DNA of 64,000 nt. It comes from Gammaproteobacteria bacterium (GTDB lineage: Bacteria > Pseudomonadota > Gammaproteobacteria > Competibacterales > Competibacteraceae). The stretch is taken from positions 228,904 through 292,903 of the forward strand of contig JACKNC010000003.1 in the NCBI GenBank assembly GCA_024235095.1. The letters are read 5' to 3'. A program made the translations under genes and the position numbers. The notes beneath the pieces are model-generated. The model saw only the letters and a program-made list of their open reading frames with translations, made no database searches and was not told the origin of the DNA. Positions 1 through 64,000 of this stretch are shown here, piece by piece (positions within the stretch are counted from its first letter, which is position 1; the number at the start of each line of letters is the position of its first letter).

Positions 1-200
1 CCCGCTATAAGTCATTGATTCCACACTGCCACCTTAAAAAGGCTGCTTGTAACTCGTAACTCGTAGCCTAGATGGAACATAGCGGAATCCAGGGCGCCCC
101 AGATTTCGCTTCGCTTCATCCGGGCTATAACATCTACAACGGCCTATGATGCGGAACCGATAGGTAGTAAGAGGCACAACAAGTCACTTGCGGGCTTCAG

Positions 201-234
201 AAAAAAAGAAACCACCTGCAAAACGGGTGGTTTC
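201..234 (-). terminator. Stem-loop GAAACCACC-N8-(G)GGTGGTTTC with an A7 run on the + strand (T7 after the hairpin on the - strand). It looks like a terminator and also resembles the IS200-type end hairpin at 26716-26745.
   Basis: The 9-bp GC-rich stem and adjacent homopolymer were read directly. No clear upstream gene lies on the - strand inside the window. Confidence 0.3.
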
Positions 235-365
235 TCTACCTCACCTTCTGTGCATACCAAAAGTGAAGCCATACGGATGCTAAAGTCGATAGAGCAGCCA
301 TTCAAAAGATTTCTGACTACACTGTAGGAGTGTTTACCCTACCATAAACCTGTGAGGAGTTGTTA

Positions 366-893
366 ATGATAAAGAAACTGCATGCGCTTTGGATTAGCTT
401 TCTGTTCGTTATGACTTTGCCGGTGGAGGCTGCCGAGGGATTGATTGCTATTAAAAGCCCTTTGAGTCCCAAAGAAACGATGGATCGTCTGGAACAGATT
501 GTCGAACAAAAACACATGAAGGTATTTGCCCGGATTGACCATGCAGCCGCCGCAAGAGAGGTTGGCGAATCATTACGTCCAACGGAAGTGCTAATTTTTG
601 GCAATCCACGGGTAGGGACGAAGTTTATGGGATGTAGCCAAACGGTCGGGATCGATTTGCCCCTGAAAATACTCGTCTGGATGGACGCTTCAGGTCAGGT
701 TTGGCTTGGTTACGAAGACCCGGACGCGCTGGCAGCGCGTCATGGCATTGCGCAGTGTCCCGTGGTAAGAAGAATCAGCAAGGCGCTCGCCGAATTTACC
801 GAGGAAACCGTTGCTCAGGAACACTCAAGAAGAGGGCGTCGCTCAAGAGAGCAATCATCCCAGCCGGCTTCTCGACAGGATATTTCCGAGTAA
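366..893 (+). CDS. DUF302 domain protein with an N-terminal signal-like segment
   Basis: The ATG at 366 lies 8 nt after GAGGAG. A hydrophobic N-terminus is followed by 'VFARIDHAAAAREVGESLRPTEVLIFGNPRVGT...GIDLPLKILVW', which is typical of DUF302. Confidence 0.7.
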   Translation: MIKKLHALWISFLFVMTLPVEAAEGLIAIKSPLSPKETMDRLEQIVEQKHMKVFARIDHAAAAREVGESLRPTEVLIFGNPRVGTKFMGCSQTVGIDLPLKILVWMDASGQVWLGYEDPDALAARHGIAQCPVVRRISKALAEFTEETVAQEHSRRGRRSREQSSQPASRQDISE

Positions 894-1097
894 AGAAGCC
901 ACCTACAAAGGGGTAGTTTTGGTCAACCCCCAAAAAGGGATAGTCTGCCTTATCCCCGGAAGGAGGCAGAGCTGTTAAGTTCTCACCGAACTGCAAATCC
1001 GCCCTGCATCGCGTGAAAAACGAATTGATAGTGGAGATCTACTGAACAGGAGTGTAATAACCCCCCTCTCACTGGCAGGAGAGGGGGCAAGAGAAAA

Positions 1098-1610
1098 TTA
1101 CGGAAAAGCGGGAATAGTCGGTTCCATGCCTTCTGGATGCGCTTCGGGATGATGCGAAGCCACCAGATCGGTGATTTCATTAACGCGATTACGTGGTACA
1201 TCGATCATCATCAGCAATTCACCTTGTTCGATAGCCACTTCAAATTGTTTCAGCCGGGTATTGTCGACGCTGAGGCCCACCATTCCGCTCAACCAAGCGC
1301 CAACGCCAGCGCCCGCCAGACCGCCAGCCAGCACAATGCCGCCGCCCGCCACGACCAGGCTTGCAGAAGTCAGAACTACAGCCACCAGTCCCGCCAGTGC
1401 GCCAAACGAGCCGCCCACCGCCAAGCCGCGTTCCATGGCGGGGATAAAATCAGTTCTTTGAAGGAACGAAGCCTCTGGCAAATGCTCAAGCGGCGTGCCT
1501 TGCTTCGCCAGGATGTGGATGTGCCGCTCCTCAATACGTGCGAGCAATAATTCATCCACGATCTTTTTCGCCACCTCGACCTGAGGAACCAGAAAATAGA
1601 TGCGCTTCAT
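1098..1610 (-). CDS. Hypothetical membrane protein with a glycine-zipper core (DUF1269-like)
   Basis: 170-aa ORF with a central 'GLAVGGSFGALAGLVAVV...AGGGIVLAGGLAGAGVGAWLSG' segment flanked by soluble domains. Confidence 0.5.
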   Translation of the reverse strand: MKRIYFLVPQVEVAKKIVDELLLARIEERHIHILAKQGTPLEHLPEASFLQRTDFIPAMERGLAVGGSFGALAGLVAVVLTSASLVVAGGGIVLAGGLAGAGVGAWLSGMVGLSVDNTRLKQFEVAIEQGELLMMIDVPRNRVNEITDLVASHHPEAHPEGMEPTIPAFP

Positions 1611-1933
1611 CTTGCTCTCCTTTTCCTGCTATCCGCGGCAAAACTCGACCGGCTAACGCCGCGGAAAAGTACATGCGTCCGGTCCCACATTGAAACGCCT
1701 TTGGTAATCCATGGATTACTGAATCCGCGGAATCGCCATGGCTTGATTGATGCTATGCCTTGCAGCATGGGAAGTAAAGCCATACTGTAGTTTAATAAAG
1801 CCACATCGGATAAATCGGCCAAATTGGTCTTTTTGGCGCAGATTACTGTTTCACACAGTGGATGCCCACATCCAGATAAATCGAAAACTAGAATCGCATG
1901 GCATGACGCCACACGGTAGTCTAGTCAGACAGG

Positions 1934-2203
1934 CTAATCACCGAAAAAGAGGGACGGCAACCAAGTAATCAGACCAGGGAAGATCACCAGCAGAATCAGG
2001 CCAAGAATTTGAATCATGACAAAGGGCATGATGCCTTTGTAGATATCACCCATCGTGTAAGCAGGAGGCGCGACACCCTTGAAATAGAACAGGGCATAGC
2101 CAAACGGCGGCGTCAGGAAAGAGGTTTGTAAATTCACACAAACCAGCATCGCGAACCAGAGAGGATTAAAATCCAGATCCATGGCGATCGGGGTAAAGAT
2201 CGG
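1934..2203 (-). pseudogene. dctM: C-terminal fragment of a TRAP transporter large permease (DctM family), cut by IS6 copy 1
   Basis: 'FNPLWFAMLVCVNLQTSFLTPPFGYALFYFKGVAPP...' is a DctM C-terminus. The frame stays open up to the IS6 inverted repeat at 2204. Confidence 0.65.
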
Positions 2204-3010
2204 GGTTCTGTTGCGTTAGCTGATAGGGTCGGATTTCGGTAAGCTACACGGCCCCTGTCCTGACTTGAGAACCCGCATGATCGATTTTAGAGGCCACCGC
2301 TTTGAACGAGACATCATCCTAACGAGTGTCCGTTGGTACCTCGCCTATCCGTTGAGCTATCGGAACCTGGAAGAGATGCTGGCGGAGCGGGGTGTCGACG
2401 TGGATCATTCCAGCGTCTACCGCTGGGTCCAGAAGTTTACGCCGCAGTTGGAAGCGGCTTTCCGCAAAGGACAAAAGCGCCCGGTGGGCACAAGTTGGCG
2501 GATGGATGAGACCTACATTAAGGTCAAAGGCCAGTGGAAGTACCTCTACCGCGCGGTTGATCGAGACGGCCAGACGATCGACTTCCTGTTCACGGCGCAT
2601 CGCGATAAGAAAGCCGCCCTGCGCTTTCTCAAAAAGGCGATACGGCAGCACGGTCTTCCGGACAAAGTCACGATCGATAAGAGTGGCGCTAACACCGCTG
2701 CCCTGGATGCACTCCAGGAGGAGACGGGCGCCGCCATTGAGATTCGCCAAAACAAGTACTTAAATAATTTAGTGGAACAAGATCATCGCGCCGTTAAACG
2801 GATCGTCCGCCCCATGCTGGGGTTCAAAGGCTTTCATTCTGCTCGGACCACCCTGCGGGGCATCGAACTCCTGCACATGATCAAGAAGGGCCAAATGATC
2901 ATGGCCGAAGGGACGAATCTCTCCGCCGCAGGACAATTTTATTCACTGGCTGCCTAATAACCTGCAAGGGTTACCCAATCGTGCTCGAAAAAAATTAACG
3001 CAACAGAACC
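2204..3010 (+). mobile_element. IS6-family insertion sequence, copy 1 (807 bp, intact)
   Basis: Terminal inverted repeats GGTTCTGTTGCGTTA (2204-2218) and TAACGCAACAGAACC (2996-3010), compare IS26 GGCACTGTTGCAAA. It has a single 230-aa transposase. The flanks AAGATCGG and CGCAGTCT are not a target duplication. Confidence 0.9.
2265..2957 (+). CDS. IS6-family transposase
   Basis: 230 aa, 'MRTRMIDFRGHRFERDIILTSVRWYLAYPLSYRNLEEM...WRMDETYIKVKGQWKYLYRAVD...'. The identical translation occurs four times in the window. Confidence 0.9.
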   Translation: MRTRMIDFRGHRFERDIILTSVRWYLAYPLSYRNLEEMLAERGVDVDHSSVYRWVQKFTPQLEAAFRKGQKRPVGTSWRMDETYIKVKGQWKYLYRAVDRDGQTIDFLFTAHRDKKAALRFLKKAIRQHGLPDKVTIDKSGANTAALDALQEETGAAIEIRQNKYLNNLVEQDHRAVKRIVRPMLGFKGFHSARTTLRGIELLHMIKKGQMIMAEGTNLSAAGQFYSLAA

Positions 3011-3167
3011 CGCAGTCTCGGCAGAGCCGGCTTTTGTACGAATCAGGTTTTCGGAAATGCAGAACTGGTCTTTCATGCCATCACCGTGAGATTCACTCTT
3101 CGCAACTTATGGTGGGAGGTACTGGGGTGGTCGTAGCGACCGGGTCGCGGATGAAGCGTAGAAAGAC

Positions 3168-4226
3168 TCAAACCGGAGCCAGAGCGCCTTTGGCCGCATC
3201 ATAGGGCTGGCCGGTCGTCATCACCGCATAGGCGATCCGGGCGATCTTGTTGGCCAACGCGACGGCCGCCACGTTGGCATGGCGACGGCCTTTCAGTCCC
3301 CGGGCCCAGCGGCTCGTCGGATCGTCCTTGCGCTCGACCCAGCGCAACACGGCGCGGGCGCCATGAATCAGCAACTGCCGCAGGTAGACATCCCCCCGTT
3401 TACTGATACCCAGTAAGCGGTCCCGTCCACCGGTGGAGTGCTGGCGCGGCACCAGGCCCAGCCAAGCCGCCAAACCCCGCCCGTTCTTAAAGAGTCGGGG
3501 ATCCTCGCCGACGGCCGCTACCAACGCGGTCGCGCCCTTGGCGCCCAGACCGGGGATCGTCATCAACGCTTGCGCCTGCGGATGGCTTTCCGCCAGGGTC
3601 TCAATCTGGGCGTCATAATGAGCAACCCGTTCATCCAAGTGACGGAGTTCGTCAGCCAACTCGCGTAGCTCAGCCCGGAAGCGCTCGCTGAGGCCGTTCT
3701 CTGGATCCTCAAGAATCTCCGGCAGGCGCTGGTTCACCGCCACACGCCCCTGCGGGATTTCAATGCCGTATTCCAACAAAAAACCGCGAATCTGATTGAC
3801 CTGGGCGGTGCGGCGTTCCACCCCCAAACTGCGCATCCGGTGAATCGCCTGGATATCTTGCTGTTCCACGCTCTTGATCGCCACCAACCGCATCCTGGGC
3901 CGCTGGGCCGCTTCGCAAATCGCCTCGGCATCGACGGCGTCGTTTTTATTGGATTTCACAAAGGGCTTCACGAACTGGGGCGCGATCAACCGTACCTCAT
4001 GGCCGTCCTCCCGGAACTGCCGCGCCCAATAGTGCGCACTGCCACAGGCTTCCATGGCCACCGTACAGGCGGGCAGATTCGCCATGAATTCACTCAGACG
4101 TACCCGGTTGAAGGTCCTGCGGATCACCCGTTGACCGTTCTCGTCCACGCCGTAAACGTGAAAACTCCGCTTGGCCAGATCAATGCCGACAACCTTAATG
4201 ACGCGCTCATTGGTATACTCTTTCAT
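3168..4226 (-). CDS. IS110-family transposase
   Basis: 352 aa with N-terminal 'VVGIDLAKRSFHV' (DEDD domain) and C-terminal 'LMTIPGLGAKGATALVAAVG...FKNGRGLAAWLGLVPRQHSTGG', typical of IS110/IS116/IS902. Element ends were not determined. Confidence 0.85.
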   Translation of the reverse strand: MKEYTNERVIKVVGIDLAKRSFHVYGVDENGQRVIRRTFNRVRLSEFMANLPACTVAMEACGSAHYWARQFREDGHEVRLIAPQFVKPFVKSNKNDAVDAEAICEAAQRPRMRLVAIKSVEQQDIQAIHRMRSLGVERRTAQVNQIRGFLLEYGIEIPQGRVAVNQRLPEILEDPENGLSERFRAELRELADELRHLDERVAHYDAQIETLAESHPQAQALMTIPGLGAKGATALVAAVGEDPRLFKNGRGLAAWLGLVPRQHSTGGRDRLLGISKRGDVYLRQLLIHGARAVLRWVERKDDPTSRWARGLKGRRHANVAAVALANKIARIAYAVMTTGQPYDAAKGALAPV

Positions 4227-4369
4227 GGGTCCGCTCCGTTATCTCGGTTAATATGATGTGAGTCAGCATTCACTATTTCGCCCGCTTTGGGCTCGTTGGA
4301 GGAGCGGGGCGGACCATTCCATTAGTCTCTAAGGCGGATTATGTTGCATCTCTTTATTAGGATTAATTC

Positions 4370-4621
4370 TCATCCATTTATTACTGTGACCAACGTTAAT
4401 ATTCCAAGTCCTAAAAGGACTAGGGACGCAGTAAAGAGAAGTATCGTGTTCTTAGAGTGGGCATGCTTTGGGTTTCGCGGATTGATAAGAATAGGAATCT
4501 TTTGGCCGATCACGTATTGACACGGCGAGATCCAAATGGGATTTTGACACTCGAAGACTTCTGTTTCTCCTGGCAAGTAATATGCTATTGTCTTGCTAAT
4601 AGTTATCCCCACAAAAATCAT
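4370..4621 (-). pseudogene. Small AT-rich membrane-protein ORF whose first ~10 codons come from the neighbouring IS end (probably a truncated gene)
   Basis: 83-aa ORF with a C-terminal TM helix. Its start overlaps the IS630-type inverted repeat at 4592-4613. Confidence 0.25.
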
Positions 4622-5782
4622 GCTGGAGCTTTTTCAGGATTAGCGTATTGAGTATCAGGGAGCCTAAAAAATGATTTGACCCTTTCCTGAAATTCTTTTA
4701 GCTTTTCCAAAGCAGAATAAACGCGCGCTCTGAAATCAGCCCGGTTTTTAATTGGCTCCTTTTCCAGATGATCATTTTTGATCTCATTCCAAACCTGTTC
4801 ATCCGGATTTAACTCTGGCGAGTGGGGGGGAAGAAAGAACAAGCGGATTTGTTTTCGATGCGTCTCAAGAAAGGCTTTGACTTCTTTCGAGGTATGATAA
4901 GACGCATTGTCCGTGATGACAATTAATGGGCGCTCTCGACCCTCTAATGCCTTCTCTAAAAAGGCAATGAAAACCCCACTCACTCATTTTTGAGTGGTCA
5001 CTTCAAATATTAACTCGCCCGTCGCCGTAACCATCGATAAAATGTGAAACCCACCCCGGTCATCACTCACTTTAATTTCAGGCGGATGACCGACTAAGCC
5101 CCACGTCCGTCCAGAACGCGTATGGCCTTGAACCCATGACTCATCCTGAAACGCAATATCCGCTCCAAGTTCTTGAGCCCGCTTCTGAATCTCTTTAAAT
5201 TCTTCATTAATAAACTTTTTAACTTCCTCCTGATCCTGGTTTAAGGCATGATAACAAGGTTTTTGACAACTCAGTCCTAATTGATGTAAATGCAGACGAA
5301 CCGTGGCATCCGATACCCATAAACCAAAGTACTCTTTCAATAAATTAACCATGATCTCTAAAGTCCATAAAACCGTATCATAGCCATGATCCGCCGGCGT
5401 CGTATTGAGTATCGTTTCTTTTAACCATCGATCAATATCCGGAGTCATCACACACGTGGCGCCGAGCGCTTTCCGGGTATCCAGGGCTTCTTCTCCTTCA
5501 TAACGATAGTTGCGAAGCCAATCATAAATACTCGTTCGGTCGATACCCAAAAAATCAGCAACAAGCTCCGGACCATAATGCTTCTCTTCGACCGCGCGAA
5601 CCGCAATACGCCGGATGTAATTCATCACTTCATCCGGTATTTTACGTGCATCAAACATCCATTCCGCGTTCATTGCCGCACCTCCTCTATAAATTTAGAG
5701 TCTCTAAAGAGGTCTTCTATAGTTATTAGACAATTTGATTAACGCTCAGTTCGTTGATAATGTAGGGATAATCGTTGGCAAG
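4592..5782 (-). mobile_element. IS630-family element, type B
   Basis: Imperfect terminal repeats CTTGCTAATAGTTATCCCCACA (4592-) and the reverse complement of 5761-5782 (17/22 match) enclose an IS630/Tc1-like transposase. Confidence 0.6.
4618..5673 (-). pseudogene. IS630-family transposase interrupted by one in-frame TGA
   Basis: ORFs 4984-5673 and 4618-4983 are consecutive in the same frame, separated only by the stop at 4984-4986. The C-terminal part has 'DNASYHTS...LPPHSPELNPDEQVW' (DDE). Confidence 0.75.
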
Positions 5783-5786
5783 CCTA

Positions 5787-7033
5787 TAGTGGGCTGACAC
5801 AGAAGTTTTGACAGGTAGCGGTGGGTGCCCTATGGTTGAGATCAACAGGAGGAATCACCATGGCCCACAAGTATCTGGTTGATCTAACTGAAGAGGAGCG
5901 GGAAGACCTGCTGAAGGTCATTCATAAAGGCAAGGCAGCGGCGCGCAAGGTTGCCCGTGCCCATGTGTTGCTGCAGGCTGCGGAAGGGGCGACGGATGAG
6001 GCCATTGCCCAAAGCCTTCACTTGGGGATTTCGACCGTTCATCGTACCCGTCAACGGTTTGTCGACGAAGGGTTGCTGGCGGCGTTAAGCGAGCGGCCAC
6101 GAGTCGGTTTGCCCCCGGCCTTGACCGGCAAACAGGCCGCCTTTCTGGTCGCCTTGGCCTGTAGTACCCCGCCCGCTGGCCGTTGTCAGTGGACTCTCCA
6201 ATTGTTAGCGGACCGCTTCATGGAACTCCGGCCCATCGAAGCCATTTCCCGTGAGAGTGTGCGGCGCATCCTTAAAAAAACGACCTCAAACCCTGGCAAC
6301 GTCAAGAATGGTGTATTCCCAGTGTCAGTCCCGATTATGTTTGGCATATGGAGGATGTGTTGGACCTGTACGCCGAACCCGATGATCCTCAATACCCCCA
6401 AGTGTGCTTCGATGAAAGTCCGGTGCAATTGACCAGCGAAACCCGCTGTCCTCAACCCGCCCGCCCGGGTCAACCGGCGCGCTATGACTGTGAATACAAA
6501 CGCGAAGGCACCGCCAATTTATTTCTATTCGTACAACCCTTGCGCGGGTGGCGTCATGTTAATGTCACGAAACAGCGCACCAAACGCGATTTTGCCCAGC
6601 AAATGCAGCAACTCGTTGATGTGTACTTTCCGAAGGCGGAGCGAATCCGGTTGGTCGTGGATAACCTCAATACCCACACTCCTGCGGCCTTGTATAGTGT
6701 CTTTTCTCCAGAGGAAGCCCGCCGGATCACCCGCAAGCTCGAATTTCATTACACCCCCAAGCATGGCAGTTGGCTCAATATGGCGGAATGTGAGTTCGCT
6801 GTTCTCGCCGGCCAGTGTTTGAATCGCCGCATTGCGAACCTCGAAACTTTGCGGAAGGAAATCGCCGCTTGGCAAGGCCCACGCAACCTACGTCAGACCA
6901 AAATCCACTGGCAGTTCGGCACCGACTTGGCCCGGGTCAAACTCAAGCGCCTCTATCCTCCCTTGAAATCTTCTGAAACCCCGGTGGACCTAGAAACCTC
7001 TGAACCTGTCAAAACTTCTGTGTCAGCCCACTA
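5787..7033 (+). mobile_element. IS630-family element, type A, copy 1 (1247 bp)
   Basis: ~29-bp terminal inverted repeats (T)AGTGGGCTGACACAGAAGTTTTGACAGGT with TA at both junctions. The same element recurs at 18975-20221 and 35924-37170. Confidence 0.9.
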
Positions 7034-7034
7034 G
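5860..7034 (+). CDS. IS630-family transposase; a -1 frameshift at an A7 run (6274-6280) is needed to join the two ORFs
   Basis: AGGAGG lies upstream of the ATG at 5860. The 0 frame reads '...RRILKKTTSNPG' while the -1 frame reads 'KNDLKPWQRQEWCIP...', the canonical IS630 continuation. The same arrangement is present in all three copies. Confidence 0.8.
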
Positions 7035-7084
7035 CGAGACTATAGGAGTAGCTCCTGGAAGGGGTAGAAGGGTATTTCTGACTA

Positions 7085-8146
7085 GGCTCAATATGGATTC
7101 CAGTCAGTTGGCGTTGTTAGGCGACCAGCAGTTCCAAGAGAGGTCTGAGCAAGCCTTTGCCCCGAATGCGGACGTTATGCACGAACTGAAAGAAGCCCAG
7201 GTAGAGCGGCAGCTTTTCTTGCGAAATTCCTCGATGGGGTCGCAACCAGGAACGCAACAGGGACCAGAAACCCTCAGCGGTATTAACATGAATCTCATGG
7301 AAGCCATCGCCATCGTCGTCGCGGGCGTATTCACCCCGGCTGTGACACACCGTATGATGATCAAAGCCCCAATCCTTCAATGGGTTATAGATTGCATATT
7401 CATCGGTATACACCCGGGTTCCCGGGGCGATGAAAGTCTGAAGGAGCGGTTGGATGGTCGCTTGCTGGACATTATCCAGCATCCGGACGACCACCGCGCC
7501 GCCGCGCTCAATCATGCCGAGAATCGGCGGCTTTTCCTGCTCCAGGGTGCCTCGACCCCGTGCCCCCTTCAGCCGGCGACGCCGCCCGCGGCGGCCTTTT
7601 TTTTCACCGCGTCCGGATGCCCTTTATGCCCGGCCACCACATAGACCTCGTCGCATTCCACTTCCCCCGCCAAGGTGGGTTCGGGTTGGCGGGCGACGAT
7701 ACCTTGGCGCAGTTGCTCGGTCATCCGCTGCACGTCTCCGGATTCAACGCCAACTCTTGGGCAATCTGGGCATTAGATAAGTTCAAACCCATAAAATATA
7801 AACATAATATCCAAATTCGTAACGGCGGGTGGTGGCCGGCCAACACCGTCCCGGTTAGATCGTCAAAAGAGCGATGGCACCCGGCACACCGATATTTCTG
7901 TCGCGCCGGTTGGGTCGTGTCGTGACCCTGCTTCGTCACGTTCGCCGCCCCACAATGGGGGCAGTGAACCCCATCGGGCCAGCGCAGTTGGCGGACCGTT
8001 TCGTAACACCGGACATCGTCCAGTAGATTCTGAAGGTTGATCATCGACGGGAAACCTGGAGCGCGGCGGTTCAAAACCTCTTCAGTGTAGCTCCTGTCCC
8101 TTGGCAGGGCGAGCCATCTTTAACAGCCTGGAATCCATATTGAGCC
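7085..8146 (-). mobile_element. IS1595-family element with an 8-bp target duplication TCTGACTA
   Basis: Inverted repeats GGCTCAATATGGATTCCAG (7085-7103) and CTGGAATCCATATTGAGCC (8128-8146). TCTGACTA is found at 7077-7084 and 8147-8154. Confidence 0.8.
7117..8074 (-). pseudogene. IS1595-family transposase, frame-disrupted
   Basis: N-terminal Zn-ribbon ORF 7721-8074 ('CPHCGAANVTKQG...YRCAGCHRSF') and C-terminal DDE ORF 7117-7515 ('VYTDEYAIYNPL...HVNTAEGFWSLLRSWL') are not joined by an open frame. Confidence 0.7.
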
Positions 8147-8161
8147 TCTGACTAAAACCGC

Positions 8162-9363
8162 CTTACCACCTATCAGTTCTGAGTTAGACTAGGATTATGA
8201 GTTTAACGAACATCATGAGGGGATCATGGGAACGATTCGGCAGTTGGCAACAGAAATCGAAGCGGGGTTGAGAGCTGCCCACCCGACGCTACGCAAGACG
8301 GTACGCGCCAAGCTAGCTTTAGCGGTGGGCGCCATCCTGGAAGCCCAGACCCCGAATACGGTGGAACTCGCCAATCTCCTACCCTTGGAGACCGAACGGC
8401 AAGATATGCGCGAGCAGTGGCTGCGGCGGTTGTTGAAGAATCCGTTGCTGTCGAGTACGGAAGTGCTGGAACCGTGGGCGCGCCAAACCTTGGCGGCGAC
8501 GGGCCAGCAGGGACAAACGATTATTTTGAGTCTGGATCAAACCGATTTGGGGGATCGTTTTGCGATTTTGATGGTGAGCCTTGGGATCGGCGATCGGGCC
8601 TTACCCCTTGCTTGGCGGGTGGAAGCCGGCCCGGCCAATCTGGGTTTTGCGGCCCAGAAAGCGGTATTAGAACAAGTTCGAGCGTGGCTCCCGGCGGGAG
8701 CCGAGGTGCTGCTTTCGGCGGATCGCTTTTATCCCTCGGTGGATTTATTCGCGTGGCTTCACGCGCAGTCCGGTTGGCATTATCGGTTACGATTGAAAGG
8801 CAATCTCAATGTGGATCCAGGGTTTGGAGACATGACCACGACCGGGGTGCTTGCCACAGGGCAAACCGAGCGCTATCTGCCCAATGTGCGGTTATTCAAT
8901 CAAGGGGTCGCGACGAATCTGGCGATTTGGCATGAGGGGGCCCACCCGGAACCCTGGATCATCGCCATGAATGACCCGCCGAATCGGGCGACCGTGCGGG
9001 ATTACGCAAGTCGCTGGGGCATTGAGCCGATGTTCTCCGATTTCAAAAGTCGCGGTTTTCAATTAGAAGACACGCAGTTACAGGCCGCTGATCGGCTCGA
9101 TCGGTTGCTGCTGATCATGGCCTTGGCCATGTACTGGTGCGTGCGCGTCGGTCAAGAGGAGGCCCACGATCACCCCACGCCCCTGGAAAAAAGACGCAAG
9201 AACAGACCGATCCTCACCATTGGACCTTTCGAAAACTCGCCCGTAGCGCCGTTTCCTGGTTCACCTGGGGTCTGCGCGCAATCCACCGGAAGCTACAAAT
9301 GCAACAACCTTTACCTTCCTTCTATCGAGTTTGCCCCGTGATGAGAAACTGATAGGTGGTAAG
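8162..9363 (+). mobile_element. IS4/IS701-like element with a 10-bp target duplication CTAAAACCGC
   Basis: Inverted repeats CTTACCACCTATCAGTT (8162-) and AACTGATAGGTGGTAAG (-9363). CTAAAACCGC is found at 8152-8161 and 9364-9373. Confidence 0.75.
8226..9341 (+). CDS. DDE transposase (IS4/IS701-like)
   Basis: 371 aa with 'ILSLDQTDLGDRFAILMVSL...LLSADRFYPSVDLFAWL...YASRWGIEPMFSDFKSRGFQLE', the DDE_Tnp_1-type pattern. Confidence 0.75.
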   Translation: MGTIRQLATEIEAGLRAAHPTLRKTVRAKLALAVGAILEAQTPNTVELANLLPLETERQDMREQWLRRLLKNPLLSSTEVLEPWARQTLAATGQQGQTIILSLDQTDLGDRFAILMVSLGIGDRALPLAWRVEAGPANLGFAAQKAVLEQVRAWLPAGAEVLLSADRFYPSVDLFAWLHAQSGWHYRLRLKGNLNVDPGFGDMTTTGVLATGQTERYLPNVRLFNQGVATNLAIWHEGAHPEPWIIAMNDPPNRATVRDYASRWGIEPMFSDFKSRGFQLEDTQLQAADRLDRLLLIMALAMYWCVRVGQEEAHDHPTPLEKRRKNRPILTIGPFENSPVAPFPGSPGVCAQSTGSYKCNNLYLPSIEFAP

Positions 9364-9448
9364 CTAAAACCGCGACGGGTCAATTTTGCCAGTATTGATG
9401 TTATATTCTCATACATTTTTCTGAAATTGATAATGAATAGGTACACAC

Positions 9449-10450
9449 ATGAACGATGAGATGACGACGGTGAGTTCCTCAGACGAACCATCCTGGGATC
9501 TGGGTGACCGTGATTGCATCTTCGCAATTGGGGACGTTCATGGAGATCTGGACGCCTTGGTGCGGATTCTCATCGGGTTGGGGATCGTGGATGCGGCGGG
9601 GAACTGGGCTGGTGGATCGGCAAACCTGATTCTGATGGGAGATATCAATGACCGGGGTGCCGACTCGGTCAACGCGATTGCTTTCGTGATGATGCTTCAG
9701 CAAGATGCGCCGCTTCAAGGCGGAGCGGTGCATGCCTTGCTTGGCAATCACGAATTGTTGGTCGCCCAAGGTGATTTCAGGTACGTCGCTGCCCGCGAGG
9801 TCTTGGCGCTTGAGCGCTTCTGGTACGACGACGTGGATGGTCTTCATGCGATCTACCGAGGTAATAGTCCATTCGCGCAGTGGATCCGGCAGAGACCAAC
9901 GATCCTGAAATCAGGGACGACTGTGTTCGTTCATGCGGGCTTGGATGAACGGGTTGTCGGCATCCGTCCTGAGGTCATGAACGCTACGCTCAAATCGTGG
10001 GTGGCGCACTTCCAGGGTGCCGGAGAAGCACCGGATGACGGCTCCATGTGGCTTACCTCGGAGGAAGGGCGTGGACCGCTGTGGAGTAAGGGTTTTAGGG
10101 TTAGTACGGCGTGTGCGCCTTCCGATTCGGATAGAGATCGATCCAAACTTCGAGAATGGCTAGGGTTGCTTGGGGGGAAGCGGCTTGTGGTCGGACACAG
10201 GCCGACCAAGGCGCTGGGCTACGACATTGCGCTTCCGCATCCGACATTTGGCGACCTCGTTACCGCAATCGATACAGGGATCTCCCGGTTCTATGGCGGG
10301 CGTCTGAGCGCCCTGGAGATCCGGGGTGGCGAGCTGCGTCCACGTTACTTCGATCGTGGGAACTCAGATCTTGTGCTTACACAGACGCTTCGACAAAAGT
10401 ACCATTCCGAGCGAGAGGCTATCTCTGGTGGGAAGTCGATCGCTGCCTAA
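9449..10450 (+). CDS. Calcineurin-like metallophosphoesterase (PPP/ApaH-like)
   Basis: Motifs 'GDVHGD', 'GDINDRG' and 'GNHE' occur in canonical order and spacing. Confidence 0.75.
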   Translation: MNDEMTTVSSSDEPSWDLGDRDCIFAIGDVHGDLDALVRILIGLGIVDAAGNWAGGSANLILMGDINDRGADSVNAIAFVMMLQQDAPLQGGAVHALLGNHELLVAQGDFRYVAAREVLALERFWYDDVDGLHAIYRGNSPFAQWIRQRPTILKSGTTVFVHAGLDERVVGIRPEVMNATLKSWVAHFQGAGEAPDDGSMWLTSEEGRGPLWSKGFRVSTACAPSDSDRDRSKLREWLGLLGGKRLVVGHRPTKALGYDIALPHPTFGDLVTAIDTGISRFYGGRLSALEIRGGELRPRYFDRGNSDLVLTQTLRQKYHSEREAISGGKSIAA

Positions 10451-10451
10451 C

Positions 10452-11030
10452 TGCAGCGACCTGCAAACATCGGTGGCTCAGCCTGCAAACATCCGGGCTG
10501 ACCCCGGTTATCTGCCAACGAGGCAGGGCTGAGGCAACCGCTTGTCGTTCAAAAAAAAACGACCGCTTTTCCAGACCGATCCGTGCGACCCGTTCTGTCG
10601 GCCCGGAAGACCATCGCTCAGTCCGAAAAACCGGTTCTATAGTCAAACTGTTTTTAGTTAGTTTATATATTTTCATTAATTTCAGTTATTTATTTCATGA
10701 AAATCAATTAACATAAAACTGTTTTACTATAGCAATCAACGTCCGAATTTCCTAAACGCCGTCGAGTATATCGAACCAAACGACCATCGGAGATGGTGAT
10801 GCAGATCAACGACGTGCAGCGGCTCGCCACCGGTCTGATAGGCTCGGTATCCACAGCATCCAGCCGTTTGCAGATAATTCCGGCCAAGGCGGATGTTTGC
10901 AGGCCGTTGGCGAATAATCAGGGCTGTTAGCAGAATAATGTGAGCCGCAGAGGCCGGATGTTGTCAGCTAATCTGGGCCGGAATCGGCGATGTTTGCAGG
11001 TCGGGCGGCGGATGTTTGCAGGTCGCTACA
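10452..11030. repeat. 579-bp unit bounded by a 20-bp inverted repeat TG(C/T)AGCGACCTGCAAACATC, with 22-bp-phased copies of GATGTTTGCAGG at both ends and an AT-rich core
   Basis: CCTGCAAACATC at 10460 and 10482. GATGTTTGCAGG at 10892, 10989 and 11011, plus a degenerate copy at 10958. The AT-rich stretch runs ~10640-10730. Confidence 0.6.
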
Positions 11031-11299
11031 CCTAGTTTTCCGGTGATCGCCGCCACCCATTGCGGGTAGTTTTCGGGGTCCGGGGAGCAATGGAACAGCG
11101 AACCGATATAAGGATAAATTATTAATTATATTAAATTATTACAGTCATCAGATAATGAAAGTTCAGTAAACTAACCGAAACGAGTTCTTACTGAATTTTG
11201 ATTTCGCAAACCAGTTTTCTGTACTAGTTATTCTACTTTTGCATCCTATGGAAGCGTCCTACCAGCAGGTTCATCAAAACGATGGTTTTATCGAACCGC

Positions 11300-12222
11300 T
11301 TAAGCCGGTTGACTGTTCCATTGCTCCCCGAACCCCTTTTCCGCCGCCGTCTTCAGGGTGTTCCATTGCTTATTCTTCATCTCGACAATCACTATGCGCC
11401 CGTCGGCCTGCACAGCAAACAACATCGTGCCGGATGAAGCGGGTTTGGCTTGGGGGAGTTGATTGATCTTCAGGGTGGGTGTTTTTGCACAACGCCCCGA
11501 AAAGGTGTATTTCAAAACTTGAGAGCCGACGGGCAAATAAACCAAAATATTGAATTGTAGATTTATTTAAGGATAAATTCTCTCTTATAAATCATACTGC
11601 AAAGAAGTTAAACCAGAACCCTTGTAAGTGTTCAGCTTTCAAAAACGGACATTTTCGCAAGATTTTACATATCACTTACAAAACAAACACTAAATACTTT
11701 CATAAACCACTTTCAAAACCTATGGGAATGGCAAGAGGTTTTTGCAACTTTGTTGGAATGCTCCTTTTCGGGGCGTTGTGCAAAACTACCCAGGGTCACA
11801 TCGAGTTTGCCGGGAATGGCCATCGCCATCACCTCCTTGAACAAGGCTTGTCGTTCCGCCGGTGATAACGCCGGAGCGGCGGGGGATGGAGCAGGGCTGG
11901 ACGGCGGCCCGGCGGTTTGCTTGCGGGGCGTTTGGGCCAGCGCCTGTTGTTCAGGGGTCACCTCGCCTGCCGGTTGCCCGGCCAGATCATAGCGCGCCCC
12001 CCCGGTAGCCAGCACCTTCCGGTAGCGAAACGACCGCGTGTATCCCTTGATCGCTCGGCGCATCTGGGTCCGGGTCCAGGCGGCGAACGCCGGATGCTCG
12101 CCGGCCATAGCCATCAGTTCTTCGCCCACGCCAATCTTCAAGGGCTTGGGCGTCTGGCGGTTAAAAACCGCTGGGAAGGTCTCACACAGTCGGTCGATGA
12201 TCGGATTCATATCCAGGGACAT
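11300..12222 (-). pseudogene. ProQ/FinO-family RNA-chaperone-like gene split by a MITE
   Basis: N-terminal part 11792-12222 ('RLCETFPAVFN...PLKIGVGEEL...RRAIKGYTRSFRYRKVLATGGARYDLAGQPAGEVT'). The reading frame resumes at 11476 ('..TLKINQLPQAK..') after removal of the 315-bp insert. Confidence 0.65.
11477..11791 (+). mobile_element. 315-bp MITE, copy 1, with a 5-bp target duplication AGGGT
   Basis: ~29-bp terminal inverted repeats GGGT(G/A)(T/G)TTTTGCACAACGCCCCGAAAAGG. AGGGT is found at 11472-11476 and 11792-11796. There is no ORF. A second copy lies at 29575-29886. Confidence 0.8.
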
Positions 12223-12482
12223 GCAAAAGCCTCATGGCAGCATAAGGCTGTTGAGTGTTGGGGTTTGAAGTCCAACGGAACGAAAACGTACGCTAAGTCG
12301 TAGGTGTCTAATATGTTTTAAGTTTGTGGACATCATAATCTGGCTCAGATAGGGCGTCCATTAAATCGTTTTTTACGCGATGTTCGACTTTTCCGAGGGG
12401 AGATGAGAGCAGGCGGATGCGGCATGGCGATGTGAGCTAAGCTGAGAGGAACCAACCGCCTCAACCGCACGGAGAGACCGCC

Positions 12483-12868
12483 ATGCCGCTCGAAGACTTT
12501 ATCATCACGGTGTTTTGTTGGGTAGACGAACACCTGAATGCCCTGCTCGGGGATCACTGCTTACGCTCGCGAGGCTTCGCCCCCAAGCTGAATGATAGTG
12601 AAGTGATCACGATGGAAGTCGTCGGCGAGTTCTTAGGGCTGGATACGGATGTGGGCATCTGGAAGTACTTCGGTCGTCATTGGCCGTCGTGGTTCCCGGA
12701 ACTCGGATCGCGGACGACGTTTGCCCAGCAGGCGGCGAATCTGTGGGTGATCAAGCAGGGGCTTCATCAGCAGCTGCTGATCGAGTTGGGGGCGGCGACG
12801 GACCCGATTCGCTTGGTGGATGGTTGCCCTCTGCCCCTCTGTGTGTTGACCCGTGCCCCGCACTGTCG
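12483..12868 (+). pseudogene. N-terminal fragment of an IS982-like transposase
   Basis: 'FCWVDEHLNALL...RGFAPKLNDSEVITMEVVGEFLG' resembles IS982-family N-termini. It is interrupted by an IS200-type left end and then by IS6 copy 2. Confidence 0.45.
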
Positions 12869-12965
12869 GTTATTAACAACGTAGAAAACCACGCCCTTAG
12901 GGCGTGGTCAGAGATCAACGGCTTTGCCAGTTGATCGACTCATGGGGTACTACTACGGTTTGTTG
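12869..12965 (+). mobile_element. Left-end fragment of the IS200/IS605 element (same sequence as 26079-26175), truncated by IS6 copy 2
   Basis: ~95 nt identical to the sequence upstream of the IS200 tnpA at 26207, including the hairpin AAAACCACGCCCTTAGGGCGTGGT. Confidence 0.7.
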
Positions 12966-13772
12966 GGTTCTGTTGCGTTAATTTTTTTCGAGCACGATTG
13001 GGTAACCCTTGCAGGTTATTAGGCAGCCAGTGAATAAAATTGTCCTGCGGCGGAGAGATTCGTCCCTTCGGCCATGATCATTTGGCCCTTCTTGATCATG
13101 TGCAGGAGTTCGATGCCCCGCAGGGTGGTCCGAGCAGAATGAAAGCCTTTGAACCCCAGCATGGGGCGGACGATCCGTTTAACGGCGCGATGATCTTGTT
13201 CCACTAAATTATTTAAGTACTTGTTTTGGCGAATCTCAATGGCGGCGCCCGTCTCCTCCTGGAGTGCATCCAGGGCAGCGGTGTTAGCGCCACTCTTATC
13301 GATCGTGACTTTGTCCGGAAGACCGTGCTGCCGTATCGCCTTTTTGAGAAAGCGCAGGGCGGCTTTCTTATCGCGATGCGCCGTGAACAGGAAGTCGATC
13401 GTCTGGCCGTCTCGATCAACCGCGCGGTAGAGGTACTTCCACTGGCCTTTGACCTTAATGTAGGTCTCATCCATCCGCCAACTTGTGCCCACCGGGCGCT
13501 TTTGTCCTTTGCGGAAAGCCGCTTCCAACTGCGGCGTAAACTTCTGGACCCAGCGGTAGACGCTGGAATGATCCACGTCGACACCCCGCTCCGCCAGCAT
13601 CTCTTCCAGGTTCCGATAGCTCAACGGATAGGCGAGGTACCAACGGACACTCGTTAGGATGATGTCTCGTTCAAAGCGGTGGCCTCTAAAATCGATCATG
13701 CGGGTTCTCAAGTCAGGACAGGGGCCGTGTAGCTTACCGAAATCCGACCCTATCAGCTAACGCAACAGAACC
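12966..13772 (-). mobile_element. IS6-family element, copy 2 (intact, 807 bp)
   Basis: Same inverted repeats as copy 1. No direct target duplication (flanks GTTTGTTG and AACCATTG). Confidence 0.9.
13019..13711 (-). CDS. IS6-family transposase
   Basis: 230-aa translation identical to 2265-2957. Confidence 0.9.
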   Translation of the reverse strand: MRTRMIDFRGHRFERDIILTSVRWYLAYPLSYRNLEEMLAERGVDVDHSSVYRWVQKFTPQLEAAFRKGQKRPVGTSWRMDETYIKVKGQWKYLYRAVDRDGQTIDFLFTAHRDKKAALRFLKKAIRQHGLPDKVTIDKSGANTAALDALQEETGAAIEIRQNKYLNNLVEQDHRAVKRIVRPMLGFKGFHSARTTLRGIELLHMIKKGQMIMAEGTNLSAAGQFYSLAA

Positions 13773-13842
13773 AACCATTGTCCCGTCAGCGGGTGAAAGG
13801 GATGAGTGACCTGAAAATGCCGGCGATCACTACCTGCATCGG

Positions 13843-14528
13843 GTGCAGTTAGTGACCTTTTCCTACCCGTTGAGTGATCGGAACTTGGAAGAGATGCGGG
13901 CCGAGCGGGGCGTTGAAGTGAATCATTCCAGCGTTTATCGCTGGGTTCAGAAGTTCACCCCGCAATTGGAGGCGGCCTTCCGCAAAGGGAACCAGCGCCG
14001 GTCAGCAAGAGCTGGCGGATGGACGAGACCTACATTAAGATCAAGGGCCAGTGGAAATATCTTTATCGCGCCGTCGATAAGGCGGGGCAGACCATTGACT
14101 TCTTGCTCACCGCCCACCGCGATAAGAAGGCCGCACTGCGCTTTTTCAAGAAAGCGGTACGATCGCACGGTCTTCCCGATACGGTCACGATCGATAAAAG
14201 CGGGGCGAATACGGCGGCGATCGAATCACTCAAGGAAGAAACCGATCATGCTATCACGATCCGCCAGAGCAAGTATTTGAATAACCTCGTGGAGCAGGAT
14301 CATCAAGCCATCAAACGGCTCGTCAAGCCCATGCTTGGCTTCAACACCTTCCACTCGGCTCGCCGCACCCTGTGTGGGATCGAACTGATGCACATGATTA
14401 AGAAAGGGCAAATGATCACCGTCACCGGGCAGGAGTTATCCCCTGCCGAACAATTCTATTCCTTGGCCGCCTGATTCCACACAGAGATCGTCAGAATCCT
14501 ATCGGTCTCAAAATAACGCAACACAACC
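13843..14528 (+). pseudogene. Second, diverged IS6-family element (type B), 5'-truncated and frameshifted
   Basis: ORFs 13843-14280 and 14019-14474 together read as an IS6 transposase lacking the first ~25 aa. The right inverted repeat TAACGCAACACAACC ends at 14528. Confidence 0.75.
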
Positions 14529-14694
14529 CAATCTTGATGTCGTGGTTACAACCCAAACTGGGTTGACTTTTGAGGTGATTCAGGCCCCGATCTAGGGGCG
14601 CCACAACCACATCGAGTACGAACCGTGGCGACAGCGAACGATCAACTATTCTTGTCGGAAGAAACCGGAAACGCGCCGCGTCGAGGATGAGATC

Positions 14695-16878
14695 ATGAAA
14701 CGAGTGAAAACTGGTGGGGGTTGGCCGGCCATCCGCTACGCTTGGCACAAAGCCCGTGAAGGCGGTCCATGGCGACTCTACCGCGCCATGCGGGGTAAAA
14801 ACGCCTGTAAGAGTTGCGCGCTCGGCATGGGCGGCCAGAAGGGCGGTATGGTGAACGAGGCCAGCCAATTCCCACAGGTCTGCATCAAATCGTTGCAGGC
14901 GATGGTGGGCGATTTGCAAGGCGCGATCCCCGCCACATTCTGGTCCGAACATGCCATCGCCGATCTCCAATCCTGGACATCGCACGCGCTGGAACACAGT
15001 GGTCGGCTGGTGCAGCCGCTGCTGCTGCGCCCGGGCGCCACGCATTTCCAGCCGATCGCCTGGACGGAGGCACTCGACCGGATCGTCGCGAAACTCCGCG
15101 CGACACCACCGCCGGAAACCTTCTGGTATTTCAGTGGCCGCAGTTCCAACGAGGCCAGCTTCCTGTTCCAATTGTTCGCGCGGCTCTACGGCAGCAACCA
15201 TGTCAACAACGTCAGTTATTATTGCCATCAAGCCAGCGGGGTCGGTCTCGCCAGTGTCACCGGCAGCGGGACGGCCACCCTATCTCTCGACGACCTTCAA
15301 CAGGCCGACGTGGTCTTCGTCATCGGCGGTAATCCGGCGAGCAACCATCCACGGCTGATGCATGTGCTCATGCACATTCGCCAACGTGGTGGCCAAGTGG
15401 TGGTCATCAATCCAGTGATCGAAACCGGGCTGGTGAACTTCAGCTCGCCCAGTGAGTGGCGAAGCCTGCTGTTCGGGACCGAAATCGCCAGCCTGTACTT
15501 ACAGCCCGATATCGGTGGCGATCTGGCGCTCTTGACCGGCATCGCCAAGCATATCGACGAAATCGGCGCCAGCGACGAGGTGTTCCTGAACGATCATTGC
15601 AACGGGTGGTCCGAGTTGCGCGCCCAGCTACGCCAGTTCTCCTGGCCAGAACTCTGCTCGCAGAGTGGAGTGATGCAAGAACAAATACAGCGTGCCGCTC
15701 AAATTTATGCCCATGGCCGAAATGTGGTCTTCGCCTGGACCATGGGCATCACCCATCATCGACACGGCGTCGAGAATGTGCAGGCTATCGCCAATCTCGC
15801 GCTGATGCGGGGCATGGTGGGCCGCCCTCACGCCGGTCTGCTCCCGATCCGCGGGCATTCCAACGTCCAGGGGATGGGATCGATCGGCGTCACGCCCAAA
15901 CTCAAGGACACAGTCATAGAGCGACTGGAATCCCATTTCGGCGTCTCCTTGCCGACGGCGCCGGGACTCGACACCCTGGCGTGTCTGGAAGCGGCCCAGG
16001 ATGGGCGGATGCGCGTGGCGCTTTGTCTCGGCGGCAATCTCCATGGCGCCTCCCCCGATTCCGCATTTACCCGCGACGCCTTGGCTCGGCTTGACCTGCT
16101 CGTCCACCTCAACACCAAGCTCAACACCGGCCATGTTCACGGACTAGCCCGAGAGACGCTGATTCTCCCGGTCCTCGCCCGCGACGAGGAGCCGCAACCC
16201 ACCACTCAGGAATCGATGTTCAATTACGTTCGCCTAAGCGACGGCGGCCCGGCCCGGCACGCCGGTCCACGCAGCGAGGTCCAGGTGATCGCGACGCTCG
16301 CGGCGGATGTTCTGGGCGATGCCAAGCAGCCTCTCGACTGGCAAGCCATGGCGGACACGGGGCGAATTCGGGAAGCGATCGCGGCGGTCATCCCCGGTTT
16401 CGAGAAAATGGCCACGATCGACGCGACGCGGGAGGAATTTCATGTGCAGGGGCGTCTTTTTCACACGCCGCGCTTCGCCACCGCCGACGGGCGGGCGCGA
16501 CTACACGTCCACGCGCTGCCTTCTCTCGGCGGTGGGAACGGCGCATTCCGCCTGATGACCGTTCGCAGCGAGGGTCAATTCAACACCGTGGTGTATGAGG
16601 AGCAAGACCTGTACCGGGGTGTCGTCGGGCGTGATGTGATTCTCCTGCACCCGGAGGATATACGGGCGCATGGACTGACGGCGAATCAGCGAATCACCGT
16701 GCGCAGTTCGACCGGGTCGTTGTCCGGTATCCGGGTCATTCCTTTCGAATCGATCAAGGCCGGCAATGCGCTGATGTACTATCCCGAGGCGAACGTGCTG
16801 GTCGGTCGCGATGTCGATCCGCAATCGCACACCCCCGCCTACAAGAATGTTTCGATTACCCTCGATCAAGCTTTGTAG
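14695..16878 (+). CDS. Molybdopterin oxidoreductase, formate-dehydrogenase-alpha-like (YdeP-type)
   Basis: 727 aa with the N-terminal Cys cluster 'KNACKSCALGMGGQKGGMVNE...QVC', then molybdopterin-binding and C-terminal dinucleotide-binding regions typical of this family. Confidence 0.75.
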   Translation: MKRVKTGGGWPAIRYAWHKAREGGPWRLYRAMRGKNACKSCALGMGGQKGGMVNEASQFPQVCIKSLQAMVGDLQGAIPATFWSEHAIADLQSWTSHALEHSGRLVQPLLLRPGATHFQPIAWTEALDRIVAKLRATPPPETFWYFSGRSSNEASFLFQLFARLYGSNHVNNVSYYCHQASGVGLASVTGSGTATLSLDDLQQADVVFVIGGNPASNHPRLMHVLMHIRQRGGQVVVINPVIETGLVNFSSPSEWRSLLFGTEIASLYLQPDIGGDLALLTGIAKHIDEIGASDEVFLNDHCNGWSELRAQLRQFSWPELCSQSGVMQEQIQRAAQIYAHGRNVVFAWTMGITHHRHGVENVQAIANLALMRGMVGRPHAGLLPIRGHSNVQGMGSIGVTPKLKDTVIERLESHFGVSLPTAPGLDTLACLEAAQDGRMRVALCLGGNLHGASPDSAFTRDALARLDLLVHLNTKLNTGHVHGLARETLILPVLARDEEPQPTTQESMFNYVRLSDGGPARHAGPRSEVQVIATLAADVLGDAKQPLDWQAMADTGRIREAIAAVIPGFEKMATIDATREEFHVQGRLFHTPRFATADGRARLHVHALPSLGGGNGAFRLMTVRSEGQFNTVVYEEQDLYRGVVGRDVILLHPEDIRAHGLTANQRITVRSSTGSLSGIRVIPFESIKAGNALMYYPEANVLVGRDVDPQSHTPAYKNVSITLDQAL

Positions 16879-17184
16879 TTGAGGATGTGGAGTTGGAGGA
16901 CGCGCGGCAGCCATGACGGCTGGGCGAAGATCGGAGCGATGGATCACTGGGTCGCTTGCCTTGCCACTGCCATCTGGCTTGATCGATGGCGCGACCTAGA
17001 TAATCTCGTGAGTCACAAGTTCTCATGAATCATGGGGCTGGATAGCATATAATTTATTGAATAATAATTGTTTTTCTTATATAGCAATAACTTGTCGAAC
17101 AGTTGAATTTGAACGACTTCAACAAGTTATTAAAACTTATGACTCACGAGTTAATATTATCATCGCACTTTCAATAATCGCGGA

Positions 17185-17997
17185 GGTAGTCCTGCAGATT
17201 GTAGTGAACCCTTATGCAGTCACGACCGATAGAGAATTGTTATAATGATGGATAAAATACCAAATAGCTCCAATGTGGTTTTCCAGTGTCTTCGAAAAAG
17301 AGAGCGTCTTTCTAACGAGACGAGAAATTCTTTGTCTTAAAGTACCATTGAATCTTTCAATTTTGTAAGTCCGACCCCTTTCTTTGCCTACGGCTTTGTG
17401 ACGTTTGGTTGGGAATATCACCTCATACGCTTCCCAAAAATCGGTATAAGCGACGGCGCATTGGCGATAAACCGGCGGTAGGGAGTCCCACAGTCCTTGA
17501 GCGCCTTTTTGGCTTCGATTACCGACAAAAACGCCGACGATCTCGCTTGTGCCTTGATCAATCGCTAACCAAACCCATTGTTTGTTATTCTTATTTCCTA
17601 CAAAAGACCCCAGTTCGTCACATTGAATCACGAGCCGACCTTTGGGCTTTTTTTAACAGCGACTTGCTGAGGGACTCCTTGATATTTTCGATTGACATCG
17701 CCTTGTAGCCAACGTTCTGAAACCCCAACGACCCGTGCAATACCGGCAATAGGAATTCGTTCTAATAACAGTTTGTCGATTAAATCCTTTTTATCTTGCG
17801 AAATTCTATTCTCTGGATTTTCGACAAATTGTCGACTGCAATCTTTGCAAGAAAACGTGGGCTTGCCGTTGTGAATGCTGCCGTTTTTTACAACATTGAC
17901 GGAATGACAATTAGGACAAATCATCGCTCTTTACTGACTCTATTTGTTACCACTAAAATCATACCATAAATTAATCACTACTTTCTACAGGACTACC
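17185..17997 (-). mobile_element. IS1-family element, type 1 (813 bp)
   Basis: Inverted repeats GGTAGTCCTGCAGATTGTAGTGA (17185-) and TCACTACTTTCTACAGGACTACC (-17997) enclose InsA/InsB-like ORFs. Confidence 0.8.
17212..17924 (-). CDS. IS1-family InsA/InsAB' transposase with a frameshift at an A7 run (17648-17654)
   Basis: ORF 17628-17924 is a Zn-finger + HTH protein ('CPNCHS...CKDCSRQF'). ORF 17212-17631 has 'CDELGSFVGNKNNKQWVWLAID...IERFNGTLRQRISRLVRKTLSFSK'. The two overlap at TTAAAAAAAG. Confidence 0.8.
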
Positions 17998-18929
17998 CCC
18001 GGAAGTACTTCGGTCTCAAGAAAGGTGTCACCGCCTACACACTGGTCGCTAACCACGTCCCGATCAACGCTAAAATCATCGGTACCCACGAGCACGAGCG
18101 CCATTTCGTCTTCGACCTGCTCTACAACAACATGACGGAGATTCGGCCGGAGCGACATTCGACTGACACCCATGGAACCAACCAGGTTAACTTCTGGATC
18201 CTGATGATGTTTGGCTACCAGTTCGCACCCCGCTACCGGGATCTGCATAAAAAGATGGATACACTGATTGGCTTCCATCCTCCCAGTCACTACGCTGACG
18301 ATCTCATTAAACCCGCCCGCCAGGTGTTCGAGGGGCTGATCATCCGGGAGTGGCCTAACATTCAGCGCCTCATGGCTTCCCTCGCGCAGAAGGATGTGAC
18401 CCAGGCGACCCTGATCCGCAAGCTCAATTCCTTTATCCGCCAGAACCAGACCAAGAAAGCACTGTGGGAACTTGATGGCCTGTGCCGGACTCTTTACATC
18501 CTCGACTATATCGACGATGTCGGTTTGCGGCAGAACGTCCAAAAGGCGTTGAATCGCGGCGAAGCCTATCATCGTTTCCGCCGAGCCATCGCCTACGTCA
18601 ATGGCGGGAAGTTTCGGGTCAAGACCGAGGCTGAACAGCACCTCTGGAACGAATGTTCACGACTCCTTGCCAATGCCATCATCTACTACAATACGGCCCT
18701 CCTGTCTCGTATCTACGAGCAACAGCAGGCGGCCGGCGACGTGGCGGTGCTGGACCTGATCAAGGCGATCTCCCCCATCGCCTGGCAGCACATCAATCTG
18801 TTTGGAAACCTGGATTTCAACGCCGCTCAATCCAACCTCGACTTGGAAGCGCTGGCCGCACGCTATGCCGGCCCGGAATACTGGCGTCAAGGCTGGTCGG
18901 ATGATCCCGAGGACCCTCCACTCCATTAG
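17998..18929 (+). pseudogene. C-terminal ~310 codons of a Tn3-family transposase, 5'-truncated by the IS1 element
   Basis: '...HSTDTHGTNQVNFWILMMFGYQFAPRYRDL...' and 'NAIIYYNTALLSRIY' are hallmarks of the Tn3 TnpA C-terminus. The frame is open from the IS junction. Confidence 0.8.
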
Positions 18930-18973
18930 CAAAGGCTGATTTTTACCTTTTCGAGGGGTTGGGCAAATTTAGT

Positions 18974-20148
18974 CTAGTGGGCTGACACAGAAGTTTTGAC
19001 AGGTTCAGAGGTTTCTAGGTCCACCGGGGTTTCAGAAGATTTCAAGGGAGGATAGAGGCGCTTGAGTTTGACCCGGGCCAAGTCGGTGCCGAACTGCCAG
19101 TGGATTTTGGTCTGACGTAGGTTGCGTGGGCCTTGCCAAGCGGCGATTTCCTTCCGCAAAGTTTCGAGGTTCGCAATGCGGCGATTCAAACACTGGCCGG
19201 CGAGAACAGCGAACTCACATTCCGCCATATTGAGCCAACTGCCATGCTTGGGGGTGTAATGAAATTCGAGCTTGCGGGTGATCCGGCGGGCTTCCTCTGG
19301 AGAAAAGACACTATACAAGGCCGCAGGAGTGTGGGTATTGAGGTTATCCACGACCAACCGGATTCGCTCCGCCTTCGGAAAGTACACATCAACGAGTTGC
19401 TGCATTTGCTGGGCAAAATCGCGTTTGGTGCGCTGTTTCGTGACATTAACATGACGCCACCCGCGCAAGGGTTGTACGAATAGAAATAAATTGGCGGTGC
19501 CTTCGCGTTTGTATTCACAGTCATAGCGCGCCGGTTGACCCGGGCGGGCGGGTTGAGGACAGCGGGTTTCGCTGGTCAATTGCACCGGACTTTCATCGAA
19601 GCACACTTGGGGGTATTGAGGATCATCGGGTTCGGCGTACAGGTCCAACACATCCTCCATATGCCAAACATAATCGGGACTGACACTGGGAATACACCAT
19701 TCTTGACGTTGCCAGGGTTTGAGGTCGTTTTTTTAAGGATGCGCCGCACACTCTCACGGGAAATGGCTTCGATGGGCCGGAGTTCCATGAAGCGGTCCGC
19801 TAACAATTGGAGAGTCCACTGACAACGGCCAGCGGGCGGGGTACTACAGGCCAAGGCGACCAGAAAGGCGGCCTGTTTGCCGGTCAAGGCCGGGGGCAAA
19901 CCGACTCGTGGCCGCTCGCTTAACGCCGCCAGCAACCCTTCGTCGACAAACCGTTGACGGGTACGATGAACGGTCGAAATCCCCAAGTGAAGGCTTTGGG
20001 CAATGGCCTCATCCGTCGCCCCTTCCGCAGCCTGCAGCAACACATGGGCACGGGCAACCTTGCGCGCCGCTGCCTTGCCTTTATGAATGACCTTCAGCAG
20101 GTCTTCCCGCTCCTCTTCAGTTAGATCAACCAGATACTTGTGGGCCAT
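18974..20148 (-). CDS. IS630-family transposase (-1 frameshift required)
   Basis: Both ORF translations are identical to copy 1. Confidence 0.8.
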
Positions 20149-20221
20149 GGTGATTCCTCCTGTTGATCTCAACCATAGGGCACCCACCGCTACCTGTCAA
20201 AACTTCTGTGTCAGCCCACTA
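18975..20221 (-). mobile_element. IS630-family element, type A, copy 2
   Basis: Same inverted repeats and length as copy 1. Confidence 0.9.
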
Positions 20222-20237
20222 GAATACGATTCTATAT

Positions 20238-20421
20238 ATCGGGGCGCGAGCTGAGCGGAATCGGTCTAATACCGGAGAGCGCATAGGCGCTTGCAGGTGA
20301 TTAGGCCGATTACCGCTCCAGCGAGTTGATAGGCGGAGCGCGCAGCGCGACGCCTGCAACTCGCGTCGAGCGAAGCTCGGCTCGCGCCCCGATAAGCGGA
20401 GCGCGAAGCGCTCCGCTTATC
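20238..20421. repeat. GC-rich nested palindromic element (~185 bp)
   Basis: An outer 14-bp stem ATCGGGGCGCGAGC (20238-20251) pairs with GCTCGCGCCCCGAT (20380-20393). A perfect 14-bp hairpin GATAAGCGGAGCGC-GAA-GCGCTCCGCTTATC lies at 20391-20421. Several inner GCGC-rich stems are also present. Confidence 0.6.
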
Positions 20422-20440
20422 ATATAGCACACCTGATTAT

Positions 20441-20689
20441 GTGGATTCCGTTGTTATAGATGCTACTGATACAAATAGTCCAATTTTCACAGCATTCTCT
20501 GGAAGTGAAATAGCTAAGACAGCAGCACTGCACTACTTTGCTGAAAAATTAAAAGATCAGCGTTATGCATCTATCACTATAAAGACATTAAATAGTTCTA
20601 CTAGTGTTAAGGGTGGTATTTCTAATATTTTAAGATTTATGGCGAATGACCAGGATGGTAATGGGTGTTCAAGTTGGCCGAAAATTTGA
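20441..20689 (+). CDS. Hypothetical small protein (AT-rich ORF, non-ATG start)
   Basis: Open frame only. No recognisable motif. Confidence 0.2.
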   Translation: MDSVVIDATDTNSPIFTAFSGSEIAKTAALHYFAEKLKDQRYASITIKTLNSSTSVKGGISNILRFMANDQDGNGCSSWPKI

Positions 20690-20742
20690 TAAGGGTTTTC
20701 TTCACTCGGAGAAATTAATACTGAGTAATTAGTTTTTAGAAT

Positions 20743-21909
20743 CTACAAAAACGCCCGCAACTCCTTCGGAATCGGATCAACCGGCAGCTCATCTCCCAAC
20801 TCCAACACCACTGCCGCCTCGCCCGGCTTGAGCCAGAACTGCACGACCACCTCACCTCGCACCGCTACCCGATCCAGCCACGGCTGTAGTTCCTGAGCGC
20901 GGGCGTAGTGCAGGGCGAGGATGCCGCTCTGGTAAATCGCCGGGTTGTAGCGCTCCAGGCTCTCCAGCCGTCCGGCTAGGGCGGGCGTCTTGCCGTCGGC
21001 AATCTCCACCTCCCCCAACAGATAGTAGGGGCGGTCGGGATCAATGCGGTTGATCAGTCCGCGCAGCGTCCGTCCGGTCATGTTGATTCGTTCGGCCATC
21101 ACCCGCAGCGGTTCACCCTCGATCAACCGGGCGGAGACCGGCAGCAGGTTGTGATACGCCGCACTCTTGCCCACCGCGCGCGGCTGACCTTCGTACAGCA
21201 CAATCAAGCCATCTTTCCACAGACCAACAACCGGGCAACGGCAGGCGATCCGTTCCAGGGTCAGGTTGTCCGACGCGATCAACTCCAGGTCGTACCAATG
21301 CGTCCCGATCTGGCGCGTGTACTGCTCGACCGAAATGTCGAAGCTCTTGAGCACCGCTTGCAGGGCATCCCGGAAGCCCCAGTGACTGAGCGGATACAAG
21401 GCGACGGTCAGGCTCAGCAGCACCGCCAGCAGAATCATCTCCGCTTTGCTGCCGACCGCCATGCGCCAGTTGCGGTTGCCGGGCGTCACCAGCCGCACCG
21501 GCGAGGGCCAAAACAAATCGACGCCCCGGAGATTCACCATATCAATCCACAAATGCGACCAGTAGCCGCCCACCACGCAACCCCAGTAATGCGGCTGGAT
21601 CAGCGCCAGCGGATAGGCTACGAGGGCCAGCGCCCCGAGGGCGACCAGGGAATGGGTCAGGGTGCGATGGCCAAAGCGGCGCTCCAGCGGCACCGAGGCG
21701 AACCAGAACAGCCGCCCGATCTTGGCGGGGGGATGGTCGATGTCGGGCAGGATGCTGGCGGCCACGATCAGCAACCCGCCGATCAGGTCGGGCTTGTACC
21801 CGAACAGCGTCGCGCCGCCCAGATAGAGCACCGAGGCAAAAGCAGCGTGGGTGCCGAGGGTCAAGGGATTAACCGGAGTGTTGCGCGATCCATTCCTTGA
21901 GCGCCTCAT
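20743..21909 (-). CDS. Membrane-bound metal-dependent hydrolase-like protein (DUF457/YdjM-like N-terminal half) with an uncharacterised ~200-aa C-terminal domain
   Basis: 'ILPDIDHPPAKIGR...GHRTLTHSL...YWSHLWIDMVN' lies within multiple TM segments. The exact start is uncertain because it overlaps brnA. Confidence 0.55.
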   Translation of the reverse strand: MRRSRNGSRNTPVNPLTLGTHAAFASVLYLGGATLFGYKPDLIGGLLIVAASILPDIDHPPAKIGRLFWFASVPLERRFGHRTLTHSLVALGALALVAYPLALIQPHYWGCVVGGYWSHLWIDMVNLRGVDLFWPSPVRLVTPGNRNWRMAVGSKAEMILLAVLLSLTVALYPLSHWGFRDALQAVLKSFDISVEQYTRQIGTHWYDLELIASDNLTLERIACRCPVVGLWKDGLIVLYEGQPRAVGKSAAYHNLLPVSARLIEGEPLRVMAERINMTGRTLRGLINRIDPDRPYYLLGEVEIADGKTPALAGRLESLERYNPAIYQSGILALHYARAQELQPWLDRVAVRGEVVVQFWLKPGEAAVVLELGDELPVDPIPKELRAFL

Positions 21910-22192
21910 CCATTCGCGTCTGCCAGCCTTGGCCCGTGGCCTTGAAGTACGCCACCACTTCGGGCGAGTAGCGCACGGTCAACGCCCGCTTGCGCGGCTT
22001 GCGGCCTGGCCCGCGCGCCCGGCGCAAGGCGGCCAGCGTGGCCTCGACGCCCCCGCCCGGTGTGACGATGGCGCGGCTCCAATCGACCTGATCTTCCTCG
22101 CCCCCCTCATCGGGCGCGGCTTCCAGCGCCGCCGCGATGCACTCAGGGCTGAACGGTCGCAAAGTAGTTTTGAGTTTGGCGTTTGTTGGCAT
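21869..22192 (-). CDS. brnA: BrnA-family antitoxin
   Basis: The C-terminal 'VRYSPEVVAYFKATGQGWQTRMDEALKEWI' is typical of BrnA. It lies downstream of and overlapping brnT. Confidence 0.7.
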   Translation of the reverse strand: MPTNAKLKTTLRPFSPECIAAALEAAPDEGGEEDQVDWSRAIVTPGGGVEATLAALRRARGPGRKPRKRALTVRYSPEVVAYFKATGQGWQTRMDEALKEWIAQHSG

Positions 22193-22415
22193 AGCGGCAT
22201 GAAATCAGATGGGCGGCGGTGGGCCGCTCGGTCCAGACCAGAAAGACGACGCGCCCGCGCCAGAACGCGAGGCTTTGTAGCCGTTGTTCGCCGTAGGCGT
22301 CGCGGTCGTCTTCCACAGTATTCATCGGAGCGTCGAAAACCTCATCAAGCATCGCTAAGTCAATGCCATGCTTGCGCAGGTTTTCTAAACGCTTGGGTTC
22401 ATCCCAGGTGATCAT
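22143..22415 (-). CDS. brnT: BrnT-family (DUF497) toxin
   Basis: 'ITWDEPKRLENLRKHGIDLAMLDEVFDAP...GEQRLQSLAFWRGRVVFLVWTER...HLISCRYANKRQ' matches the BrnT pattern. Confidence 0.75.
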   Translation of the reverse strand: MITWDEPKRLENLRKHGIDLAMLDEVFDAPMNTVEDDRDAYGEQRLQSLAFWRGRVVFLVWTERPTAAHLISCRYANKRQTQNYFATVQP

Positions 22416-22474
22416 GAGTAAATTGTAACTACATTATAGCTTTTTTATGACCGGATCGGGGAACGAACGCGGGG

Positions 22475-23506
22475 TCAATTCGCCTTCCCCGCGCCTTTGA
22501 ACAGAAACACTCGAACCGAGATCACCACCGCCGCCAGCATCCCGGCGAAGATGTACAACTCGGTATCGCCGGTGCCGATGGCCAGGTAACGCGCCCCGAC
22601 CACCGAGGCCAGGGCAATGATCATGACCGGTGTAAAATCCACATAGCGCACCCCCGCCGCATGGCGCATGTCGCGGATCTTGCGCTTGTCCACCAGCCGT
22701 TCCTTGGCCGAGTCGTCCAGCATATCGGCGATGGCTTGCGGGTTGCCGCCGGATTGCTTGACGATATGTCCTACGAACAGGCCGGGCGATTCGATGAGCA
22801 TCCCTTGCCGGGCGATGTATGCCTGGACAATTTCCCGCGTGGCGTCCGGCGTGAGCGGCGGAATCGGAATCTCGGTCATCTTCCACCAGAGCTTGGACAC
22901 GTTGGCTTTCTTCTGGCGGGCGCAGCCGATGACTTGGGCAACCTCGAACACCGCCAGCCAGAACGCGACCAGGGTGGGCGTCAGGCTGGTGAAATCGTCC
23001 ACGGCGATGAGAACCTTGCCGTGATGATCATGCAGGGCGGGGATAATCGCCGCCGTCAAATCCCGCATACTCAAGCGATTCACCTGGCGGCGGATGCGCG
23101 ACCACTCAATCAGTTCGGGCGGCAGGTAGCGGTATTCTTCGGGCAACTCCAGCGCCCCCGAATCGAGCAGGCCAACCGCCAGCAGCTTGCGGGCGATGTC
23201 GACAAACTGCGCCTTGGGTTGATGGTCGGCGATATGGATCACGGTCTGGGTGCGCCGCGTCCGCTCATGACCGTGCTGATTTTGCGCGTCGCCGGTTTCG
23301 GCATCGTGGGGCCAGTCATCGGCTTCGGCATCAACCGGCATCCGCTCAGCCCGCCGCCGCTCCAGGCGTTCCAGGAGCGTTTCCAGGACAGCGGATTTGC
23401 CCACGCCGACCGCACCGGTCAGGAGGAGATGACGGCCTTTCTTGATCTCCTTGAGCGCCTTGTCGACGAGGGCTTCACGCCCAATCAGCCCGGTGATGGC
23501 TTTCAT
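22475..23506 (-). CDS. P-loop AAA-type ATPase with C-terminal transmembrane helices
   Basis: Started at the internal ATG at 23506 ('MKAITGLIGREALV...'). Walker A 'LLLTGAVGVGKSAV', Walker B-like 'VLIAVDDF', and a C-terminal 'FTPVMIIALASVVGARYLAI...IFAGMLAAVVISVRVFLF'. Confidence 0.6.
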   Translation of the reverse strand: MKAITGLIGREALVDKALKEIKKGRHLLLTGAVGVGKSAVLETLLERLERRRAERMPVDAEADDWPHDAETGDAQNQHGHERTRRTQTVIHIADHQPKAQFVDIARKLLAVGLLDSGALELPEEYRYLPPELIEWSRIRRQVNRLSMRDLTAAIIPALHDHHGKVLIAVDDFTSLTPTLVAFWLAVFEVAQVIGCARQKKANVSKLWWKMTEIPIPPLTPDATREIVQAYIARQGMLIESPGLFVGHIVKQSGGNPQAIADMLDDSAKERLVDKRKIRDMRHAAGVRYVDFTPVMIIALASVVGARYLAIGTGDTELYIFAGMLAAVVISVRVFLFKGAGKAN

Positions 23507-23508
23507 GT

Positions 23509-23782
23509 TCAACCCTCCGGCAATTGCTTGCGTTGGCCGCTCAGGTAGTCCAGCAACGGTTGCCACTGTTCCCCGGCCAAGTGCGCGATCTGGCGGCGCT
23601 GGGCATCGAGGAGCAAGTCCAGGCGTTTGGCGGCGGCGGCTTCCACGTTCTGTTTCTGGGCGGCGTCCCAGAGCTTTTCGACTTCCCCCTCGTAGCCGGT
23701 TTTGATGCGCTCTTGCACCCAATCGGCTTTGGCTTTCTGGAAGTCCAGCCGTTCCCCCACCGCCGCCCGCTCGGCTTCCAGT
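23509..23782 (-). pseudogene. Coiled-coil small ORF, 5'-truncated by IS6 copy 3 and ending 2 nt before the ATPase start
   Basis: The frame is open up to the IS6 inverted repeat at 23783. Its stop at 23509-23511 abuts the ATG at 23506. Confidence 0.35.
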
Positions 23783-24592
23783 GGTTCTGTTGCGTTAGCT
23801 GATAGGGTCGGATTTCGGTAAGCTACACGGCCCCTGTCCTGACTTGAGAACCCGCATGATCGATTTTAGAGGCCACCGCTTTGAACGAGACATCATCCTA
23901 ACGAGTGTCCGTTGGTACCTCGCCTATCCGTTGAGCTATCGGAACCTGGAAGAGATGCTGGCGGAGCGGGGTGTCGACGTGGATCATTCCAGCGTCTACC
24001 GCTGGGTCCAGAAGTTTACGCCGCAGTTGGAAGCGGCTTTCCGCAAAGGACAAAAGCGCCCGGTGGGCACAAGTTGGCGGATGGATGAGACCTACATTAA
24101 GGTCAAAGGCCAGTGGAAGTACCTCTACCGCGCGGTTGATCGAGACGGCCAGACGATCGACTTCCTGTTCACGGCGCATCGCGATAAAAAGCCGCCCTGC
24201 GCTTTCTCAAAAAGGCGATACGGCAGCACTGGTCTTCCGGACAAAGTCACGATCGATAAGAGTGGCGCTAACACCCAAATGATGGATGCACTCCAGGAGG
24301 AGACGAATCGCCGCCATTGAGATTCGCCAAAACAAGTACTTAAATAATTTAGTGGAACAAGATCATCGCGCCGTTAAACGGATCGTCCGCCCCATGCTGG
24401 GGTTCAAAGGCTTTCATTCTGCTCAGGGCCCACCCTGCGGGGCATCGAACTCCTGCACATGATCAAGAAGGGCCAAATGATCATGGCCGAAGGGACGAAT
24501 CTCTCCGCCGCAGGACAATTTTATTCACTGGCTGCCTAATAACCTGCAAGGGTTACCCAATCGTGCTCGAAAAAAATTAACGCAACAGAACC
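23783..24592 (+). pseudogene. IS6-family element, copy 3, full length but with a cluster of indels and substitutions in 24185-24440
   Basis: Both inverted repeats are present. The transposase frame is broken (ORF 23844-24320 and following). Sequence outside the cluster matches the other copies. Confidence 0.8.
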
Positions 24593-25257
24593 GTTCGATG
24601 CCCCGCAGGGTGGTCCGAGCAGAATGAAAGCCTTTGAACCCCAGCATGGGGCGGACGATCCGTTTAACGGCGCGATGATCTTGTTCCACTAAATTATTTA
24701 AGTACTTGTTTTGGCGAATCTCAATGGCGGCGCCCGTCTCCTCCTGGAGTGCATCCAGGGCAGCGGTGTTAGCGCCACTCTTATCGATCGTGACTTTGTC
24801 CGGAAGACCGTGCTGCCGTATCGCCTTTTTGAGAAAGCGCAGGGCGGCTTTCTTATCGCGATGCGCCGTGAACAGGAAGTCGATCGTCTGGCCGTCTCGA
24901 TCAACCGCGCGGTAGAGGTACTTCCACTGGCCTTTGACCTTAATGTAGGTCTCATCCATCCGCCAACTTGTGCCCACCGGGCGCTTTTGTCCTTTGCGGA
25001 AAGCCGCTTCCAACTGCGGCGTAAACTTCTGGACCCAGCGGTAGACGCTGGAATGATCCACGTCGACACCCCGCTCCGCCAGCATCTCTTCCAGGTTCCG
25101 ATAGCTCAACGGATAGGCGAGGTACCAACGGACACTCGTTAGGATGATGTCTCGTTCAAAGCGGTGGCCTCTAAAATCGATCATGCGGGTTCTCAAGTCA
25201 GGACAGGGGCCGTGTAGCTTACCGAAATCCGACCCTATCAGCTAACGCAACAGAACC
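24593..25257 (-). mobile_element. IS6-family partial copy (IS positions 1-665), inverted and abutting copy 3
   Basis: It starts with GTTCGATG... (reverse complement of IS positions 658-665) and ends with an intact left inverted repeat at 25257. ORF 24525-25196 carries the transposase N-terminal 206 aa. Confidence 0.85.
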
Positions 25258-25391
25258 CATCGAACTCCTGCACATGATCAAGAAGGGCCAAATGATCATG
25301 GCCGAAGGGACGAATCTCTCCGCCGCAGGACAATTTTATTCACTGGCTGCCTAATAACCTGCAAGGGTTACCCAATCGTGCTCGAAAAAAA
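25258..25391 (+). mobile_element. IS6 3' fragment (IS positions 658 to ~791); its last 23 nt continue at 27724-27746 after an inserted IS
   Basis: It begins with CATCGAAC, overlapping the previous fragment by 8 bp in inverted orientation. It is interrupted at the A7 run just before the right inverted repeat. Confidence 0.85.
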
Positions 25392-26079
25392 TCCTCCTGT
25401 AAATTTTCCTGTGATGCTCTATGCGTTTGAAACTAACCGCAAGTTTGACGGATCATTCGCGGCTTCTTGAGGAAACCAGACAGAATCCCATTCATTATTG
25501 AGTTCGATCACCTTTAAAATGCCTAAACTTCGACTTCCTGCAGGACGCCAACTCATCCCTTTTTTCTTCTGACGACGTCCGATAACTTGATCACAGCCTT
25601 TCTCGATAGAACCACTTCCGATGGGTTTGCCTGCAATCTGACGACTTCGATAATCGATAATTTCATGCTGATGTTTTTCAAGATAATTGATCAGTTCAAG
25701 ATGCTTTTCTGCATTTTTGGGTTGCACCTGCTCGACTAAGTAATTCAAAACCGTGACAACATCACCACGCCAGAGGTGATAGAACATAAACTTTAGATGC
25801 TGATTCTTCTCATCCTTATTCAAGGCAATCATACTCATTAAATCACGAATTTTTTTACCAAGATGGTACCAATCCAGGATAATCAGCACGGTGATACCAA
25901 ATACCGCCCAAAGATGCTCACGAATGATTTTTGCGCCATCTGTAATCGCGATAATCGGCAATGGCTTTTCTTCTTTCCCATAATCTTCAATCACCCGGCT
26001 TTTCAGAATATCAGCAACCGGAATGATCGCTTTCCCCTGTCGATCAATCGGTGCGGTCAGGTATTCAAGATCGCCGTCT

Positions 26080-26750
26080 TTATTAACAACGTAGAAAACC
26101 ACGCCCTTAGGGCGTGGTCAGAGATCAACGGCTTTGCCAGTTGATCGACTCATGGGGTACTACTACGGTTTGTTGTCCCCACAACAGATCGAGAGGAGTA
26201 CTGACCATGAGTCGATTCAGAAAGTTATCACATACGATCTGGCACTGCCAGTATCATATTGTTTGGGTTCCGAAATACCGGTATCGAGTCCTCACAGGGC
26301 ACATTGCAGAAGAGGTATCGCGATGTATTCACGCCTTTTCGGACTATCAAAAAGTGGAAATTGTTGAATTAAATATCCAGGTGGATCATGTTCATCTGTT
26401 GGTGATGATTCCGCCGAAGTTGTCGATTTCTAACTTTGTGGGAACGCTGAAGGGGCGGACGGCCATTCGGGTCTTCAATCGGTTTTGCGAACTGAAAAGG
26501 AGACCCTATTGGGGCAACCACTTTTGGGCGCGCGGCTACTGTGTGGATACGATAGGACTGGATGTCGAGAAGATTCGCAAGTATGTGCGGTATCAAGAGC
26601 GTAAGGAAAGAGACGCCGAACAGCGCGGTTTCGATTTCTAAAGTGAGAACCCATCCTGTGGGGACGACGCCCTTGCCTCCTCAGGGGGCAAGGCAGACTA
26701 TCCCCTTTTAGGGGTTAACCAAAACCACCCGCTTTGCGGGTGGTTTCTTT
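26080..26750 (+). mobile_element. IS200/IS605-family element (IS200-type, tnpA only); boundaries approximate
   Basis: Left-end hairpin AAAACCACGCCCTTAGGGCGTGGT, a Y1 transposase gene, and right-end hairpins (GCCTTGCC.. and AAACCACCCGC-TTTG-CGGGTGGTTT). Confidence 0.8.
26207..26641 (+). CDS. tnpA: IS200/IS605-family Y1 (HUH) transposase TnpA
   Basis: GAGAGGAG lies upstream of the ATG at 26207. 'HCQYHIVWVPKYRYRVL...VDHVHLLVMIPPK...WARGYCVDTIG' gives the HUH and Y motifs. Confidence 0.9.
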   Translation: MSRFRKLSHTIWHCQYHIVWVPKYRYRVLTGHIAEEVSRCIHAFSDYQKVEIVELNIQVDHVHLLVMIPPKLSISNFVGTLKGRTAIRVFNRFCELKRRPYWGNHFWARGYCVDTIGLDVEKIRKYVRYQERKERDAEQRGFDF

Positions 26751-27746
26751 ACTTTCAAAGAGAATGACGTCACTCGATACGGCAGACGTCTTCTTCGGTG
26801 CGGATTTCTCTGGCACTTCTTCCTTTATAACTGATTGTTTTCTTATACGATTTTCTTTCTGACCACGGACTTGAATGGCATCTTCGAAAATCAGAATTTC
26901 CCGACTTTCTGGGTCGTAAATATCAACATCAGGGTCAATGTTGATGACAGAACCACTCGTCTTCGATAAGGTTTCTTCCACTTGCGCGACGCACGCTTGA
27001 CTGAGCGCTTGCGCCTTTTCAACCACCACATGGTGGATTTTTTGGTCACTGAGTTGTCGGAACCCGGTGACCCTCTCTATTAAATCGGATACATCGATAT
27101 AGCTTAAGCGATTGCTATAATAAGCGGAGAATTCTTTTAACCGATCACTCACATAATCTTCCTGAAATTGATCCGTCAAATCAAAGTAGGTTCGATGAGG
27201 CAAACTAGGGTATTCTCGATCAATAAATCGCTGAAGTCTAAATTCAAAAGGTCCATGAAGCGTCTTAATCTTGATGGGTGTTGTCCCATTGCAAATCAAG
27301 TCTTTTTTTATCCTGAATAAAGATGTTTTGAGCCGCTTCTAACAAATCAGCCTGAAGATCCGGTAGTGCATTTTTCTTAAATTCTTCAACTGCACCTTCA
27401 ATACAATGCAAGCTTTGATTTCTCCAATCCAAAGAATATGTTCGTGTGGATCGATGATCAATAATACGACCTTCATCATCACGAAGAATCAATTCAACGG
27501 TCGGCATGGCGCTTCTCCAGATCAAAGAGGAGGCGTGGTTTTTTACAGAATTTCTGGACGCATCCTCAGCCGCCGCCCGATCGGCAGCCTTCCATGGATT
27601 TCGCCCTTTTTCAAAATCAATCAATGCCCTAATAGGCCGGCTCCAAAAGAGTTCTTGAAAAAGCAAAAAGTTAGATATCAGTATACCCTATGGTTTGTCT
27701 ATCACAGGAAAATTTACAGGACCAAAAAAATTAACGCAACAGAACC

Positions 27747-27778
27747 AATCCGACCCTATCAGCTAACGCAACAGAACC
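27747..27778 (-). repeat. Orphan 32-bp IS6 left-end fragment abutting the right end of the interrupted IS6
   Basis: AATCCGACCCTATCAGCTAACGCAACAGAACC is the reverse complement of IS positions 1-32. Confidence 0.8.
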
Positions 27779-27786
27779 ATTAATGT

Positions 27787-27878
27787 TCAGGACTTTCGCT
27801 TATGGGCTATTTTTTACCATATATAGATATTTATTGATCAGAACCATACTTTATATGGTAGCCAAGCGAAAGTCCTGA
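27787..27878. repeat. 92-nt extended imperfect hairpin (MITE-like or structured RNA)
   Basis: A perfect 15-bp inverted repeat TCAGGACTTTCGCTT (27787-27801) pairs with AAGCGAAAGTCCTGA (27864-27878). Inner pairings are GGCT/AGCC and ACCATATA/TATATGGT. Confidence 0.5.
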
Positions 27879-28007
27879 TGTTTTGTCCAGCCCCTCAGAG
27901 GTGTGGTGATGCTAAACACTCATCAAAACCCGCCAAATTCCTGATTGGGGCTGGAGTTTGGCGCCAGGATGCCGCAGTCGGTGGGGCGCGTCCATGTCAT
28001 GAGGACC

Positions 28008-28529
28008 TTATGGAAAGCGAATCTGCGAAAAGTGGCGACCATTCTGAATGGCACAGCGTTCAATCGCCTCCGCTGAGGCAATCCAGCCTCTTTCCTCCAG
28101 AAAAGAGAGGTAAGCGCGGGTGGAAACGCGGTGCACGCTATCGGGCAGATGAAAACTCGCCCGCGCGATCTTGTGATCTTCAAACAGGAAGACGGCCGGT
28201 ACCGCTGGATCTTCCAACCCCAACCGGGTCATGTATTCCTGAACGGCCAGTTCACCCAAACCTGTCTTGCGCGGTGGCGCGCCCTTGCCGGCGGTCGCGT
28301 CGGCCAGACGCTGCTGATAACGCTGCCAGACTTCAGTCGTTACCACCGTCAAGGCATGCTCTTTAACCAACGCGGCGATAGCCTCGCTGGTGGGCGTCCG
28401 GTTACGGGTCACCTCGTGCAACACCATGTCCACGATGTGGACCGGCCAGCCCGGCTGTTGCAGCACGTCCAGTCGGTCGGCGTAGGCCAGCGTGATCAAC
28501 GGTCCGGCATCGGGCACCAGAATCGGCAC
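28008..28529 (-). CDS. PIN-like (DUF3368/COG2405-type) putative toxin
   Basis: 'ILVPDAGPLITLAYADRLDVL' is a PIN-like N-terminus. It is paired with an upstream antitoxin-like gene 5 nt away. Confidence 0.5.
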   Translation of the reverse strand: MPILVPDAGPLITLAYADRLDVLQQPGWPVHIVDMVLHEVTRNRTPTSEAIAALVKEHALTVVTTEVWQRYQQRLADATAGKGAPPRKTGLGELAVQEYMTRLGLEDPAVPAVFLFEDHKIARASFHLPDSVHRVSTRAYLSFLEERGWIASAEAIERCAIQNGRHFSQIRFP

Positions 28530-28534
28530 GGTGC

Positions 28535-28885
28535 TTAACCCGCTAACCGATGTAAGGTATCCACCATCTTACGGGTTTCCACCTCCGGCAAGCGTGGCAT
28601 CGGCAGGCGAGCCTGGGCCATCAGCAGAAACAGATCTTCTTCGCTGTCGATGCCCAGCGTTTTTATGACGGCCTGGTCATCCAGTCGACCCAACGAGAAC
28701 GCCAGCAGCGTGGCATAGTTCTCATTGTGGGCCACCTCACCGGCCTCGTAGGTCTCTACCAGAGAGCGGAGTTGCGCATTCAACAACGCATTCACCGACG
28801 TATCGCTCTTGGCCGCCACGATTTTAGCCCGCTTGAGTAAATCGCGGTCGATGGCGCCTGTAAAATTAACCGTTGTGCTGGCCAT
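28535..28885 (-). CDS. Antitoxin-like protein (RHH-like N-terminus, UPF0175-like C-terminus)
   Basis: Started at the ATG at 28885, preceded by AGGAGG. 'IDRDLLKRAKIVAAKSDTSVNALLNAQLRSLV' resembles a ribbon-helix-helix. Confidence 0.5.
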   Translation of the reverse strand: MASTTVNFTGAIDRDLLKRAKIVAAKSDTSVNALLNAQLRSLVETYEAGEVAHNENYATLLAFSLGRLDDQAVIKTLGIDSEEDLFLLMAQARLPMPRLPEVETRKMVDTLHRLAG

Positions 28886-28920
28886 GATCGACCCTCCTAG
28901 AAACACTTAAAGAAGTGTAG

Positions 28921-28934
28921 CACATATTTATGTG
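28921..28934. promoter_or_regulatory. Perfect palindrome CACATATTTATGTG in the antitoxin promoter region (possible autoregulatory operator)
   Basis: It lies ~36-50 nt upstream of the antitoxin ATG. It overlaps TTGTCA-N16-TACACT on the - strand. Confidence 0.3.
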
Positions 28935-29574
28935 TTGACAATAGAGCGAGGTTTCCCATCTATCAGTTTCGGCTTAACGCCTTCACCAGACTTTCGATAT
29001 TTCAAATGAATACAATAGCTAATATTCTGACCAAACATCTGCTGATCTAGCTTTAACCCCTTCCGTGATTAAGAATCACAGCTCGGCCCTGTCACTTTGC
29101 GGCGTAATGGCGCCAGCGATTTTCGGCGTAATGGCGCCACCACCAAGTACTGAAATCAGGGGTTCGAACGCACCTCAAGAATGGCTGTTTTTAGGGTTCT
29201 GTTGCGTTAATTTTTTTCGAGCACGATTGGGTAACCCTTGCAGGTTATTAGGCAGCCAGTGAATAAAATTGTCCTGCGGCGGAGAGATTCGTCCCTTCGG
29301 CCATGATCATTTGGCCCTTCTTGATCATGTGCAGGAGTTCGATGCCCCGCAGGGTGGTCCGAGCAGAATGAAAGCCTTTGAACCCCAGCATGGGGCGAAC
29401 GATCCGTTTAACGGCGCGATGATCTTGTTCCACTAAATTATTTAAGTACTTGTTTTGGCGAATCTCAATGGCGGCGCCCGTCTCCTCCTGGAGTGCATCC
29501 AGGGCAGCGGTGTTAGCGCCACTCTTATCGATCGTGACTTTGTCCGGAAGACCGTGCTGCCGTATCGCCTTTTT

Positions 29575-29886
29575 GGGTAGTTTTGCACAACGCCCCGAAA
29601 AGGAGCATTCCAACAAAGTTGCAAAAACCTCTTGCCATTCCCATAGGTTTTGAAAGTGGTTTATGAAAGTATTTAGTGTTTGTTTTGTAAGTGATATGTA
29701 AAATCTTGCGAAAATGTCCGTTTTTGAAAGCTGAACACTTACAAGGGTTCTGGTTTAACTTCTTTGCAGTATGATTTATAAGAGAGAATTTATCCTTAAA
29801 TAAATCTACAATTCAATATTTTGGTTTATTTGCCCGTCGGCTCTCAAGTTTTGAAATACACCTTTTCGGGGCGTTGTGCAAAAACA
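29575..29886 (-). mobile_element. MITE copy 2 (inverted relative to copy 1); its last 10 nt lie at 31192-31201 beyond the IS1 insertion
   Basis: Colinear with the reverse complement of 11477-11791. The terminal AATAACACCC after the IS1 element matches the MITE end AAAAACACCC. Confidence 0.8.
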
Positions 29887-31191
29887 GGTGGTGTCCCTCA
29901 GTTTACGTGATGAGCTAAGCCAGTGACGACGACAACATGTATCCTCATTGTGATTGTGGTGTTAATCACTGACCGGGGATCTTATGAAGTGGGAAACGCT
30001 CTACTGCCCCAATCGTTCCTGTCACCACTACGGTCGGCCCTTTGGTCAAGGGTTGTTGGTCAAAAATGGTTCCAGTCACGGGAAAAAGCAGGCGTTGTGT
30101 CGTTCGTGCGGGAGGAGAGTGTCCTTGACGTACGGAACTGCGTATTTTGACCTCGAGGCCGACCCCGCCGTTTTCGAACTGGCGATGCGGGCGTTGGCGG
30201 AGGGAAATTCCATCCAGGGTACGGCACGAATCGTCCAGATCGACAAGGATACGGTTTGTGCGTGGTTGACTCGGGCCGCCCAGCAATGTCGTTTGGTGGT
30301 TTTGTCCCATTGGCGCGAGCTGACGGTGACCGAGTGTCAACTGGATGAATTGTGGAGCTTTGTCCATACCAAGGACCAGAATCTGCCGATGGCGCAGCAA
30401 TGGTGCGAGACGGATGGCGATGCTTGGGTGTGGGTCGCCTTTGCGCCCGAATGGCGCCTGGTGGTAGGGTTTGTCGTGGGCCAGCGCACGCAGGCTCAGG
30501 CGAACCTGCTCCTGGAGCGCGTGGTGTATGTGACCGACGATCACGTCCCCTTCTTTACTAGCGACCAATGGCCGGGCTATCCCAGCGCCTTGCTCCATGC
30601 CTATGGGGAATGGTATCAGCCCGAGCGCCAAGGGACGCGAGGACGATATCCGGCCCCACGGTGCCGCCCACCGCCGAATTTGCTGTATGCTCAAGTGGTT
30701 AAGCGACGTGAAAAAGGACGGGTGGTCGAGGTGACCCGTAAGAGGGTCTGGGGAAGCGCGGACGAGCTTCAGGCGCGATTGGCCGCATCCGCCACCAGCA
30801 CGACGATCAACACGAGCTTTGTGGAGCGGGATAACCTGGCCTGGCGCGAACACAATCGGCGGTTGGCTCGCAAGACGACCGCGTTTTCCAAGCAACGGTC
30901 GTGGATGGAAAAGCAGGTGTGGCTGTCGTTGGCTTACTACCATTTCTGCTTGCCCCACCTGAGCCTGCGTGAGGAATTGCCCACCCCGGAACCGACCCGA
31001 GGCAACGGATCGCCCCGTAAATGGCGGCCTGTCACGCCGGCCATGGCGGCGGGGATGACCGATCATATCTGGACCACGGCGGAGTTGCTGGGCTTTCGGG
31101 TACCCGCACCGTTTCTGAATACCTTGGAAACCATCAAACACTTGTTCCCCGCACTCGACGATGCTCATCACGTAAACTGAGGGACACCACC
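29887..31191 (+). mobile_element. IS1-family element, type 2 (1305 bp, single long ORF)
   Basis: Perfect 29-bp inverted repeats GGTGGTGTCCCTCAGTTTACGTGATGAGC at both ends. Imperfect 7-bp flank duplication AAAAACA / AATAACA. Confidence 0.85.
29984..31180 (+). CDS. IS1-family transposase (fused InsAB-type)
   Basis: N-terminal Zn finger 'CPNRSCHHYG...CRSCGRRV', then 'QLDELWSFVHTK...WVWVAF...FTSDQWPGY...FVERDNLAWREHNRRLARKTTAFSK'. Confidence 0.85.
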   Translation: MKWETLYCPNRSCHHYGRPFGQGLLVKNGSSHGKKQALCRSCGRRVSLTYGTAYFDLEADPAVFELAMRALAEGNSIQGTARIVQIDKDTVCAWLTRAAQQCRLVVLSHWRELTVTECQLDELWSFVHTKDQNLPMAQQWCETDGDAWVWVAFAPEWRLVVGFVVGQRTQAQANLLLERVVYVTDDHVPFFTSDQWPGYPSALLHAYGEWYQPERQGTRGRYPAPRCRPPPNLLYAQVVKRREKGRVVEVTRKRVWGSADELQARLAASATSTTINTSFVERDNLAWREHNRRLARKTTAFSKQRSWMEKQVWLSLAYYHFCLPHLSLREELPTPEPTRGNGSPRKWRPVTPAMAAGMTDHIWTTAELLGFRVPAPFLNTLETIKHLFPALDDAHHVN

Positions 31192-31640
31192 AATAACACC
31201 CTTTTTGAGAAAGCGCAGGGCGGCTTTCTTATCGCGATGCGCCGTGAACAGGAAGTCGATCGTCTGGCCGTCTCGATCAACCGCGCGGTAGAGGTACTTC
31301 CACTGGCCTTTGACCTTAATGTAGGTCTCATCCATCCGCCAACTTGTGCCCACCGGGCGCTTTTGTCCTTTGCGGAAAGCCGCTTCCAACTGCGGCGTAA
31401 ACTTCTGGACCCAGCGGTAGACGCTGGAATGATCCACGTCGACACCCCGCTCCGCCAGCATCTCTTCCAGGTTCCGATAGCTCAACGGATAGGCGAGGTA
31501 CCAACGGACACTCGTTAGGATGATGTCTCGTTCAAAGCGGTGGCCTCTAAAATCGATCATGCGGGTTCTCAAGTCAGGACAGGGGCCGTGTAGCTTACCG
31601 AAATCCGACCCTATCAGCTAACGCAACAGAACCTGAATAC

Positions 31641-32447
31641 GGTTCTGTTGCGTTAATTTTTTTCGAGCACGATTGGGTAACCCTTGCAGGTTATTAGGCA
31701 GCCAGTGAATAAAATTGTCCTGCGGCGGAGAGATTCGTCCCTTCGGCCATGATCATTTGGCCCTTCTTGATCATGTGCAGGAGTTCGATGCCCCGCAGGG
31801 TGGTCCGAGCAGAATGAAAGCCTTTGAACCCCAGCATGGGGCGGACGATCCGTTTAACGGCGCGATGATCTTGTTCCACTAAATTATTTAAGTACTTGTT
31901 TTGGCGAATCTCAATGGCGGCGCCCGTCTCCTCCTGGAGTGCATCCAGGGCAGCGGTGTTAGCGCCACTCTTATCGATCGTGACTTTGTCCGGAAGACCG
32001 TGCTGCCGTATCGCCTTTTTGAGAAAGCGCAGGGCGGCTTTCTTATCGCGATGCGCCGTGAACAGGAAGTCGATCGTCTGGCCGTCTCGATCAACCGCGC
32101 GGTAGAGGTACTTCCACTGGCCTTTGACCTTAATGTAGGTCTCATCCATCCGCCAACTTGTGCCCACCGGGCGCTTTTGTCCTTTGCGGAAAGCCGCTTC
32201 CAACTGCGGCGTAAACTTCTGGACCCAGCGGTAGACGCTGGAATGATCCACGTCGACACCCCGCTCCGCCAGCATCTCTTCCAGGTTCCGATAGCTCAAC
32301 GGATAGGCGAGGTACCAACGGACACTCGTTAGGATGATGTCTCGTTCAAAGCGGTGGCCTCTAAAATCGATCATGCGGGTTCTCAAGTCAGGACAGGGGC
32401 CGTGTAGCTTACCGAAATCCGACCCTATCAGCTAACGCAACAGAACC
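31641..32447 (-). mobile_element. IS6-family element, copy 7 (intact), head-to-tail with copy 6 across a 7-bp spacer TGAATAC
   Basis: Inverted repeats at 31641-31655 and 32433-32447. The spacer is at 31634-31640. Confidence 0.9.
31694..32386 (-). CDS. IS6-family transposase
   Basis: 230-aa translation identical to 2265-2957. Confidence 0.9.
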   Translation of the reverse strand: MRTRMIDFRGHRFERDIILTSVRWYLAYPLSYRNLEEMLAERGVDVDHSSVYRWVQKFTPQLEAAFRKGQKRPVGTSWRMDETYIKVKGQWKYLYRAVDRDGQTIDFLFTAHRDKKAALRFLKKAIRQHGLPDKVTIDKSGANTAALDALQEETGAAIEIRQNKYLNNLVEQDHRAVKRIVRPMLGFKGFHSARTTLRGIELLHMIKKGQMIMAEGTNLSAAGQFYSLAA

Positions 32448-32569
32448 TGATGGAGGCTTGCGAAATCCTGTTCGGTGACCAGGCCCGGCAAAAGTACCTG
32501 GAGTATTTCCCCGAATCCTCGATGGAGCGCCATGCGAAATCTCATCCAACCACCTCCGATGCCGCCTGA
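32448..32569 (+). pseudogene. glpD: Detached 3' end (last 39 codons) of the glycerol-3-phosphate dehydrogenase gene whose body lies inverted at 34607-35923
   Basis: It starts with TGATGGAG, the reverse complement of CTCCATCA at 34607-34614. Joining the two restores '...NAEGLME|ACEILFGDQARQKYLEYF...' in frame to the TGA at 32567. Confidence 0.7.
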
Positions 32570-32604
32570 AAAATGACAGAAACCTATTCATCAAAGGAGA
32601 CCCT

Positions 32605-32844
32605 GTGATGATGATCCCTTTTCTTGGCGAAGTGATCGGTACGGCCCTGCTGATTCTGCTGGGCGACGGCGTCGTGGCGAACGTGGTGCTCAATGAAACT
32701 AAAGGCAAGGACAGCGGTTGGATCGTGATTACCTGGGGCTGGACGATGGCGGTGTTCGTCGCCGTGTTCACCGTGGCGGCGTTCAGCGGCGCGCATCTCA
32801 ACCCGGCGGTGTCCGTCGGTCTGGCGATCGCCGGCAAATTTGAA
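32605..32844 (+). pseudogene. glpF: N-terminal fragment of an aquaglyceroporin (GlpF/MIP family), cut by the IS6 type B end
   Basis: 'FLGEVIGTALLILLGDGVVA...SGAHLNPAVSVGLAIAGKF' carries the first NPA motif. The frame runs into the inverted repeat at 32845. Confidence 0.8.
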
Positions 32845-33532
32845 GGTTGTGTTGCGTTATTTTAAGACAGATAGGATTCTGACTTTCTCCATGTGAAATT
32901 AGGCGGCCAAGGAATAGAATTGCTCGGCAGGGGATAACCCCTGCTCGTCGACGGTGAGCATCTGCCCTTTTTTGATCATGTGCATCAGTTCGATGCCTTG
33001 CAGGGTCACTCGGGCGGAACGGAAGGATTGGAATCCCAACATCGGCCGGACGATGCGTTTAACCGCGCGATGATCCTGTTCGATTAAATTGTTTAAGTAC
33101 TTGTTTTGGCGAATCTCAATGGCGTGACCGGTTTCCTCTTTCAGGGCCTCAATCGCCGTAGTATTCGCGTCGCTCTTGTCGATCGTGACCTTATCCGGAA
33201 GGCTGTGCTGCCGTACCGCCTTCTTGAAAAAACGGAGCGCGGCTTTCTCTTATCACGATGCGCCGTGAGCAAGAAGTCGATCGTCTGACCGTCCCGATCA
33301 ACCGCACGGTAGAGATACTTCCATTGGCTCTTGATCTTGATATACGTCTCATCCACCCGCCAACGGTTGCCTACAGGCCACTTGTTGCCTTTGCGGAAGA
33401 CCGCTTCCAGTTGGGGGGTGAACTTCTGGACCCAGCGGTAAACACTGGAGTGATCCACGTCGACGCCGCGCTCCGCCCGCATCTCTTCCAAGTTCCGATA
33501 ACTCAACGGGTACGCCAAATACCAACGGACAC
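32845..33532 (-). pseudogene. IS6-family type B element, 5'-truncated and frameshifted
   Basis: Inverted repeat GGTTGTGTTGCGTTA at 32845. The translated pieces parallel 13843-14528 but diverge from it. Homology stops at '..VRWYLAYPLSY'. Confidence 0.75.
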
Positions 33533-33799
33533 CATCGTCGATGTAGTCGAGGGTGTAGAGGGTGCGACAGATGTTGTCGAGCTCTGCCAAGGCCTTCTTG
33601 GTCCGGTTCTGCCGGGCATAGGCGTTCAGTTTCCGCACCATAGTGGCTTGCGTCACGTCCTTTTGAGCCAGGGAGACCATGATGCGCTGGATGTTCGGCC
33701 ACTCGCTGCAGATCAGCGACTCGAGCACCTGGCGCGACGGCTTGATGAGGCTGTCGGCATAGTGCTTCGAATGCCGGAATCCGACCAGGCTCTCGGTCT
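33533..33799 (-). pseudogene. Internal fragment of a second Tn3-family transposase
   Basis: 'SEWPNIQRIMVSLAQKDVTQATMVRKLNAYARQNRTKKALAELDNICRTLYTLDYIDD' parallels 18345-18520 but is not identical. Confidence 0.7.
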
Positions 33800-34606
33800 G
33801 GTTCTGTTGCGTTAGCTGATAGGGTCGGATTTCGGTAAGCTACACGGCCCCTGTCCTGACTTGAGAACCCGCATGATCGATTTTAGAGGCCACCGCTTTG
33901 AACGAGACATCATCCTAACGAGTGTCCGTTGGTACCTCGCCTATCCGTTGAGCTATCGGAACCTGGAAGAGATGCTGGCGGAGCGGGGTGTCGACGTGGA
34001 TCATTCCAGCGTCTACCGCTGGGTCCAGAAGTTTACGCCGCAGTTGGAAGCGGCTTTCCGCAAAGGACAAAAGCGCCCGGTGGGCACAAGTTGGCGGATG
34101 GATGAGACCTACATTAAGGTCAAAGGCCAGTGGAAGTACCTCTACCGCGCGGTTGATCGAGACGGCCAGACGATCGACTTCCTGTTCACGGCGCATCGCG
34201 ATAAGAAAGCCGCCCTGCGCTTTCTCAAAAAGGCGATACGGCAGCACGGTCTTCCGGACAAAGTCACGATCGATAAGAGTGGCGCTAACACCGCTGCCCT
34301 GGATGCACTCCAGGAGGAGACGGGCGCCGCCATTGAGATTCGCCAAAACAAGTACTTAAATAATTTAGTGGAACAAGATCATCGCGCCGTTAAACGGATC
34401 GTCCGCCCCATGCTGGGGTTCAAAGGCTTTCATTCTGCTCGGACCACCCTGCGGGGCATCGAACTCCTGCACATGATCAAGAAGGGCCAAATGATCATGG
34501 CCGAAGGGACGAATCTCTCCGCCGCAGGACAATTTTATTCACTGGCTGCCTAATAACCTGCAAGGGTTACCCAATCGTGCTCGAAAAAAATTAACGCAAC
34601 AGAACC
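33800..34606 (+). mobile_element. IS6-family element, copy 8 (intact)
   Basis: Inverted repeats at 33800-33814 and 34592-34606. The right flank CTCCATCA is the reverse complement of the flank of copy 7. Confidence 0.9.
33861..34553 (+). CDS. IS6-family transposase
   Basis: 230-aa translation identical to 2265-2957. Confidence 0.9.
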   Translation: MRTRMIDFRGHRFERDIILTSVRWYLAYPLSYRNLEEMLAERGVDVDHSSVYRWVQKFTPQLEAAFRKGQKRPVGTSWRMDETYIKVKGQWKYLYRAVDRDGQTIDFLFTAHRDKKAALRFLKKAIRQHGLPDKVTIDKSGANTAALDALQEETGAAIEIRQNKYLNNLVEQDHRAVKRIVRPMLGFKGFHSARTTLRGIELLHMIKKGQMIMAEGTNLSAAGQFYSLAA

Positions 34607-35923
34607 CTCCATCAAGCCTTCCGCGTTACGAATGTATTTTCGGTGGATCACCAGGGCGATCTTGGAGCGCCGGCGCAGGAAGTCTTCCAGCTTGACAATC
34701 ATTTCCTGACGCTTAGCGAGCCGAATTTCGCAGCGGAGATAGTCTGTGCCTTTGATCAGCACCTCCGCTTGGCGCGGGTCTTCGCGGATTTCGGCGAGCA
34801 GTTCCAGCGCCTGCTGGTCGTAGCGCCGCCACAGTCGGCTGCTGAGGTTCTCAATCGATTCCGGCGAGGTGTAGCTGTCCAGATTCATCAGCTTGGCTTG
34901 ATGGTGATATTCCTCGCGCACGGAGGCATGCGGTTCGCCGTACCACTTATAACCGCGATGCGGCAGGGCAACGCCAAGTTGGGCGACGATGTCCGAGACC
35001 TCATCGCCGACGTTGACGCAGTCGGTCAACTTGCCGCCGAAGATGCTCAGATGCGCCCTGGTCCGATCCACGTTGATTTCATGCTTGCGGGACAATTGCA
35101 GCCAGTCGCGGACGTTGCCGTCAGCCTTGGCCTTGACCACCAATGGCCGCACGCCGCAACGCTCGGCGATGATGTCGGCGCGGATCAGCGGTCGCTCCAG
35201 ATTCAGGCGCTTGTTGATGTTGTCCAGCACAAACTGGCGGTCTTCATCCGTGACTTCGGTGAACGGCGACTCGACGCGGGTATCGGTGGTGCCGATGCAG
35301 GTGCGCACCCCCATTGGGATGACGAAGAACAGCCGTCCATCGTCGGCAAAAAAAGTCAGAATCCGTTGATGCGGGGTAATCCGAGGCACGATCAGATGGA
35401 TGCCCTTGGAAAACATATGATGGTGTTCGGTCTCCTCGCCGGTCAGCGCATTGTGCTCATCCACGAACGGGCCGGCGGCGTTGATCAGCACCCTGGCCCG
35501 AATGGCCATTTCCCGACCGTCAATGACATCCCGCGCTCGCGTGATCCACTGATCGCCCTCACGGCGCGCGCCCAGCGATTCCACATAGTTGGCGGCGATA
35601 CACCCGCGATCCATCGCCGAGCGCACGAACTGGAACACGAAGCGCGAATCATTATCATGCAGGTAGGCGTCGGAATATTCGAAACCCCCGGCGGCGTTGT
35701 CGGTCTTCACCACCGGTTCTCCCCGCTGGATGGTGCGTTTGAAAAACAGGCGTGGGATTCGAGTGAACCCGTTGCCAAACAGCCAGTACACCCAGGTTCC
35801 CGCCCATAGAAACAGCGGATGAAAGCGGAACCCTTTATCGATGGTGGCAAAGAAGCGGATTTCCTGGACCCGCGACGGGTAACTGCGAATCAGATGATTG
35901 CGGCTCAGGCACAGCTTGCGGAC
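34607..35923 (-). pseudogene. glpD: FAD-dependent glycerol-3-phosphate dehydrogenase/oxidase, lacking its N-terminus (IS630 copy 3) and its last 39 codons (IS6 copy 8)
   Basis: '...RVLINAAGPFVDE...SKGIHLIVP...DGRLFFVIPMGVRTCIGTTDT...ERCGVRPLV...EDFLRRRSKIAL' is typical of GlpD/GlpO. Confidence 0.75.
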
Positions 35924-37170
35924 TAGTGGGCTGACACAGAAGTTTTGACAGGTAGCGGTGGGTGCCCTATGGTTGAGATCAACAGGAGGAATCACCATGG
36001 CCCACAAGTATCTGGTTGATCTAACTGAAGAGGAGCGGGAAGACCTGCTGAAGGTCATTCATAAAGGCAAGGCAGCGGCGCGCAAGGTTGCCCGTGCCCA
36101 TGTGTTGCTGCAGGCTGCGGAAGGGGCGACGGATGAGGCCATTGCCCAAAGCCTTCACTTGGGGATTTCGACCGTTCATCGTACCCGTCAACGGTTTGTC
36201 GACGAAGGGTTGCTGGCGGCGTTAAGCGAGCGGCCACGAGTCGGTTTGCCCCCGGCCTTGACCGGCAAACAGGCCGCCTTTCTGGTCGCCTTGGCCTGTA
36301 GTACCCCGCCCGCTGGCCGTTGTCAGTGGACTCTCCAATTGTTAGCGGACCGCTTCATGGAACTCCGGCCCATCGAAGCCATTTCCCGTGAGAGTGTGCG
36401 GCGCATCCTTAAAAAAACGACCTCAAACCCTGGCAACGTCAAGAATGGTGTATTCCCAGTGTCAGTCCCGATTATGTTTGGCATATGGAGGATGTGTTGG
36501 ACCTGTACGCCGAACCCGATGATCCTCAATACCCCCAAGTGTGCTTCGATGAAAGTCCGGTGCAATTGACCAGCGAAACCCGCTGTCCTCAACCCGCCCG
36601 CCCGGGTCAACCGGCGCGCTATGACTGTGAATACAAACGCGAAGGCACCGCCAATTTATTTCTATTCGTACAACCCTTGCGCGGGTGGCGTCATGTTAAT
36701 GTCACGAAACAGCGCACCAAACGCGATTTTGCCCAGCAAATGCAGCAACTCGTTGATGTGTACTTTCCGAAGGCGGAGCGAATCCGGTTGGTCGTGGATA
36801 ACCTCAATACCCACACTCCTGCGGCCTTGTATAGTGTCTTTTCTCCAGAGGAAGCCCGCCGGATCACCCGCAAGCTCGAATTTCATTACACCCCCAAGCA
36901 TGGCAGTTGGCTCAATATGGCGGAATGTGAGTTCGCTGTTCTCGCCGGCCAGTGTTTGAATCGCCGCATTGCGAACCTCGAAACTTTGCGGAAGGAAATC
37001 GCCGCTTGGCAAGGCCCACGCAACCTACGTCAGACCAAAATCCACTGGCAGTTCGGCACCGACTTGGCCCGGGTCAAACTCAAGCGCCTCTATCCTCCCT
37101 TGAAATCTTCTGAAACCCCGGTGGACCTAGAAACCTCTGAACCTGTCAAAACTTCTGTGTCAGCCCACTA
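35924..37170 (+). mobile_element. IS630-family element, type A, copy 3
   Basis: Same inverted repeats and length as copies 1 and 2. Confidence 0.9.
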
Positions 37171-37171
37171 G
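35997..37171 (+). CDS. IS630-family transposase (-1 frameshift required)
   Basis: ORF translations are identical to copy 1. Confidence 0.8.
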
Positions 37172-37176
37172 ACCAG

Positions 37177-38415
37177 TTGCCGCGCCTTTTGCCCAAGATT
37201 CAGCGCTCCTATCCCCTGGCCACCATGCCCACGGTCATTGACGCCCTGGACCAAGAGCGCGATACCTGGATTTCCCAAGCCGAGTTCATCAAACCCAATC
37301 GCCGGGTAGTTTATCTGCTACGGCTCAATCTCTGTTTTGTCGATTTAGATACCTATAAAACCCCCTGGGCGGGCACTCCGCCTGAATCACTCTCTCAGCG
37401 CGTTCAAGGCTACTGCCTGGATGAAGATATTCCTTCGCCCTCACTCATCCTCTACAGCGGGCGTGGCCTGCAAGTAAAGTGGCTCCTGGAGCGACCCTTA
37501 CCACGAGCGGCGCTACCGCGCTGGAATGCGGTACAAAAGCAATTGATAGTGTTCCTCGAACCCTTCGGGGCCGATTCAGGGGCACGGGATGCCTCCCGCC
37601 TCTTGAGGCTGGTAGACACTGTCAATACCCGCTCTGGGGAGCGCGTGCGCGTGCTCTGGGTCAATGAGCAGGCCGGGGAAGTCAAGCACTACAACTTCGA
37701 GTATCTCGCTGAAACGGTCTTGCCGCTTGGGCGGGAAGCCGTCAAGGAACGTAAAGAAGATCGCCGCACTCATTTAGTCGTCATTCCCGGCACCAAAACC
37801 GGCAACCTTCGTGCTTTCTCTGGGCGGCAATTGGCCTGGGACCGGCTGGAAGATTTACGAACCCTTGCCAAGCTCCGAGGCTGGACTGAGCACGGCATTC
37901 CCCACGGCTACCGGTCCAAATACATCCATTGGTGTTTGAACTTCCTTCTCCTTTCTGGCGCGGTACATTCCAGCCAACTGTTTCAGGAGGCCCAGGCGCT
38001 GGTAAGGGAAGTCTGCCCCGACTTCAATAAGGAAATCCGTTCCATCCTCTCGACCCTCTACCGCAAGGCGCAAGCCTACGAAGCAGGAGAAAAGGTTGAG
38101 TTTGGTGGTCGGAAATACCCGCCGCTCTATACCCCCAAAAACAGCACGCTCCAGGAGCTGTTCGATATTACCGATGTAGAAACCCCACACCTGAAGACCA
38201 TCATCTCGCCAGCGGAAGCAGCGGAACGGGATGCAGGCCGAAAACGAGAACAGCGCCAGCGTTCAGGGGCTATGGATCGAGCCACCTATCTGGAAACAGC
38301 AGAGCAGCGACGGGTTGAAGCCCGGCTTAGACGGGCAAGAGGAGAATCCCTACGGCAGATTGCTACAGCTTTAGGTGTAAGCCATGAAGCCGTCCGCAAA
38401 ATGCTCAAGGTGTAG
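37177..38415 (+). CDS. Replication protein of the archaeo-eukaryotic primase (AEP/Prim-Pol) superfamily with a C-terminal HTH; the N-terminus may be clipped by IS630
   Basis: AEP motifs 'CFVDLDTYK' (DxD), 'YSGRGLQVKW' (sGxGxH-like) and 'DASRLLRLVDTVNTRSG'. C-terminal 'SLRQIATALGVSHEAVRKMLK'. The TTG start lies 6 nt after the IS end. Confidence 0.6.
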   Translation: MPRLLPKIQRSYPLATMPTVIDALDQERDTWISQAEFIKPNRRVVYLLRLNLCFVDLDTYKTPWAGTPPESLSQRVQGYCLDEDIPSPSLILYSGRGLQVKWLLERPLPRAALPRWNAVQKQLIVFLEPFGADSGARDASRLLRLVDTVNTRSGERVRVLWVNEQAGEVKHYNFEYLAETVLPLGREAVKERKEDRRTHLVVIPGTKTGNLRAFSGRQLAWDRLEDLRTLAKLRGWTEHGIPHGYRSKYIHWCLNFLLLSGAVHSSQLFQEAQALVREVCPDFNKEIRSILSTLYRKAQAYEAGEKVEFGGRKYPPLYTPKNSTLQELFDITDVETPHLKTIISPAEAAERDAGRKREQRQRSGAMDRATYLETAEQRRVEARLRRARGESLRQIATALGVSHEAVRKMLKV

Positions 38416-38533
38416 GTGTCAACAGTCCGTCCGTATTACTAGTGGCGTAGCCCTTGGGTTGTTGGGGTGTGCGGTGCCGTGGCTGGAGGGTTGCTGGCTT
38501 AGTGGTGTCAACAGTCCTTCGTATTACTGGTGG
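38415..38533 (+). repeat. Two ~30-bp direct repeats GGTGTCAACAGTCC(G)T(C/T)CGTATTACT(A/G)GTGG, 89 bp apart, immediately 3' of the rep gene (iteron-like)
   Basis: Copies at 38415-38445 and 38504-38533, differing by one indel and one substitution. Confidence 0.55.
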
Positions 38534-38833
38534 TGTGGTTCTGCTCTGTGTCTGCTAGCTTTTATATCGTCGTGCTGTACTGCTTGGTGTGCGTGATCTT
38601 GGTAGTCCTGTGCTTTCGGGGTGTATTTCTTATTGGTGGTCTTTGGTAAATGCTGACGCCAAGCCAGGGATGGCGATCGGTTCCCGCTCATCCATGAGCG
38701 AGAACCGTGGCGTCCCCGCCAGGATGGCGGCTTGGCCACGCTGACAGGGATGTGGTGCTCGGGTGTGCTTCCTTATTTGGGCTAATCTTGTCGGGAATCA
38801 ATGTTGCTTTGGAATTCTTGCTCGTGATATCTG

Positions 38834-39499
38834 ATGAAGTGGGAGGCTGTCTTGAACATCCTGGAAATCTGGCGGTATCCGGTCAAGACCTTGGCTGGTG
38901 AGAAGTTGTCCCGCGTGTGTCTTGGGCCGCTGGGTCTTGAAGGTGACCGTCTTGTGCATGTTGAAGATGTGAATGGGCGGGTGATGACTTCCCGTTCGCA
39001 TCCGCGCTTTCTGGGCCATCAAGGAACGTATGATTCGCGGGGTGTTATTCGCGTGGGGGGGCAACTGTGGGGGAGTCCAGAGGTCGCTGCGATGGTCGTG
39101 GATATTGCGGGGCTAGGTGCAAAGCTGGTGCGTGGTGAAGGTCCTGAGCGGTTTGATGTCTTACCTTTGCTCATTGCGACGGATGGCGCGATTGCCGCCT
39201 TTGGCTATGACGCGCGTCGTCTCCGGCCTAACTTGATCATTGGCGGTGTTGAAGGGTTGACTGAAAGTGAGTGGCCGGGCGCGCGCCTGCATATTGGCCC
39301 GGTCATTATTGGCGTTCAGAAGCGGCGGCTCCGCTGCATCATGACCTCTTATGATCCTGATACTCAGGTTCAGGATAAGGAAATTACGCGGAGTATCTAC
39401 CGGCGCTTTGAAGGTCAACTGGCACTTGATTGCTTTGTCATTGAGGGCGGTGAGATTGCTGTTGGCGATGCGGTACAGCTTGTGCGTGAATCGGCGTAG
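38834..39499 (+). CDS. MOSC domain protein
   Basis: 'ILEIWRYPVKTLAGEKL' and '...PNLIIGGVEGLTESEWPGARLHIGPVIIGVQKRRLRCIMTS' are typical of MOSC/YiiM-like proteins. Confidence 0.65.
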   Translation: MKWEAVLNILEIWRYPVKTLAGEKLSRVCLGPLGLEGDRLVHVEDVNGRVMTSRSHPRFLGHQGTYDSRGVIRVGGQLWGSPEVAAMVVDIAGLGAKLVRGEGPERFDVLPLLIATDGAIAAFGYDARRLRPNLIIGGVEGLTESEWPGARLHIGPVIIGVQKRRLRCIMTSYDPDTQVQDKEITRSIYRRFEGQLALDCFVIEGGEIAVGDAVQLVRESA

Positions 39500-39548
39500 G
39501 CTTGGTACTGAATCGTGTGTGTTCTTGAATCTATAGAGAAATGGATCG

Positions 39549-40106
39549 ATGACTGAACTTTATATCAGCACGGATGTTGAAACCGATGGCCCGATTCCTG
39601 GGCCGCATTCCTTATTGAGCCTGGGTTCAGCCGCCTATACCGCTGATAAGCAGCTTATCGCTACGTTTAGCGCCAACCTGGAAACCCTCCCTGGGGCCAC
39701 GGCGCATCCGAAAACAGCCGCTTGGTGGGCCACTCAGCCTGCGGCCTGGGATGCCTGTCGTCAGAATCTTGAACCGCCGGAGGTGGCTTTGCAGCGCTAT
39801 GTCCAGTGGCTGCGCGCCTTGCCAGGGCGTCCGGTGTTTGTAGCCTATCCAGCCGGCTTTGATTTCCTCTTTGTTTATTGGTATCTCATGCGATTTGTGG
39901 GCGAAAGTCCCTTTAGTCACTCGGCATTGGATATGAAATCCTTTGCGATGGCGCTCTTGAAAACCGATTATTGCAAAAGTACGAAGCGCCACATGCCCGC
40001 GCGCTGGTTCGATCCTTTGCCTCATACGCATATTGCCTTAGACGATGCCATTGAGCAGGGCGCGCTGTTCTGCAACATGCTGCATGAAAATCGGCACGGT
40101 GATTGA
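39549..40106 (+). CDS. DEDDh-type 3'-5' exonuclease
   Basis: Exo I 'STDVETDG', Exo II 'YPAGFDFLF', Exo III '[11 protein letters not shown]'. Confidence 0.7.
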
Positions 40107-40271
40107 GCCCCATTGTTGATTGGGGCTATAGGAAAAAGAAAGGTTTGGGGTCGGGATGTGGTAATTGTAGAAAGGACCTCCTCTCTCTTGGGGCGAATTG
40201 GATATAGAACTTGTCTAAATGGATATAATTGGATATTGCTAGGTCATCATGGATAGAAAAATGGCCTTAAA

Positions 40272-41318
40272 ATGAAGACTTCTTCCCTTAAAATTACCCC
40301 TGAAATGCTTCGGTTAATTGCCGAAGTTGATGAATTCAAAGGCTCTTGGCGGGCGATGGTGGCCTTGGCTCCTGAGCGGCTGGCGGTGCTTAGGCGGGTG
40401 GCCACGATAGAAAGTATTGGCTCTTCCACGCGCATTGAGGGCGCGAAACTCTCAGATCGAGAGGTGGAAGCGCTCCTGGGACGGCTGGAGCAGACGGCCT
40501 TTGAAAGTCGGGATGAACAAGAAGTGGCCGGTTATGCTGAAGTTATGGACGCTATTTTTGAGAACTATGCCGCGATTCCCCTGACGGAGAACTACGTCAA
40601 GCAGCTTCATTCCCTTCTTCTGCGCCATGCCGTAAAAGATGAGCGGCATCGAGGGGAATATAAGAAACTCCCCAACCATGTTGAAGCCTTTGGGCCAAAC
40701 GGTGAAACCTTGGGGGTCATCTTTGCTACGGCCTCTCCCTTTGATACGCCTATGCGAATGCAGGAGCTATTGGTCTGGACGCGGGAAAGTCTGGAGGATG
40801 GTAGTCTTCATCCCCTGGTGGTGATTGGCCTTTTCATCGTGGAATTTTTGGCGATTCACCCTTTTCAAGATGGGAATGGGCGTCTGTCGCGGGTGTTGAC
40901 GACCCTGCTCTTACTTCGCTCCGGCTATGCCTATGTGCCCTTTAGCTCCCTGGAAAGCCTGGTGGAACACAGTAAGGACGGGTATTACCTGGCACTCCGG
41001 CGAACTCAAGGAACCCTAGAGCATGAATTCCCCGACTGGGAACCGTGGTTGCTGTTCTTCCTGCGCTTGCTCAAGCAGCAAAAGGACCGGTTAGCCGCCA
41101 AGATTGCGCATGAAGAGCGCTTAGAGGGTTTACATCCCGATGCGCTAGCGATTCTGGAACAGGTTCGGGCAACTGGGCGCATTACCACGAGTCAAGCTGA
41201 AAAACTCACCGGTGCACCTCGACCTACGGTCAAGGTGCGACTGGGTGAACTGGTCAAACGGGGGTTACTGATGCGACATGGACAGGGTAGGGGATCGTGG
41301 TATGGGTTAGCAGTTTAG
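40272..41318 (+). CDS. Fic-family protein with a C-terminal winged-helix domain
   Basis: Fic motif 'HPFQDGNGRLSR'. The C-terminal 'ITTSQAEKLTGAPRPTVKVRLGELVKRGLL' is HTH-like. Confidence 0.85.
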   Translation: MKTSSLKITPEMLRLIAEVDEFKGSWRAMVALAPERLAVLRRVATIESIGSSTRIEGAKLSDREVEALLGRLEQTAFESRDEQEVAGYAEVMDAIFENYAAIPLTENYVKQLHSLLLRHAVKDERHRGEYKKLPNHVEAFGPNGETLGVIFATASPFDTPMRMQELLVWTRESLEDGSLHPLVVIGLFIVEFLAIHPFQDGNGRLSRVLTTLLLLRSGYAYVPFSSLESLVEHSKDGYYLALRRTQGTLEHEFPDWEPWLLFFLRLLKQQKDRLAAKIAHEERLEGLHPDALAILEQVRATGRITTSQAEKLTGAPRPTVKVRLGELVKRGLLMRHGQGRGSWYGLAV

Positions 41319-41479
41319 CAGGGATCGCCATAATTTTGGTTTTTTACTAAGTAATAACAATCAGCTAACTTGGGAGACTGACTTTCTACGTGTGGAATAA
41401 TTTGCTAGTTGTTCAGGGAGTGTATCTTAATTTTTCTGCACGAACATAATCAGCTACACTTAATAAAAATAGTGCTCAA

Positions 41480-44400
41480 ATGGAGCCAGGAATGTCACAA
41501 GGAAAGATTAAAGCGGGGATGACGGTGAGTGGTTCGCTTCTCCCAGAACCCATTGAGGTGTTGGCCCTGGTGCCGATGGGTACGTCGCTGAAGGTGATTG
41601 GACGGGGTACCAAGACGGGGATGACCCATACCCCGATCTTTAGCGAAGAGCAACTGAATCAATTAATTCTTTCAGCAGAACAAGAGCCTTTTGACGGGGA
41701 TGCCGCCTTGTTTCGGCTCGGGGTTGAAGCACATCGTCTCGGCCTGGCCTATGAATACGATCCCTATTTTTCGCTCTCCATTGCGCGGGTTGATCCGCTG
41801 CCTCATCAATTAGAAGCCGTTTACGACTATTTCATCCGACTGCCTCGAATTCGTTTCCTACTGGCGGATGACCCCGGCGCGGGTAAGACCATCATGGCGG
41901 GTCTGCTCCTCAAGGAATTGAAAGCGCGGGGTCTAGTGCAGCGGACCCTCATTGTGACCCCGGCCAATCTGACCTTTCAATGGCAGCGCGAACTGAAAGA
42001 CAAGTTTCGCGAGAACTTTGAAATTGTGCGGGGGGATGTCCTCCGGGCCAACTACGGCCAAAACCCCTGGCAGGAAAAATCGCAAGTGGTGACCTCTATT
42101 TCCTGGGTCTCTACGCGAGAAGATGCGAAAGCTAGTCTGCTCCGCTCTCATTGGGATCTCATCATTGTGGATGAGGCCCACAAGATGAGCGCCTATGCCA
42201 ATGATCGGAAAACCTTGGCCTACCAGTTAGGCGAAAAACTCGCGGAGATGACCGATCACTACCTGTTGATGACTGCCACGCCACATAAGGGGGACCCGGA
42301 AAACTTTTGCCGCTTTTTGGCCCTGCTGGACCGTGATGTGTACGGCAACATCCAAAGCCTGCAAAAAGCGATGCGAGAACATGAAGCCCCGTTCTACCTG
42401 CGCCGCACCAAGGAAGCCCTGGTGGGTTTTCCTGACCCGGAAACTGGCGCGGTGCATCGGCTCTTTACCAAACGGGTGGTGCATACAGCGGAATTCGAGC
42501 TGGATGGAGAGGAACTGGAGTTTTATGACCAGTTGACCGCCTACGTGGAAGATCAGTCGATGCGCGCGGCGCAAGATGACTCGCCAAGGGGTCGGGCGGT
42601 CGGCTTCACGATGGCGATGCTGCAACGGCGTATGGCTTCAACCCTTTATGCCGCGCGCCGGACCCTGGAGCGCATGAAAGAGCGACGGGAAAAGATTCTG
42701 GCAGACCCAGACGCCTACCGTCAGGAGCAAATCACCAAGCGTTTGCCCGATGATTTCGAGGATCTCACCGAAGAAGAACAACAAGAGATCGTGGCAGCAC
42801 TGGAAGATGTGGTGGCCTCGGTCGATCCCACTATCCTCCGAGAAGAAATTGCCCGTTTGACCCAGTTGATTGATCAGGCTCGCCCCTTAGAGAAGCGCGA
42901 GATTGAATCCAAGCTCACCAAACTGAAGCAAGTCTTGAACGAGCAAGGGTTCTTTGCCGATCCGAGTAAGAAACTCCTCATTTTTACTGAACACAAAGAT
43001 TCCCTCGATTACCTCGCCGGAGATGGCAAGGAAAACCGGCCTTATGGCAAGTTGCTGGAATGGGGTCTGACCGTGACGCAAATTCACGGGGGGATGAAGA
43101 TCGGGGATCGTGATACGCCGGGATCGCGCATTTATGCCGAACGCGAATTTCGGGAACAGGCCCAGATTCTGGTAGCGACGGAAGCGGCGGGCGAAGGCAT
43201 CAACCTGCAATTCTGCTCGCGGATGATTAATTATGACATTCCCTGGAACCCGATTCGCCTGGAACAGCGCGTGGGGCGAATTCACCGTTACGGCCAAGAG
43301 TACGATTGTCTGATTTTCAACTTTGTTGCCAAAAACACCCGCGAAGGTCGCGTTCTGCAAATGCTCCTGGAACGTCTCAAGGAAATCCGTCGAGAATTGG
43401 GCACGGATCAGGTTTTTGATGTCGTTGGCGAAGTTTTTCCGGCCAATTTACTGGATAAATTGTTTCGCGATTTGTATGCGCGGCGCACCAATGAAAGTGC
43501 GGTCACCGATCGCATTGTGCGAGATGTTGATCCGAAACGCTTCCGGGCGATTACCGAATCGGCACTGGAGGGGCTGGCCAAGAAAGACCTCAATCTCTCG
43601 GCGATTGTGGGCCGCTCGGTGGAAGCGCGTGAGCGCCGCCTGGTGCCCGAAGCCATTGAACAATTTTTTGTGCAAGCCGGGCCGGTGGTCGGGATGCGGT
43701 CCAAGCCGACAGCGGCAGAAAGCCACATCTACCGGATTGGCAAGGTGCCCCGGTTCCTGGTTCAGCGCGGCGATGCTCTGGAACCGCGCTTTGGTCGCTT
43801 GGGGCGGGAGTACAAGCTGATTAGCTTTGATAAGGCGCTGCTCAAGCGCGATCCGACCTTGGAATGGGTTACACCTGGTCACCCGCTCTTTGAAGTGGTG
43901 CGGGAAGCGTCCTTGGAGCAAGTGGAAGGCCACTTAAAGCGTGGCGCGGTGTTTTTCGATATTCAACGCCGGGAACCCGGTTTCCTCGACCTGTTTGCCG
44001 CTTCCATCAAGGATGGGCGCGGGAATACCCTCCATCGCCGGTTATTTGTCATGGAAACGGAACAAAGCGGGTCGATGGCGATCCGGCAACCCACCGTATT
44101 TCTCGACATTAACCCGGCCCCGGCGGAAACCTCGGTGCTGGAACCCGAGACGGTCCCGGCCCGGAGTCTGGCGGAAGGCTATCTCTATGAGCACGCGCTC
44201 AAACCCTGGCTGGAGGACAACGCCACAGAGCGGGCGCGTGAAATAGTCCGAGTTGCCCAGCATGTGGAAATCAGCCTGCACGCCTTAATTGACCGCCAGA
44301 ACGAACAACTGGCCGATTACCTTAACCGGCAAATCGAAGGGCAAACCGGCTTGGAGGGGATTATCGCCCAAGCGGAACAACATCTGGATGACTTGAACAA

Positions 44401-44917
44401 CCGTCTGGAAACCCGGCGCAAGGAACTGGAGATGGAACGCCACTGCACGGTAGCGGACATTGTTCACCTGGGCCGGGCGCGGGTGATCCCTCACCCGGAA
44501 CGGCAAAGCCCACAAATTGCGCCGATGGTGCGGGATGACGAAGTCGAGCGGATTGCCGTCGATACCGTCCGGGCCTATGAGGAAGCGCGGGGCTGCGTGG
44601 TAGAAAGCGTGGAAGCCGACAATCGGGGCTTTGATCTCATCTCGCGCAAACCGCATCCCGAAGATCCCAAGAGCTTTATCGAAGTGCGTTTCATTGAAGT
44701 CAAAGGCCGGGCCGGAGTCGGGGAGATCTTCCTCAGCGCCAATGAATATCGGGCGGCGGAACGATTAAAAGGCGATTACTGGCTTTATGCGGTGTTCAAC
44801 TGTGTTTCCAAGCCCGAACTCCATCCCTATCAAAACCCGGCGCAACTCGACTGGCAACCGGTGACCAAGGTAGAGCATTACAAGATTAAGCCTGATTCAG
44901 TACTGGGGGTTCGATGA
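41480..44917 (+). CDS. SNF2/RAD54-family helicase fused to a C-terminal DUF3883 (restriction-endonuclease-like) domain
   Basis: 'LLADDPGAGKTIMAG' (motif I), 'IIVDEAHKMSA' (DEAH), 'ATEAAGEGINLQ', 'WNPIRLEQRVGRIHRYGQ' (motif VI). C-terminal 'GFDLISRK...IEVKGRAG...FLSANEYRAAERLKGDYWLYAVFNC'. Confidence 0.85.
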   Translation: MEPGMSQGKIKAGMTVSGSLLPEPIEVLALVPMGTSLKVIGRGTKTGMTHTPIFSEEQLNQLILSAEQEPFDGDAALFRLGVEAHRLGLAYEYDPYFSLSIARVDPLPHQLEAVYDYFIRLPRIRFLLADDPGAGKTIMAGLLLKELKARGLVQRTLIVTPANLTFQWQRELKDKFRENFEIVRGDVLRANYGQNPWQEKSQVVTSISWVSTREDAKASLLRSHWDLIIVDEAHKMSAYANDRKTLAYQLGEKLAEMTDHYLLMTATPHKGDPENFCRFLALLDRDVYGNIQSLQKAMREHEAPFYLRRTKEALVGFPDPETGAVHRLFTKRVVHTAEFELDGEELEFYDQLTAYVEDQSMRAAQDDSPRGRAVGFTMAMLQRRMASTLYAARRTLERMKERREKILADPDAYRQEQITKRLPDDFEDLTEEEQQEIVAALEDVVASVDPTILREEIARLTQLIDQARPLEKREIESKLTKLKQVLNEQGFFADPSKKLLIFTEHKDSLDYLAGDGKENRPYGKLLEWGLTVTQIHGGMKIGDRDTPGSRIYAEREFREQAQILVATEAAGEGINLQFCSRMINYDIPWNPIRLEQRVGRIHRYGQEYDCLIFNFVAKNTREGRVLQMLLERLKEIRRELGTDQVFDVVGEVFPANLLDKLFRDLYARRTNESAVTDRIVRDVDPKRFRAITESALEGLAKKDLNLSAIVGRSVEARERRLVPEAIEQFFVQAGPVVGMRSKPTAAESHIYRIGKVPRFLVQRGDALEPRFGRLGREYKLISFDKALLKRDPTLEWVTPGHPLFEVVREASLEQVEGHLKRGAVFFDIQRREPGFLDLFAASIKDGRGNTLHRRLFVMETEQSGSMAIRQPTVFLDINPAPAETSVLEPETVPARSLAEGYLYEHALKPWLEDNATERAREIVRVAQHVEISLHALIDRQNEQLADYLNRQIEGQTGLEGIIAQAEQHLDDLNNRLETRRKELEMERHCTVADIVHLGRARVIPHPERQSPQIAPMVRDDEVERIAVDTVRAYEEARGCVVESVEADNRGFDLISRKPHPEDPKSFIEVRFIEVKGRAGVGEIFLSANEYRAAERLKGDYWLYAVFNCVSKPELHPYQNPAQLDWQPVTKVEHYKIKPDSVLGVR

Positions 44918-46602
44918 TGGATATCGAAACCCTCAAGATACAGCTTGCTCTTGGTGAATCCGTCGAACGGGAATTCAAGTCTGATCGCCGACAGATCTCC
45001 GACAAGGAGATTTATGAAGAAGTGACCGCTATGGCCAATGCTTCCGGGGGAGTGCTGTTCATCGGTGTGGAAGATAATGGAATGGTATCAGGTGCAAAGC
45101 CCCGTCATGGGAAAATGACTGATGCTGTTAAGATGCAAGCGGCCATTTTTAACAATACCGTTCCCAGCATTAACACGCGAATCTCCTTGATTGCGCATCC
45201 CGATGGTCAGGTTATTGCTATCTCAGTTGATCCTTATCCAGAACCCTGTGCTACGACAACGGGCAAGTCGCTGCGGCGTACCCTTGGGGGTGATGGTAAA
45301 CCGCAAACCGTGGCCTACTATCCCCGCGACCATCGTTCCCGGCGCGTAGATTTGGGGCTTCTTGACTTTTCCGCTCAACCCATCCAAGGAACTGGTCTCT
45401 CTGACCTCGATCCTTTGGAATTTGAGCGGTTGCGGCAAACGATTACCCGTCTTCGGGGAGATCGTAGCTTGCTGGACCTCTCTGATGAAGATTTGGCCAA
45501 GGCGCTGAGATTGGTGGAAACCCAAGAAATCGGCCTTGTGCCTAACGTTGCTGGCCTGCTGCTGCTCGGTAGAGAAAAAGTGCTACGCGATGTCTTACCT
45601 ACCCATGAAGCACATTTTCAAGTTCTCGATAGCCAGCAACAAGTGAGAGTAAACGATACCTTTCATGGGCCATTGCTTCAAACCTTGGAGCATATAGAAG
45701 CTCGCTTTACCGCTCGAAACAACGAACAAGAGGTTGCAGTGGGCCTGTTTCGCCTGCCTGTGCCGGACTATTCCCTAATGGGCTTTCGGGAAGCTGTCAA
45801 CAATGCAGTGCTGCATCGAGACTTCAGTCAAATGCAAGCCGTGTATGTGCAGTGGCAACCCGACCATCTGCTGATTACCAATCCTGGTAGTCTCCCGTCT
45901 GGCGTGACCTTGGAAAACCTACTGGTCCATGAACCAAAGCCGCGTAATCCTCGTTTAGCAGAAGCATTTAAACGGATTGGCTTAGTGGAGCAGACGGGGC
46001 GTGGGGTAGACAAAATATTCCTAGGGCAACTGCAATACGGTCGTCCCGCACCGGACTACTCGCGTAGCGATGCCTACGGTGTGCGAGTGATTTTGCGTGG
46101 AGGGGAAGCCTCCCTTCAATTTGCAGCCTTTGTATTTGAGCAGGATAAACAAGGCCATCCTCTGACTTTGGACGATCTGCTCGTGCTGAACACGCTCTTT
46201 TTTGAGCGACAGATTGACTCGGAAACTGCCGCTAGGTTGCTCCAGAAAGAGAGTGCCAATGCGCGAGCTACTTTGGAGAGGTTGCACGAACGCGGTTTAA
46301 TTGAGCGACGGGGCAACAAGCGAGCGACTTCTTACCACCTCTCAGCCGCACTTTACCAGCGCTTTGATATGAAAGCGGAATATATTCGTGCTAAAGGATT
46401 TGGGCCAATTCAGCACGAACAGATGGTGCTCGAATATGCGCGCCAACATGGGGAGATTTCGCGCAAAAAAGCGGCTGAATTATGTCAACTTAATGTTCAT
46501 CAAGCGAGTCGGGTATTGCAACGTGTTAGCAGTAAAAATAAAGAATTGCAGTTAGTTGGAAATGGAAGGGGCGCTCGGTATGTCTGGAAACACCACAAAT
46601 AA
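44914..46602 (+). CDS. AlbA_2 (Schlafen-like divergent AAA) domain protein with C-terminal HTH domains (COG2865-type)
   Basis: 'ESVEREFKSD...EEVTAMANASGGVLFIGVEDNG' is the AlbA_2 N-terminus. 'NAVLHRDF' and 'GRGVDKIF' come later. The ATG overlaps the helicase stop (ATGA). Confidence 0.7.
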   Translation: MMDIETLKIQLALGESVEREFKSDRRQISDKEIYEEVTAMANASGGVLFIGVEDNGMVSGAKPRHGKMTDAVKMQAAIFNNTVPSINTRISLIAHPDGQVIAISVDPYPEPCATTTGKSLRRTLGGDGKPQTVAYYPRDHRSRRVDLGLLDFSAQPIQGTGLSDLDPLEFERLRQTITRLRGDRSLLDLSDEDLAKALRLVETQEIGLVPNVAGLLLLGREKVLRDVLPTHEAHFQVLDSQQQVRVNDTFHGPLLQTLEHIEARFTARNNEQEVAVGLFRLPVPDYSLMGFREAVNNAVLHRDFSQMQAVYVQWQPDHLLITNPGSLPSGVTLENLLVHEPKPRNPRLAEAFKRIGLVEQTGRGVDKIFLGQLQYGRPAPDYSRSDAYGVRVILRGGEASLQFAAFVFEQDKQGHPLTLDDLLVLNTLFFERQIDSETAARLLQKESANARATLERLHERGLIERRGNKRATSYHLSAALYQRFDMKAEYIRAKGFGPIQHEQMVLEYARQHGEISRKKAAELCQLNVHQASRVLQRVSSKNKELQLVGNGRGARYVWKHHK

Positions 46603-46683
46603 ACGCACGCGCTCGTTTGTATTTATTGTAGAAACGCGCGCGCTCGTTTATGCGCTCGTTTCCCAAATATCAGTGAGATCAGT

Positions 46684-49600
46684 ATGGATACTTTAGCCTA
46701 CCCCAAGCGCTTGATAGAAGTGGATTTGCCGATAGCAAGAATTTCGGCCCATGCGCGGCGGGAGAAATCCATTCGACATGGCCATATTTCGACCTTGCAT
46801 ATCTGGTGGGCCAGACGGCCACTGGCGGCCTGTCGGGCGGTGATCTGCGCCTCGCTCTGGCCTGATCCGGTGGATTTGAGCACCTGGGCTAAGCGGGGTG
46901 ATGAGGTTCCGGTAGGGGATGGTTCGGTGATAATCCGGCCTAGGCGGTTTTTGGATACCGCGCGGGAGCGGATGCTGGCCTGGGGAAAAGAACATCTTGG
47001 CAAGGTCAGTCGAGAGTCCTCCTCGCGCTTTATTGCCATTCAGAAGGGCAATAATATCCTTGCTGATCCCTGGGATTTGCAAAGAACGTTGCTGGATTTC
47101 ATCGCTGACTTTGCCAACTGGGATAATTCGACGGACAAGGATTACCTGGAAACCGCCCGCGTATTGACCCAAGCCGCGCATGAAGCCCTGGGCGGGGAAC
47201 TGGAGACGCGCCCGCTGGTGGTCGATCCGTTTGCTGGCGGTGGTTCGATTCCGCTGGAAGCCTTGCGCGTCGGGGCGGATGCCTTCGCTTCGGATTTGAA
47301 TCCGATCCCAGTATTGCTGAACAAGGTGGTGCTGGAATACATCCCGAAGTATGGCCAACGGCTTGCCGATGAAGTCCGCAAGTGGGGGGCCTGGATCAAG
47401 CAGGAAGCGGAGAAAGAGCTTGCGGAGTTTTACCCGAAAGACCCGGATGGAGCCACGCCAATTGCCTATCTTTGGGCGCGAACCATTCAGTGTGAAGGGC
47501 CGGGGTGTGGGGCGGAAGTGCCGTTGATGCGGTCGCTCTGGTTGGCGAAAAAGGGCAAACGTTCGGTGGCGTTGCGCATCGTCCCCAAACCTCAAGAAAA
47601 GCGGGTTGACTTTGAAATTATCGAGAATGCTAAAACCGGTGAAGAAAGACTGGGAACGGTCAAGCGTGGGTCGGCAACGTGTCCTTGCTGTGGATATACA
47701 ACGCCGGTGGCAAATGTTCGGAAGCAATTTAGGGCTAGGTGCGGCGGCACTAATGATGCACGTTTTTTGTGTGTAATATCTACTAAAAAGGGTGAACAAG
47801 GGCGTTTCTATAGAGTTCCCAATTCAAAGGATGAATCTGCTGCCTTTGGTGCTAAAGCTGAGTTAGAACGAATTAAAAATAAGCATAAAGGAACAATAAG
47901 TCTATTACCTGATGAAAAGATTGATATCCGAGGTATACGTCATACTTGGGCTATGATTTATGGTATCAATAATTGGAGTCATTGCTTCACTTCTCGACAA
48001 GCACTTGTGTTAGTAAAACTTTTTGATTTATCTGCTGCATATGAAAGATTAACAAATAATGAAAAACAAGAAACCCTATTGAAAGCAGCACAAACATGTA
48101 TAGCCCTTATTATTGATAAATTAGCACAATATAATTCGTCAATGTGCCGATGGAAAGCTAGTGGAGAGAATATTGTTGATACTTTTGGTCGGCAAGCGTT
48201 ACCAATGGTTTGGGATTTTGCTGAAGCAAACCCATTTGCTGGTGCCAGCGGTGATTTTTTAAATTTACTTGATTGGCATACAAATGCACTTGTCATTACT
48301 TCAAGCGCTATTCAAGGGCAAGTAGCATCTGTTGGTTCAACATCAGCAACCGTGCATCCGTATCCCGATGATTCTATAAGTGCATTTATAACAGATCCTC
48401 CATACTATGATTCAGTGCCTTACGCTTATCTTTCTGATTTTTTTTATGTTTGGCTTCGTAGAGCACTAAACCACATTTATACTCCAATAATGATGCATCC
48501 ACTTGTCCCAAAAGATGCTGAAATAGTTGTTGATAGACCCCATGAGCTAAGTAACTCAACGCATAATATAGCTTATTACGAGGGTGAACTAACTAAAGCT
48601 TTTAAAGAAGGCTGCCGCATAGTTCGCCATGATGGTATTGGTGTTATTGTCTTTGCCAGCAAAACAACTTCAAGTTGGGAAGCGATTTTGAAGGCGGTTG
48701 TGGATGCTGGTTGGACTATCACGGGTTCTTGGCCGATTGATACGGAAATGGAAACCCGCGTTGCCGCGCAAGGACAAGCGCGACTAGCGTCTTCTGTCCA
48801 TCTGATTGTTCGTCCACGATCTGAACAAAATATCGGCGATTGGCGCGATGTACTCACCGAACTTCCCCAGCGTATCCATGCTTGGATGCCGCGCCTCGCT
48901 GACGAAGGCGTGGTCGGCGCTGATGCAATTTTTGCCTGTCTCGGCCCCGCTCTCGAAGTGTTCAGCCGCTACAGCCGGGTAGAAAAATCCAGCGGGGAAG
49001 CGGTGACCCTCGGTGAATATCTCGAACACGTCTGGGCTGCCGTCTCCAAAGAAGCCCTCTCGATGATCTTCAAAGACCCGGATACGGCTGGCCTGGAACC
49101 GGATGCTCGGCTGACCGCCATGTGGCTTTGGACCTTGGGCGCAAATAACAGCGGTGCCGGTGCTGAGGAATCCGAACAATCTGAAGATGATGAGGCCGAT
49201 GAGGAATCCAGTAAAGCGCCGAAAGTAACCGGCTTTACCCTGGAATTCGATGCCGCCCGCAAGATTGCCCAAGGTCTTGGTGTCCATCTGGAAAAATCGC
49301 CCTCGGTCGTGGAAGTGAAAGGCGATAAAGCCAAGTTGCTCTCAGTTGCGGAACGGGTCAAGTATCTTTTCGGCAAGGAGGCGGAAACCGCTGTTACCGG
49401 CAAAACCCCGCGCAAGAAGAAAAAAGAACCTGTCCAGCAATCCCTGTTTGCCGAATTAGAAGCCGCCGAATCGGCTGCGGAAGCCGAATGGGGCGATGTG
49501 AAAGGCCCCAAACCCGGAACCACGGTCTTGGATCGCCTGCATCAAGCGATGGTGTTGTTTGCCGCTGGGCGTGGGGAAGCGATGAAACGCTTCATCGTGG

Positions 49601-49731
49601 AAGAAGGGATTGGCAACGATGCCCGCTTCTGGAAACTTGCACAATCGCTGACGGCGCTCTATCCGGTGGGTAGCGATGAAAAGCGGTGGGTGGATGGCGT
49701 CTTAGCCCGTAAAAAAGGATTAGGTTTTTAA
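46684..49731 (+). CDS. DUF1156-family DNA methyltransferase (N6-A/N4-C type, COG1743-like) with a Zn-ribbon
   Basis: '[38 protein letters not shown]' (DUF1156), '[14 protein letters not shown]' (motif I), 'CEGPGCG...CPCCGY' (Zn ribbon), '[12 protein letters not shown]' (motif IV). Confidence 0.85.
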   Translation: [1015 protein letters not shown]

Positions 49732-49744
49732 GGAGATAAAAACA

Positions 49745-52705
49745 ATGAGCAATCTCAAGCCCTGGTATCAAGTCGTCGTTCCGCGTGAAGATTTACGCGA
49801 TAATCGCCCACTGGATGCCTCCGAATTTGCCGTCCACCTCGATCATATCCGCGAACACCGCGCCCATCCCGATTATATCGATCCCGCGCGGTTCTTCTCC
49901 CGAACCTACCTGACCCAAAGCCTGCTCGATCTCTCCTCGCAAGTAGTGCGTCGTCTCTCCGGCATCAAGGTGGAAACCTCCGCCGTGTTTAACATGGCGA
50001 CGCAGTTTGGCGGGGGCAAAACTCACTCTTTGACCGCGCTCTACCATCTCGCCCAAGGTGGCCCTGCGGCACAGAACTGGAAAGGTGTGGACAGCATCCT
50101 CAACCGGGCGCAAGTGAAAGAGATTCCGCAAGCAGCGGTCGCGGTTTTTGTCGGCACAGAGTTTGATGTGGTAGAGGGCAGGAAAGGAGAAGGACAACCG
50201 CAGCGAAAAACCCCTTGGGGAGAGATCGCTTGGCAGCTTGGCGGTGAGGAAACCTTTGCCGCTGTCGCCCAGCATGATGAACAGGGTATTGCTCCAGCCG
50301 GAGACGTGCTGCGCCGCATGTTGCCGGGTGGCCCCACGCTGATTCTCCTTGATGAGTTAATGAACTACGCTTCGCGCTCGCGCCGCACTGGCCTAGCCTC
50401 ACAACTCTATGATTTCCTCCAGAACCTCTCCGAAGAAGCCCGTGCCCGCGATAACCTGGTGCTCTGTGTTTCGATTCCAGGATCAACCCAATTGGAGATG
50501 AACCCTGAAGATCAACAAAGCTATGAGTCCTACAAAAAATTGCTGGATCGGGTGGGCAAGGCCATCAGCATGTCCTCGGAAACCGAAGTGACAGAAATCA
50601 TTCGCCGCCGCCTCTTCGACTGGTATGGGTTACCCGCCGATGGAAAAAAAGTGGCAGCAGAATACGGAGCCTGGGTCCAGGATCATCCCACAGAATTAGC
50701 GAATCTAGGTGGAGAATCCCCGGAAGAACTCTTCCTGGCCTGCTATCCCTTTCACCCTTCCTTGATTTCCGTTTTTCAGCGCAAATGGCAAAGCCTGCCG
50801 CGCTTTCAACGAACTCGGGGCATTCTTCGTCTGCTTGCCCTCTGGATTGCACGGTCCTACCAGGAAGAACACCGCAAGAATTCACGGGAACCGCTCATCA
50901 CGCTCGGTTCTGCGCCACTCGATGACCAAACTTTCCGGGATGCCTTGTTTGAACAACTGGGTTCCGATCAACTCTCGATTCCGGTCACTACGGATATTCT
51001 TGGAAAGAAAGATGCTCACGCCCTTCGTCTTGACCGGGAAGCCATTGACGCGATCAAGAAAGCCCGCCTCCATCAGCGCGTGGCCACGACCATTTTCTTC
51101 GAGAGTAACGGCGGGCAAAGCCAAACCCGCATGGAAGCGACCGTTCCTGAAATCCGGGCAGCGGTCGGCCATACCGATCTAAATCTGGCCGATGTGGAAA
51201 CCGTGTTAGAGGGCCTCACCGCCAACTGTTTTTACCTCAATTGGGATCGCAACCGTTACCGGTTCGGTCTGCGTCCCAACCTCAATCAAATGCTGGTCAC
51301 GCGCCGGGGAACGGTGAAGGATCAGGACATTGAGGCCCGTATTCAGCAAACCACATTGGATTTGGTCAAATCTGGCAGTAAAGCCGTGGATCGGCGTTGT
51401 TTTCCAACCCGGTCAAATGATATTCCTGACCGTCCCCAACTGACCCTGGTGGTCTTGGGCTTAGCGCATCCCGCGCAAGACCCAGCAACCCAGAATTTCA
51501 TGGAAACCCTTTTGCGAGAGTGTGGTACCGCAGGACGCACCTATAAATCAGGCTTGCTGTTTATCGCTCCCGATCAGGGCGGGGCGGTCATCGAAGCGGC
51601 GCGCAACGTGCTGGCTTGGGAAGATATCGAAGCGGATGAAGACACCGCCCGACAACTGGAAGAAGCCCAGCGCCGTTCTCTCGGTCAAAGCCTGGACCGC
51701 GCCAAGGCGGATCTGAAGGAATCTCTCTGGCGGGCTTATCGCCATGTGTTTCTGCTCAGCAAAGACAACACGCTCAAAAACCTTGACCTGGGGCAAATCA
51801 CCTCCAGCATGGCCCATTCAATCTGCGATCTGGTAGTCAATCAACTTGTCAAGGACGATGAGATTACGGCTATCGTAGGACCCAATAAGCTGGTGCGGCT
51901 CTGGCCGCCCGCGCTGACTGAATGGTCCACGAAAGCGGTACGGGATGCCTTTTTTGCTTCACCAGCCTTACCTCGCTTGCTCGATCCTAACTCCATCAGG
52001 CGCACGATTGCCGATGGCGTCACTTCCAAGCTGTTTGGTTACGCCAGCCGAGATGCCTCGGGTCAACTCCAACTGGATTGTTTTGGTGAAAGTCTCTCGG
52101 AACAGGAAGTGGAGATCAGTGATGATCTCTTTATTCTGCGTGCTCAAGATGCCGAACGACTCATCGAACCGCCGCACTTGTATAGGCTGGTCCTTCAACC
52201 GAGTGCAATTGACGTTAGCCCTGGTGAGCACATCACCTTCAAGGTCAGTGGTGTTGACCAATACGGCCAAAGCTTCCCGGTGGAAAACGCAACCTGGTCA
52301 GCTCCCGAATGCACGGTAAATAACGAGGGCAGCTTTCAGGCGAATAGCGCGCCGGGTCTCTACTTGGTGACCGTGCAGGTGGATAACCTCCAAGCGGAGG
52401 CCAAGGTACGGGTTAAGCCGCCGATCATCTCGACACCTGTTCCACCTAGAGAAGAACACCAAACCGCCGAAGAAGAACATCCACCTGGCTATAGTGAACA
52501 AAAAATACGATGGAGTGGAACCATTCCACCCCGGAAATGGATGAACTTTTACACCAAGGTCATCGCAAAGCTCGCGAACTCGCCGGGATTGACCGTACAG
52601 GTCAGCCTAGAAGCATCAGCAGAAGGAGACAGTGCTTCGGCGAAGATTGAGGATATAAAGAGTGCTCTGAAGGAGTTGGGGTTGGACGAGAGTGTAAATG
52701 GATGA
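49745..52705 (+). CDS. DUF499-family P-loop ATPase (BrxC/PglY-like) with a C-terminal Ig-like region
   Basis: AGGAG lies upstream of the ATG. 'KPWYQVVVPREDLRDNRPLDASEFAVHLDHI...FFSRTYLTQSL...FGGGKTHSLTALYHL', 'LILLDELMNY'. Confidence 0.85.
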   Translation: MSNLKPWYQVVVPREDLRDNRPLDASEFAVHLDHIREHRAHPDYIDPARFFSRTYLTQSLLDLSSQVVRRLSGIKVETSAVFNMATQFGGGKTHSLTALYHLAQGGPAAQNWKGVDSILNRAQVKEIPQAAVAVFVGTEFDVVEGRKGEGQPQRKTPWGEIAWQLGGEETFAAVAQHDEQGIAPAGDVLRRMLPGGPTLILLDELMNYASRSRRTGLASQLYDFLQNLSEEARARDNLVLCVSIPGSTQLEMNPEDQQSYESYKKLLDRVGKAISMSSETEVTEIIRRRLFDWYGLPADGKKVAAEYGAWVQDHPTELANLGGESPEELFLACYPFHPSLISVFQRKWQSLPRFQRTRGILRLLALWIARSYQEEHRKNSREPLITLGSAPLDDQTFRDALFEQLGSDQLSIPVTTDILGKKDAHALRLDREAIDAIKKARLHQRVATTIFFESNGGQSQTRMEATVPEIRAAVGHTDLNLADVETVLEGLTANCFYLNWDRNRYRFGLRPNLNQMLVTRRGTVKDQDIEARIQQTTLDLVKSGSKAVDRRCFPTRSNDIPDRPQLTLVVLGLAHPAQDPATQNFMETLLRECGTAGRTYKSGLLFIAPDQGGAVIEAARNVLAWEDIEADEDTARQLEEAQRRSLGQSLDRAKADLKESLWRAYRHVFLLSKDNTLKNLDLGQITSSMAHSICDLVVNQLVKDDEITAIVGPNKLVRLWPPALTEWSTKAVRDAFFASPALPRLLDPNSIRRTIADGVTSKLFGYASRDASGQLQLDCFGESLSEQEVEISDDLFILRAQDAERLIEPPHLYRLVLQPSAIDVSPGEHITFKVSGVDQYGQSFPVENATWSAPECTVNNEGSFQANSAPGLYLVTVQVDNLQAEAKVRVKPPIISTPVPPREEHQTAEEEHPPGYSEQKIRWSGTIPPRKWMNFYTKVIAKLANSPGLTVQVSLEASAEGDSASAKIEDIKSALKELGLDESVNG

Positions 52706-53666
52706 TTGTTTTTGGTTTGCGCGAAATGGAGATACCCTAATAATGAGGATTTTACCGATTGAGCTGATCCCTGAAACAATGTGGAAGAAACAGGTACTTT
52801 ACTTACCTGGTGAATTAATAACCTCATATTTAGTAGAATTAAAAGATCGTGGCCTTCTTCAAGAAGCAAAGCAAGGTACAGATAGGAAAGATATTCATGG
52901 AGGTTTTAGTGATAAAGAAACATTGGAGCATTTTACTCATCGATTCGGTGTTTCATCTGGCAGATCTGAGTTTACTATACTAGCGCCAAATGAGGACCTG
53001 ACAGAATATTCTGATGCACTATTAAACACATTTTCAGAAGGGCATATTGGATTGTTAGATATTCCATGTGGAACAGGAGCATCGTGTGTAACTTTTCTCA
53101 CAGTCTTAGCTGAACTTCGGGCTAGGCGTGTATTACCAACTCTTCCATTAACAATTTCGATTGTAGGGGGCGATTGTTCAATGGCAGCAAGAGAAATATG
53201 CCAAAGTATGTTAAATAGAGCGAGGACTATCTTAGCCGATCAAGGAATTATAATCAATTACAATCTGACTCAGTGGGATGCAACTCGAAATGATGAAACT
53301 GCAAAAATGATTGATGAGTGGTTTAAGTTAGCAAGTGATGCGTGTGAGTACGTAGTATGTATTAGTAATTTTAGTGGCGCGTTAATAAAAGGAAAAATGT
53401 TTGACGATTTTACACCATGTTTGTCACAGATACTAGCGCGACTACACGATAAAAAAAGTACTTTGATATGGATCGAACCAATTAACTCAAACGCTGTAAA
53501 AGGACTAATTCCAAAGGTATTTAAATGGCTAAATAGATATGTGCCTTGGTTTTCTAACGTGCATAAAAAAGGAGAATTTCCTTCGGCAGAGTATCGAATG
53601 AGTAACCCTATTAATCAACATATACATCAAACAGGGGTTCAAGTACAACGCTTCGTGAGAGATTAA
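52698..53666 (+). CDS. Class-I SAM-methyltransferase-fold protein with a non-canonical catalytic loop (function unknown)
   Basis: 'LLDIPCGTGAS' (motif I), 'IVGGDCS', and 'VCISNFSG' in the position of (D/N)PP(Y/F). The ATG overlaps the DUF499 stop; an alternative ATG is at 52743. The gene is AT-rich. Confidence 0.55.
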   Translation: MDDCFWFARNGDTLIMRILPIELIPETMWKKQVLYLPGELITSYLVELKDRGLLQEAKQGTDRKDIHGGFSDKETLEHFTHRFGVSSGRSEFTILAPNEDLTEYSDALLNTFSEGHIGLLDIPCGTGASCVTFLTVLAELRARRVLPTLPLTISIVGGDCSMAAREICQSMLNRARTILADQGIIINYNLTQWDATRNDETAKMIDEWFKLASDACEYVVCISNFSGALIKGKMFDDFTPCLSQILARLHDKKSTLIWIEPINSNAVKGLIPKVFKWLNRYVPWFSNVHKKGEFPSAEYRMSNPINQHIHQTGVQVQRFVRD

Positions 53667-53670
53667 GATA

Positions 53671-55431
53671 ATGTGGCCAGTCCCATCAAATATGTTGGCT
53701 ATTCGTGCTTTGCAAGCGACACGAAAGCTTCATTTGCCAACGTATGTTGCAACAAGATTTTTTGTTGACTCAATTGTTGGATATCAAGATAGTTCATGGA
53801 GCTATGTTACCATTCCCAGAAAATATCCTATGCGTAAGCAGGGTCAATTTTTAGTATCAAAGAAATTAAAGAAAATATTAGAGAATGGTTGTTGTGAATA
53901 TCGAGACTTCCTTGTGTCGAGTCCGTCTACTGCATTAACCGAGTCTCTAATACTTGCTTATCTATCACAAGAATCATCTTTTCATAAAGAAAATTATATA
54001 TATAGCTACAGATGGCCAAATAATACGGAAGAGTGTCCATATAATTTCGAGCATTATATTAATGGTTATAAATGTCGAAATAACGATATTTTAAATTTAT
54101 TATTAGATAATAGTAACAACATTGTTATTGTTTCCGATATAGAAAATTTTTATCCAAGTATAAATCAAGAAACTGTATTAAAAAAATTTAATCAAGCGCT
54201 CAAGGATACGAAAATACAAGACAGTATAAAGGTTACAGCTCTGAAATTTATCGAGCATTTATTTAATTACTATCCTGATGGTAAAGGGATTCCGATTGGC
54301 CCAGAAATTAGTCACATCCTCGCTGATTTTGCTCTGTCTACTATAGATACTACTTTGTCGGCACAATTTCCTGGTAGGTATTTTCGGTATGTTGATGATA
54401 TTGTACTCGTTGTGGACAATGACAAAAAAAATTCTGTAATAGAAATGCTAGAAAATTTAGCAAGTGATGAAGGTCTAACTATTCATCCACAGAAGACAGA
54501 TTGTCTATCCGGGAGTGAATGGTTGACCTATGGGCCACATACTCAACATCAGGTTAGAAGAAATTCATTTGAATCACTTGTTTTTTTTATAAAAGTATTC
54601 TTGTTAACCCATCGAAATAGAGAAGATGAATTAGCGACAAGTCTATTAGAAGAAGGTTTTTCTCTTCCGATTAGTCGATTAACATCCAAAAGCAGAGAAT
54701 CCAACTTTTTTGGGAACTTTAAATATCTTCTTGAAAGAAGATGGAACATTGCATGGCAAGCGTGGAAAATAAGAAAAAAAGATCTTATTAAAATGGCAAG
54801 GGAAGTGAGAAACGAAGTAAAAAGAGAATTATATGATATTCTCTTAGAAAAGCCACCTGAAAATAAAACAAGAAAAAAATGGTTTCTTCAAAGATTGAGA
54901 TACCTCACTAACAGATCAATCTATCTATTTCCGCCTAATGAATTAACTCATTTAGTTGAACATTTAAGCCCCTTTCCTGAATTTCAGGATACTATTGCTT
55001 TGATAAATCTATTAGTAAAAGATAGTTATAAAGATATATTAGGTATGCCAGGACCAGTATTAAATACTGCTGCAAGTTTACTACGGCAAGCAAATAGAAA
55101 ATTACCCCCTATCACTTTAGATAGCCACTCAGATCAAGTTATTATAGATTCAGTTAGTATCTTATTATTATTTGGAGTTGTTGACCTGCAACGTAACGCT
55201 CTTATTAAAGTTAACCAAACAACATCCGAGTTACTGCAATTTTGTGCAAATCAACCAAAATCAAGTGATATGCAACTAATACAAGATTTTTCTTATATAA
55301 ATGAAATTAGAACACTCCAATATCCACACTTACATGATAGCTATGTAAATATATTAGAAACAAGATTTTCTGATCTTGAATCCCCTGTATTAGATGCATT
55401 AGACATTGGTGGGGGTTACTTATCTTGGTAA
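53671..55431 (+). CDS. Reverse transcriptase, Abi/UG-like (stand-alone RT with a long helical C-terminal extension)
   Basis: RT motifs 'VIVSDIENFYPSI' (A), 'GIPIGPEISHILADFAL' (B), 'YFRYVDDIVLVV' (C) and 'GLTIHPQKT' (D). It starts 4 nt after the upstream gene. Confidence 0.8.
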   Translation: MWPVPSNMLAIRALQATRKLHLPTYVATRFFVDSIVGYQDSSWSYVTIPRKYPMRKQGQFLVSKKLKKILENGCCEYRDFLVSSPSTALTESLILAYLSQESSFHKENYIYSYRWPNNTEECPYNFEHYINGYKCRNNDILNLLLDNSNNIVIVSDIENFYPSINQETVLKKFNQALKDTKIQDSIKVTALKFIEHLFNYYPDGKGIPIGPEISHILADFALSTIDTTLSAQFPGRYFRYVDDIVLVVDNDKKNSVIEMLENLASDEGLTIHPQKTDCLSGSEWLTYGPHTQHQVRRNSFESLVFFIKVFLLTHRNREDELATSLLEEGFSLPISRLTSKSRESNFFGNFKYLLERRWNIAWQAWKIRKKDLIKMAREVRNEVKRELYDILLEKPPENKTRKKWFLQRLRYLTNRSIYLFPPNELTHLVEHLSPFPEFQDTIALINLLVKDSYKDILGMPGPVLNTAASLLRQANRKLPPITLDSHSDQVIIDSVSILLLFGVVDLQRNALIKVNQTTSELLQFCANQPKSSDMQLIQDFSYINEIRTLQYPHLHDSYVNILETRFSDLESPVLDALDIGGGYLSW

Positions 55432-55565
55432 AATTAAACAATGATTCGATAGATCATATTCATAAAGTCATTCAAAAAGCCATTTATTAATAGAAAACAT
55501 TAATACTCAACTTTACCTTTAATTATATTATTAAAATAATGGTTTCTTAAATCTCACAATTATTA

Positions 55566-56528
55566 TTATCTTTCCCGTCTTTTACCAATTTTTATAACAT
55601 CATTCCAATCTATTCCATCTCCATCTGGGTATTTATCCATCACCGTCAAATCCCCTCGTCTAGTAGCCAGAACCAGCCCTTTAATCTCCTCAGAAAGATG
55701 CCTACCGCCCGCATCATTGTTCATTGCAATCACAATGACCGTACTTGTTGCCAGCTTCAGAAAAGCCGCCTCCAGCAACTGCCGCTGCATCGTGTTCATT
55801 TCCCCGGCAATCGAGAAATACCGCGATCCTTCCGGCCCATAGAGCGCATGATAGCTCAGGCCCTCAATCGCGCTTTCCGTAATGACCAGGCGTTCATCCT
55901 CTGGAGTTGAGGTGGAATACCACAATCCTTTTTGCCCTCCCTTGGCAAACCCCTTGAAGTGGTAGTTACGCAATTCAAAGCCGCAAAGCCCCTGCCGGTC
56001 ATAGTGGGGAAAGACGGCATTGCCATAGCGATCTCGATAAATCTTCCCGGTAAAGCGTGGATGAACCAACACCTCGGCAGGAATGCGCCGCTCCTTCTCC
56101 AAATAGGGGTGGGTGTCTCGAATCGGTTTCATCGCCGCAAACTGTGCTCGGATACCCGCCAAATTGCGGGTAATCGGTTCAACCTGTGCCACATAGCGAT
56201 CAGGAGAGAGGTGAGGGGATAACCGAGTGGCCCCACCGATCCACATCCGAAGTTGCTTGCGGACTTCCCCCAAATTCAGGTGCTGTCGCTTCTGGACAAA
56301 ATCAATAATGGTTCCGTGATCCGCCTCATCTCGAACCGAGAAATAAATCCAATCCCCGCTCGTGCCTTCCTTACCAATGATGATTTTGTCATCATTCGGC
56401 CCGCGCATGGTGACGCTGTTCCGGCTGCTCTCCTTCCGTTCCAGGACATACCCTTGGCAGGCTGCATATTCCGTCAGATTGATCTGCTGCTTAAAGCGAT
56501 CTATTTCCTGCGAATCGTTCCGTTCCAT
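55566..56528 (-). CDS. DUF3991 + Toprim domain protein (plasmid/ICE primase-like)
   Basis: 'PYLEKERRIPAEVL...RYGNAVFPHYDRQGLCGFELRN...KGLWYS' (DUF3991). 'LVITESAIEGLSYHAL...VIAMNNDAGG' (Toprim). Confidence 0.75.
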   Translation of the reverse strand: MERNDSQEIDRFKQQINLTEYAACQGYVLERKESSRNSVTMRGPNDDKIIIGKEGTSGDWIYFSVRDEADHGTIIDFVQKRQHLNLGEVRKQLRMWIGGATRLSPHLSPDRYVAQVEPITRNLAGIRAQFAAMKPIRDTHPYLEKERRIPAEVLVHPRFTGKIYRDRYGNAVFPHYDRQGLCGFELRNYHFKGFAKGGQKGLWYSTSTPEDERLVITESAIEGLSYHALYGPEGSRYFSIAGEMNTMQRQLLEAAFLKLATSTVIVIAMNNDAGGRHLSEEIKGLVLATRRGDLTVMDKYPDGDGIDWNDVIKIGKRRER

Positions 56529-56615
56529 TGCCTCACCGGTTTAGGGCCATAGGAAAAAGAAAGCCTTTTACCTCTTCCTATTGCCGGGTTGTGAAGTGAA
56601 TCATTGACTCGTTTC

Positions 56616-57002
56616 TCACATAGATTCGGTGTTTTTCCTTAACCAATCCGCAAACGCCTCCTCGCTGAGTTCATTACTGGCTAGCCCCAAGACCCATTGA
56701 GCGGCTTCAAGCTCAGAAGCCATAAGCTGTAAATGATTTCTTGCCATAAACACATAACCCGTCATGAACCCTGTGCGTTTGTTGCCATCCACAAACGGGT
56801 GATTGCGGATAATACCGGCGATGTAAGCGGTTGCGAGTGCCGCTAAGTCCGGCTGTTCGTAGGCCCAGCGATGACGAGGCCGGGATAATGCCGATTCCAG
56901 TAAACCGGTATCGCGTAAGCCACTGGGTCCGCCGTGCTCAGCGAGTAAGCGGTCATGGATGGCCAAAACAACCTTCGTTTCAATCCAGATCGGTTCCTTC
57001 AT
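56616..57002 (-). CDS. doc: Doc (death-on-curing) family toxin
   Basis: 'HPFVDGNKRTG' Fic/Doc motif. 128 aa. It overlaps the upstream antitoxin by 4 nt. Confidence 0.85.
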   Translation of the reverse strand: MKEPIWIETKVVLAIHDRLLAEHGGPSGLRDTGLLESALSRPRHRWAYEQPDLAALATAYIAGIIRNHPFVDGNKRTGFMTGYVFMARNHLQLMASELEAAQWVLGLASNELSEEAFADWLRKNTESM

Positions 57003-57226
57003 TTCGCTAAGATATGTAAGGTGTTTCGGTAACGCGCCATTCCTTCCTCAGCCAACTTCAGTTGAGCTTCAAATTCTGGATCATACGGGGTTAGTCGGTA
57101 ACCCCCTTCCGGCGCTTCCGTCAGAAAGAGACGATCACCATCTTCGAGATGCAAGCGACTGGTTACCTCTAGTGGGAGCACCACCCCCAGCGAATTACCG
57201 ACTTTGCGAATTTTAAGATTAATCAT
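56999..57226 (-). CDS. AbrB/MazE-fold antitoxin
   Basis: 'MINLKIRKVGNSLGVVLPLEV' is the SpoVT/AbrB swapped-hairpin signature. Confidence 0.8.
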   Translation of the reverse strand: MINLKIRKVGNSLGVVLPLEVTSRLHLEDGDRLFLTEAPEGGYRLTPYDPEFEAQLKLAEEGMARYRNTLHILAK

Positions 57227-57312
57227 GATTCATCATGCCTTTAAGTAAGGTTATAACTATTGTAGTAACATGTAAATCTCTTCAATTCAAGCAAAAAATG
57301 GAGGCATTCTGG

Positions 57313-58305
57313 CTAATACTGCACGGCAAAGCTTGCACTTTCCCGGTAATGCAGCTTGCGCTTGTCATACATTTTGGTCGTGGCGATATGGCTATGCCCC
57401 ACACTCGCCTGCACGGCCTCAATCGGACACTTCCGGTCCAGAGCCTCGGTAATAAACGTCGCTCGGGCGCTGTGCGGGGTGACGCCGATGGGTAACCCGG
57501 CCTCCAGCGCATAGCGATGAAACAGCTTGCTGATCTGTCGGCTGGTCAGCGGTTTACGCCGTTCCCGGCGCTGAACTGCGAGAAACAGCGGGCTCTCCCG
57601 TTCGGCCCCGTGACCACTTTCGGAAAGATAGGCCCGCAAGGCCAGTTGCAGTTCCTGGTGAATGGCAATCCGGTTGCGCTTGCCGCCCTTGAGGATGAAA
57701 TCCAATACCCAGTAGCCACCATCTTCAAAAAAATCCTTCACTTTGAGGGTGGTGACCTCATTAATTCGGCAACCGGTGTAGAACAGGACATGCAAAATAG
57801 CACGGTCCCGAATGCCCTTGAGCTGGTCTAGCTGGGGGGCATGGAGAAGACTCCGTACTTGTTCGGGTGTGAGAACGGCGGCTTCCACACGCTGGGCGCT
57901 GACTTTGGGGCGGCGAACTCCGGTGGCTGGGTTGCGTGTCGCCACTTGCTGCTCACAGAGATGCTTAAACAGCGAAGACACCGCCGCTAGGCGGTTTTGC
58001 ACCGTGCGGGGGCTGGCCCCAGACTGGATGAGGTGCTCCCGCCAAGCAATCAAGTGACTTTGCCCAATGCCGCGTAACTCATCGGACGACTGGAAACCAT
58101 GAAAGGCAATGAAACTCTGTACGGCCGCTTGATAGGTTCGTTTCGTGCGGGGCGAGACAAAATTGGCTAACCACACCGATTCCTCGGGAATGTCCGCTAA
58201 CGTGGCGTGAGTCACCGTGGACAGTTCGCGGTCTTTTTCCGATACGGGGGCTGGGGATTTCGGCGAAAGGGTCATGGATGCAGTGTCTTTTTGAGGGTGA
58301 TTCAA
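57313..58305 (-). CDS. Tyrosine recombinase/integrase (XerC/D-like); the start may instead be the ATG at 58275
   Basis: 'RDRAILHVLFYTGCRINE' and '...TPHSARATFITEAL...VQASVGHSHIATTKMYDK' give the R, HxxR and Y motifs. Confidence 0.85.
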   Translation of the reverse strand: MNHPQKDTASMTLSPKSPAPVSEKDRELSTVTHATLADIPEESVWLANFVSPRTKRTYQAAVQSFIAFHGFQSSDELRGIGQSHLIAWREHLIQSGASPRTVQNRLAAVSSLFKHLCEQQVATRNPATGVRRPKVSAQRVEAAVLTPEQVRSLLHAPQLDQLKGIRDRAILHVLFYTGCRINEVTTLKVKDFFEDGGYWVLDFILKGGKRNRIAIHQELQLALRAYLSESGHGAERESPLFLAVQRRERRKPLTSRQISKLFHRYALEAGLPIGVTPHSARATFITEALDRKCPIEAVQASVGHSHIATTKMYDKRKLHYRESASFAVQY

Positions 58306-58308
58306 GAA

Positions 58309-58332
58309 TTCTGATAAAATGGGTTATCAGAA
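58309..58332. promoter_or_regulatory. Perfect 9-bp inverted repeat TTCTGATAA-N6-TTATCAGAA just upstream of the integrase
   Basis: Read directly from the sequence. The position is consistent with an operator; function is untested. Confidence 0.25.
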
Positions 58333-58525
58333 CTCTTGAACAGGGTAAAAAAGACCCCGAAAGTTGTCAAGGAAATTGGTGAGCTACCAGTGGAAAACTG
58401 ATTCGTGATACAGCAAGCTGCGGGGAATTGCCCCTCAGAGATTAAATTTATCTACTTATTCTTTTCTGGTTCGGTGCCTTTCCTTAAGCAACCAGAAAAC
58501 ACTTTTTCGTTAAGTTTGTTATTTG

Positions 58526-59248
58526 CTAATCCCAAATCGATTTAAAATTCGATAGTATTTGATGTTTAGCATCATCAATAGAAACACCCCATATATTTGC
58601 TAATATTGGAAGAGTTGATTCTACATCCCATGGCATCAATGGTTGATCACCTATTTTGGCAAATGGGCCGTCTGTCTCAGTCAAAATCTTATTCCTTGGT
58701 ATGAACATCACTAGTTCCTTACCTTTTTTTGTGTTTAACATGGCAGGGCCAATAGAAAATAAACATCCTAACTGTATAGCTTTCTTAAGCTCACTTTTAC
58801 TACCTGTAAACCAGTGTAGTATAGGTATGCCAGGTACACTTTTCAATTCGTCTAACACAACTGCTGCACTATAGCGGGTATGTACACTCATAATTCGCCC
58901 CCCAGAACGACCTACACTCTTGAGAATATGGCGAAACACTTTGAGCTGAACATCCCAGTGATCTACAAATCCTTTTCCATGGTCAAGACCAATCTCTCCC
59001 ACATATTTAGCGCTAGGAAGCAGCGTGTCGAAAAGCTCAAGTTCACTAGAGCGCTGATGAGCGATCTGTGGATGCAAACCTAACGCTGTTCGAATACACT
59101 GACTGCCTTCAGCGAGTTTACATGTCCCGTCCCAAGCCTTTGGTGTCGTTGTCACTGATAGGACATAAATGCCTCTTGATTTACATTCATCGGCTACCTT
59201 GAATGGATCTGGATACAGATCGAGATGGCAATGCATATCGATGCTCAT
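58526..59248 (-). CDS. qatD: QatD, TatD-family metal-dependent hydrolase/DNase
   Basis: 'DMHCHLD', 'GEIGLD', 'SVHTR', 'LHWF' and 'TETDGPF' are TatD motifs. It is the last gene of a KAP/QatB/QueC-like/TatD cluster. Confidence 0.8.
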   Translation of the reverse strand: MSIDMHCHLDLYPDPFKVADECKSRGIYVLSVTTTPKAWDGTCKLAEGSQCIRTALGLHPQIAHQRSSELELFDTLLPSAKYVGEIGLDHGKGFVDHWDVQLKVFRHILKSVGRSGGRIMSVHTRYSAAVVLDELKSVPGIPILHWFTGSKSELKKAIQLGCLFSIGPAMLNTKKGKELVMFIPRNKILTETDGPFAKIGDQPLMPWDVESTLPILANIWGVSIDDAKHQILSNFKSIWD

Positions 59249-60573
59249 AGTACCCCCTCATCCTTAAGAAAAGCCTCCACTTCCTCCAATCCTTGTGAAA
59301 AGACCGTTTGAAAATTCCCAAATTGATTTGGAGGCAGATTACCACTATCCAAAATCCAGGAGCCAAGCTTCCGGGTTCTTTTTTGCATTACAGCAATGGA
59401 TAGCGCCAGGAGGTCATCCCTGCGGTCGATTTCATTAAGAACGTCAGGCAACTTATTAAAAGTATAGTCTATTCCTTCGACAAGCCCTCCTACATGGAGG
59501 GCAGCTCGACGAATAATACAAGGTACGCATACTCCACACTGTTGATTTGATCGCTTCCAATGGCTGCACGACACAGTACTACCAATAATACCTGTCAACG
59601 ACTGTTTATTTAGGCATTCTGCTGCCATTTGACCTTTGGTTTTGAACTGGTAGGGGTTAATGATGTTGCAAGGAATACCTATTGCATCAAAGAGCTTTTG
59701 GATGCTGTCAATGAAATATGGGTGAGTGGTACGGGTACTAAGTGTCCCGATCCGTCTAGGTGTTAATGGCGCATTCAACGATATAAACCCGTTCTCTGGA
59801 ACAAACAAGTCAACTCGCTCTTGCTTCGAGACTGTTTGCACTGCACTTGCACCAATCGCAGCAAACGCAAGAAAGTTGAGGCTACGTGTCCGCATAGTGA
59901 TATCAGTCTCACCGATGCATAGATGCGGATCTGCATTGACCTCAAATCGTGAGTATCGTCCCTGGAGTGCTTTGGCTATCTGATCTTGGTGGGATTTGTC
60001 GCCCTTATAAGCATGGCTCACCAGTAAAGGGGTTTTGCCTTGAGCCAATAAATCAATTGCCCCAATAGCTGAATCTAATCCTCCAGAGAACAGGCATACA
60101 CAATTGAGTCCTTTTAACTGAACTAGATGAAAGTGATTACGCTGACGATATGGTAATGGGGGGGAGTAACCACCTTCCTGAAAATCAAAATTCCAGATAT
60201 CGCCACTGAGAAAATGTAGAGCTCTCTCCAAGTTTTTCTTCAATGGTTTCCAGCGGTCTGGTTCATGGAGTGGCACTTGAAGAAAAAACTGCCGGGTCCA
60301 GCCATCCGCAGTGTCCGCTCGACAAACAAAGGTATCTGCGGCAGTCACGGCAAGCGCTATAGTTAAAAAATCCATAACCTGACCTGGAATGCACACTCCC
60401 AGTCGCTTTATCTTGTCGATAACTGGGTGTCCGATGATAGATATGTCCCCGCGACTTTGGCCACTTAATTCATAAAGCTGCACTGGGAGCAGATCATTGC
60501 TAGCCGCAGGCAGCATCTGGTGATTGTGATGAAAAACTAATAGCGTCACTAATAAGCCTCCCACTCCTTCCAA
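59245..60573 (-). CDS. qatC: QatC, QueC-like PP-loop ATPase
   Basis: 'CLFSGGLDSAIG' (SGGxDS PP-loop) and the C-terminal Cys cluster 'CSHWKRSNQQCGVCVPCIIRR'. The start is uncertain, with an alternative ATG at 60516. Confidence 0.8.
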   Translation of the reverse strand: MEGVGGLLVTLLVFHHNHQMLPAASNDLLPVQLYELSGQSRGDISIIGHPVIDKIKRLGVCIPGQVMDFLTIALAVTAADTFVCRADTADGWTRQFFLQVPLHEPDRWKPLKKNLERALHFLSGDIWNFDFQEGGYSPPLPYRQRNHFHLVQLKGLNCVCLFSGGLDSAIGAIDLLAQGKTPLLVSHAYKGDKSHQDQIAKALQGRYSRFEVNADPHLCIGETDITMRTRSLNFLAFAAIGASAVQTVSKQERVDLFVPENGFISLNAPLTPRRIGTLSTRTTHPYFIDSIQKLFDAIGIPCNIINPYQFKTKGQMAAECLNKQSLTGIIGSTVSCSHWKRSNQQCGVCVPCIIRRAALHVGGLVEGIDYTFNKLPDVLNEIDRRDDLLALSIAVMQKRTRKLGSWILDSGNLPPNQFGNFQTVFSQGLEEVEAFLKDEGVL

Positions 60574-61298
60574 GCATCAATAATAGCCTGGCGCTCGATC
60601 TGAGCCATTTGTTGTTGGGTGAATGTACGAACATTACTAGTGAGTTTGGAAGCCATATGCCTGTCGACAACTACCTTGATCAATTCCCGTAAGTCCGTTT
60701 CGGCGCGTATCGCCATCACCGGGGTATCTGCCTTATTCCAAGCCTTGTTTGAGTCCAATACCATCTGAAGGAAAATGCTCTCCGCCAAATACCCAATCAT
60801 GGTATTGATGATAATATCGTCTGTGATACACTCTGGATCAAAGATGATTACGCCATCCAGTGCTTCCACTAGAGCATGGTTCATCGCTACACGGATCTTC
60901 TCTGAATCCCCGTCTTCAGTGGTAAGTGCTTGGGTAATAGCTGATATTGCCAGTTCGCATGGAAGTCCGGTCAGACTGCTAATATCTACACCAATCCTGC
61001 CTGGACCAGCTTGCGCACCTGCTAATGCGCCAAAGAGCCCTGCTCCAGCCTGGATAACACTGCCCATGCGCCGAGCTGCACTGCTACTTCCGCCACTGGC
61101 TCCGCGAGCATAGTGGCCAACAGCACTCTTCAGATCGCTCTGATCGCCACCAGATACGAAACGCCCCAATGACTGGCGGAAACTTTTGAATCTAGCTGGT
61201 TGAGGCGTGGCTTGCGGTTGCTGTGGTTGGTTGTCCGCCCATGGTGGTATTAGTGGTGAACCGCCACCCGGACCAGTGCTTGATTGCGATGTTCCCAT
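60549..61298 (-). CDS. qatB: QatB (uncharacterised Qat component)
   Basis: 249 aa with a Gly/Pro/Gln-rich N-terminus followed by a helical domain. It sits between the KAP NTPase and the QueC-like gene, with overlapping stop/start codons. Confidence 0.6.
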   Translation of the reverse strand: MGTSQSSTGPGGGSPLIPPWADNQPQQPQATPQPARFKSFRQSLGRFVSGGDQSDLKSAVGHYARGASGGSSSAARRMGSVIQAGAGLFGALAGAQAGPGRIGVDISSLTGLPCELAISAITQALTTEDGDSEKIRVAMNHALVEALDGVIIFDPECITDDIIINTMIGYLAESIFLQMVLDSNKAWNKADTPVMAIRAETDLRELIKVVVDRHMASKLTSNVRTFTQQQMAQIERQAIIDAWKEWEAY

Positions 61299-63082
61299 TA
61301 AGCGCCCTTATACCATTGCTCTTCTTTTAGCGCCGCCCTCATCCAAGGTATGGGTTTATCGCGAAAATCTTGCAGAAATCGAATCAGAATCTTGGCAGCA
61401 TTGGATGAATGGCGGGCCAGCCGAAGAGCACCTGCAAATCCTTTAGGTTGCCGAGACCAGTCGGATACTTGCCTCAAATGGCTGATGACCCCCTCCATAA
61501 CCGGAATCTGCTCTTCCAGTGGCAGGTTGTTCAGGTGATTCTCAGCCGTAGGCGAGGTAATACTCTTCATCTCCACTAATACGTTTAGTACTTCTCGACC
61601 AACCGGTGACAAACCCACTACGTAGGTACCAATCGGCATGGTTTCTCGGGACAAGTAAATTGCAGCCCGAAGGTCAACTCCACTTAGCTTAGGTTCGAGC
61701 CTGGTCCACTCAATAATGAAGGATTTTGTGGTCGGGTTATTCGTCCACGCCTCGGGGGCATTATCGGGTATCTTGCCATCCCCTTCTTCCATCTGCTTGA
61801 GCAGCAAGGGCTTTCCCTGTTCGGCATCCACTAGCCGATAGAAATCTGCTGTTGCCTGCGCTCCCACGCATCGTTCAAATATTACTAATTTGGTAATAAT
61901 GGCTTCATCCAGGGGCATTGAGCGGCGCTGTGCAATCTGTGCGCGCATTTTGATAACATTCAACAGCCGTTTCACGATCCGTGGGTTCCCGTGGATAATC
62001 GGGGAATTAGCCAGCACTGGTGCAATACGGTCCGCGCGCTCAAATGCACTGGCTAGGTCGCTATCCTCTGATTCCCCAGTCAGTGCGAGTGCATCTTGTC
62101 GGGATATGGGATCATCCTTCCATGATTGTTGCAGGGCATTTTCAAGACCTTCCCGGAGAAGTACGCACTTTTCCTTAGACAAGCCAAGATCGACGGCATA
62201 CAGCATAAACAGGTAAGAACGGACTTCCCGAACACCGGCTTTTGGTACTCTAATAGGGACCTGAATCAGCTTATCCAAGTAATCGATCCTGTGACGGTCC
62301 GAGGCTCCCTTGAAATAGTCGGCTACAGAAGAACGAATCATCTCTTCGTCTGCTGCAATAATAAACGCAGTATTGTTTAGGAACAGGAACAGCCGAATAG
62401 CTTCGAGGGTATGGATGGCATTCGTCGGCAGACAGCGATCAAGGTTGTCGATGACTACTACTAGGGGCCTTTTGAGCTCTTTTAGGATTTCCCCGTACTC
62501 TTTACGGAATGCATCAATTTGCTGAGGCGGACTCTTTTTCGCTTCAGACTTCAGCAAACCGCTAACCTGATCTTTGACCTCTTTAGCTGTTTCACCCAGG
62601 TTTGCATACTCCTCCTGATCTTGGATGCCATCAGCAGCACTCCCCAAAGCACCTACACTGCGTGCAATGAGCCCACCTGTAGGTATGCCGGCCCACATAG
62701 CTGCACCCTCAGCTAAAAAGCCTAGGAGCCTAATACCGCTGACTTGGGAGCAAAGCTTCTTGATCTTTTCGGCTAGACTTGCGTTCCCATCCGTAGCTTT
62801 TGTCAATTCAGTCGCGATCACATCTAGGAGGGCTGCCCGTGCATCGTCGTACCCCTGATACAGCCAGGCATCAAACTCAATAACTATCCAATTCTTCTCA
62901 TCTTTTTTGAGATCCTGCTCGATCAACCTCAAAAGAGAGGATTTGCCAGCACCCCAGTTGCCGAACACGCCAATGGAGACCGGTAACATCCCATCTACAG
63001 CAAGTATGTCGACTGCCAGTTGTGAAACTTCCCCAAAATTAAGGTAATCCTCTTTAGATTCCGTATCCGACCACATTCTCAA
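61298..63082 (-). CDS. qatA: QatA, KAP-family P-loop NTPase
   Basis: 'GVFGNWGAGKSSLL' (Walker A) and 'LVVVIDNLDRC' (KAP-type Walker B). Confidence 0.8.
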   Translation of the reverse strand: MRMWSDTESKEDYLNFGEVSQLAVDILAVDGMLPVSIGVFGNWGAGKSSLLRLIEQDLKKDEKNWIVIEFDAWLYQGYDDARAALLDVIATELTKATDGNASLAEKIKKLCSQVSGIRLLGFLAEGAAMWAGIPTGGLIARSVGALGSAADGIQDQEEYANLGETAKEVKDQVSGLLKSEAKKSPPQQIDAFRKEYGEILKELKRPLVVVIDNLDRCLPTNAIHTLEAIRLFLFLNNTAFIIAADEEMIRSSVADYFKGASDRHRIDYLDKLIQVPIRVPKAGVREVRSYLFMLYAVDLGLSKEKCVLLREGLENALQQSWKDDPISRQDALALTGESEDSDLASAFERADRIAPVLANSPIIHGNPRIVKRLLNVIKMRAQIAQRRSMPLDEAIITKLVIFERCVGAQATADFYRLVDAEQGKPLLLKQMEEGDGKIPDNAPEAWTNNPTTKSFIIEWTRLEPKLSGVDLRAAIYLSRETMPIGTYVVGLSPVGREVLNVLVEMKSITSPTAENHLNNLPLEEQIPVMEGVISHLRQVSDWSRQPKGFAGALRLARHSSNAAKILIRFLQDFRDKPIPWMRAALKEEQWYKGA

Positions 63083-63115
63083 TTCCTTCTACTGCATCAA
63101 TTGCCAATAGCAACC

Positions 63116-63138
63116 ATCCACCGGCAGAGCCGGTGGAT
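63116..63138. other. Perfect 9-bp stem-loop ATCCACCGG-CAGAG-CCGGTGGAT in the qatA leader
   Basis: Read directly. It lies between a small upstream ORF and the qatA start. There is no U-tract on the - strand. Confidence 0.3.
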
Positions 63139-63187
63139 TTCTCATTCTTGAATCAATCATTAACTGCTTGCTTTTATCCTTACTTGT

Positions 63188-63334
63188 TTACTTCTTTCCC
63201 CGCCCTGGCCGCTGCGTCAAGGCTGATCCAGCAGCGCTTTTGGCATCCTTACTTGCCTTCGGGTCCCGTAGTACCTTAGCTGCTGCGGAAGCGGCCTTCT
63301 TGCTCGTTACTTCGTTATTGGCTTTCTTTGCCAT
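63188..63334 (-). CDS. Small Lys/Ala-rich protein (48 aa), not in the ORF track
   Basis: My own translation: MAKKANNEVTSKKAASAAAKVLRDPKASKDAKSAAGSALTQRPGRGKK. GGTGG lies 6 nt upstream of the ATG. Confidence 0.3.
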   Translation of the reverse strand: MAKKANNEVTSKKAASAAAKVLRDPKASKDAKSAAGSALTQRPGRGKK

Positions 63335-63444
63335 AAGAACCACCATATATATTTGAAATTAATGAAAATATTTAGAATATTACTATTCTCACAATCTTAT
63401 TCTATAGTTTTATAATCCAACATACAAGTATTATTTTGCCATTT

Positions 63445-63473
63445 TTGTTCGAAAATGCTAAAATTTATATAAT
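63445..63473 (+). promoter_or_regulatory. Sigma70-like promoter TTGTTC-N17-TATAAT upstream of the XRE-family gene
   Basis: Hexamers at 63445-63450 and 63468-63473, in an AT-rich divergent intergenic region. Confidence 0.4.
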
Positions 63474-63530
63474 AAGGAAAACTTCAGGGAGCGAACTCTT
63501 CGCCACCCTTACCCACGGGAGAGCAAAACT

Positions 63531-64000
63531 ATGTCCTTCGACCCACACACCCTCGGAAGGAGGCTGCGCGAAGCAAGGGAAAACTGTGGCTTGAGTCAAC
63601 AAGTTGTGGCTGATGCTATCGATATACCGCGAACGGCGGTTACGCAACTTGAGGCTGGCAACCGTGCTGTCTCAACCTTGGAACTGGCCCAGCTTGCCCA
63701 GTTGTATAAGCGGCCTGTCGCTGATTTCTTTGGCGAACAGCCTCTTGATGAAAACGATCTACTGGTCGCGTTGCATCGTCTAGCTCCTGGCCTCGATTCC
63801 CATTCGGATATCAAAGAACAGGTGGAGCGCTGCTTAAGCCTCTGTCGGGAAGGTTGCTCGCTGGAACGGTTATTAGGCCGATCCTCGCGAAGTGGCCCAC
63901 CCGCCTATACCCTCTCAGCGCCGCGAACCGCTGGTGAGGCCGTTCGCCAAGGCGAACAAGTTGCTTTCCAAGAGCGCAAGCGGCTTGGCTTGGGATATAC
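63531..64000 (+). CDS. XRE-family HTH protein continuing into an ImmA/IrrE-like (COG2856-type) region; 3'-partial at the window end
   Basis: My own translation: 'MSFDPHTLGRRLREARENCGLSQQVVADAIDIPRTAVTQLEAGNRAVSTLELAQLAQLYKRPVADFF...'. The frame is open to position 64000 and is not in the ORF track because it has no stop. Confidence 0.7.
   Translation, partial: MSFDPHTLGRRLREARENCGLSQQVVADAIDIPRTAVTQLEAGNRAVSTLELAQLAQLYKRPVADFFGEQPLDENDLLVALHRLAPGLDSHSDIKEQVERCLSLCREGCSLERLLGRSSRSGPPAYTLSAPRTAGEAVRQGEQVAFQERKRLGLGY

Follow-up and report, generated by a model that had tools for sequence, protein, structure and literature searches.

The four adjacent genes analysed here very probably (we estimate about 0.8) constitute an intact Hma locus (hmaA-hmaB-hmaC), that is, a type-1 DUF499-centred BREX-related (BR) system, with a portable Schlafen-GHKL-wHTH gene and that gene's own repeat array inserted at the hmaA|hmaB junction. 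The locus falls within a known family as an ordinary representative and is not a new system; the variant that it represents combines a helicase-PD-(D/E)XK fusion with an ATPase that has no HEPN domain. Hma was named in 2021 in the PADLOC study (Payne et al. 2021, PMC8565338) and was reclassified in 2026 as a "type-1 DUF499-centred BREX-related system" (Rakesh & Krishnan 2026, PMC12839542). In the published definition it is a widespread system of three genes.

The Hma assignment is made at profile level, through matches to the PADLOC HMM library. The HmaA, HmaB and HmaC profiles were each the top match of the respective protein (Table 1). Each hma gene occurs once, all three lie on a single strand, and one gene is embedded between hmaA and hmaB, where the Hma layout rule allows up to three between neighbours. 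The components that define type-1 BR systems are all present: an Snf2 protein with a C-terminal PD-(D/E)XK domain, a DUF1156 N6-methyltransferase and a DUF499 ATPase. Their catalytic motifs, like those of the embedded gene product, are intact and invariant among homologues.

A preliminary description had read the four genes as an R-M/BREX-like core of non-canonical layout, a view that has to be corrected in part since the locus is matched as a complete HmaABC at the level of PADLOC HMMs. Its account of the genes themselves was accurate. All four ORFs lie on the plus strand at exactly the coordinates first described, encode proteins of 1145, 562, 1015 and 986 aa in that order, and are joined by a 4-nt ATGA overlap (hmaA/Schlafen gene), an 81-nt gap (Schlafen gene/hmaB) and a 13-nt gap (hmaB/hmaC); the Pfam domains and motifs were also recovered. 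The comparative-genomic prediction that it mentioned exists as well: Anantharaman et al. 2013 (PMC3710099) reported DUF499 AAA+ proteins in R-M operons with an SNF2 helicase-DUF3883 fusion.

The genome is a metagenome-assembled one from the Gammaproteobacteria, and the whole locus lies within one of its defence islands. A megablast search of PLSDB plasmids with the 11.2-kb locus gave no match. Promoter and terminator counts between 39 and 56.8 kb of the window (the whole 64,000-nt stretch of DNA that was analysed) did not exceed the shuffled expectation, so operon boundaries could not be drawn from the scan.

Table 1. Features of the locus, in positions of the window
Feature	Position	Strand	Description	Evidence
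hmaA	41480..44917	+	Swi2/Snf2 translocase with C-terminal PD-(D/E)XK (NOV_C/DUF3883) nuclease; effector	PADLOC HmaA 7.5e-190, residues 9-1105
NOV_C / PD-(D/E)XK nuclease domain of HmaA	44543..44824 (aa 1022-1115)	+		Pfam PF13020 3.5e-18
Embedded cassette gene	44914..46602	+	Schlafen/AlbA_2 RNase-like domain, GHKL-type HATPase_c_4 and C-terminal wHTH; pSlfn 'HisKinase-HTH' class	
Spacer with array	46603..46683	.	Four copies of CGCGCTCGTTT/AAACGAGCGCG: 46608-46618, 46632-46642, 46639-46649, 46651-46661	
hmaB	46684..49731	+	DUF1156-type group-alpha N6-adenine DNA methyltransferase with central hypervariable target-recognition region	PADLOC HmaB 8.6e-125
hmaC	49745..52705	+	DUF499 ORC/Cdc6-clade AAA+ ATPase, BrxC-like, without N-terminal HEPN	PADLOC HmaC 3.9e-118; Pfam DUF499 8.8e-23
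Big_2 Ig-like domain of HmaC	52178-52414 (aa ~812-890)	+		Foldseek Big_2/LigA-type Ig matches, E 2e-4

The embedded Schlafen gene and its repeat array

The protein encoded at the hmaA|hmaB junction carries a Schlafen domain (Pfam SLFN_AlbA_2, 2.8e-16) and a GHKL-type ATPase domain (HATPase_c_4, 1.2e-17), and it matches PDB 3LMM at 4e-24 in an alignment reaching residue 457. At residues 414-477, the PADLOC library gave weak matches to models of regulators that contain an HTH (CasR, Csa3, CARF3). Both the E15-x4-E20-x-K22 motif and GVEDxG are invariant in 24 homologues. An Ex4(E/D)xK motif within an AlbA_2/Slfn domain, a GHKL/HisKinase-like domain and an HTH are the features of the HisKinase-HTH class of prokaryotic Schlafens. 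The order Ex4ExK, GHKL/HATPase_c_4, C-terminal HTH and the setting in a defence island, embedded in a BREX-related locus, agree with that class (PMC13056530). Also related are PDB 3LMM and the SLFN-GHKL module of SLFN-pAgo (bioRxiv 10.64898/2026.05.29.728809). HisKinase-HTH, to which the cassette of the locus belongs, is the most abundant prokaryotic Schlafen class, and its role in defence is putative. The association of Schlafens with BREX-related loci has already been published, for at least 1017 taxa (Rakesh & Krishnan 2026, PMC12839542).

The spacer that follows the gene contains four copies of a repeated word (Table 1), which make up two 18-bp imperfect palindromes and a half site (46608-46661). 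An analogous, locus-specific array of direct and inverted repeats lies directly 3' of the homologous Schlafen gene in 19 of 20 loci, and the array scores at about the 95th percentile against other windows of each locus. It also occurs in loci whose following gene is convergent or unrelated. The array is part of the Schlafen cassette and, by travelling with it, provides a concrete lead on the recognition target of the wHTH. In RNA form, it gives a hairpin fold of -29.1 kcal/mol (z -2.3). When pairs of loci were compared, those sharing array words were more alike in the C-terminal region (54% versus 46% identity) and almost equal in the N-terminal one (72% versus 69%), figures that are confounded by relatedness. 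Because of this confounding, a link between the repeated word and the variable C-terminal wHTH tail of the Schlafen protein is suggestive only. The available portions of two sources on prokaryotic Schlafens (PMC13056530; bioRxiv 10.64898/2026.05.29.728809) contain no mention of a 3' repeat array that we could find, and a repeat array after a Schlafen gene is possibly new.

It is conceivable, and a possibility that we take seriously without favouring it, that the Schlafen-GHKL-wHTH protein mainly controls, by binding DNA, the transcription of the operon around it: it would bind the palindromes in the spacer and gate hmaBC, and would not be an RNase effector. The location of a locus-specific array directly 3' of the gene in nearly all loci, and here just upstream of hmaB, is consistent with such a role, as is the suggestive covariation between repeated word and wHTH tail. 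The same can be said of published assays in E. coli, in which HisKinase-fused Schlafens alone gave no protection; the Schlafens with demonstrated defence are DUF262 and Ig-like fusions (Perez Taboada et al., Nat Microbiol 2026, PMC13056530). However, the invariant Ex4ExK motif argues for retained nuclease activity, the array is present also before convergent or unrelated genes and can be read as an RNA hairpin or terminator, and binding of the array by the wHTH is itself a prediction.

Within our preferred reading, in which gene and array are a cassette inserted into an Hma locus, we tentatively raise a further idea that we hold to be rather doubtful: the Schlafen-GHKL-wHTH gene and the palindromic array may form one self-contained portable module, whose hypervariable C-terminal wHTH binds its own cognate array. 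If so, array binding would tie the Schlafen RNase or ATPase to the DNA of the host R-M-like operon. The cassette could then, for example, gate hmaBC expression or free the RNase upon attack on the host system. In the portions of the literature available to us, we found no description of a cis-element-coupled 'guard' cassette.

The Hma core proteins and a proposed mechanism

HmaA combines the Pfam domains SNF2-rel_dom, Helicase_C and NOV_C (= DUF3883). Its translation contains GAGKT at 133-137, DEAH at 231-234 and motif VI at 596-606, together with the nuclease residues E1034, D1052, E1073-x-K1075 and E1089. Across 27 homologues, K136, T137, DEAH 231-234, R597, R600, E1034, D1052, E1073, K1075 and E1089 are invariant, and the nuclease motifs GFD(1052)LIS, IE(1073)VK(1075)G and NE(1089)Y are conserved. 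Nicking and defence by Halomonas HmaA depend on the homologous residues D1084, E1104, K1106 and E1121, and in Halomonas meridiana HmaA was found to defend against phage T4 by means of its PD-(D/E)XK nickase (Liu et al. 2024, PMC11232893). The restriction-type subunit of the locus is HmaA, which joins a ResIII helicase to a PD-(D/E)XK nuclease. The preliminary description had held that a restriction subunit was missing along with PglZ, BrxA, BrxB and BrxL; the latter four are indeed missing from the ORFs scanned (see below), and the restriction subunit is present.

In a fold search with the AF2 model of HmaA (mean pLDDT 66), the best PDB match was RapA, over a span of ~1100 columns, and the others were generic Snf2 and RIG-I helicases only. 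Residues 15-65 are modelled as a small beta-barrel (pLDDT 75-81) and residues 740-880 as an alpha/beta region; the fold search with this mediocre model gave no match confirming the TUDOR and inactive-REase domains. In the NCBI annotation of an identical protein, hmaA starts at M5 (41492).

HmaB matches Pfam DUF1156 (1.2e-21) and, weakly, a D12 methyltransferase model. FAGGG (183-187) and DPPY (571-574) are invariant, and 7 of 9 sequences share the Zn-ribbon cysteines C270, C275, C333 and C336. As in other type-1 BR methyltransferases, an N-terminal DUF1156 helical domain is present and the target-recognition domain lies between motifs I and IV. Over residues ~350-650, identity to relatives is 24-62% (mostly below 45%), compared with mostly 80-100% in the flanking parts. 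Such a hypervariable centre is what would be expected of a specificity subunit under diversifying selection. A phmmer search of PDB sequences with HmaB gave no match, nor did one with HmaC.

HmaC contains GGGKT (89-93) and LLDE (201-204), so that Walker A and Walker B of the DUF499 AAA+ domain are both intact, as in type-1 BR ATPases. G89-G-G-K92 and D203-E204 are invariant in 28 homologues, and T93 is nearly so. Behind the Big_2 domain lies a small putative terminal alpha/beta domain; the AF2 model (mean pLDDT 71) renders residues 920-986 as two helices (pLDDT 76-83) and assigns no strands there. When the full-length model was compared with the PDB by Foldseek, Ig-like domains were the only matches, with none to BrxC or ORC, and the relation of HmaC to BrxC therefore draws on the Pfam DUF499 match and the literature. 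Since both AF2 models are mediocre (pLDDT 71 and 66), the predicted TUDOR domain of HmaA and RRM domain of HmaC are without firm confirmation.

The preliminary description knew of no mechanistic account, a statement outdated by the HmaA nickase (2024), the BR classification (2026) and the mechanism of the sister type MANTIS (2026). MANTIS couples ATPase-loaded hemimethylation to helicase-nuclease restriction and needs all components for restriction (bioRxiv 10.64898/2026.09.23.753747). By analogy, it offers the best available mechanistic model for the locus. Judging from its motifs and from the homologous MtsC of MANTIS, HmaB would be an amino-methyltransferase that marks host DNA, with its variable centre setting the target. 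HmaC, a BrxC-like AAA+ protein, may, like MtsA, load or activate HmaB on DNA for methylation of asymmetric sites and help pass unmodified sites to the effector. If it works as its Halomonas homologue does, HmaA would translocate on DNA by its Snf2 motor, and its PD-(D/E)XK domain would nick or cut unmarked DNA. The Schlafen protein would stand apart from these as a second layer and most likely serve either as a back-up effector that cleaves RNA or tRNA or as a regulator; the negative E. coli assays of HisKinase fusions weigh against this part of the scheme. The NCBIfam models for MANTIS/Gao_RL score far below their cut-offs (5- to 9-fold in bits: DUF1156_antiphage 201/1000, DUF499_antiphage 136/1200, PLD protein NF042964 176/1100), and the mechanism is therefore transferred by analogy only.

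A different account, unlikely in our judgement, is that HmaA alone serves as an abortive-infection-like nickase, with HmaB and HmaC dispensable or otherwise employed, and that the locus is not R-M-like. The HmaB recognition region is hypervariable between otherwise near-identical relatives, and homologous MANTIS needs its full set of components; both speak against this account. T4 DNA is glucosyl-hydroxymethylated, and T4 is therefore a poor test of protection by adenine methylation. Yet Halomonas HmaA by itself gave ~100-fold protection against this phage with Abi-like MOI dependence, and overexpression of Halomonas HmaB left T4 infectivity unaffected (PMC11232893). Among 1079 hmaA loci, 14.7% are without hmaB and 19.3% without hmaC, although more than 80% also have HmaB and HmaC (PMC11232893). 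In view of the protection by HmaA alone, the lack of effect of HmaB and the loci without hmaB or hmaC, the R-M-like coupling of HmaA, HmaB and HmaC in type 1 is something that we infer by analogy with MANTIS.

Composition of the core and relation to other systems

The preliminary description counted four genes in the core. By comparison of loci, the conserved core consists of three genes, and the Schlafen gene is a portable cassette outside the Hma core, because it is absent from the closest hmaABC operons and its homologues occur at other junctions and beside other R-M types. The closest HmaA relatives (85-87% and 77% identity) are encoded in plain hmaABC operons in which hmaA and hmaB overlap by 4 nt. 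In other Hma loci, the same junction is occupied by other genes, such as those for AAA_21 ATPases. Schlafen homologues (~60-69% identity) were found in seven Hma loci, at A|B, at B|C or after B, and further homologues adjoin a type III REase, a type I HsdR and a type IIG enzyme.

These placements, and the definition of Hma as a widespread three-gene system, make it very unlikely that the locus is a genuine four-component system in which HmaABC cannot work without the Schlafen-GHKL-wHTH protein, which might act as its sensor or regulator. Such a system would nevertheless fit the tight packing, with the ATGA overlap of the Schlafen gene onto hmaA, and the recurrence of the order A|Schlafen|B in loci L002, L012, L021 and L023, where the two proteins have diverged comparably (HmaA 63-65%, Schlafen protein 61-69%). 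It would also fit the GC3 of the Schlafen gene (0.485), which is similar to that of hmaB (0.472).

That the locus belongs to MADS, BREX, DISARM or MANTIS/Gao_RL is hardly credible: there is part homology (HmaA to BrxHII, 3.5e-87, and to DrmD, 2.3e-131; HmaB to PglXI, 3.7e-08; HmaB and HmaC to the Gao_RL DUF1156 and DUF499 models), but PglZ, BrxA, BrxB, BrxL, DrmA, DrmB, DrmC, DUF3780, HKD/PLD, a kinase and a specificity subunit were not found in the locus or window, and NCBIfam scores, including that for DrmD, are far under their cut-offs.

MANTIS, also called Gao_RL or BR type-2 (Shaw et al. 2026, bioRxiv 10.64898/2026.09.23.753747), shares several parts with the locus. MtsA and MtsC are homologous to HmaC and HmaB, MtsC and HmaB share the FAGGG...DPPY group-alpha layout (in HmaB with a mosaic, hypervariable centre), and both systems are BREX-related, lack PglZ and use a helicase-nuclease effector. 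However, the nuclease of the MANTIS effector is an N-terminal HKD/PLD domain, and that effector lacks a C-terminal PD-(D/E)XK domain. The best-scoring match of NF042964 in HmaA is the helicase core (331-641), and Pfam gave no PLD domain. MANTIS furthermore needs MtsB (DUF3780) for methylation, and MtsB is missing from type 1; DUF3780 had no match among the ORFs in or adjoining the locus. We rejected MANTIS/Gao_RL for the lack of an HKD domain and of DUF3780 and for the missed equivalog cut-offs.

Consistent with the preliminary description, the locus is neither a canonical BREX nor a canonical DISARM. Its R-M/BREX-like set of methylase, DUF499 ATPase and Snf2-nuclease without PglZ was borne out by the domains, and a scan of 47 ORFs from across the window (nearly all of those of at least 150 aa included) gave no match to PglZ, BrxA, BrxB or BrxL. 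BREX type 3 comprises BrxC, PglXI/BrxXI, BrxHII, PglZ, BrxA and BrxF; the locus shares the BrxHII-like helicase, the PglXI-like methylase and the BrxC-like ATPase but lacks PglZ, BrxA and BrxB/F and instead has a PD-(D/E)XK nuclease fused to the helicase. BREX types 1-6 and BR type-3 were set aside for want of PglZ, BrxA and BrxB/iSTAND. With class 1 DISARM, the locus has in common the Snf2 helicase, homologous to DrmD by its PADLOC match; the NCBIfam DrmD equivalog scores 351 bits on HmaA against a cut-off of 610, and no DrmA, DrmB (DUF1998), DrmC or DrmMI was found. DISARM, Dpd and Zorya were rejected, as the shared Snf2 core alone matches.

MADS (Maestri et al.; bioRxiv 10.1101/2023.03.30.534895) is likewise a methylation-based, multi-gene, ATP-using defence, and an overlap with its core had been suggested in the preliminary description. 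PADLOC did not call the MADS operon as any known system, although Hma was already included (bioRxiv 10.1101/2023.03.30.534895), and no kinase or HsdS-like (specificity subunit) ORF occurs in the locus. MADS was set apart by gene content and by its authors' PADLOC result.

With other Hma/type-1 BR systems, by contrast, the locus shares the same three proteins in the same order and orientation, and an Snf2-NOV_C HmaA with the same D/ExK/E residues. An embedded gene at an hma junction is common to about two thirds of Hma loci (62.7-66.5% by the published figure); it is Schlafen-GHKL-wHTH here and Septu in Halomonas. An N-terminal HEPN domain occurs in ~56% of type-1 taxa, whereas this HmaC is without one, and its C-terminal domain is preceded by a Big_2 Ig-like domain. 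The Hma core itself holds no novelty: the type has a name, is on record from thousands of genomes, has been tested in part and has a mechanistic model through its sister type. As a clean and intact representative of type-1 BR/Hma, the locus is still of use. Close relatives with near-identical HmaB ends but a swapped recognition centre offer a natural experiment for specificity switching.

Identity of the Hma locus

All four ORFs lie on the + strand, at exactly the coordinates given in the preliminary description, and the junction spacing is likewise unchanged (an ATGA overlap, then gaps of 81 nt and 13 nt). Pfam confirmed every domain call made there (see table), and the motifs it named are present: GAGKT and DEAH in HmaA; FAGGG, DPPY and a CxxxxC...CxxC cysteine cluster (C270, C275, C333, C336) in HmaB; and GGGKT and LLDE in HmaC. 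The reported absence of PglZ, BrxA, BrxB and BrxL was also upheld, with no match among the 47 ORFs of the 64-kb window that were scanned.

Features of the window (positions in nt)
Feature	Position	Strand	Size	Match or remark
IS630-family, three copies	5787-7034, 18972-20222, 35923-37173		~1.25 kb	100% identical
IS6-family (DDE_Tnp_IS240)	within 1-38000		~810 nt	at least 6 full or partial copies
ProQ/FinO gene	11713-12222
STAND/AAA_16 NTPase	22475-23722	-	415 aa
ORF run	25419-31171	-	227, 194, 133, 173, 123, 401 aa	lower-GC stretch (45-51%); no Pfam or PADLOC match
DEDDh/Rv2179c-like exonuclease	39549-40106	+	185 aa	PADLOC 'Effector, exonuclease' PDLC00753, 1e-29; upstream of hmaA
Fic/DOC protein, C-terminal HTH	40272-41318	+		SoFic 1e-45; directly upstream of hmaA
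hmaA (gene 1)	41480-44917	+	1145 aa	SNF2-rel_dom, Helicase_C, NOV_C (DUF3883)
Schlafen gene (gene 2)	44914-46602	+	562 aa	SLFN_AlbA_2, HATPase_c_4
hmaB (gene 3)	46684-49731	+	1015 aa	DUF1156
hmaC (gene 4)	49745-52705	+	986 aa	DUF499
Methylase-like ORF	52698-53666	+	322 aa	SAM-methyltransferase-like motif DIPCGTGA; 8-nt overlap with hmaC stop
Reverse transcriptase	53671-55431	+	586 aa	PADLOC RT_UG36 7e-151; after methylase-like ORF
DUF3991/Toprim protein	55566-56528	-		between RT module and QatABCD
Tyrosine integrase	57313-58305	-		between RT module and QatABCD
QatABCD operon, complete-looking	58526-63082	-		QatA KAP NTPase, PADLOC 2.5e-302; QatB-position gene (249 aa), no hits; QueC-like QatC; TatD-like QatD

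The top PADLOC profile matches of the three large proteins were HmaA (7.5e-190), HmaB (8.6e-125) and HmaC (3.9e-118). Payne et al. 2021 (PMC8565338) named Hma (helicase, methylase, ATPase) as a candidate system and counted 1,638 instances from 26 phyla. Rakesh & Krishnan (NAR 2026, PMC12839542) find this neighbourhood already in Anantharaman et al. 2013 (PMC3710099), which bears out the DUF1156/DUF499/helicase association that the preliminary description placed in earlier comparative work. An R-M/BREX-like locus without PglZ stands, but a four-gene core does not: the system is already known and named, and its core comprises three genes. Judged by its domains, the locus matches type 1 of the Rakesh & Krishnan scheme of BREX-related (BR) systems. 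It encodes a Snf2 helicase with a C-terminal active-type PD-(D/E)XK domain, a DUF1156 N6-MTase and a DUF499 AAA+ ATPase, here lacking the optional N-terminal HEPN domain. In NCBI, an identical copy of HmaA carries a DUF3883 annotation and comes from a Gammaproteobacteria MAG.

BREX type 3 shares the helicase family (BrxHII, 3.5e-87) and the MTase family (PglXI, 3.7e-08), but its PglZ, BrxA and BrxB are absent here. BR type 2 was rejected because there is neither an HKD nuclease nor a DUF3780 gene, and BR type 3 because both PglZ and iSTAND are missing. NCBIfam equivalog models for type 2 (Gao_RL/MANTIS) proteins and for DISARM DrmD scored far below their cut-offs; only the Snf2 family is common to DISARM. 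The suggested overlap with MADS failed on gene content, since MADS parts are absent from the locus and PADLOC, with Hma models already included, called no known system in the MADS operon (bioRxiv 10.1101/2023.03.30.534895).

The Schlafen gene and its repeat array

The closest relatives of HmaA are encoded in plain hmaA-hmaB-hmaC operons that lack the Schlafen gene and in which hmaA and hmaB overlap by 4 nt (HmaA identity 85-87% in loci L033, L035 and L036, and 77% in L037). In Aquisphaera giovannonii and one other genome, an AAA_21 ATPase gene occupies the slot between hmaA and hmaB instead. Schlafen-gene homologues, nearly all 60-69% identical, were recovered in 26 genomic loci from Planctomycetota, CPR bacteria, Geobacter, Bacillota and the archaeon Methanothrix; the nearest genome match is a Candidatus Competibacteraceae MAG. 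Seven of the 26 lie within Hma at differing junctions, namely between hmaA and hmaB (L002, L012, L021, L023), between hmaB and hmaC (L005, L007) or after hmaB (L024), and others adjoin a type III REase, a type I HsdR or a type IIG enzyme. This distribution, absent from the nearest relatives and found elsewhere at other junctions and with other R-M types, removes the gene from the core. Comparative sequence evidence indicates that it is an insertion, which is the behaviour published for the embedded genes of about two thirds of Hma loci. Rakesh & Krishnan (PMC12839542) place Schlafen, mini-histidine-kinase and wHTH combinations with BREX/BR loci in at least 1017 taxa.

The Schlafen protein retains the catalytic Ex4ExK motif (E15, E20, K22), invariant in 24 homologues, and matches the uncharacterised structure PDB 3LMM. 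By its predicted domains it belongs to the "HisKinase-HTH" class, 19.2% of prokaryotic Schlafens according to Perez Taboada et al. (PMC13056530). Of seven constructs tested, HisKinase fusions included, only one DUF262 and one Ig-like fusion protected; the demonstrated defensive Schlafens carry other fusions than the one in the window.

Directly after this Schlafen-GHKL-wHTH gene, the 81-nt spacer (46603-46683) contains four CGCGCTCGTTT/AAACGAGCGCG words in both orientations, which form two 18-bp imperfect palindromes and a half site. In 19 of 20 related loci (L002-L021) a comparable array is found no more than about 100 nt from the stop codon, whatever the neighbouring gene; set against other windows of its own locus, the array scores near the 95th percentile. 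The repeated word is locus-specific and appears to co-vary with the variable C-terminal wHTH tail. The array may act as the cognate operator of the wHTH or form a hairpin at the cassette end. The available sections of the two papers on Schlafens and of the survey of BREX-related systems do not mention it, and it may be the single new feature here.

Structure models and a possible R-M-like coupling

AlphaFold2 models were built for HmaC from 28 sequences (pLDDT 71) and for HmaA from 27 (pLDDT 66). In HmaC, a Big_2-type Ig-like domain (residues ~812-890, nt 52178-52414) is confidently modelled ahead of the C-terminal domain and is the only part of the model to find PDB fold matches (LigA, E 2e-4). 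Full-length homologues with 59% identity or more retain it; in PMC12839542, beta-sandwich domains are described mainly for type 2 DUF499 proteins. Neither HmaB nor HmaC has a sequence relative in the PDB. The best fold match of the HmaA model is RapA (~1100 columns), and its small N-terminal beta-barrel is compatible with, but does not prove, the published TUDOR assignment. The PD-(D/E)XK residues E1034, D1052, E1073, K1075 and E1089 of HmaA do not vary across 27 homologues.

Against its counterparts in L035 and L037, HmaB shows mostly 72-100% identity over residues 1-350 (86-100% for 151-350) and ~80-98% over 701-800, but only 24-62%, mostly below 45%, over ~350-650. HmaB is a mosaic, which suggests target-recognition-domain exchange, and the divergent centre between near-identical flanks points to HmaB as the putative specificity subunit. 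GC3 is lower in hmaB (0.47) and the Schlafen gene (0.49) than in hmaA (0.63) and hmaC (0.58).

The preliminary description knew of no mechanistic account, but work now exists on HmaA and on MANTIS. Liu et al. 2024 (PMC11232893) reported that HmaA of Halomonas meridiana protects E. coli against T4 by itself, that helicase motif VI is required, and that NOV_C is a Mn2+-dependent PD-(D/E)XK nickase whose D/ExK/E residues are also required for defence; HmaB overexpression left T4 unaffected. In MANTIS, the BR type 2 sister system (bioRxiv 10.64898/2026.09.23.753747), the DUF499 ATPase MtsA, assisted by MtsB, loads the MTase MtsC, which hemimethylates an asymmetric 6-bp site with specificity determined by its TRD. 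Restriction by the helicase-nuclease requires all components and both ATPase activities and works best on unmodified sites in inverted orientation. HmaB and MtsC share the FAGGG...DPPY group-alpha layout. By analogy, HmaB would mark self DNA, HmaC would load or activate HmaB and license HmaA, and HmaA would translocate and then nick or cut unmarked DNA. Such coupling is only plausible for type 1, because HmaA needed no partner against T4, overexpressing HmaB made no difference to that phage and type 1 lacks MtsB.

The surrounding defence island

The locus sits in a defence island. The exonuclease and Fic genes likewise precede hmaA on metagenome contigs L001 and L030. Downstream, the methylase-like ORF and UG36 RT look like a recent foreign add-on, because their GC3 (0.22-0.26) is lower than that of hma (0.47-0.63). 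UG36 RTs are predicted defence genes and are known to occur together with a separately encoded methylase. The DUF3991/Toprim and integrase genes between the RT module and QatABCD suggest that the island is, wholly or partly, an integrative element.

IS density is extreme over positions 1-38000, where IS110, IS4, IS200 and IS1 transposases and Tn3 transposase fragments accompany the IS630 and IS6 copies, and insertions truncate some genes, such as the Tn3 transposase.

Follow-up and report, generated by a model that had tools for sequence, protein, structure and literature searches.

Two adjacent AT-rich genes on the + strand of the window (the 64,000-nucleotide stretch of Competibacteraceae DNA analysed here) almost certainly form a member of UG36, a catalogued family of UG/Abi reverse transcriptases (RTs) with a predicted role in defence, and represent a good example of that family rather than a new kind of system. 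On balance, we also favour the more specific reading of the cassette as a UG36-type DRT, composed of a putatively SAM-binding methyltransferase (MTase)-fold protein and a UG/Abi RT of ~580 aa, which is mobile and has come to lie here as a passenger in an Hma operon.

UG36 was described as an unclassified UG/Abi RT group associated with a methylase-domain gene, for which a function in defence was predicted (Mestre et al. 2022, NAR 50:6084, PMC9226505). The same study likened UG36 to UG25 and UG35, in which methylase and RT are fused, and reported no sign of an alpha-Rep-like domain (PMC9226505). Since the literature searched yielded no experiments on any UG36 member, the defensive role of the group is a prediction. 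The window cassette shows no defining difference from this family: its RT matches the profile over the full length, is ~580 aa long and is free of additional Pfam domains, the adjoining gene is a separate one with a methylase domain, and the surroundings are those of a defence island. The preliminary description had linked no named class to an MTase-fold partner, which was mistaken given the full-length PADLOC match to UG36 and the methylase association reported for that group (Mestre et al. 2022, PMC9226505). It had also held that membership of an already characterised class with a matching partner would speak against its reading; UG36 fits this in spirit, although it is a catalogued and predicted class only. 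To the existing description of UG36 we add a C-terminal domain that, in the structural model, folds like that of the solved UG/Abi RTs, as well as the strict pairing of both genes with a 4-nt overlap, their embedding in operons of the R-M type, and an instance located behind Hma.

Organization and base composition of the locus

The cassette and its surroundings comprise the following features.

41480..52705, + strand: Hma host operon, four genes (PADLOC and Pfam domains)
41480-44917, + strand: HmaA, SNF2 helicase (PADLOC HmaA, 7.5e-190)
44914-46602, + strand: Schlafen/AlbA_2 and HATPase_c_4 passenger (Pfam domains)
46684-49731, + strand: HmaB, DUF1156 methylase (PADLOC HmaB, 8.6e-125)
49745-52705, + strand: HmaC, DUF499 ATPase (PADLOC HmaC, 3.9e-118)
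52533..52705, + strand: 3' tail of the window HmaC, of which the closest relative (locus L081) has a degenerate, non-coding copy 5' of its cassette
52698-53666, + strand: partner ORF, 322 aa in its longest form, overlapping the HmaC stop; probable 307-aa form at 52743..53666
53671-55431, + strand: RT ORF, 586 aa, UG36-group UG/Abi reverse transcriptase
55432..55565, no strand assigned: AT-rich spacer separating the convergent RT and DUF3991/Toprim genes

In line with the preliminary description, two AT-rich ORFs spaced by 4 nt lie directly 3' of the DUF499 gene, and all motifs quoted from them are present in the translations: VIVSDIENFYPSI, GIPIGPEISHILADFAL, YFRYVDDIVLVV and GLTIHPQKT in the 586-aa protein, and LLDIPCGTGAS, IVGGDCS and VCISNFSG in the 322-aa protein. 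The switch to AT-rich DNA placed at about 52.70 kb is likewise evident, GC content changing from 0.49-0.60 to 0.19-0.44 at ~52.65-52.75 kb and rising again at ~55.65 kb; calculated per gene, it amounts to 0.55 for HmaC, 0.37 for the partner and 0.33 for the RT. The discontinuity at the HmaC junction is sharp, and the pair looks horizontally acquired. Flanking repeats, whether direct or inverted, were sought as a mark of insertion, but only short AT-rich matches at chance level were found.

The longest form of the partner ORF starts at an ATG (52698) that does overlap the HmaC TGA (52703-52705), as had been noted, but the real start is probably located further downstream. Homologues of the partner are ~307 aa long and their alignment begins at window residue M16, while ATG 52743 is preceded by GGAG 12 nt upstream, a spacing that is the same in the closest relative. 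On the basis of homologue length, alignment and GGAG spacing, ATG 52743 is probably the true start, yielding a protein of 307 aa, and position 52698 was rejected as the likely start. Translation from 52743 would therefore leave a 37-nt gap after HmaC instead of an overlap.

The reverse transcriptase

The PADLOC model RT_UG36 recognizes the RT with 501.8 bits (E=7.1e-151), aligning residues 7-583 with positions 3-555 of the 557-position model. The second-best PADLOC model is UG17 (91.6 bits, 1.2e-26), and the next-best models all represent class 2, ncRNA-using groups (UG17/DRT10, Drt8 and Drt3a). Pfam RVT_1 matches the 586-aa protein above its gathering score (E=7.5e-12). Palm motifs A-D occupy approximately residues 150-275, with YVDD at 240-243, and are followed by a helical domain of ~290 aa. 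D156 and Y237-R239-V241-D242-D243 are invariant across 35 sequences, and the catalytic core (motifs A-D, YxDD) is intact; Y161, G206, G210 and S112-Y113 are further invariant residues. The RT_UG36 and RVT_1 matches, together with the invariant catalytic residues, bear out the earlier proposal that the protein is an RT of the Abi/UG type, and its palm motifs are intact.

Class 1 UG/Abi RTs, which are untemplated and primed covalently on a conserved Tyr, Ser or Thr of the protein, are marked by a C-terminal domain of alpha-helical repeats that mediates oligomerization. In the AF2 model of the RT (pLDDT 89.7), residues 300-563 are predicted with high confidence to be all-helical. Top Foldseek matches were the class 1 RTs DRT6, AbiA, Abi-P2, DRT4 and AbiK, with ~600 aligned columns and TM values of 0.31-0.50; because these values are modest (0.3-0.5), assignment of the RT to the untemplated class is insecure. 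DRT4 (UG15), DRT6 (UG12), AbiK, Abi-P2 and AbiA, the best fold matches over nearly the whole chain, share with the window RT a palm followed by a helical C-terminal domain and an apparent independence from a flanking ncRNA. They differ in that they are mostly single genes with no MTase-fold partner and that their sequence likeness to the window RT is confined to the palm. When PDB sequences were searched with the RT profile, only the palm aligned, so that the priming Tyr of DRT4 could not be mapped. All five are protein-primed, template-independent DNA polymerases, and both DRT4 and DRT6 synthesize template-independent, protein-primed ssDNA (PMC12783706).

The partner protein

The AF2 model of the partner (pLDDT 93.6) adopts the seven-stranded topology of class I MTases. 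Foldseek returned MTases only, the best being DOT1L and RNA or small-molecule MTases (E ~1e-5, TM 0.3-0.4), and searching PDB sequences with the profile of the partner gave marginal matches only (E ~0.3). Strand order and helices of the model, the D121-x-x-x-G125-x-G127 signature and D/E159 (29-30/30 sequences) all point to a class I SAM-dependent MTase fold. Among 30 sequences, the SAM pocket is conserved at D121 (30/30), G125 (30/30) and G127 (29/30), and further conservation is seen at D/E159 (30/30) and D194 (26/30). Motif IV of amino (N6-A/N4-C) DNA MTases, (D/N/S)PP(Y/F/W), was not found; the loop after strand 4 reads S-N-F-S-G, contains no prolines, and has N224 in 20 of the 30 sequences. 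An MTase fold with a non-canonical catalytic loop, as inferred earlier from the letters, is thus upheld by a class I fold that AF2 and Foldseek predict with confidence and by a motif IV that is not conserved. Since there is no conserved motif IV, catalysis by the partner is only putative; the invariant residues R89, H78 and E260-P261 could nevertheless make up a real active site.

The partner also weakly matches (4.8e-7) the N-terminal part of the PADLOC model RT_UG35. RTs of the UG35 group have a methylase domain at their N terminus (Mestre et al. 2022, PMC9226505). The window thus resembles the class 1 methylase-RT fusions UG35 and UG25 in combining an MTase-fold domain with an RT, a likeness extended by rare natural partner-RT fusions within the UG36 family itself. 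In contrast to UG35 and UG25, however, MTase and RT are encoded by separate genes in the window, and its RT scores 502 bits on UG36 versus 71 bits on UG35. The UvrD-like helicase of UG35 and the DUF1848 protein of UG25 occur at few UG36 loci only and are not regular partners of this group.

Conservation of the gene pair

A genome scan identified 72 UG36-type loci, 11 of which fall outside the intact set, being cut by a contig end or carrying a disrupted gene. Each of the 62 intact pairs, the window and 61 genome loci taken together, has a match to the partner HMM directly upstream of the RT. The same arrangement is found in 44 of 49 further, mostly metagenomic loci, the other five being situated at contig edges. 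The neighbourhood survey that the preliminary description had called for therefore shows the pair to be syntenic in other genomes, with the partner upstream of the RT at every intact related locus examined. Partner and RT genes overlap by 4 nt in 35/62 loci, and their junction ranges from -8 to +9 nt in 51/62; this usual 4-nt overlap makes translational coupling of the pair probable. Moreover, the partner family has 425 members, and among the 150 listed there are two in-frame partner-RT fusions.

Genomic context and mobility

Relatives span more than a dozen phyla, and GC content of the cassette is lower than that of its flanks in 53/56 loci. Genes of type I R-M, DISARM, Hma, SoFic and Qat-like systems are among the neighbours. 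Several of these are SAM-using systems, with the pair lying inside or beside type I R-M genes at ~20 loci, a DISARM methylase at six and Hma in two lineages. A universal third gene was considered and rejected: neighbours with the same orientation are of many kinds, and the Pfam family seen most often among them, a generic helicase domain, occurs in 5 of 72 neighbour proteins. No UG36 homologue was found in phage records; IMG/VR contained two matches, both covering the palm only, and plasmids a single match. An exact-peptide scan of JGI metagenomes revealed no close relatives. We conclude that partner and RT make up a self-contained module of two genes that moves horizontally and frequently lies within type I R-M, DISARM or Hma operons.

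Such embedding of a defence gene in a restriction operon is also seen for PrrC, which sits within the EcoprrI type I R-M locus. Both cases involve a module of the abortive-infection type that has the same orientation as a restriction operon and lies within it or at its end, but PrrC is an anticodon nuclease, whereas the window module consists of an RT and an MTase-fold protein.

The Hma host operon

The methylase/ATPase/helicase operon upstream of the cassette, left unnamed in the preliminary description, is a known Hma system with HmaA, HmaB and HmaC in canonical order, accompanied by a Schlafen-like passenger. Hma stands for helicase-methylase-ATPase and is by definition a three-gene operon (Payne et al. 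2021, PMC8565338). This locus has the RT pair and a Schlafen-like gene in addition, both missing from most Hma and most UG36 loci, and the window pair is a passenger at the 3' end of the Hma operon, inside a larger defence island.

In the closest relative, whose RT is 69% identical, the pair is also found directly behind HmaC, although that HmaC is only 26% identical to the one in the window. A blastn comparison aligned window positions 52533-52614 with positions 2573-2654 of L081 (78% identity, E=2e-13), and this alignment of the HmaC tail extends further, with deletions of 28 and 17 nt. In L081, the stretch concerned sits 3' of the stop codon of a different, complete HmaC. Judging from this similarity, a relic of the window-type HmaC 3' end lies between the pair and HmaC, in the closest relatives only. 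With the exception of these relatives (L081-L083), HmaB and HmaC were found neither at the other 61 intact pair loci of the genome scan nor at the metagenome loci. The DUF1156/DUF499 link thus recurs in the closest relatives but does not hold as a feature of the family, and co-occurrence with HmaA, HmaB and HmaC does not identify the pair as a part of Hma.

Co-transcription with the Hma operon, proposed on account of the tight spacing, is plausible: HmaC and the pair are no more than 37 nt apart, and no + strand terminator was detected between them in the scan. In that promoter and terminator scan, counts did not exceed those in shuffled sequence, and the sole + strand terminator-like site lies within the partner gene.

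Alternative explanations

Given its position, the cassette might belong to a six-gene variant of Hma in which the RT and the MTase-like protein depend on or regulate HmaABC. Strand, spacing of at most 37 nt, lack of an intervening + strand terminator in the scan, and the recurrence of the pair behind HmaC in its closest relative are all as this would predict, although the HmaC there is a different one and a tail relic intervenes. We nonetheless consider such a variant unlikely: HmaB and HmaC are missing from the other intact genome-scan loci and the metagenome loci, the pair also resides inside type I R-M and DISARM operons or beside unrelated genes, the GC break at the HmaC/cassette junction is sharp, and Hma as published comprises three genes. 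A slightly less probable idea takes the partner for a non-catalytic SAM sensor, the module guarding SAM-dependent restriction systems (type I R-M, DISARM, Hma). When phage anti-restriction factors deplete SAM or block the restriction complex, the partner would release the RT, whose DNA synthesis would abort infection; this trigger is held to be just as improbable. If true, sensing would explain why the SAM pocket is conserved and the catalytic loop, with N224 in 20/30 sequences and motif IV degenerate, is not, as well as why the pair recurs in such operons and one sub-lineage was kept behind HmaC despite Hma exchange. Its support, including the proximity to SAM-using systems described above, is purely contextual, however, and defence genes in general tend to gather in type I R-M operons; Mestre et al. 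(2022) already treat such operonization as a generic defence signature (PMC9226505), and the invariant R89, H78 and E260-P261 could belong to an active site.

A separate possibility, to which we give somewhat more weight while still doubting it, is that the RT copies a dedicated ncRNA within or overlapping the cassette, for instance at 52533-52742, as in DRT2, DRT9 and DRT10, and that the partner modifies the RNA or cDNA. Class 2 groups (UG17, Drt8, Drt3a) do provide the next-best sequence models, further UG groups have been noted as possibly having ncRNAs (Mestre et al. 2022, PMC9226505), and the ~170 nt 5' of the partner are 78% identical in the closest relative, though non-coding there. Yet that stretch is homologous to the coding tail of HmaC, so that its conservation is explicable as a pseudogene relic; folding of 52540-52745 is not significant (z = -0.78), and an Rfam scan of 52.0-56.0 kb (E<=1) gave no match. 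Downstream, the spacer (55432..55565) does not fold significantly (z = -1.49), has no terminator-like site in the scan and shows no sign of a function in the cassette, and homology with the closest relative does not extend beyond the stop codon of the RT. Many loci are, moreover, tightly packed on both sides next to unrelated neighbours, the nearest called ORF being less than 60 nt away on each of the two sides at 8 loci, and the best structural matches of the RT are mostly untemplated RTs. The Rfam, folding and flank checks thus reveal no conserved structured ncRNA adjoining the RT of the kind that marks class 2, ncRNA-dependent DRTs, and the module probably does not need a flanking ncRNA, although an RNA concealed within the coding sequence is conceivable. 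Least probable by far is a selfish or housekeeping retroelement (degenerate group II intron, retron or DGR) with no role in defence, which generic RVT_1 similarity and sub-threshold matches to group II and retron RT models alone would suggest. The UG36 model matches over its full length, whereas every NCBIfam match, retron and group II models included, stays far under its cut-off; the protein lacks the domains of a maturase or endonuclease, Rfam revealed neither an intron nor a retron nor any other RNA, and the genomic context is consistently defensive. Searches for an msr-msd, a ribozyme with maturase, or a TR/VR pair gave no Rfam match and no meaningful repeats. This agrees with the preliminary description, in which no Cas1, no maturase/endonuclease context and no msr/msd-type repeat pair was seen; in Pfam/NCBIfam, Rfam and repeat searches, neither a Cas1 or maturase domain nor a retron or group II intron RNA nor a flanking repeat pair was found here.

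Proposed mechanism and significance

For the UG36 module as a whole, we tentatively put forward a mechanism that we regard as possible. Partner and RT proteins would form a complex, in which an oligomeric RT would make DNA without a dedicated flanking ncRNA. By analogy with the nearest structural relatives, the likeliest mode would be protein-primed, untemplated ssDNA synthesis, for which the invariant Tyr113 (of S112-Y113), part of a long and conserved loop, is a candidate primer by analogy with Tyr125 of DRT4. The partner may use or sense SAM, either modifying the product or target or gating the RT, and the outcome would be abortive infection.

The present survey defines the module as two genes that are probably translationally coupled and sometimes fused, gives concrete residues to mutate, and shows its recurrent setting inside methylation-based restriction operons. 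The UG36 module so defined is easy to clone and test and, if true, a SAM-linked, DNA-synthesizing defence would represent a new logic for the DRT field.

The AT-rich cassette encodes a UG36 reverse transcriptase and a methyltransferase-fold partner

The cassette comprises two open reading frames, and all motifs quoted for them in the preliminary description are present in their translations:

52698-53666, + strand, partner ORF (longest ORF, 322 aa)
53671-55431, + strand, reverse transcriptase (RT) ORF (586 aa)

The larger protein is indeed an RT, as it matches Pfam RVT_1 above the gathering score. The protein matches the PADLOC RT_UG36 profile over the full length (E=7.1e-151, 502 bits); UG17 is the runner-up profile (92 bits), and we assign the RT with high confidence to UG36, a catalogued group of UG/Abi RTs. 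The 322-aa partner has no match in Pfam or NCBIfam and matches the PADLOC RT_UG35 profile weakly (positions 74-167, E=4.8e-7); this region corresponds to the N-terminal part of UG35 RTs, in which a methylase domain is fused. Exactly such an arrangement of a UG36 RT and a methylase-domain gene was described previously (Mestre et al. 2022, PMC9226505), together with the resemblance of UG36 to UG25 and UG35, whose methylase is fused to the RT, and a defensive role predicted from individual loci. The earlier suggestion that no named RT class has a methyltransferase (MTase)-fold partner is thus not upheld, since a methylase-domain neighbour is the published signature of UG36. A literature search found no papers on UG36 after Mestre et al. 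(2022). The cassette is a real, well-described new member of UG36 and not a new class.

The reported shift in base composition is evident, with GC content falling from ~0.5-0.6 to 0.2-0.44 between 52.65 and 52.75 kb and recovering at ~55.65 kb. By gene, it amounts to 0.55 for the HmaC ATPase gene directly upstream, 0.37 for the partner, 0.33 for the RT and 0.53 for the downstream genes. The spacing of 4 nt between both ORFs is likewise correct. The first ATG of the 322-aa ORF does overlap the HmaC stop codon (TGA), as proposed, but translation probably starts at ATG 52743, judging from homologues of ~307 aa whose alignment begins at Met16 of the window protein and from a suitably spaced upstream GGAG, a layout kept in the closest relative. 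With this start, a 37-nt spacer would follow HmaC and the stop and start codons would not overlap. It is still plausible that the pair is co-transcribed with the upstream operon, as a scan between the genes detected no terminator-like site on the + strand.

Partner and RT form a conserved two-component unit

RT homologues number 115 and are very uniform in length (~580 aa). Scanning one genome per species yielded 72 UG36-type loci, spread over more than a dozen phyla. Using a profile built from partner homologues, we located the partner directly ahead of the RT and in the same orientation in 62 of 62 intact pairs (61 genome loci and the window). In the remaining 11 genome loci, a contig end truncates the locus or a gene is disrupted. 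Among 49 further, mostly metagenomic loci, the partner lies upstream in 44, while the remaining five begin at a contig edge. Both genes overlap by 4 nt in 35 of the 62 loci, and in 51 their junction falls between -8 and +9 nt, a spacing expected of translational coupling. Clustered at 50%, the partner family has 425 representatives in an exhaustive profile search; of the members listed, almost all are stand-alone proteins of ~300 aa and two are fused in frame to a UG36-type RT, indicating a conserved two-component unit, the products of which almost certainly act jointly.

In the representative library, protein P0260 (663 aa) is a compact fusion in which the partner domain (residues 4-268) runs directly into an RT part beginning at motif A, so that the 150 residues usually found at the RT N-terminus are missing. 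Its layout could be genuine and distinct, or it could stem from faulty assembly or annotation.

Predicted structures

The AF2 model of the partner (pLDDT 93.6) displays the canonical seven-stranded class I MTase sheet behind a helical N-terminal region. Foldseek returned MTases only (DOT1L, RNA and small-molecule MTases, viral cap and DNA MTases), all distant (E about 1e-5, TM 0.3-0.4) and with no close solved structure among them. Conservation was counted over 30 diverse family members:

Conserved partner residues
Motif I: D121 in 30/30, G125 in 30/30 and G127 in 29/30
Acidic position following strand 2: D/E159 in 30/30
Position following strand 3: D194 in 26/30
Start of the motif IV loop (N-F-S-G): N224 in 20/30, with Ala in the other sequences

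The catalytic loop was rightly called non-canonical, and at N224 it varies even inside the family. G68-G69, R89, R141 and E260-P261 are also invariant, and H78 is present in 29/30; these residues outside the motifs could constitute an alternative active site or an RT interface.

The RT model (pLDDT 89.7) consists of an N-terminal region, palm and fingers, and an all-helical domain at ~residues 300-563. The best near-full-chain Foldseek matches are hexameric DRT6, AbiA, Abi-P2, DRT4, AbiK and UG15, with DRT9, DRT2, retron and group II RTs ranked lower. TM-scores are modest (0.31-0.50), and sequence profiles aligned the palm alone. We read the model as a UG/Abi-type fold with a helical C-terminal domain, which does not in itself fix the UG36 class. 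This domain goes somewhat beyond the published description of UG36, in which an alpha-Rep-like domain was not evident (Mestre et al. 2022).

Genomic setting and mobility

The upstream genes, previously regarded as an anonymous methylase/ATPase/helicase operon, include the components of the candidate defence system Hma (Payne et al. 2021, PMC8565338), as named by PADLOC profiles.

Features surrounding the cassette
40272-41318, SoFic
41480-44917, HmaA helicase (PADLOC E=7.5e-190)
44914-46602, + strand, Schlafen/AlbA_2 + HATPase_c_4 gene between HmaA and HmaB, overlapping the HmaA stop by 4 nt
46684-49731, HmaB, DUF1156 methylase (PADLOC E=8.6e-125)
49745-52705, HmaC, DUF499 ATPase (PADLOC E=3.9e-118)
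57313-58305, tyrosine integrase
58526-63082, - strand, TatD DNase, QueC-like protein, 249-aa ORF and KAP-family NTPase in a row
2265-2957, 13019-13711, 31694-32386 and 33861-34553, four 230-aa ORFs of identical length
5821-7034, 18974-20187 and 35958-37171, three ORF pairs of identical length

SoFic, the integrase and the row of four genes, which we take to resemble the QatABCD defence system, mark 40-63 kb as a defence island. Insertion sequences are unusually abundant in the region: the one 230-aa ORF scanned carries an IS240-type DDE transposase domain, and the one ORF pair scanned carries HTH_32 and DDE_3 and is presumably IS630-like. No tRNA gene was found in the 64-kb window.

Schlafen/AlbA_2-type homologues also occur in or near four other UG36 loci (L028, L062, L088 and L107), in L088 between the methylase and specificity genes of a type I restriction-modification (R-M) system, and look like a second recurrent passenger or regulator in restriction operons. 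Within HmaB, GC content dips to 0.37 over 500 bp (48000-48500; elsewhere 0.5-0.56), which may mark an exchanged target-recognition segment. The PADLOC HmaC profile alignment ends at residue 784; by eye, the last ~200 residues (about 785-986; 52100-52705) show an Ig-like segment together with a Pro/Glu-rich linker, followed by a tail common to the relic in L081, one of the closest relatives. The HmaC C-terminus may itself be mosaic.

In 53 of 56 loci, the cassette has a lower GC content than the flanking DNA (median -0.07; the window, at -0.155, is among the extremes), and by this sequence measure the pair behaves like a mobile passenger across the family. Its co-directional neighbours include no universal third gene, but they are not a random set. 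In about 20 loci, the pair is adjacent to or surrounded by type I R-M subunits (for example L002, L001, L049, L086, L087 and Aliarcobacter plasmid pAFAEC); in L002, the order is hsdR, pair, hsdM, hsdS, with overlapping junctions. A DISARM-type DrmMI methylase neighbours the pair in six loci, and in L063 the pair is located inside a DISARM operon, with DrmD/DrmMI on one side and DrmA/DrmB on the other. Such embedding in restriction operons is consistent with the literature, where it is not spelled out for UG36.

In DISARM-embedded loci, an LmuB-like SMC ATPase and the HEC-05 candidate defence gene flank the pair (L063, 6937-8949 and 11734-13503; L054, 6962-8938), so that several passengers are stacked within a single DISARM operon. 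A NERD-UvrD helicase, the reported UG35 partner, is found directly upstream of the pair in L022 (7241-9055), with related proteins in L031, L053 and L068, and DUF1848, the reported UG25 partner, occurs in one neighbour of a UG36 pair (alignment A6). These few cases hint that methylase-linked RT groups share ancestry or accessory genes.

Among all other UG36 loci, genomic and metagenomic, HmaB and HmaC are absent except in the closest relatives, three metagenomic contigs (L081-L083) whose RT and partner are 69% and 70% identical to those of the window. There, HmaC is again directly upstream of the pair, but it is only 26% identical to the window HmaC and matches the PADLOC profile more strongly (1e-279). 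Over 2.7 kb, the cassettes of the window and the closest relative are 75.8% identical (blastn). Between its HmaC stop and its partner gene, the closest relative carries a 182-nt non-coding stretch, the frameshifted remnant of an HmaC 3' end of the window type (blastn against 52533-52614, 78% identity, E=2e-13). By this sequence comparison, the unit common to both lineages is HmaC tail, partner and RT. Either this unit entered a second Hma locus or the Hma genes upstream were swapped; in both cases the sub-lineage kept its place behind HmaC, which, with two lineages, could reflect recombination via HmaC 3' ends or a positional benefit.

Template RNA and possible mode of action

Rfam families have no match over 52-56 kb, and neither the 134-nt spacer downstream of the RT (z = -1.49) nor the 200 nt upstream of the cassette (z = -0.78) folds better than shuffled sequence. 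Homology to the closest relative stops exactly at the RT stop codon. Moreover, in eight loci the nearest called ORFs, upstream as well as downstream, lie less than 60 nt away, and five or more of these loci stay tight once over-extended ORF starts are allowed for. Together, these results make a flanking ncRNA shared across the family unlikely; a template RNA may lie inside the coding sequence.

Both the polymerase and the SAM-pocket protein are conserved, their gene pairing is obligatory and the context is a defence island. Partner and RT would form a complex, and the pair might work as an abortive-infection-type defence-associated RT (DRT). DRT4 and DRT6, judged from the model to be among the closest structural relatives of the RT, are oligomeric and carry out constitutive, protein-primed, template-independent ssDNA synthesis, the product turning toxic once phage proteins shield it from host exonucleases (PMC12783706). 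Given such structural kin and the lack of room for a flanking ncRNA, we regard untemplated, protein-primed synthesis as the most likely mode by analogy, over copying of an ncRNA template, which the class 2 groups among the second-tier sequence matches of the RT would favour. The invariant Ser112-Tyr113, on a long, well-predicted loop ahead of the fingers, is a candidate priming site. The partner could methylate the product or target, or couple RT activity to SAM. As one mechanism, this combination of abortive infection, complex formation and untemplated, protein-primed synthesis is put forward tentatively, and we hold it to be less likely than not.

Alternatively, the pair could be truly integrated in function with Hma. 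Another, attractive alternative is that the pair is a SAM-sensing guard of SAM-dependent restriction systems, in line with the degenerate catalytic loop of the partner and the genomic setting of the pair, although the evidence is purely contextual.

UG36 is an already catalogued group with a function that is only predicted, and a specialist would recognize the cassette at once. Added here are strict synteny with a usual 4-nt overlap, rare natural fusions, high-confidence folds for the two proteins, the lack of signs of a flanking ncRNA, recurrent placement of the pair in type I R-M, DISARM and Hma operons, the HmaC-tail relic and a corrected start codon. The field is active, and the cassette lends itself well to experimental work.
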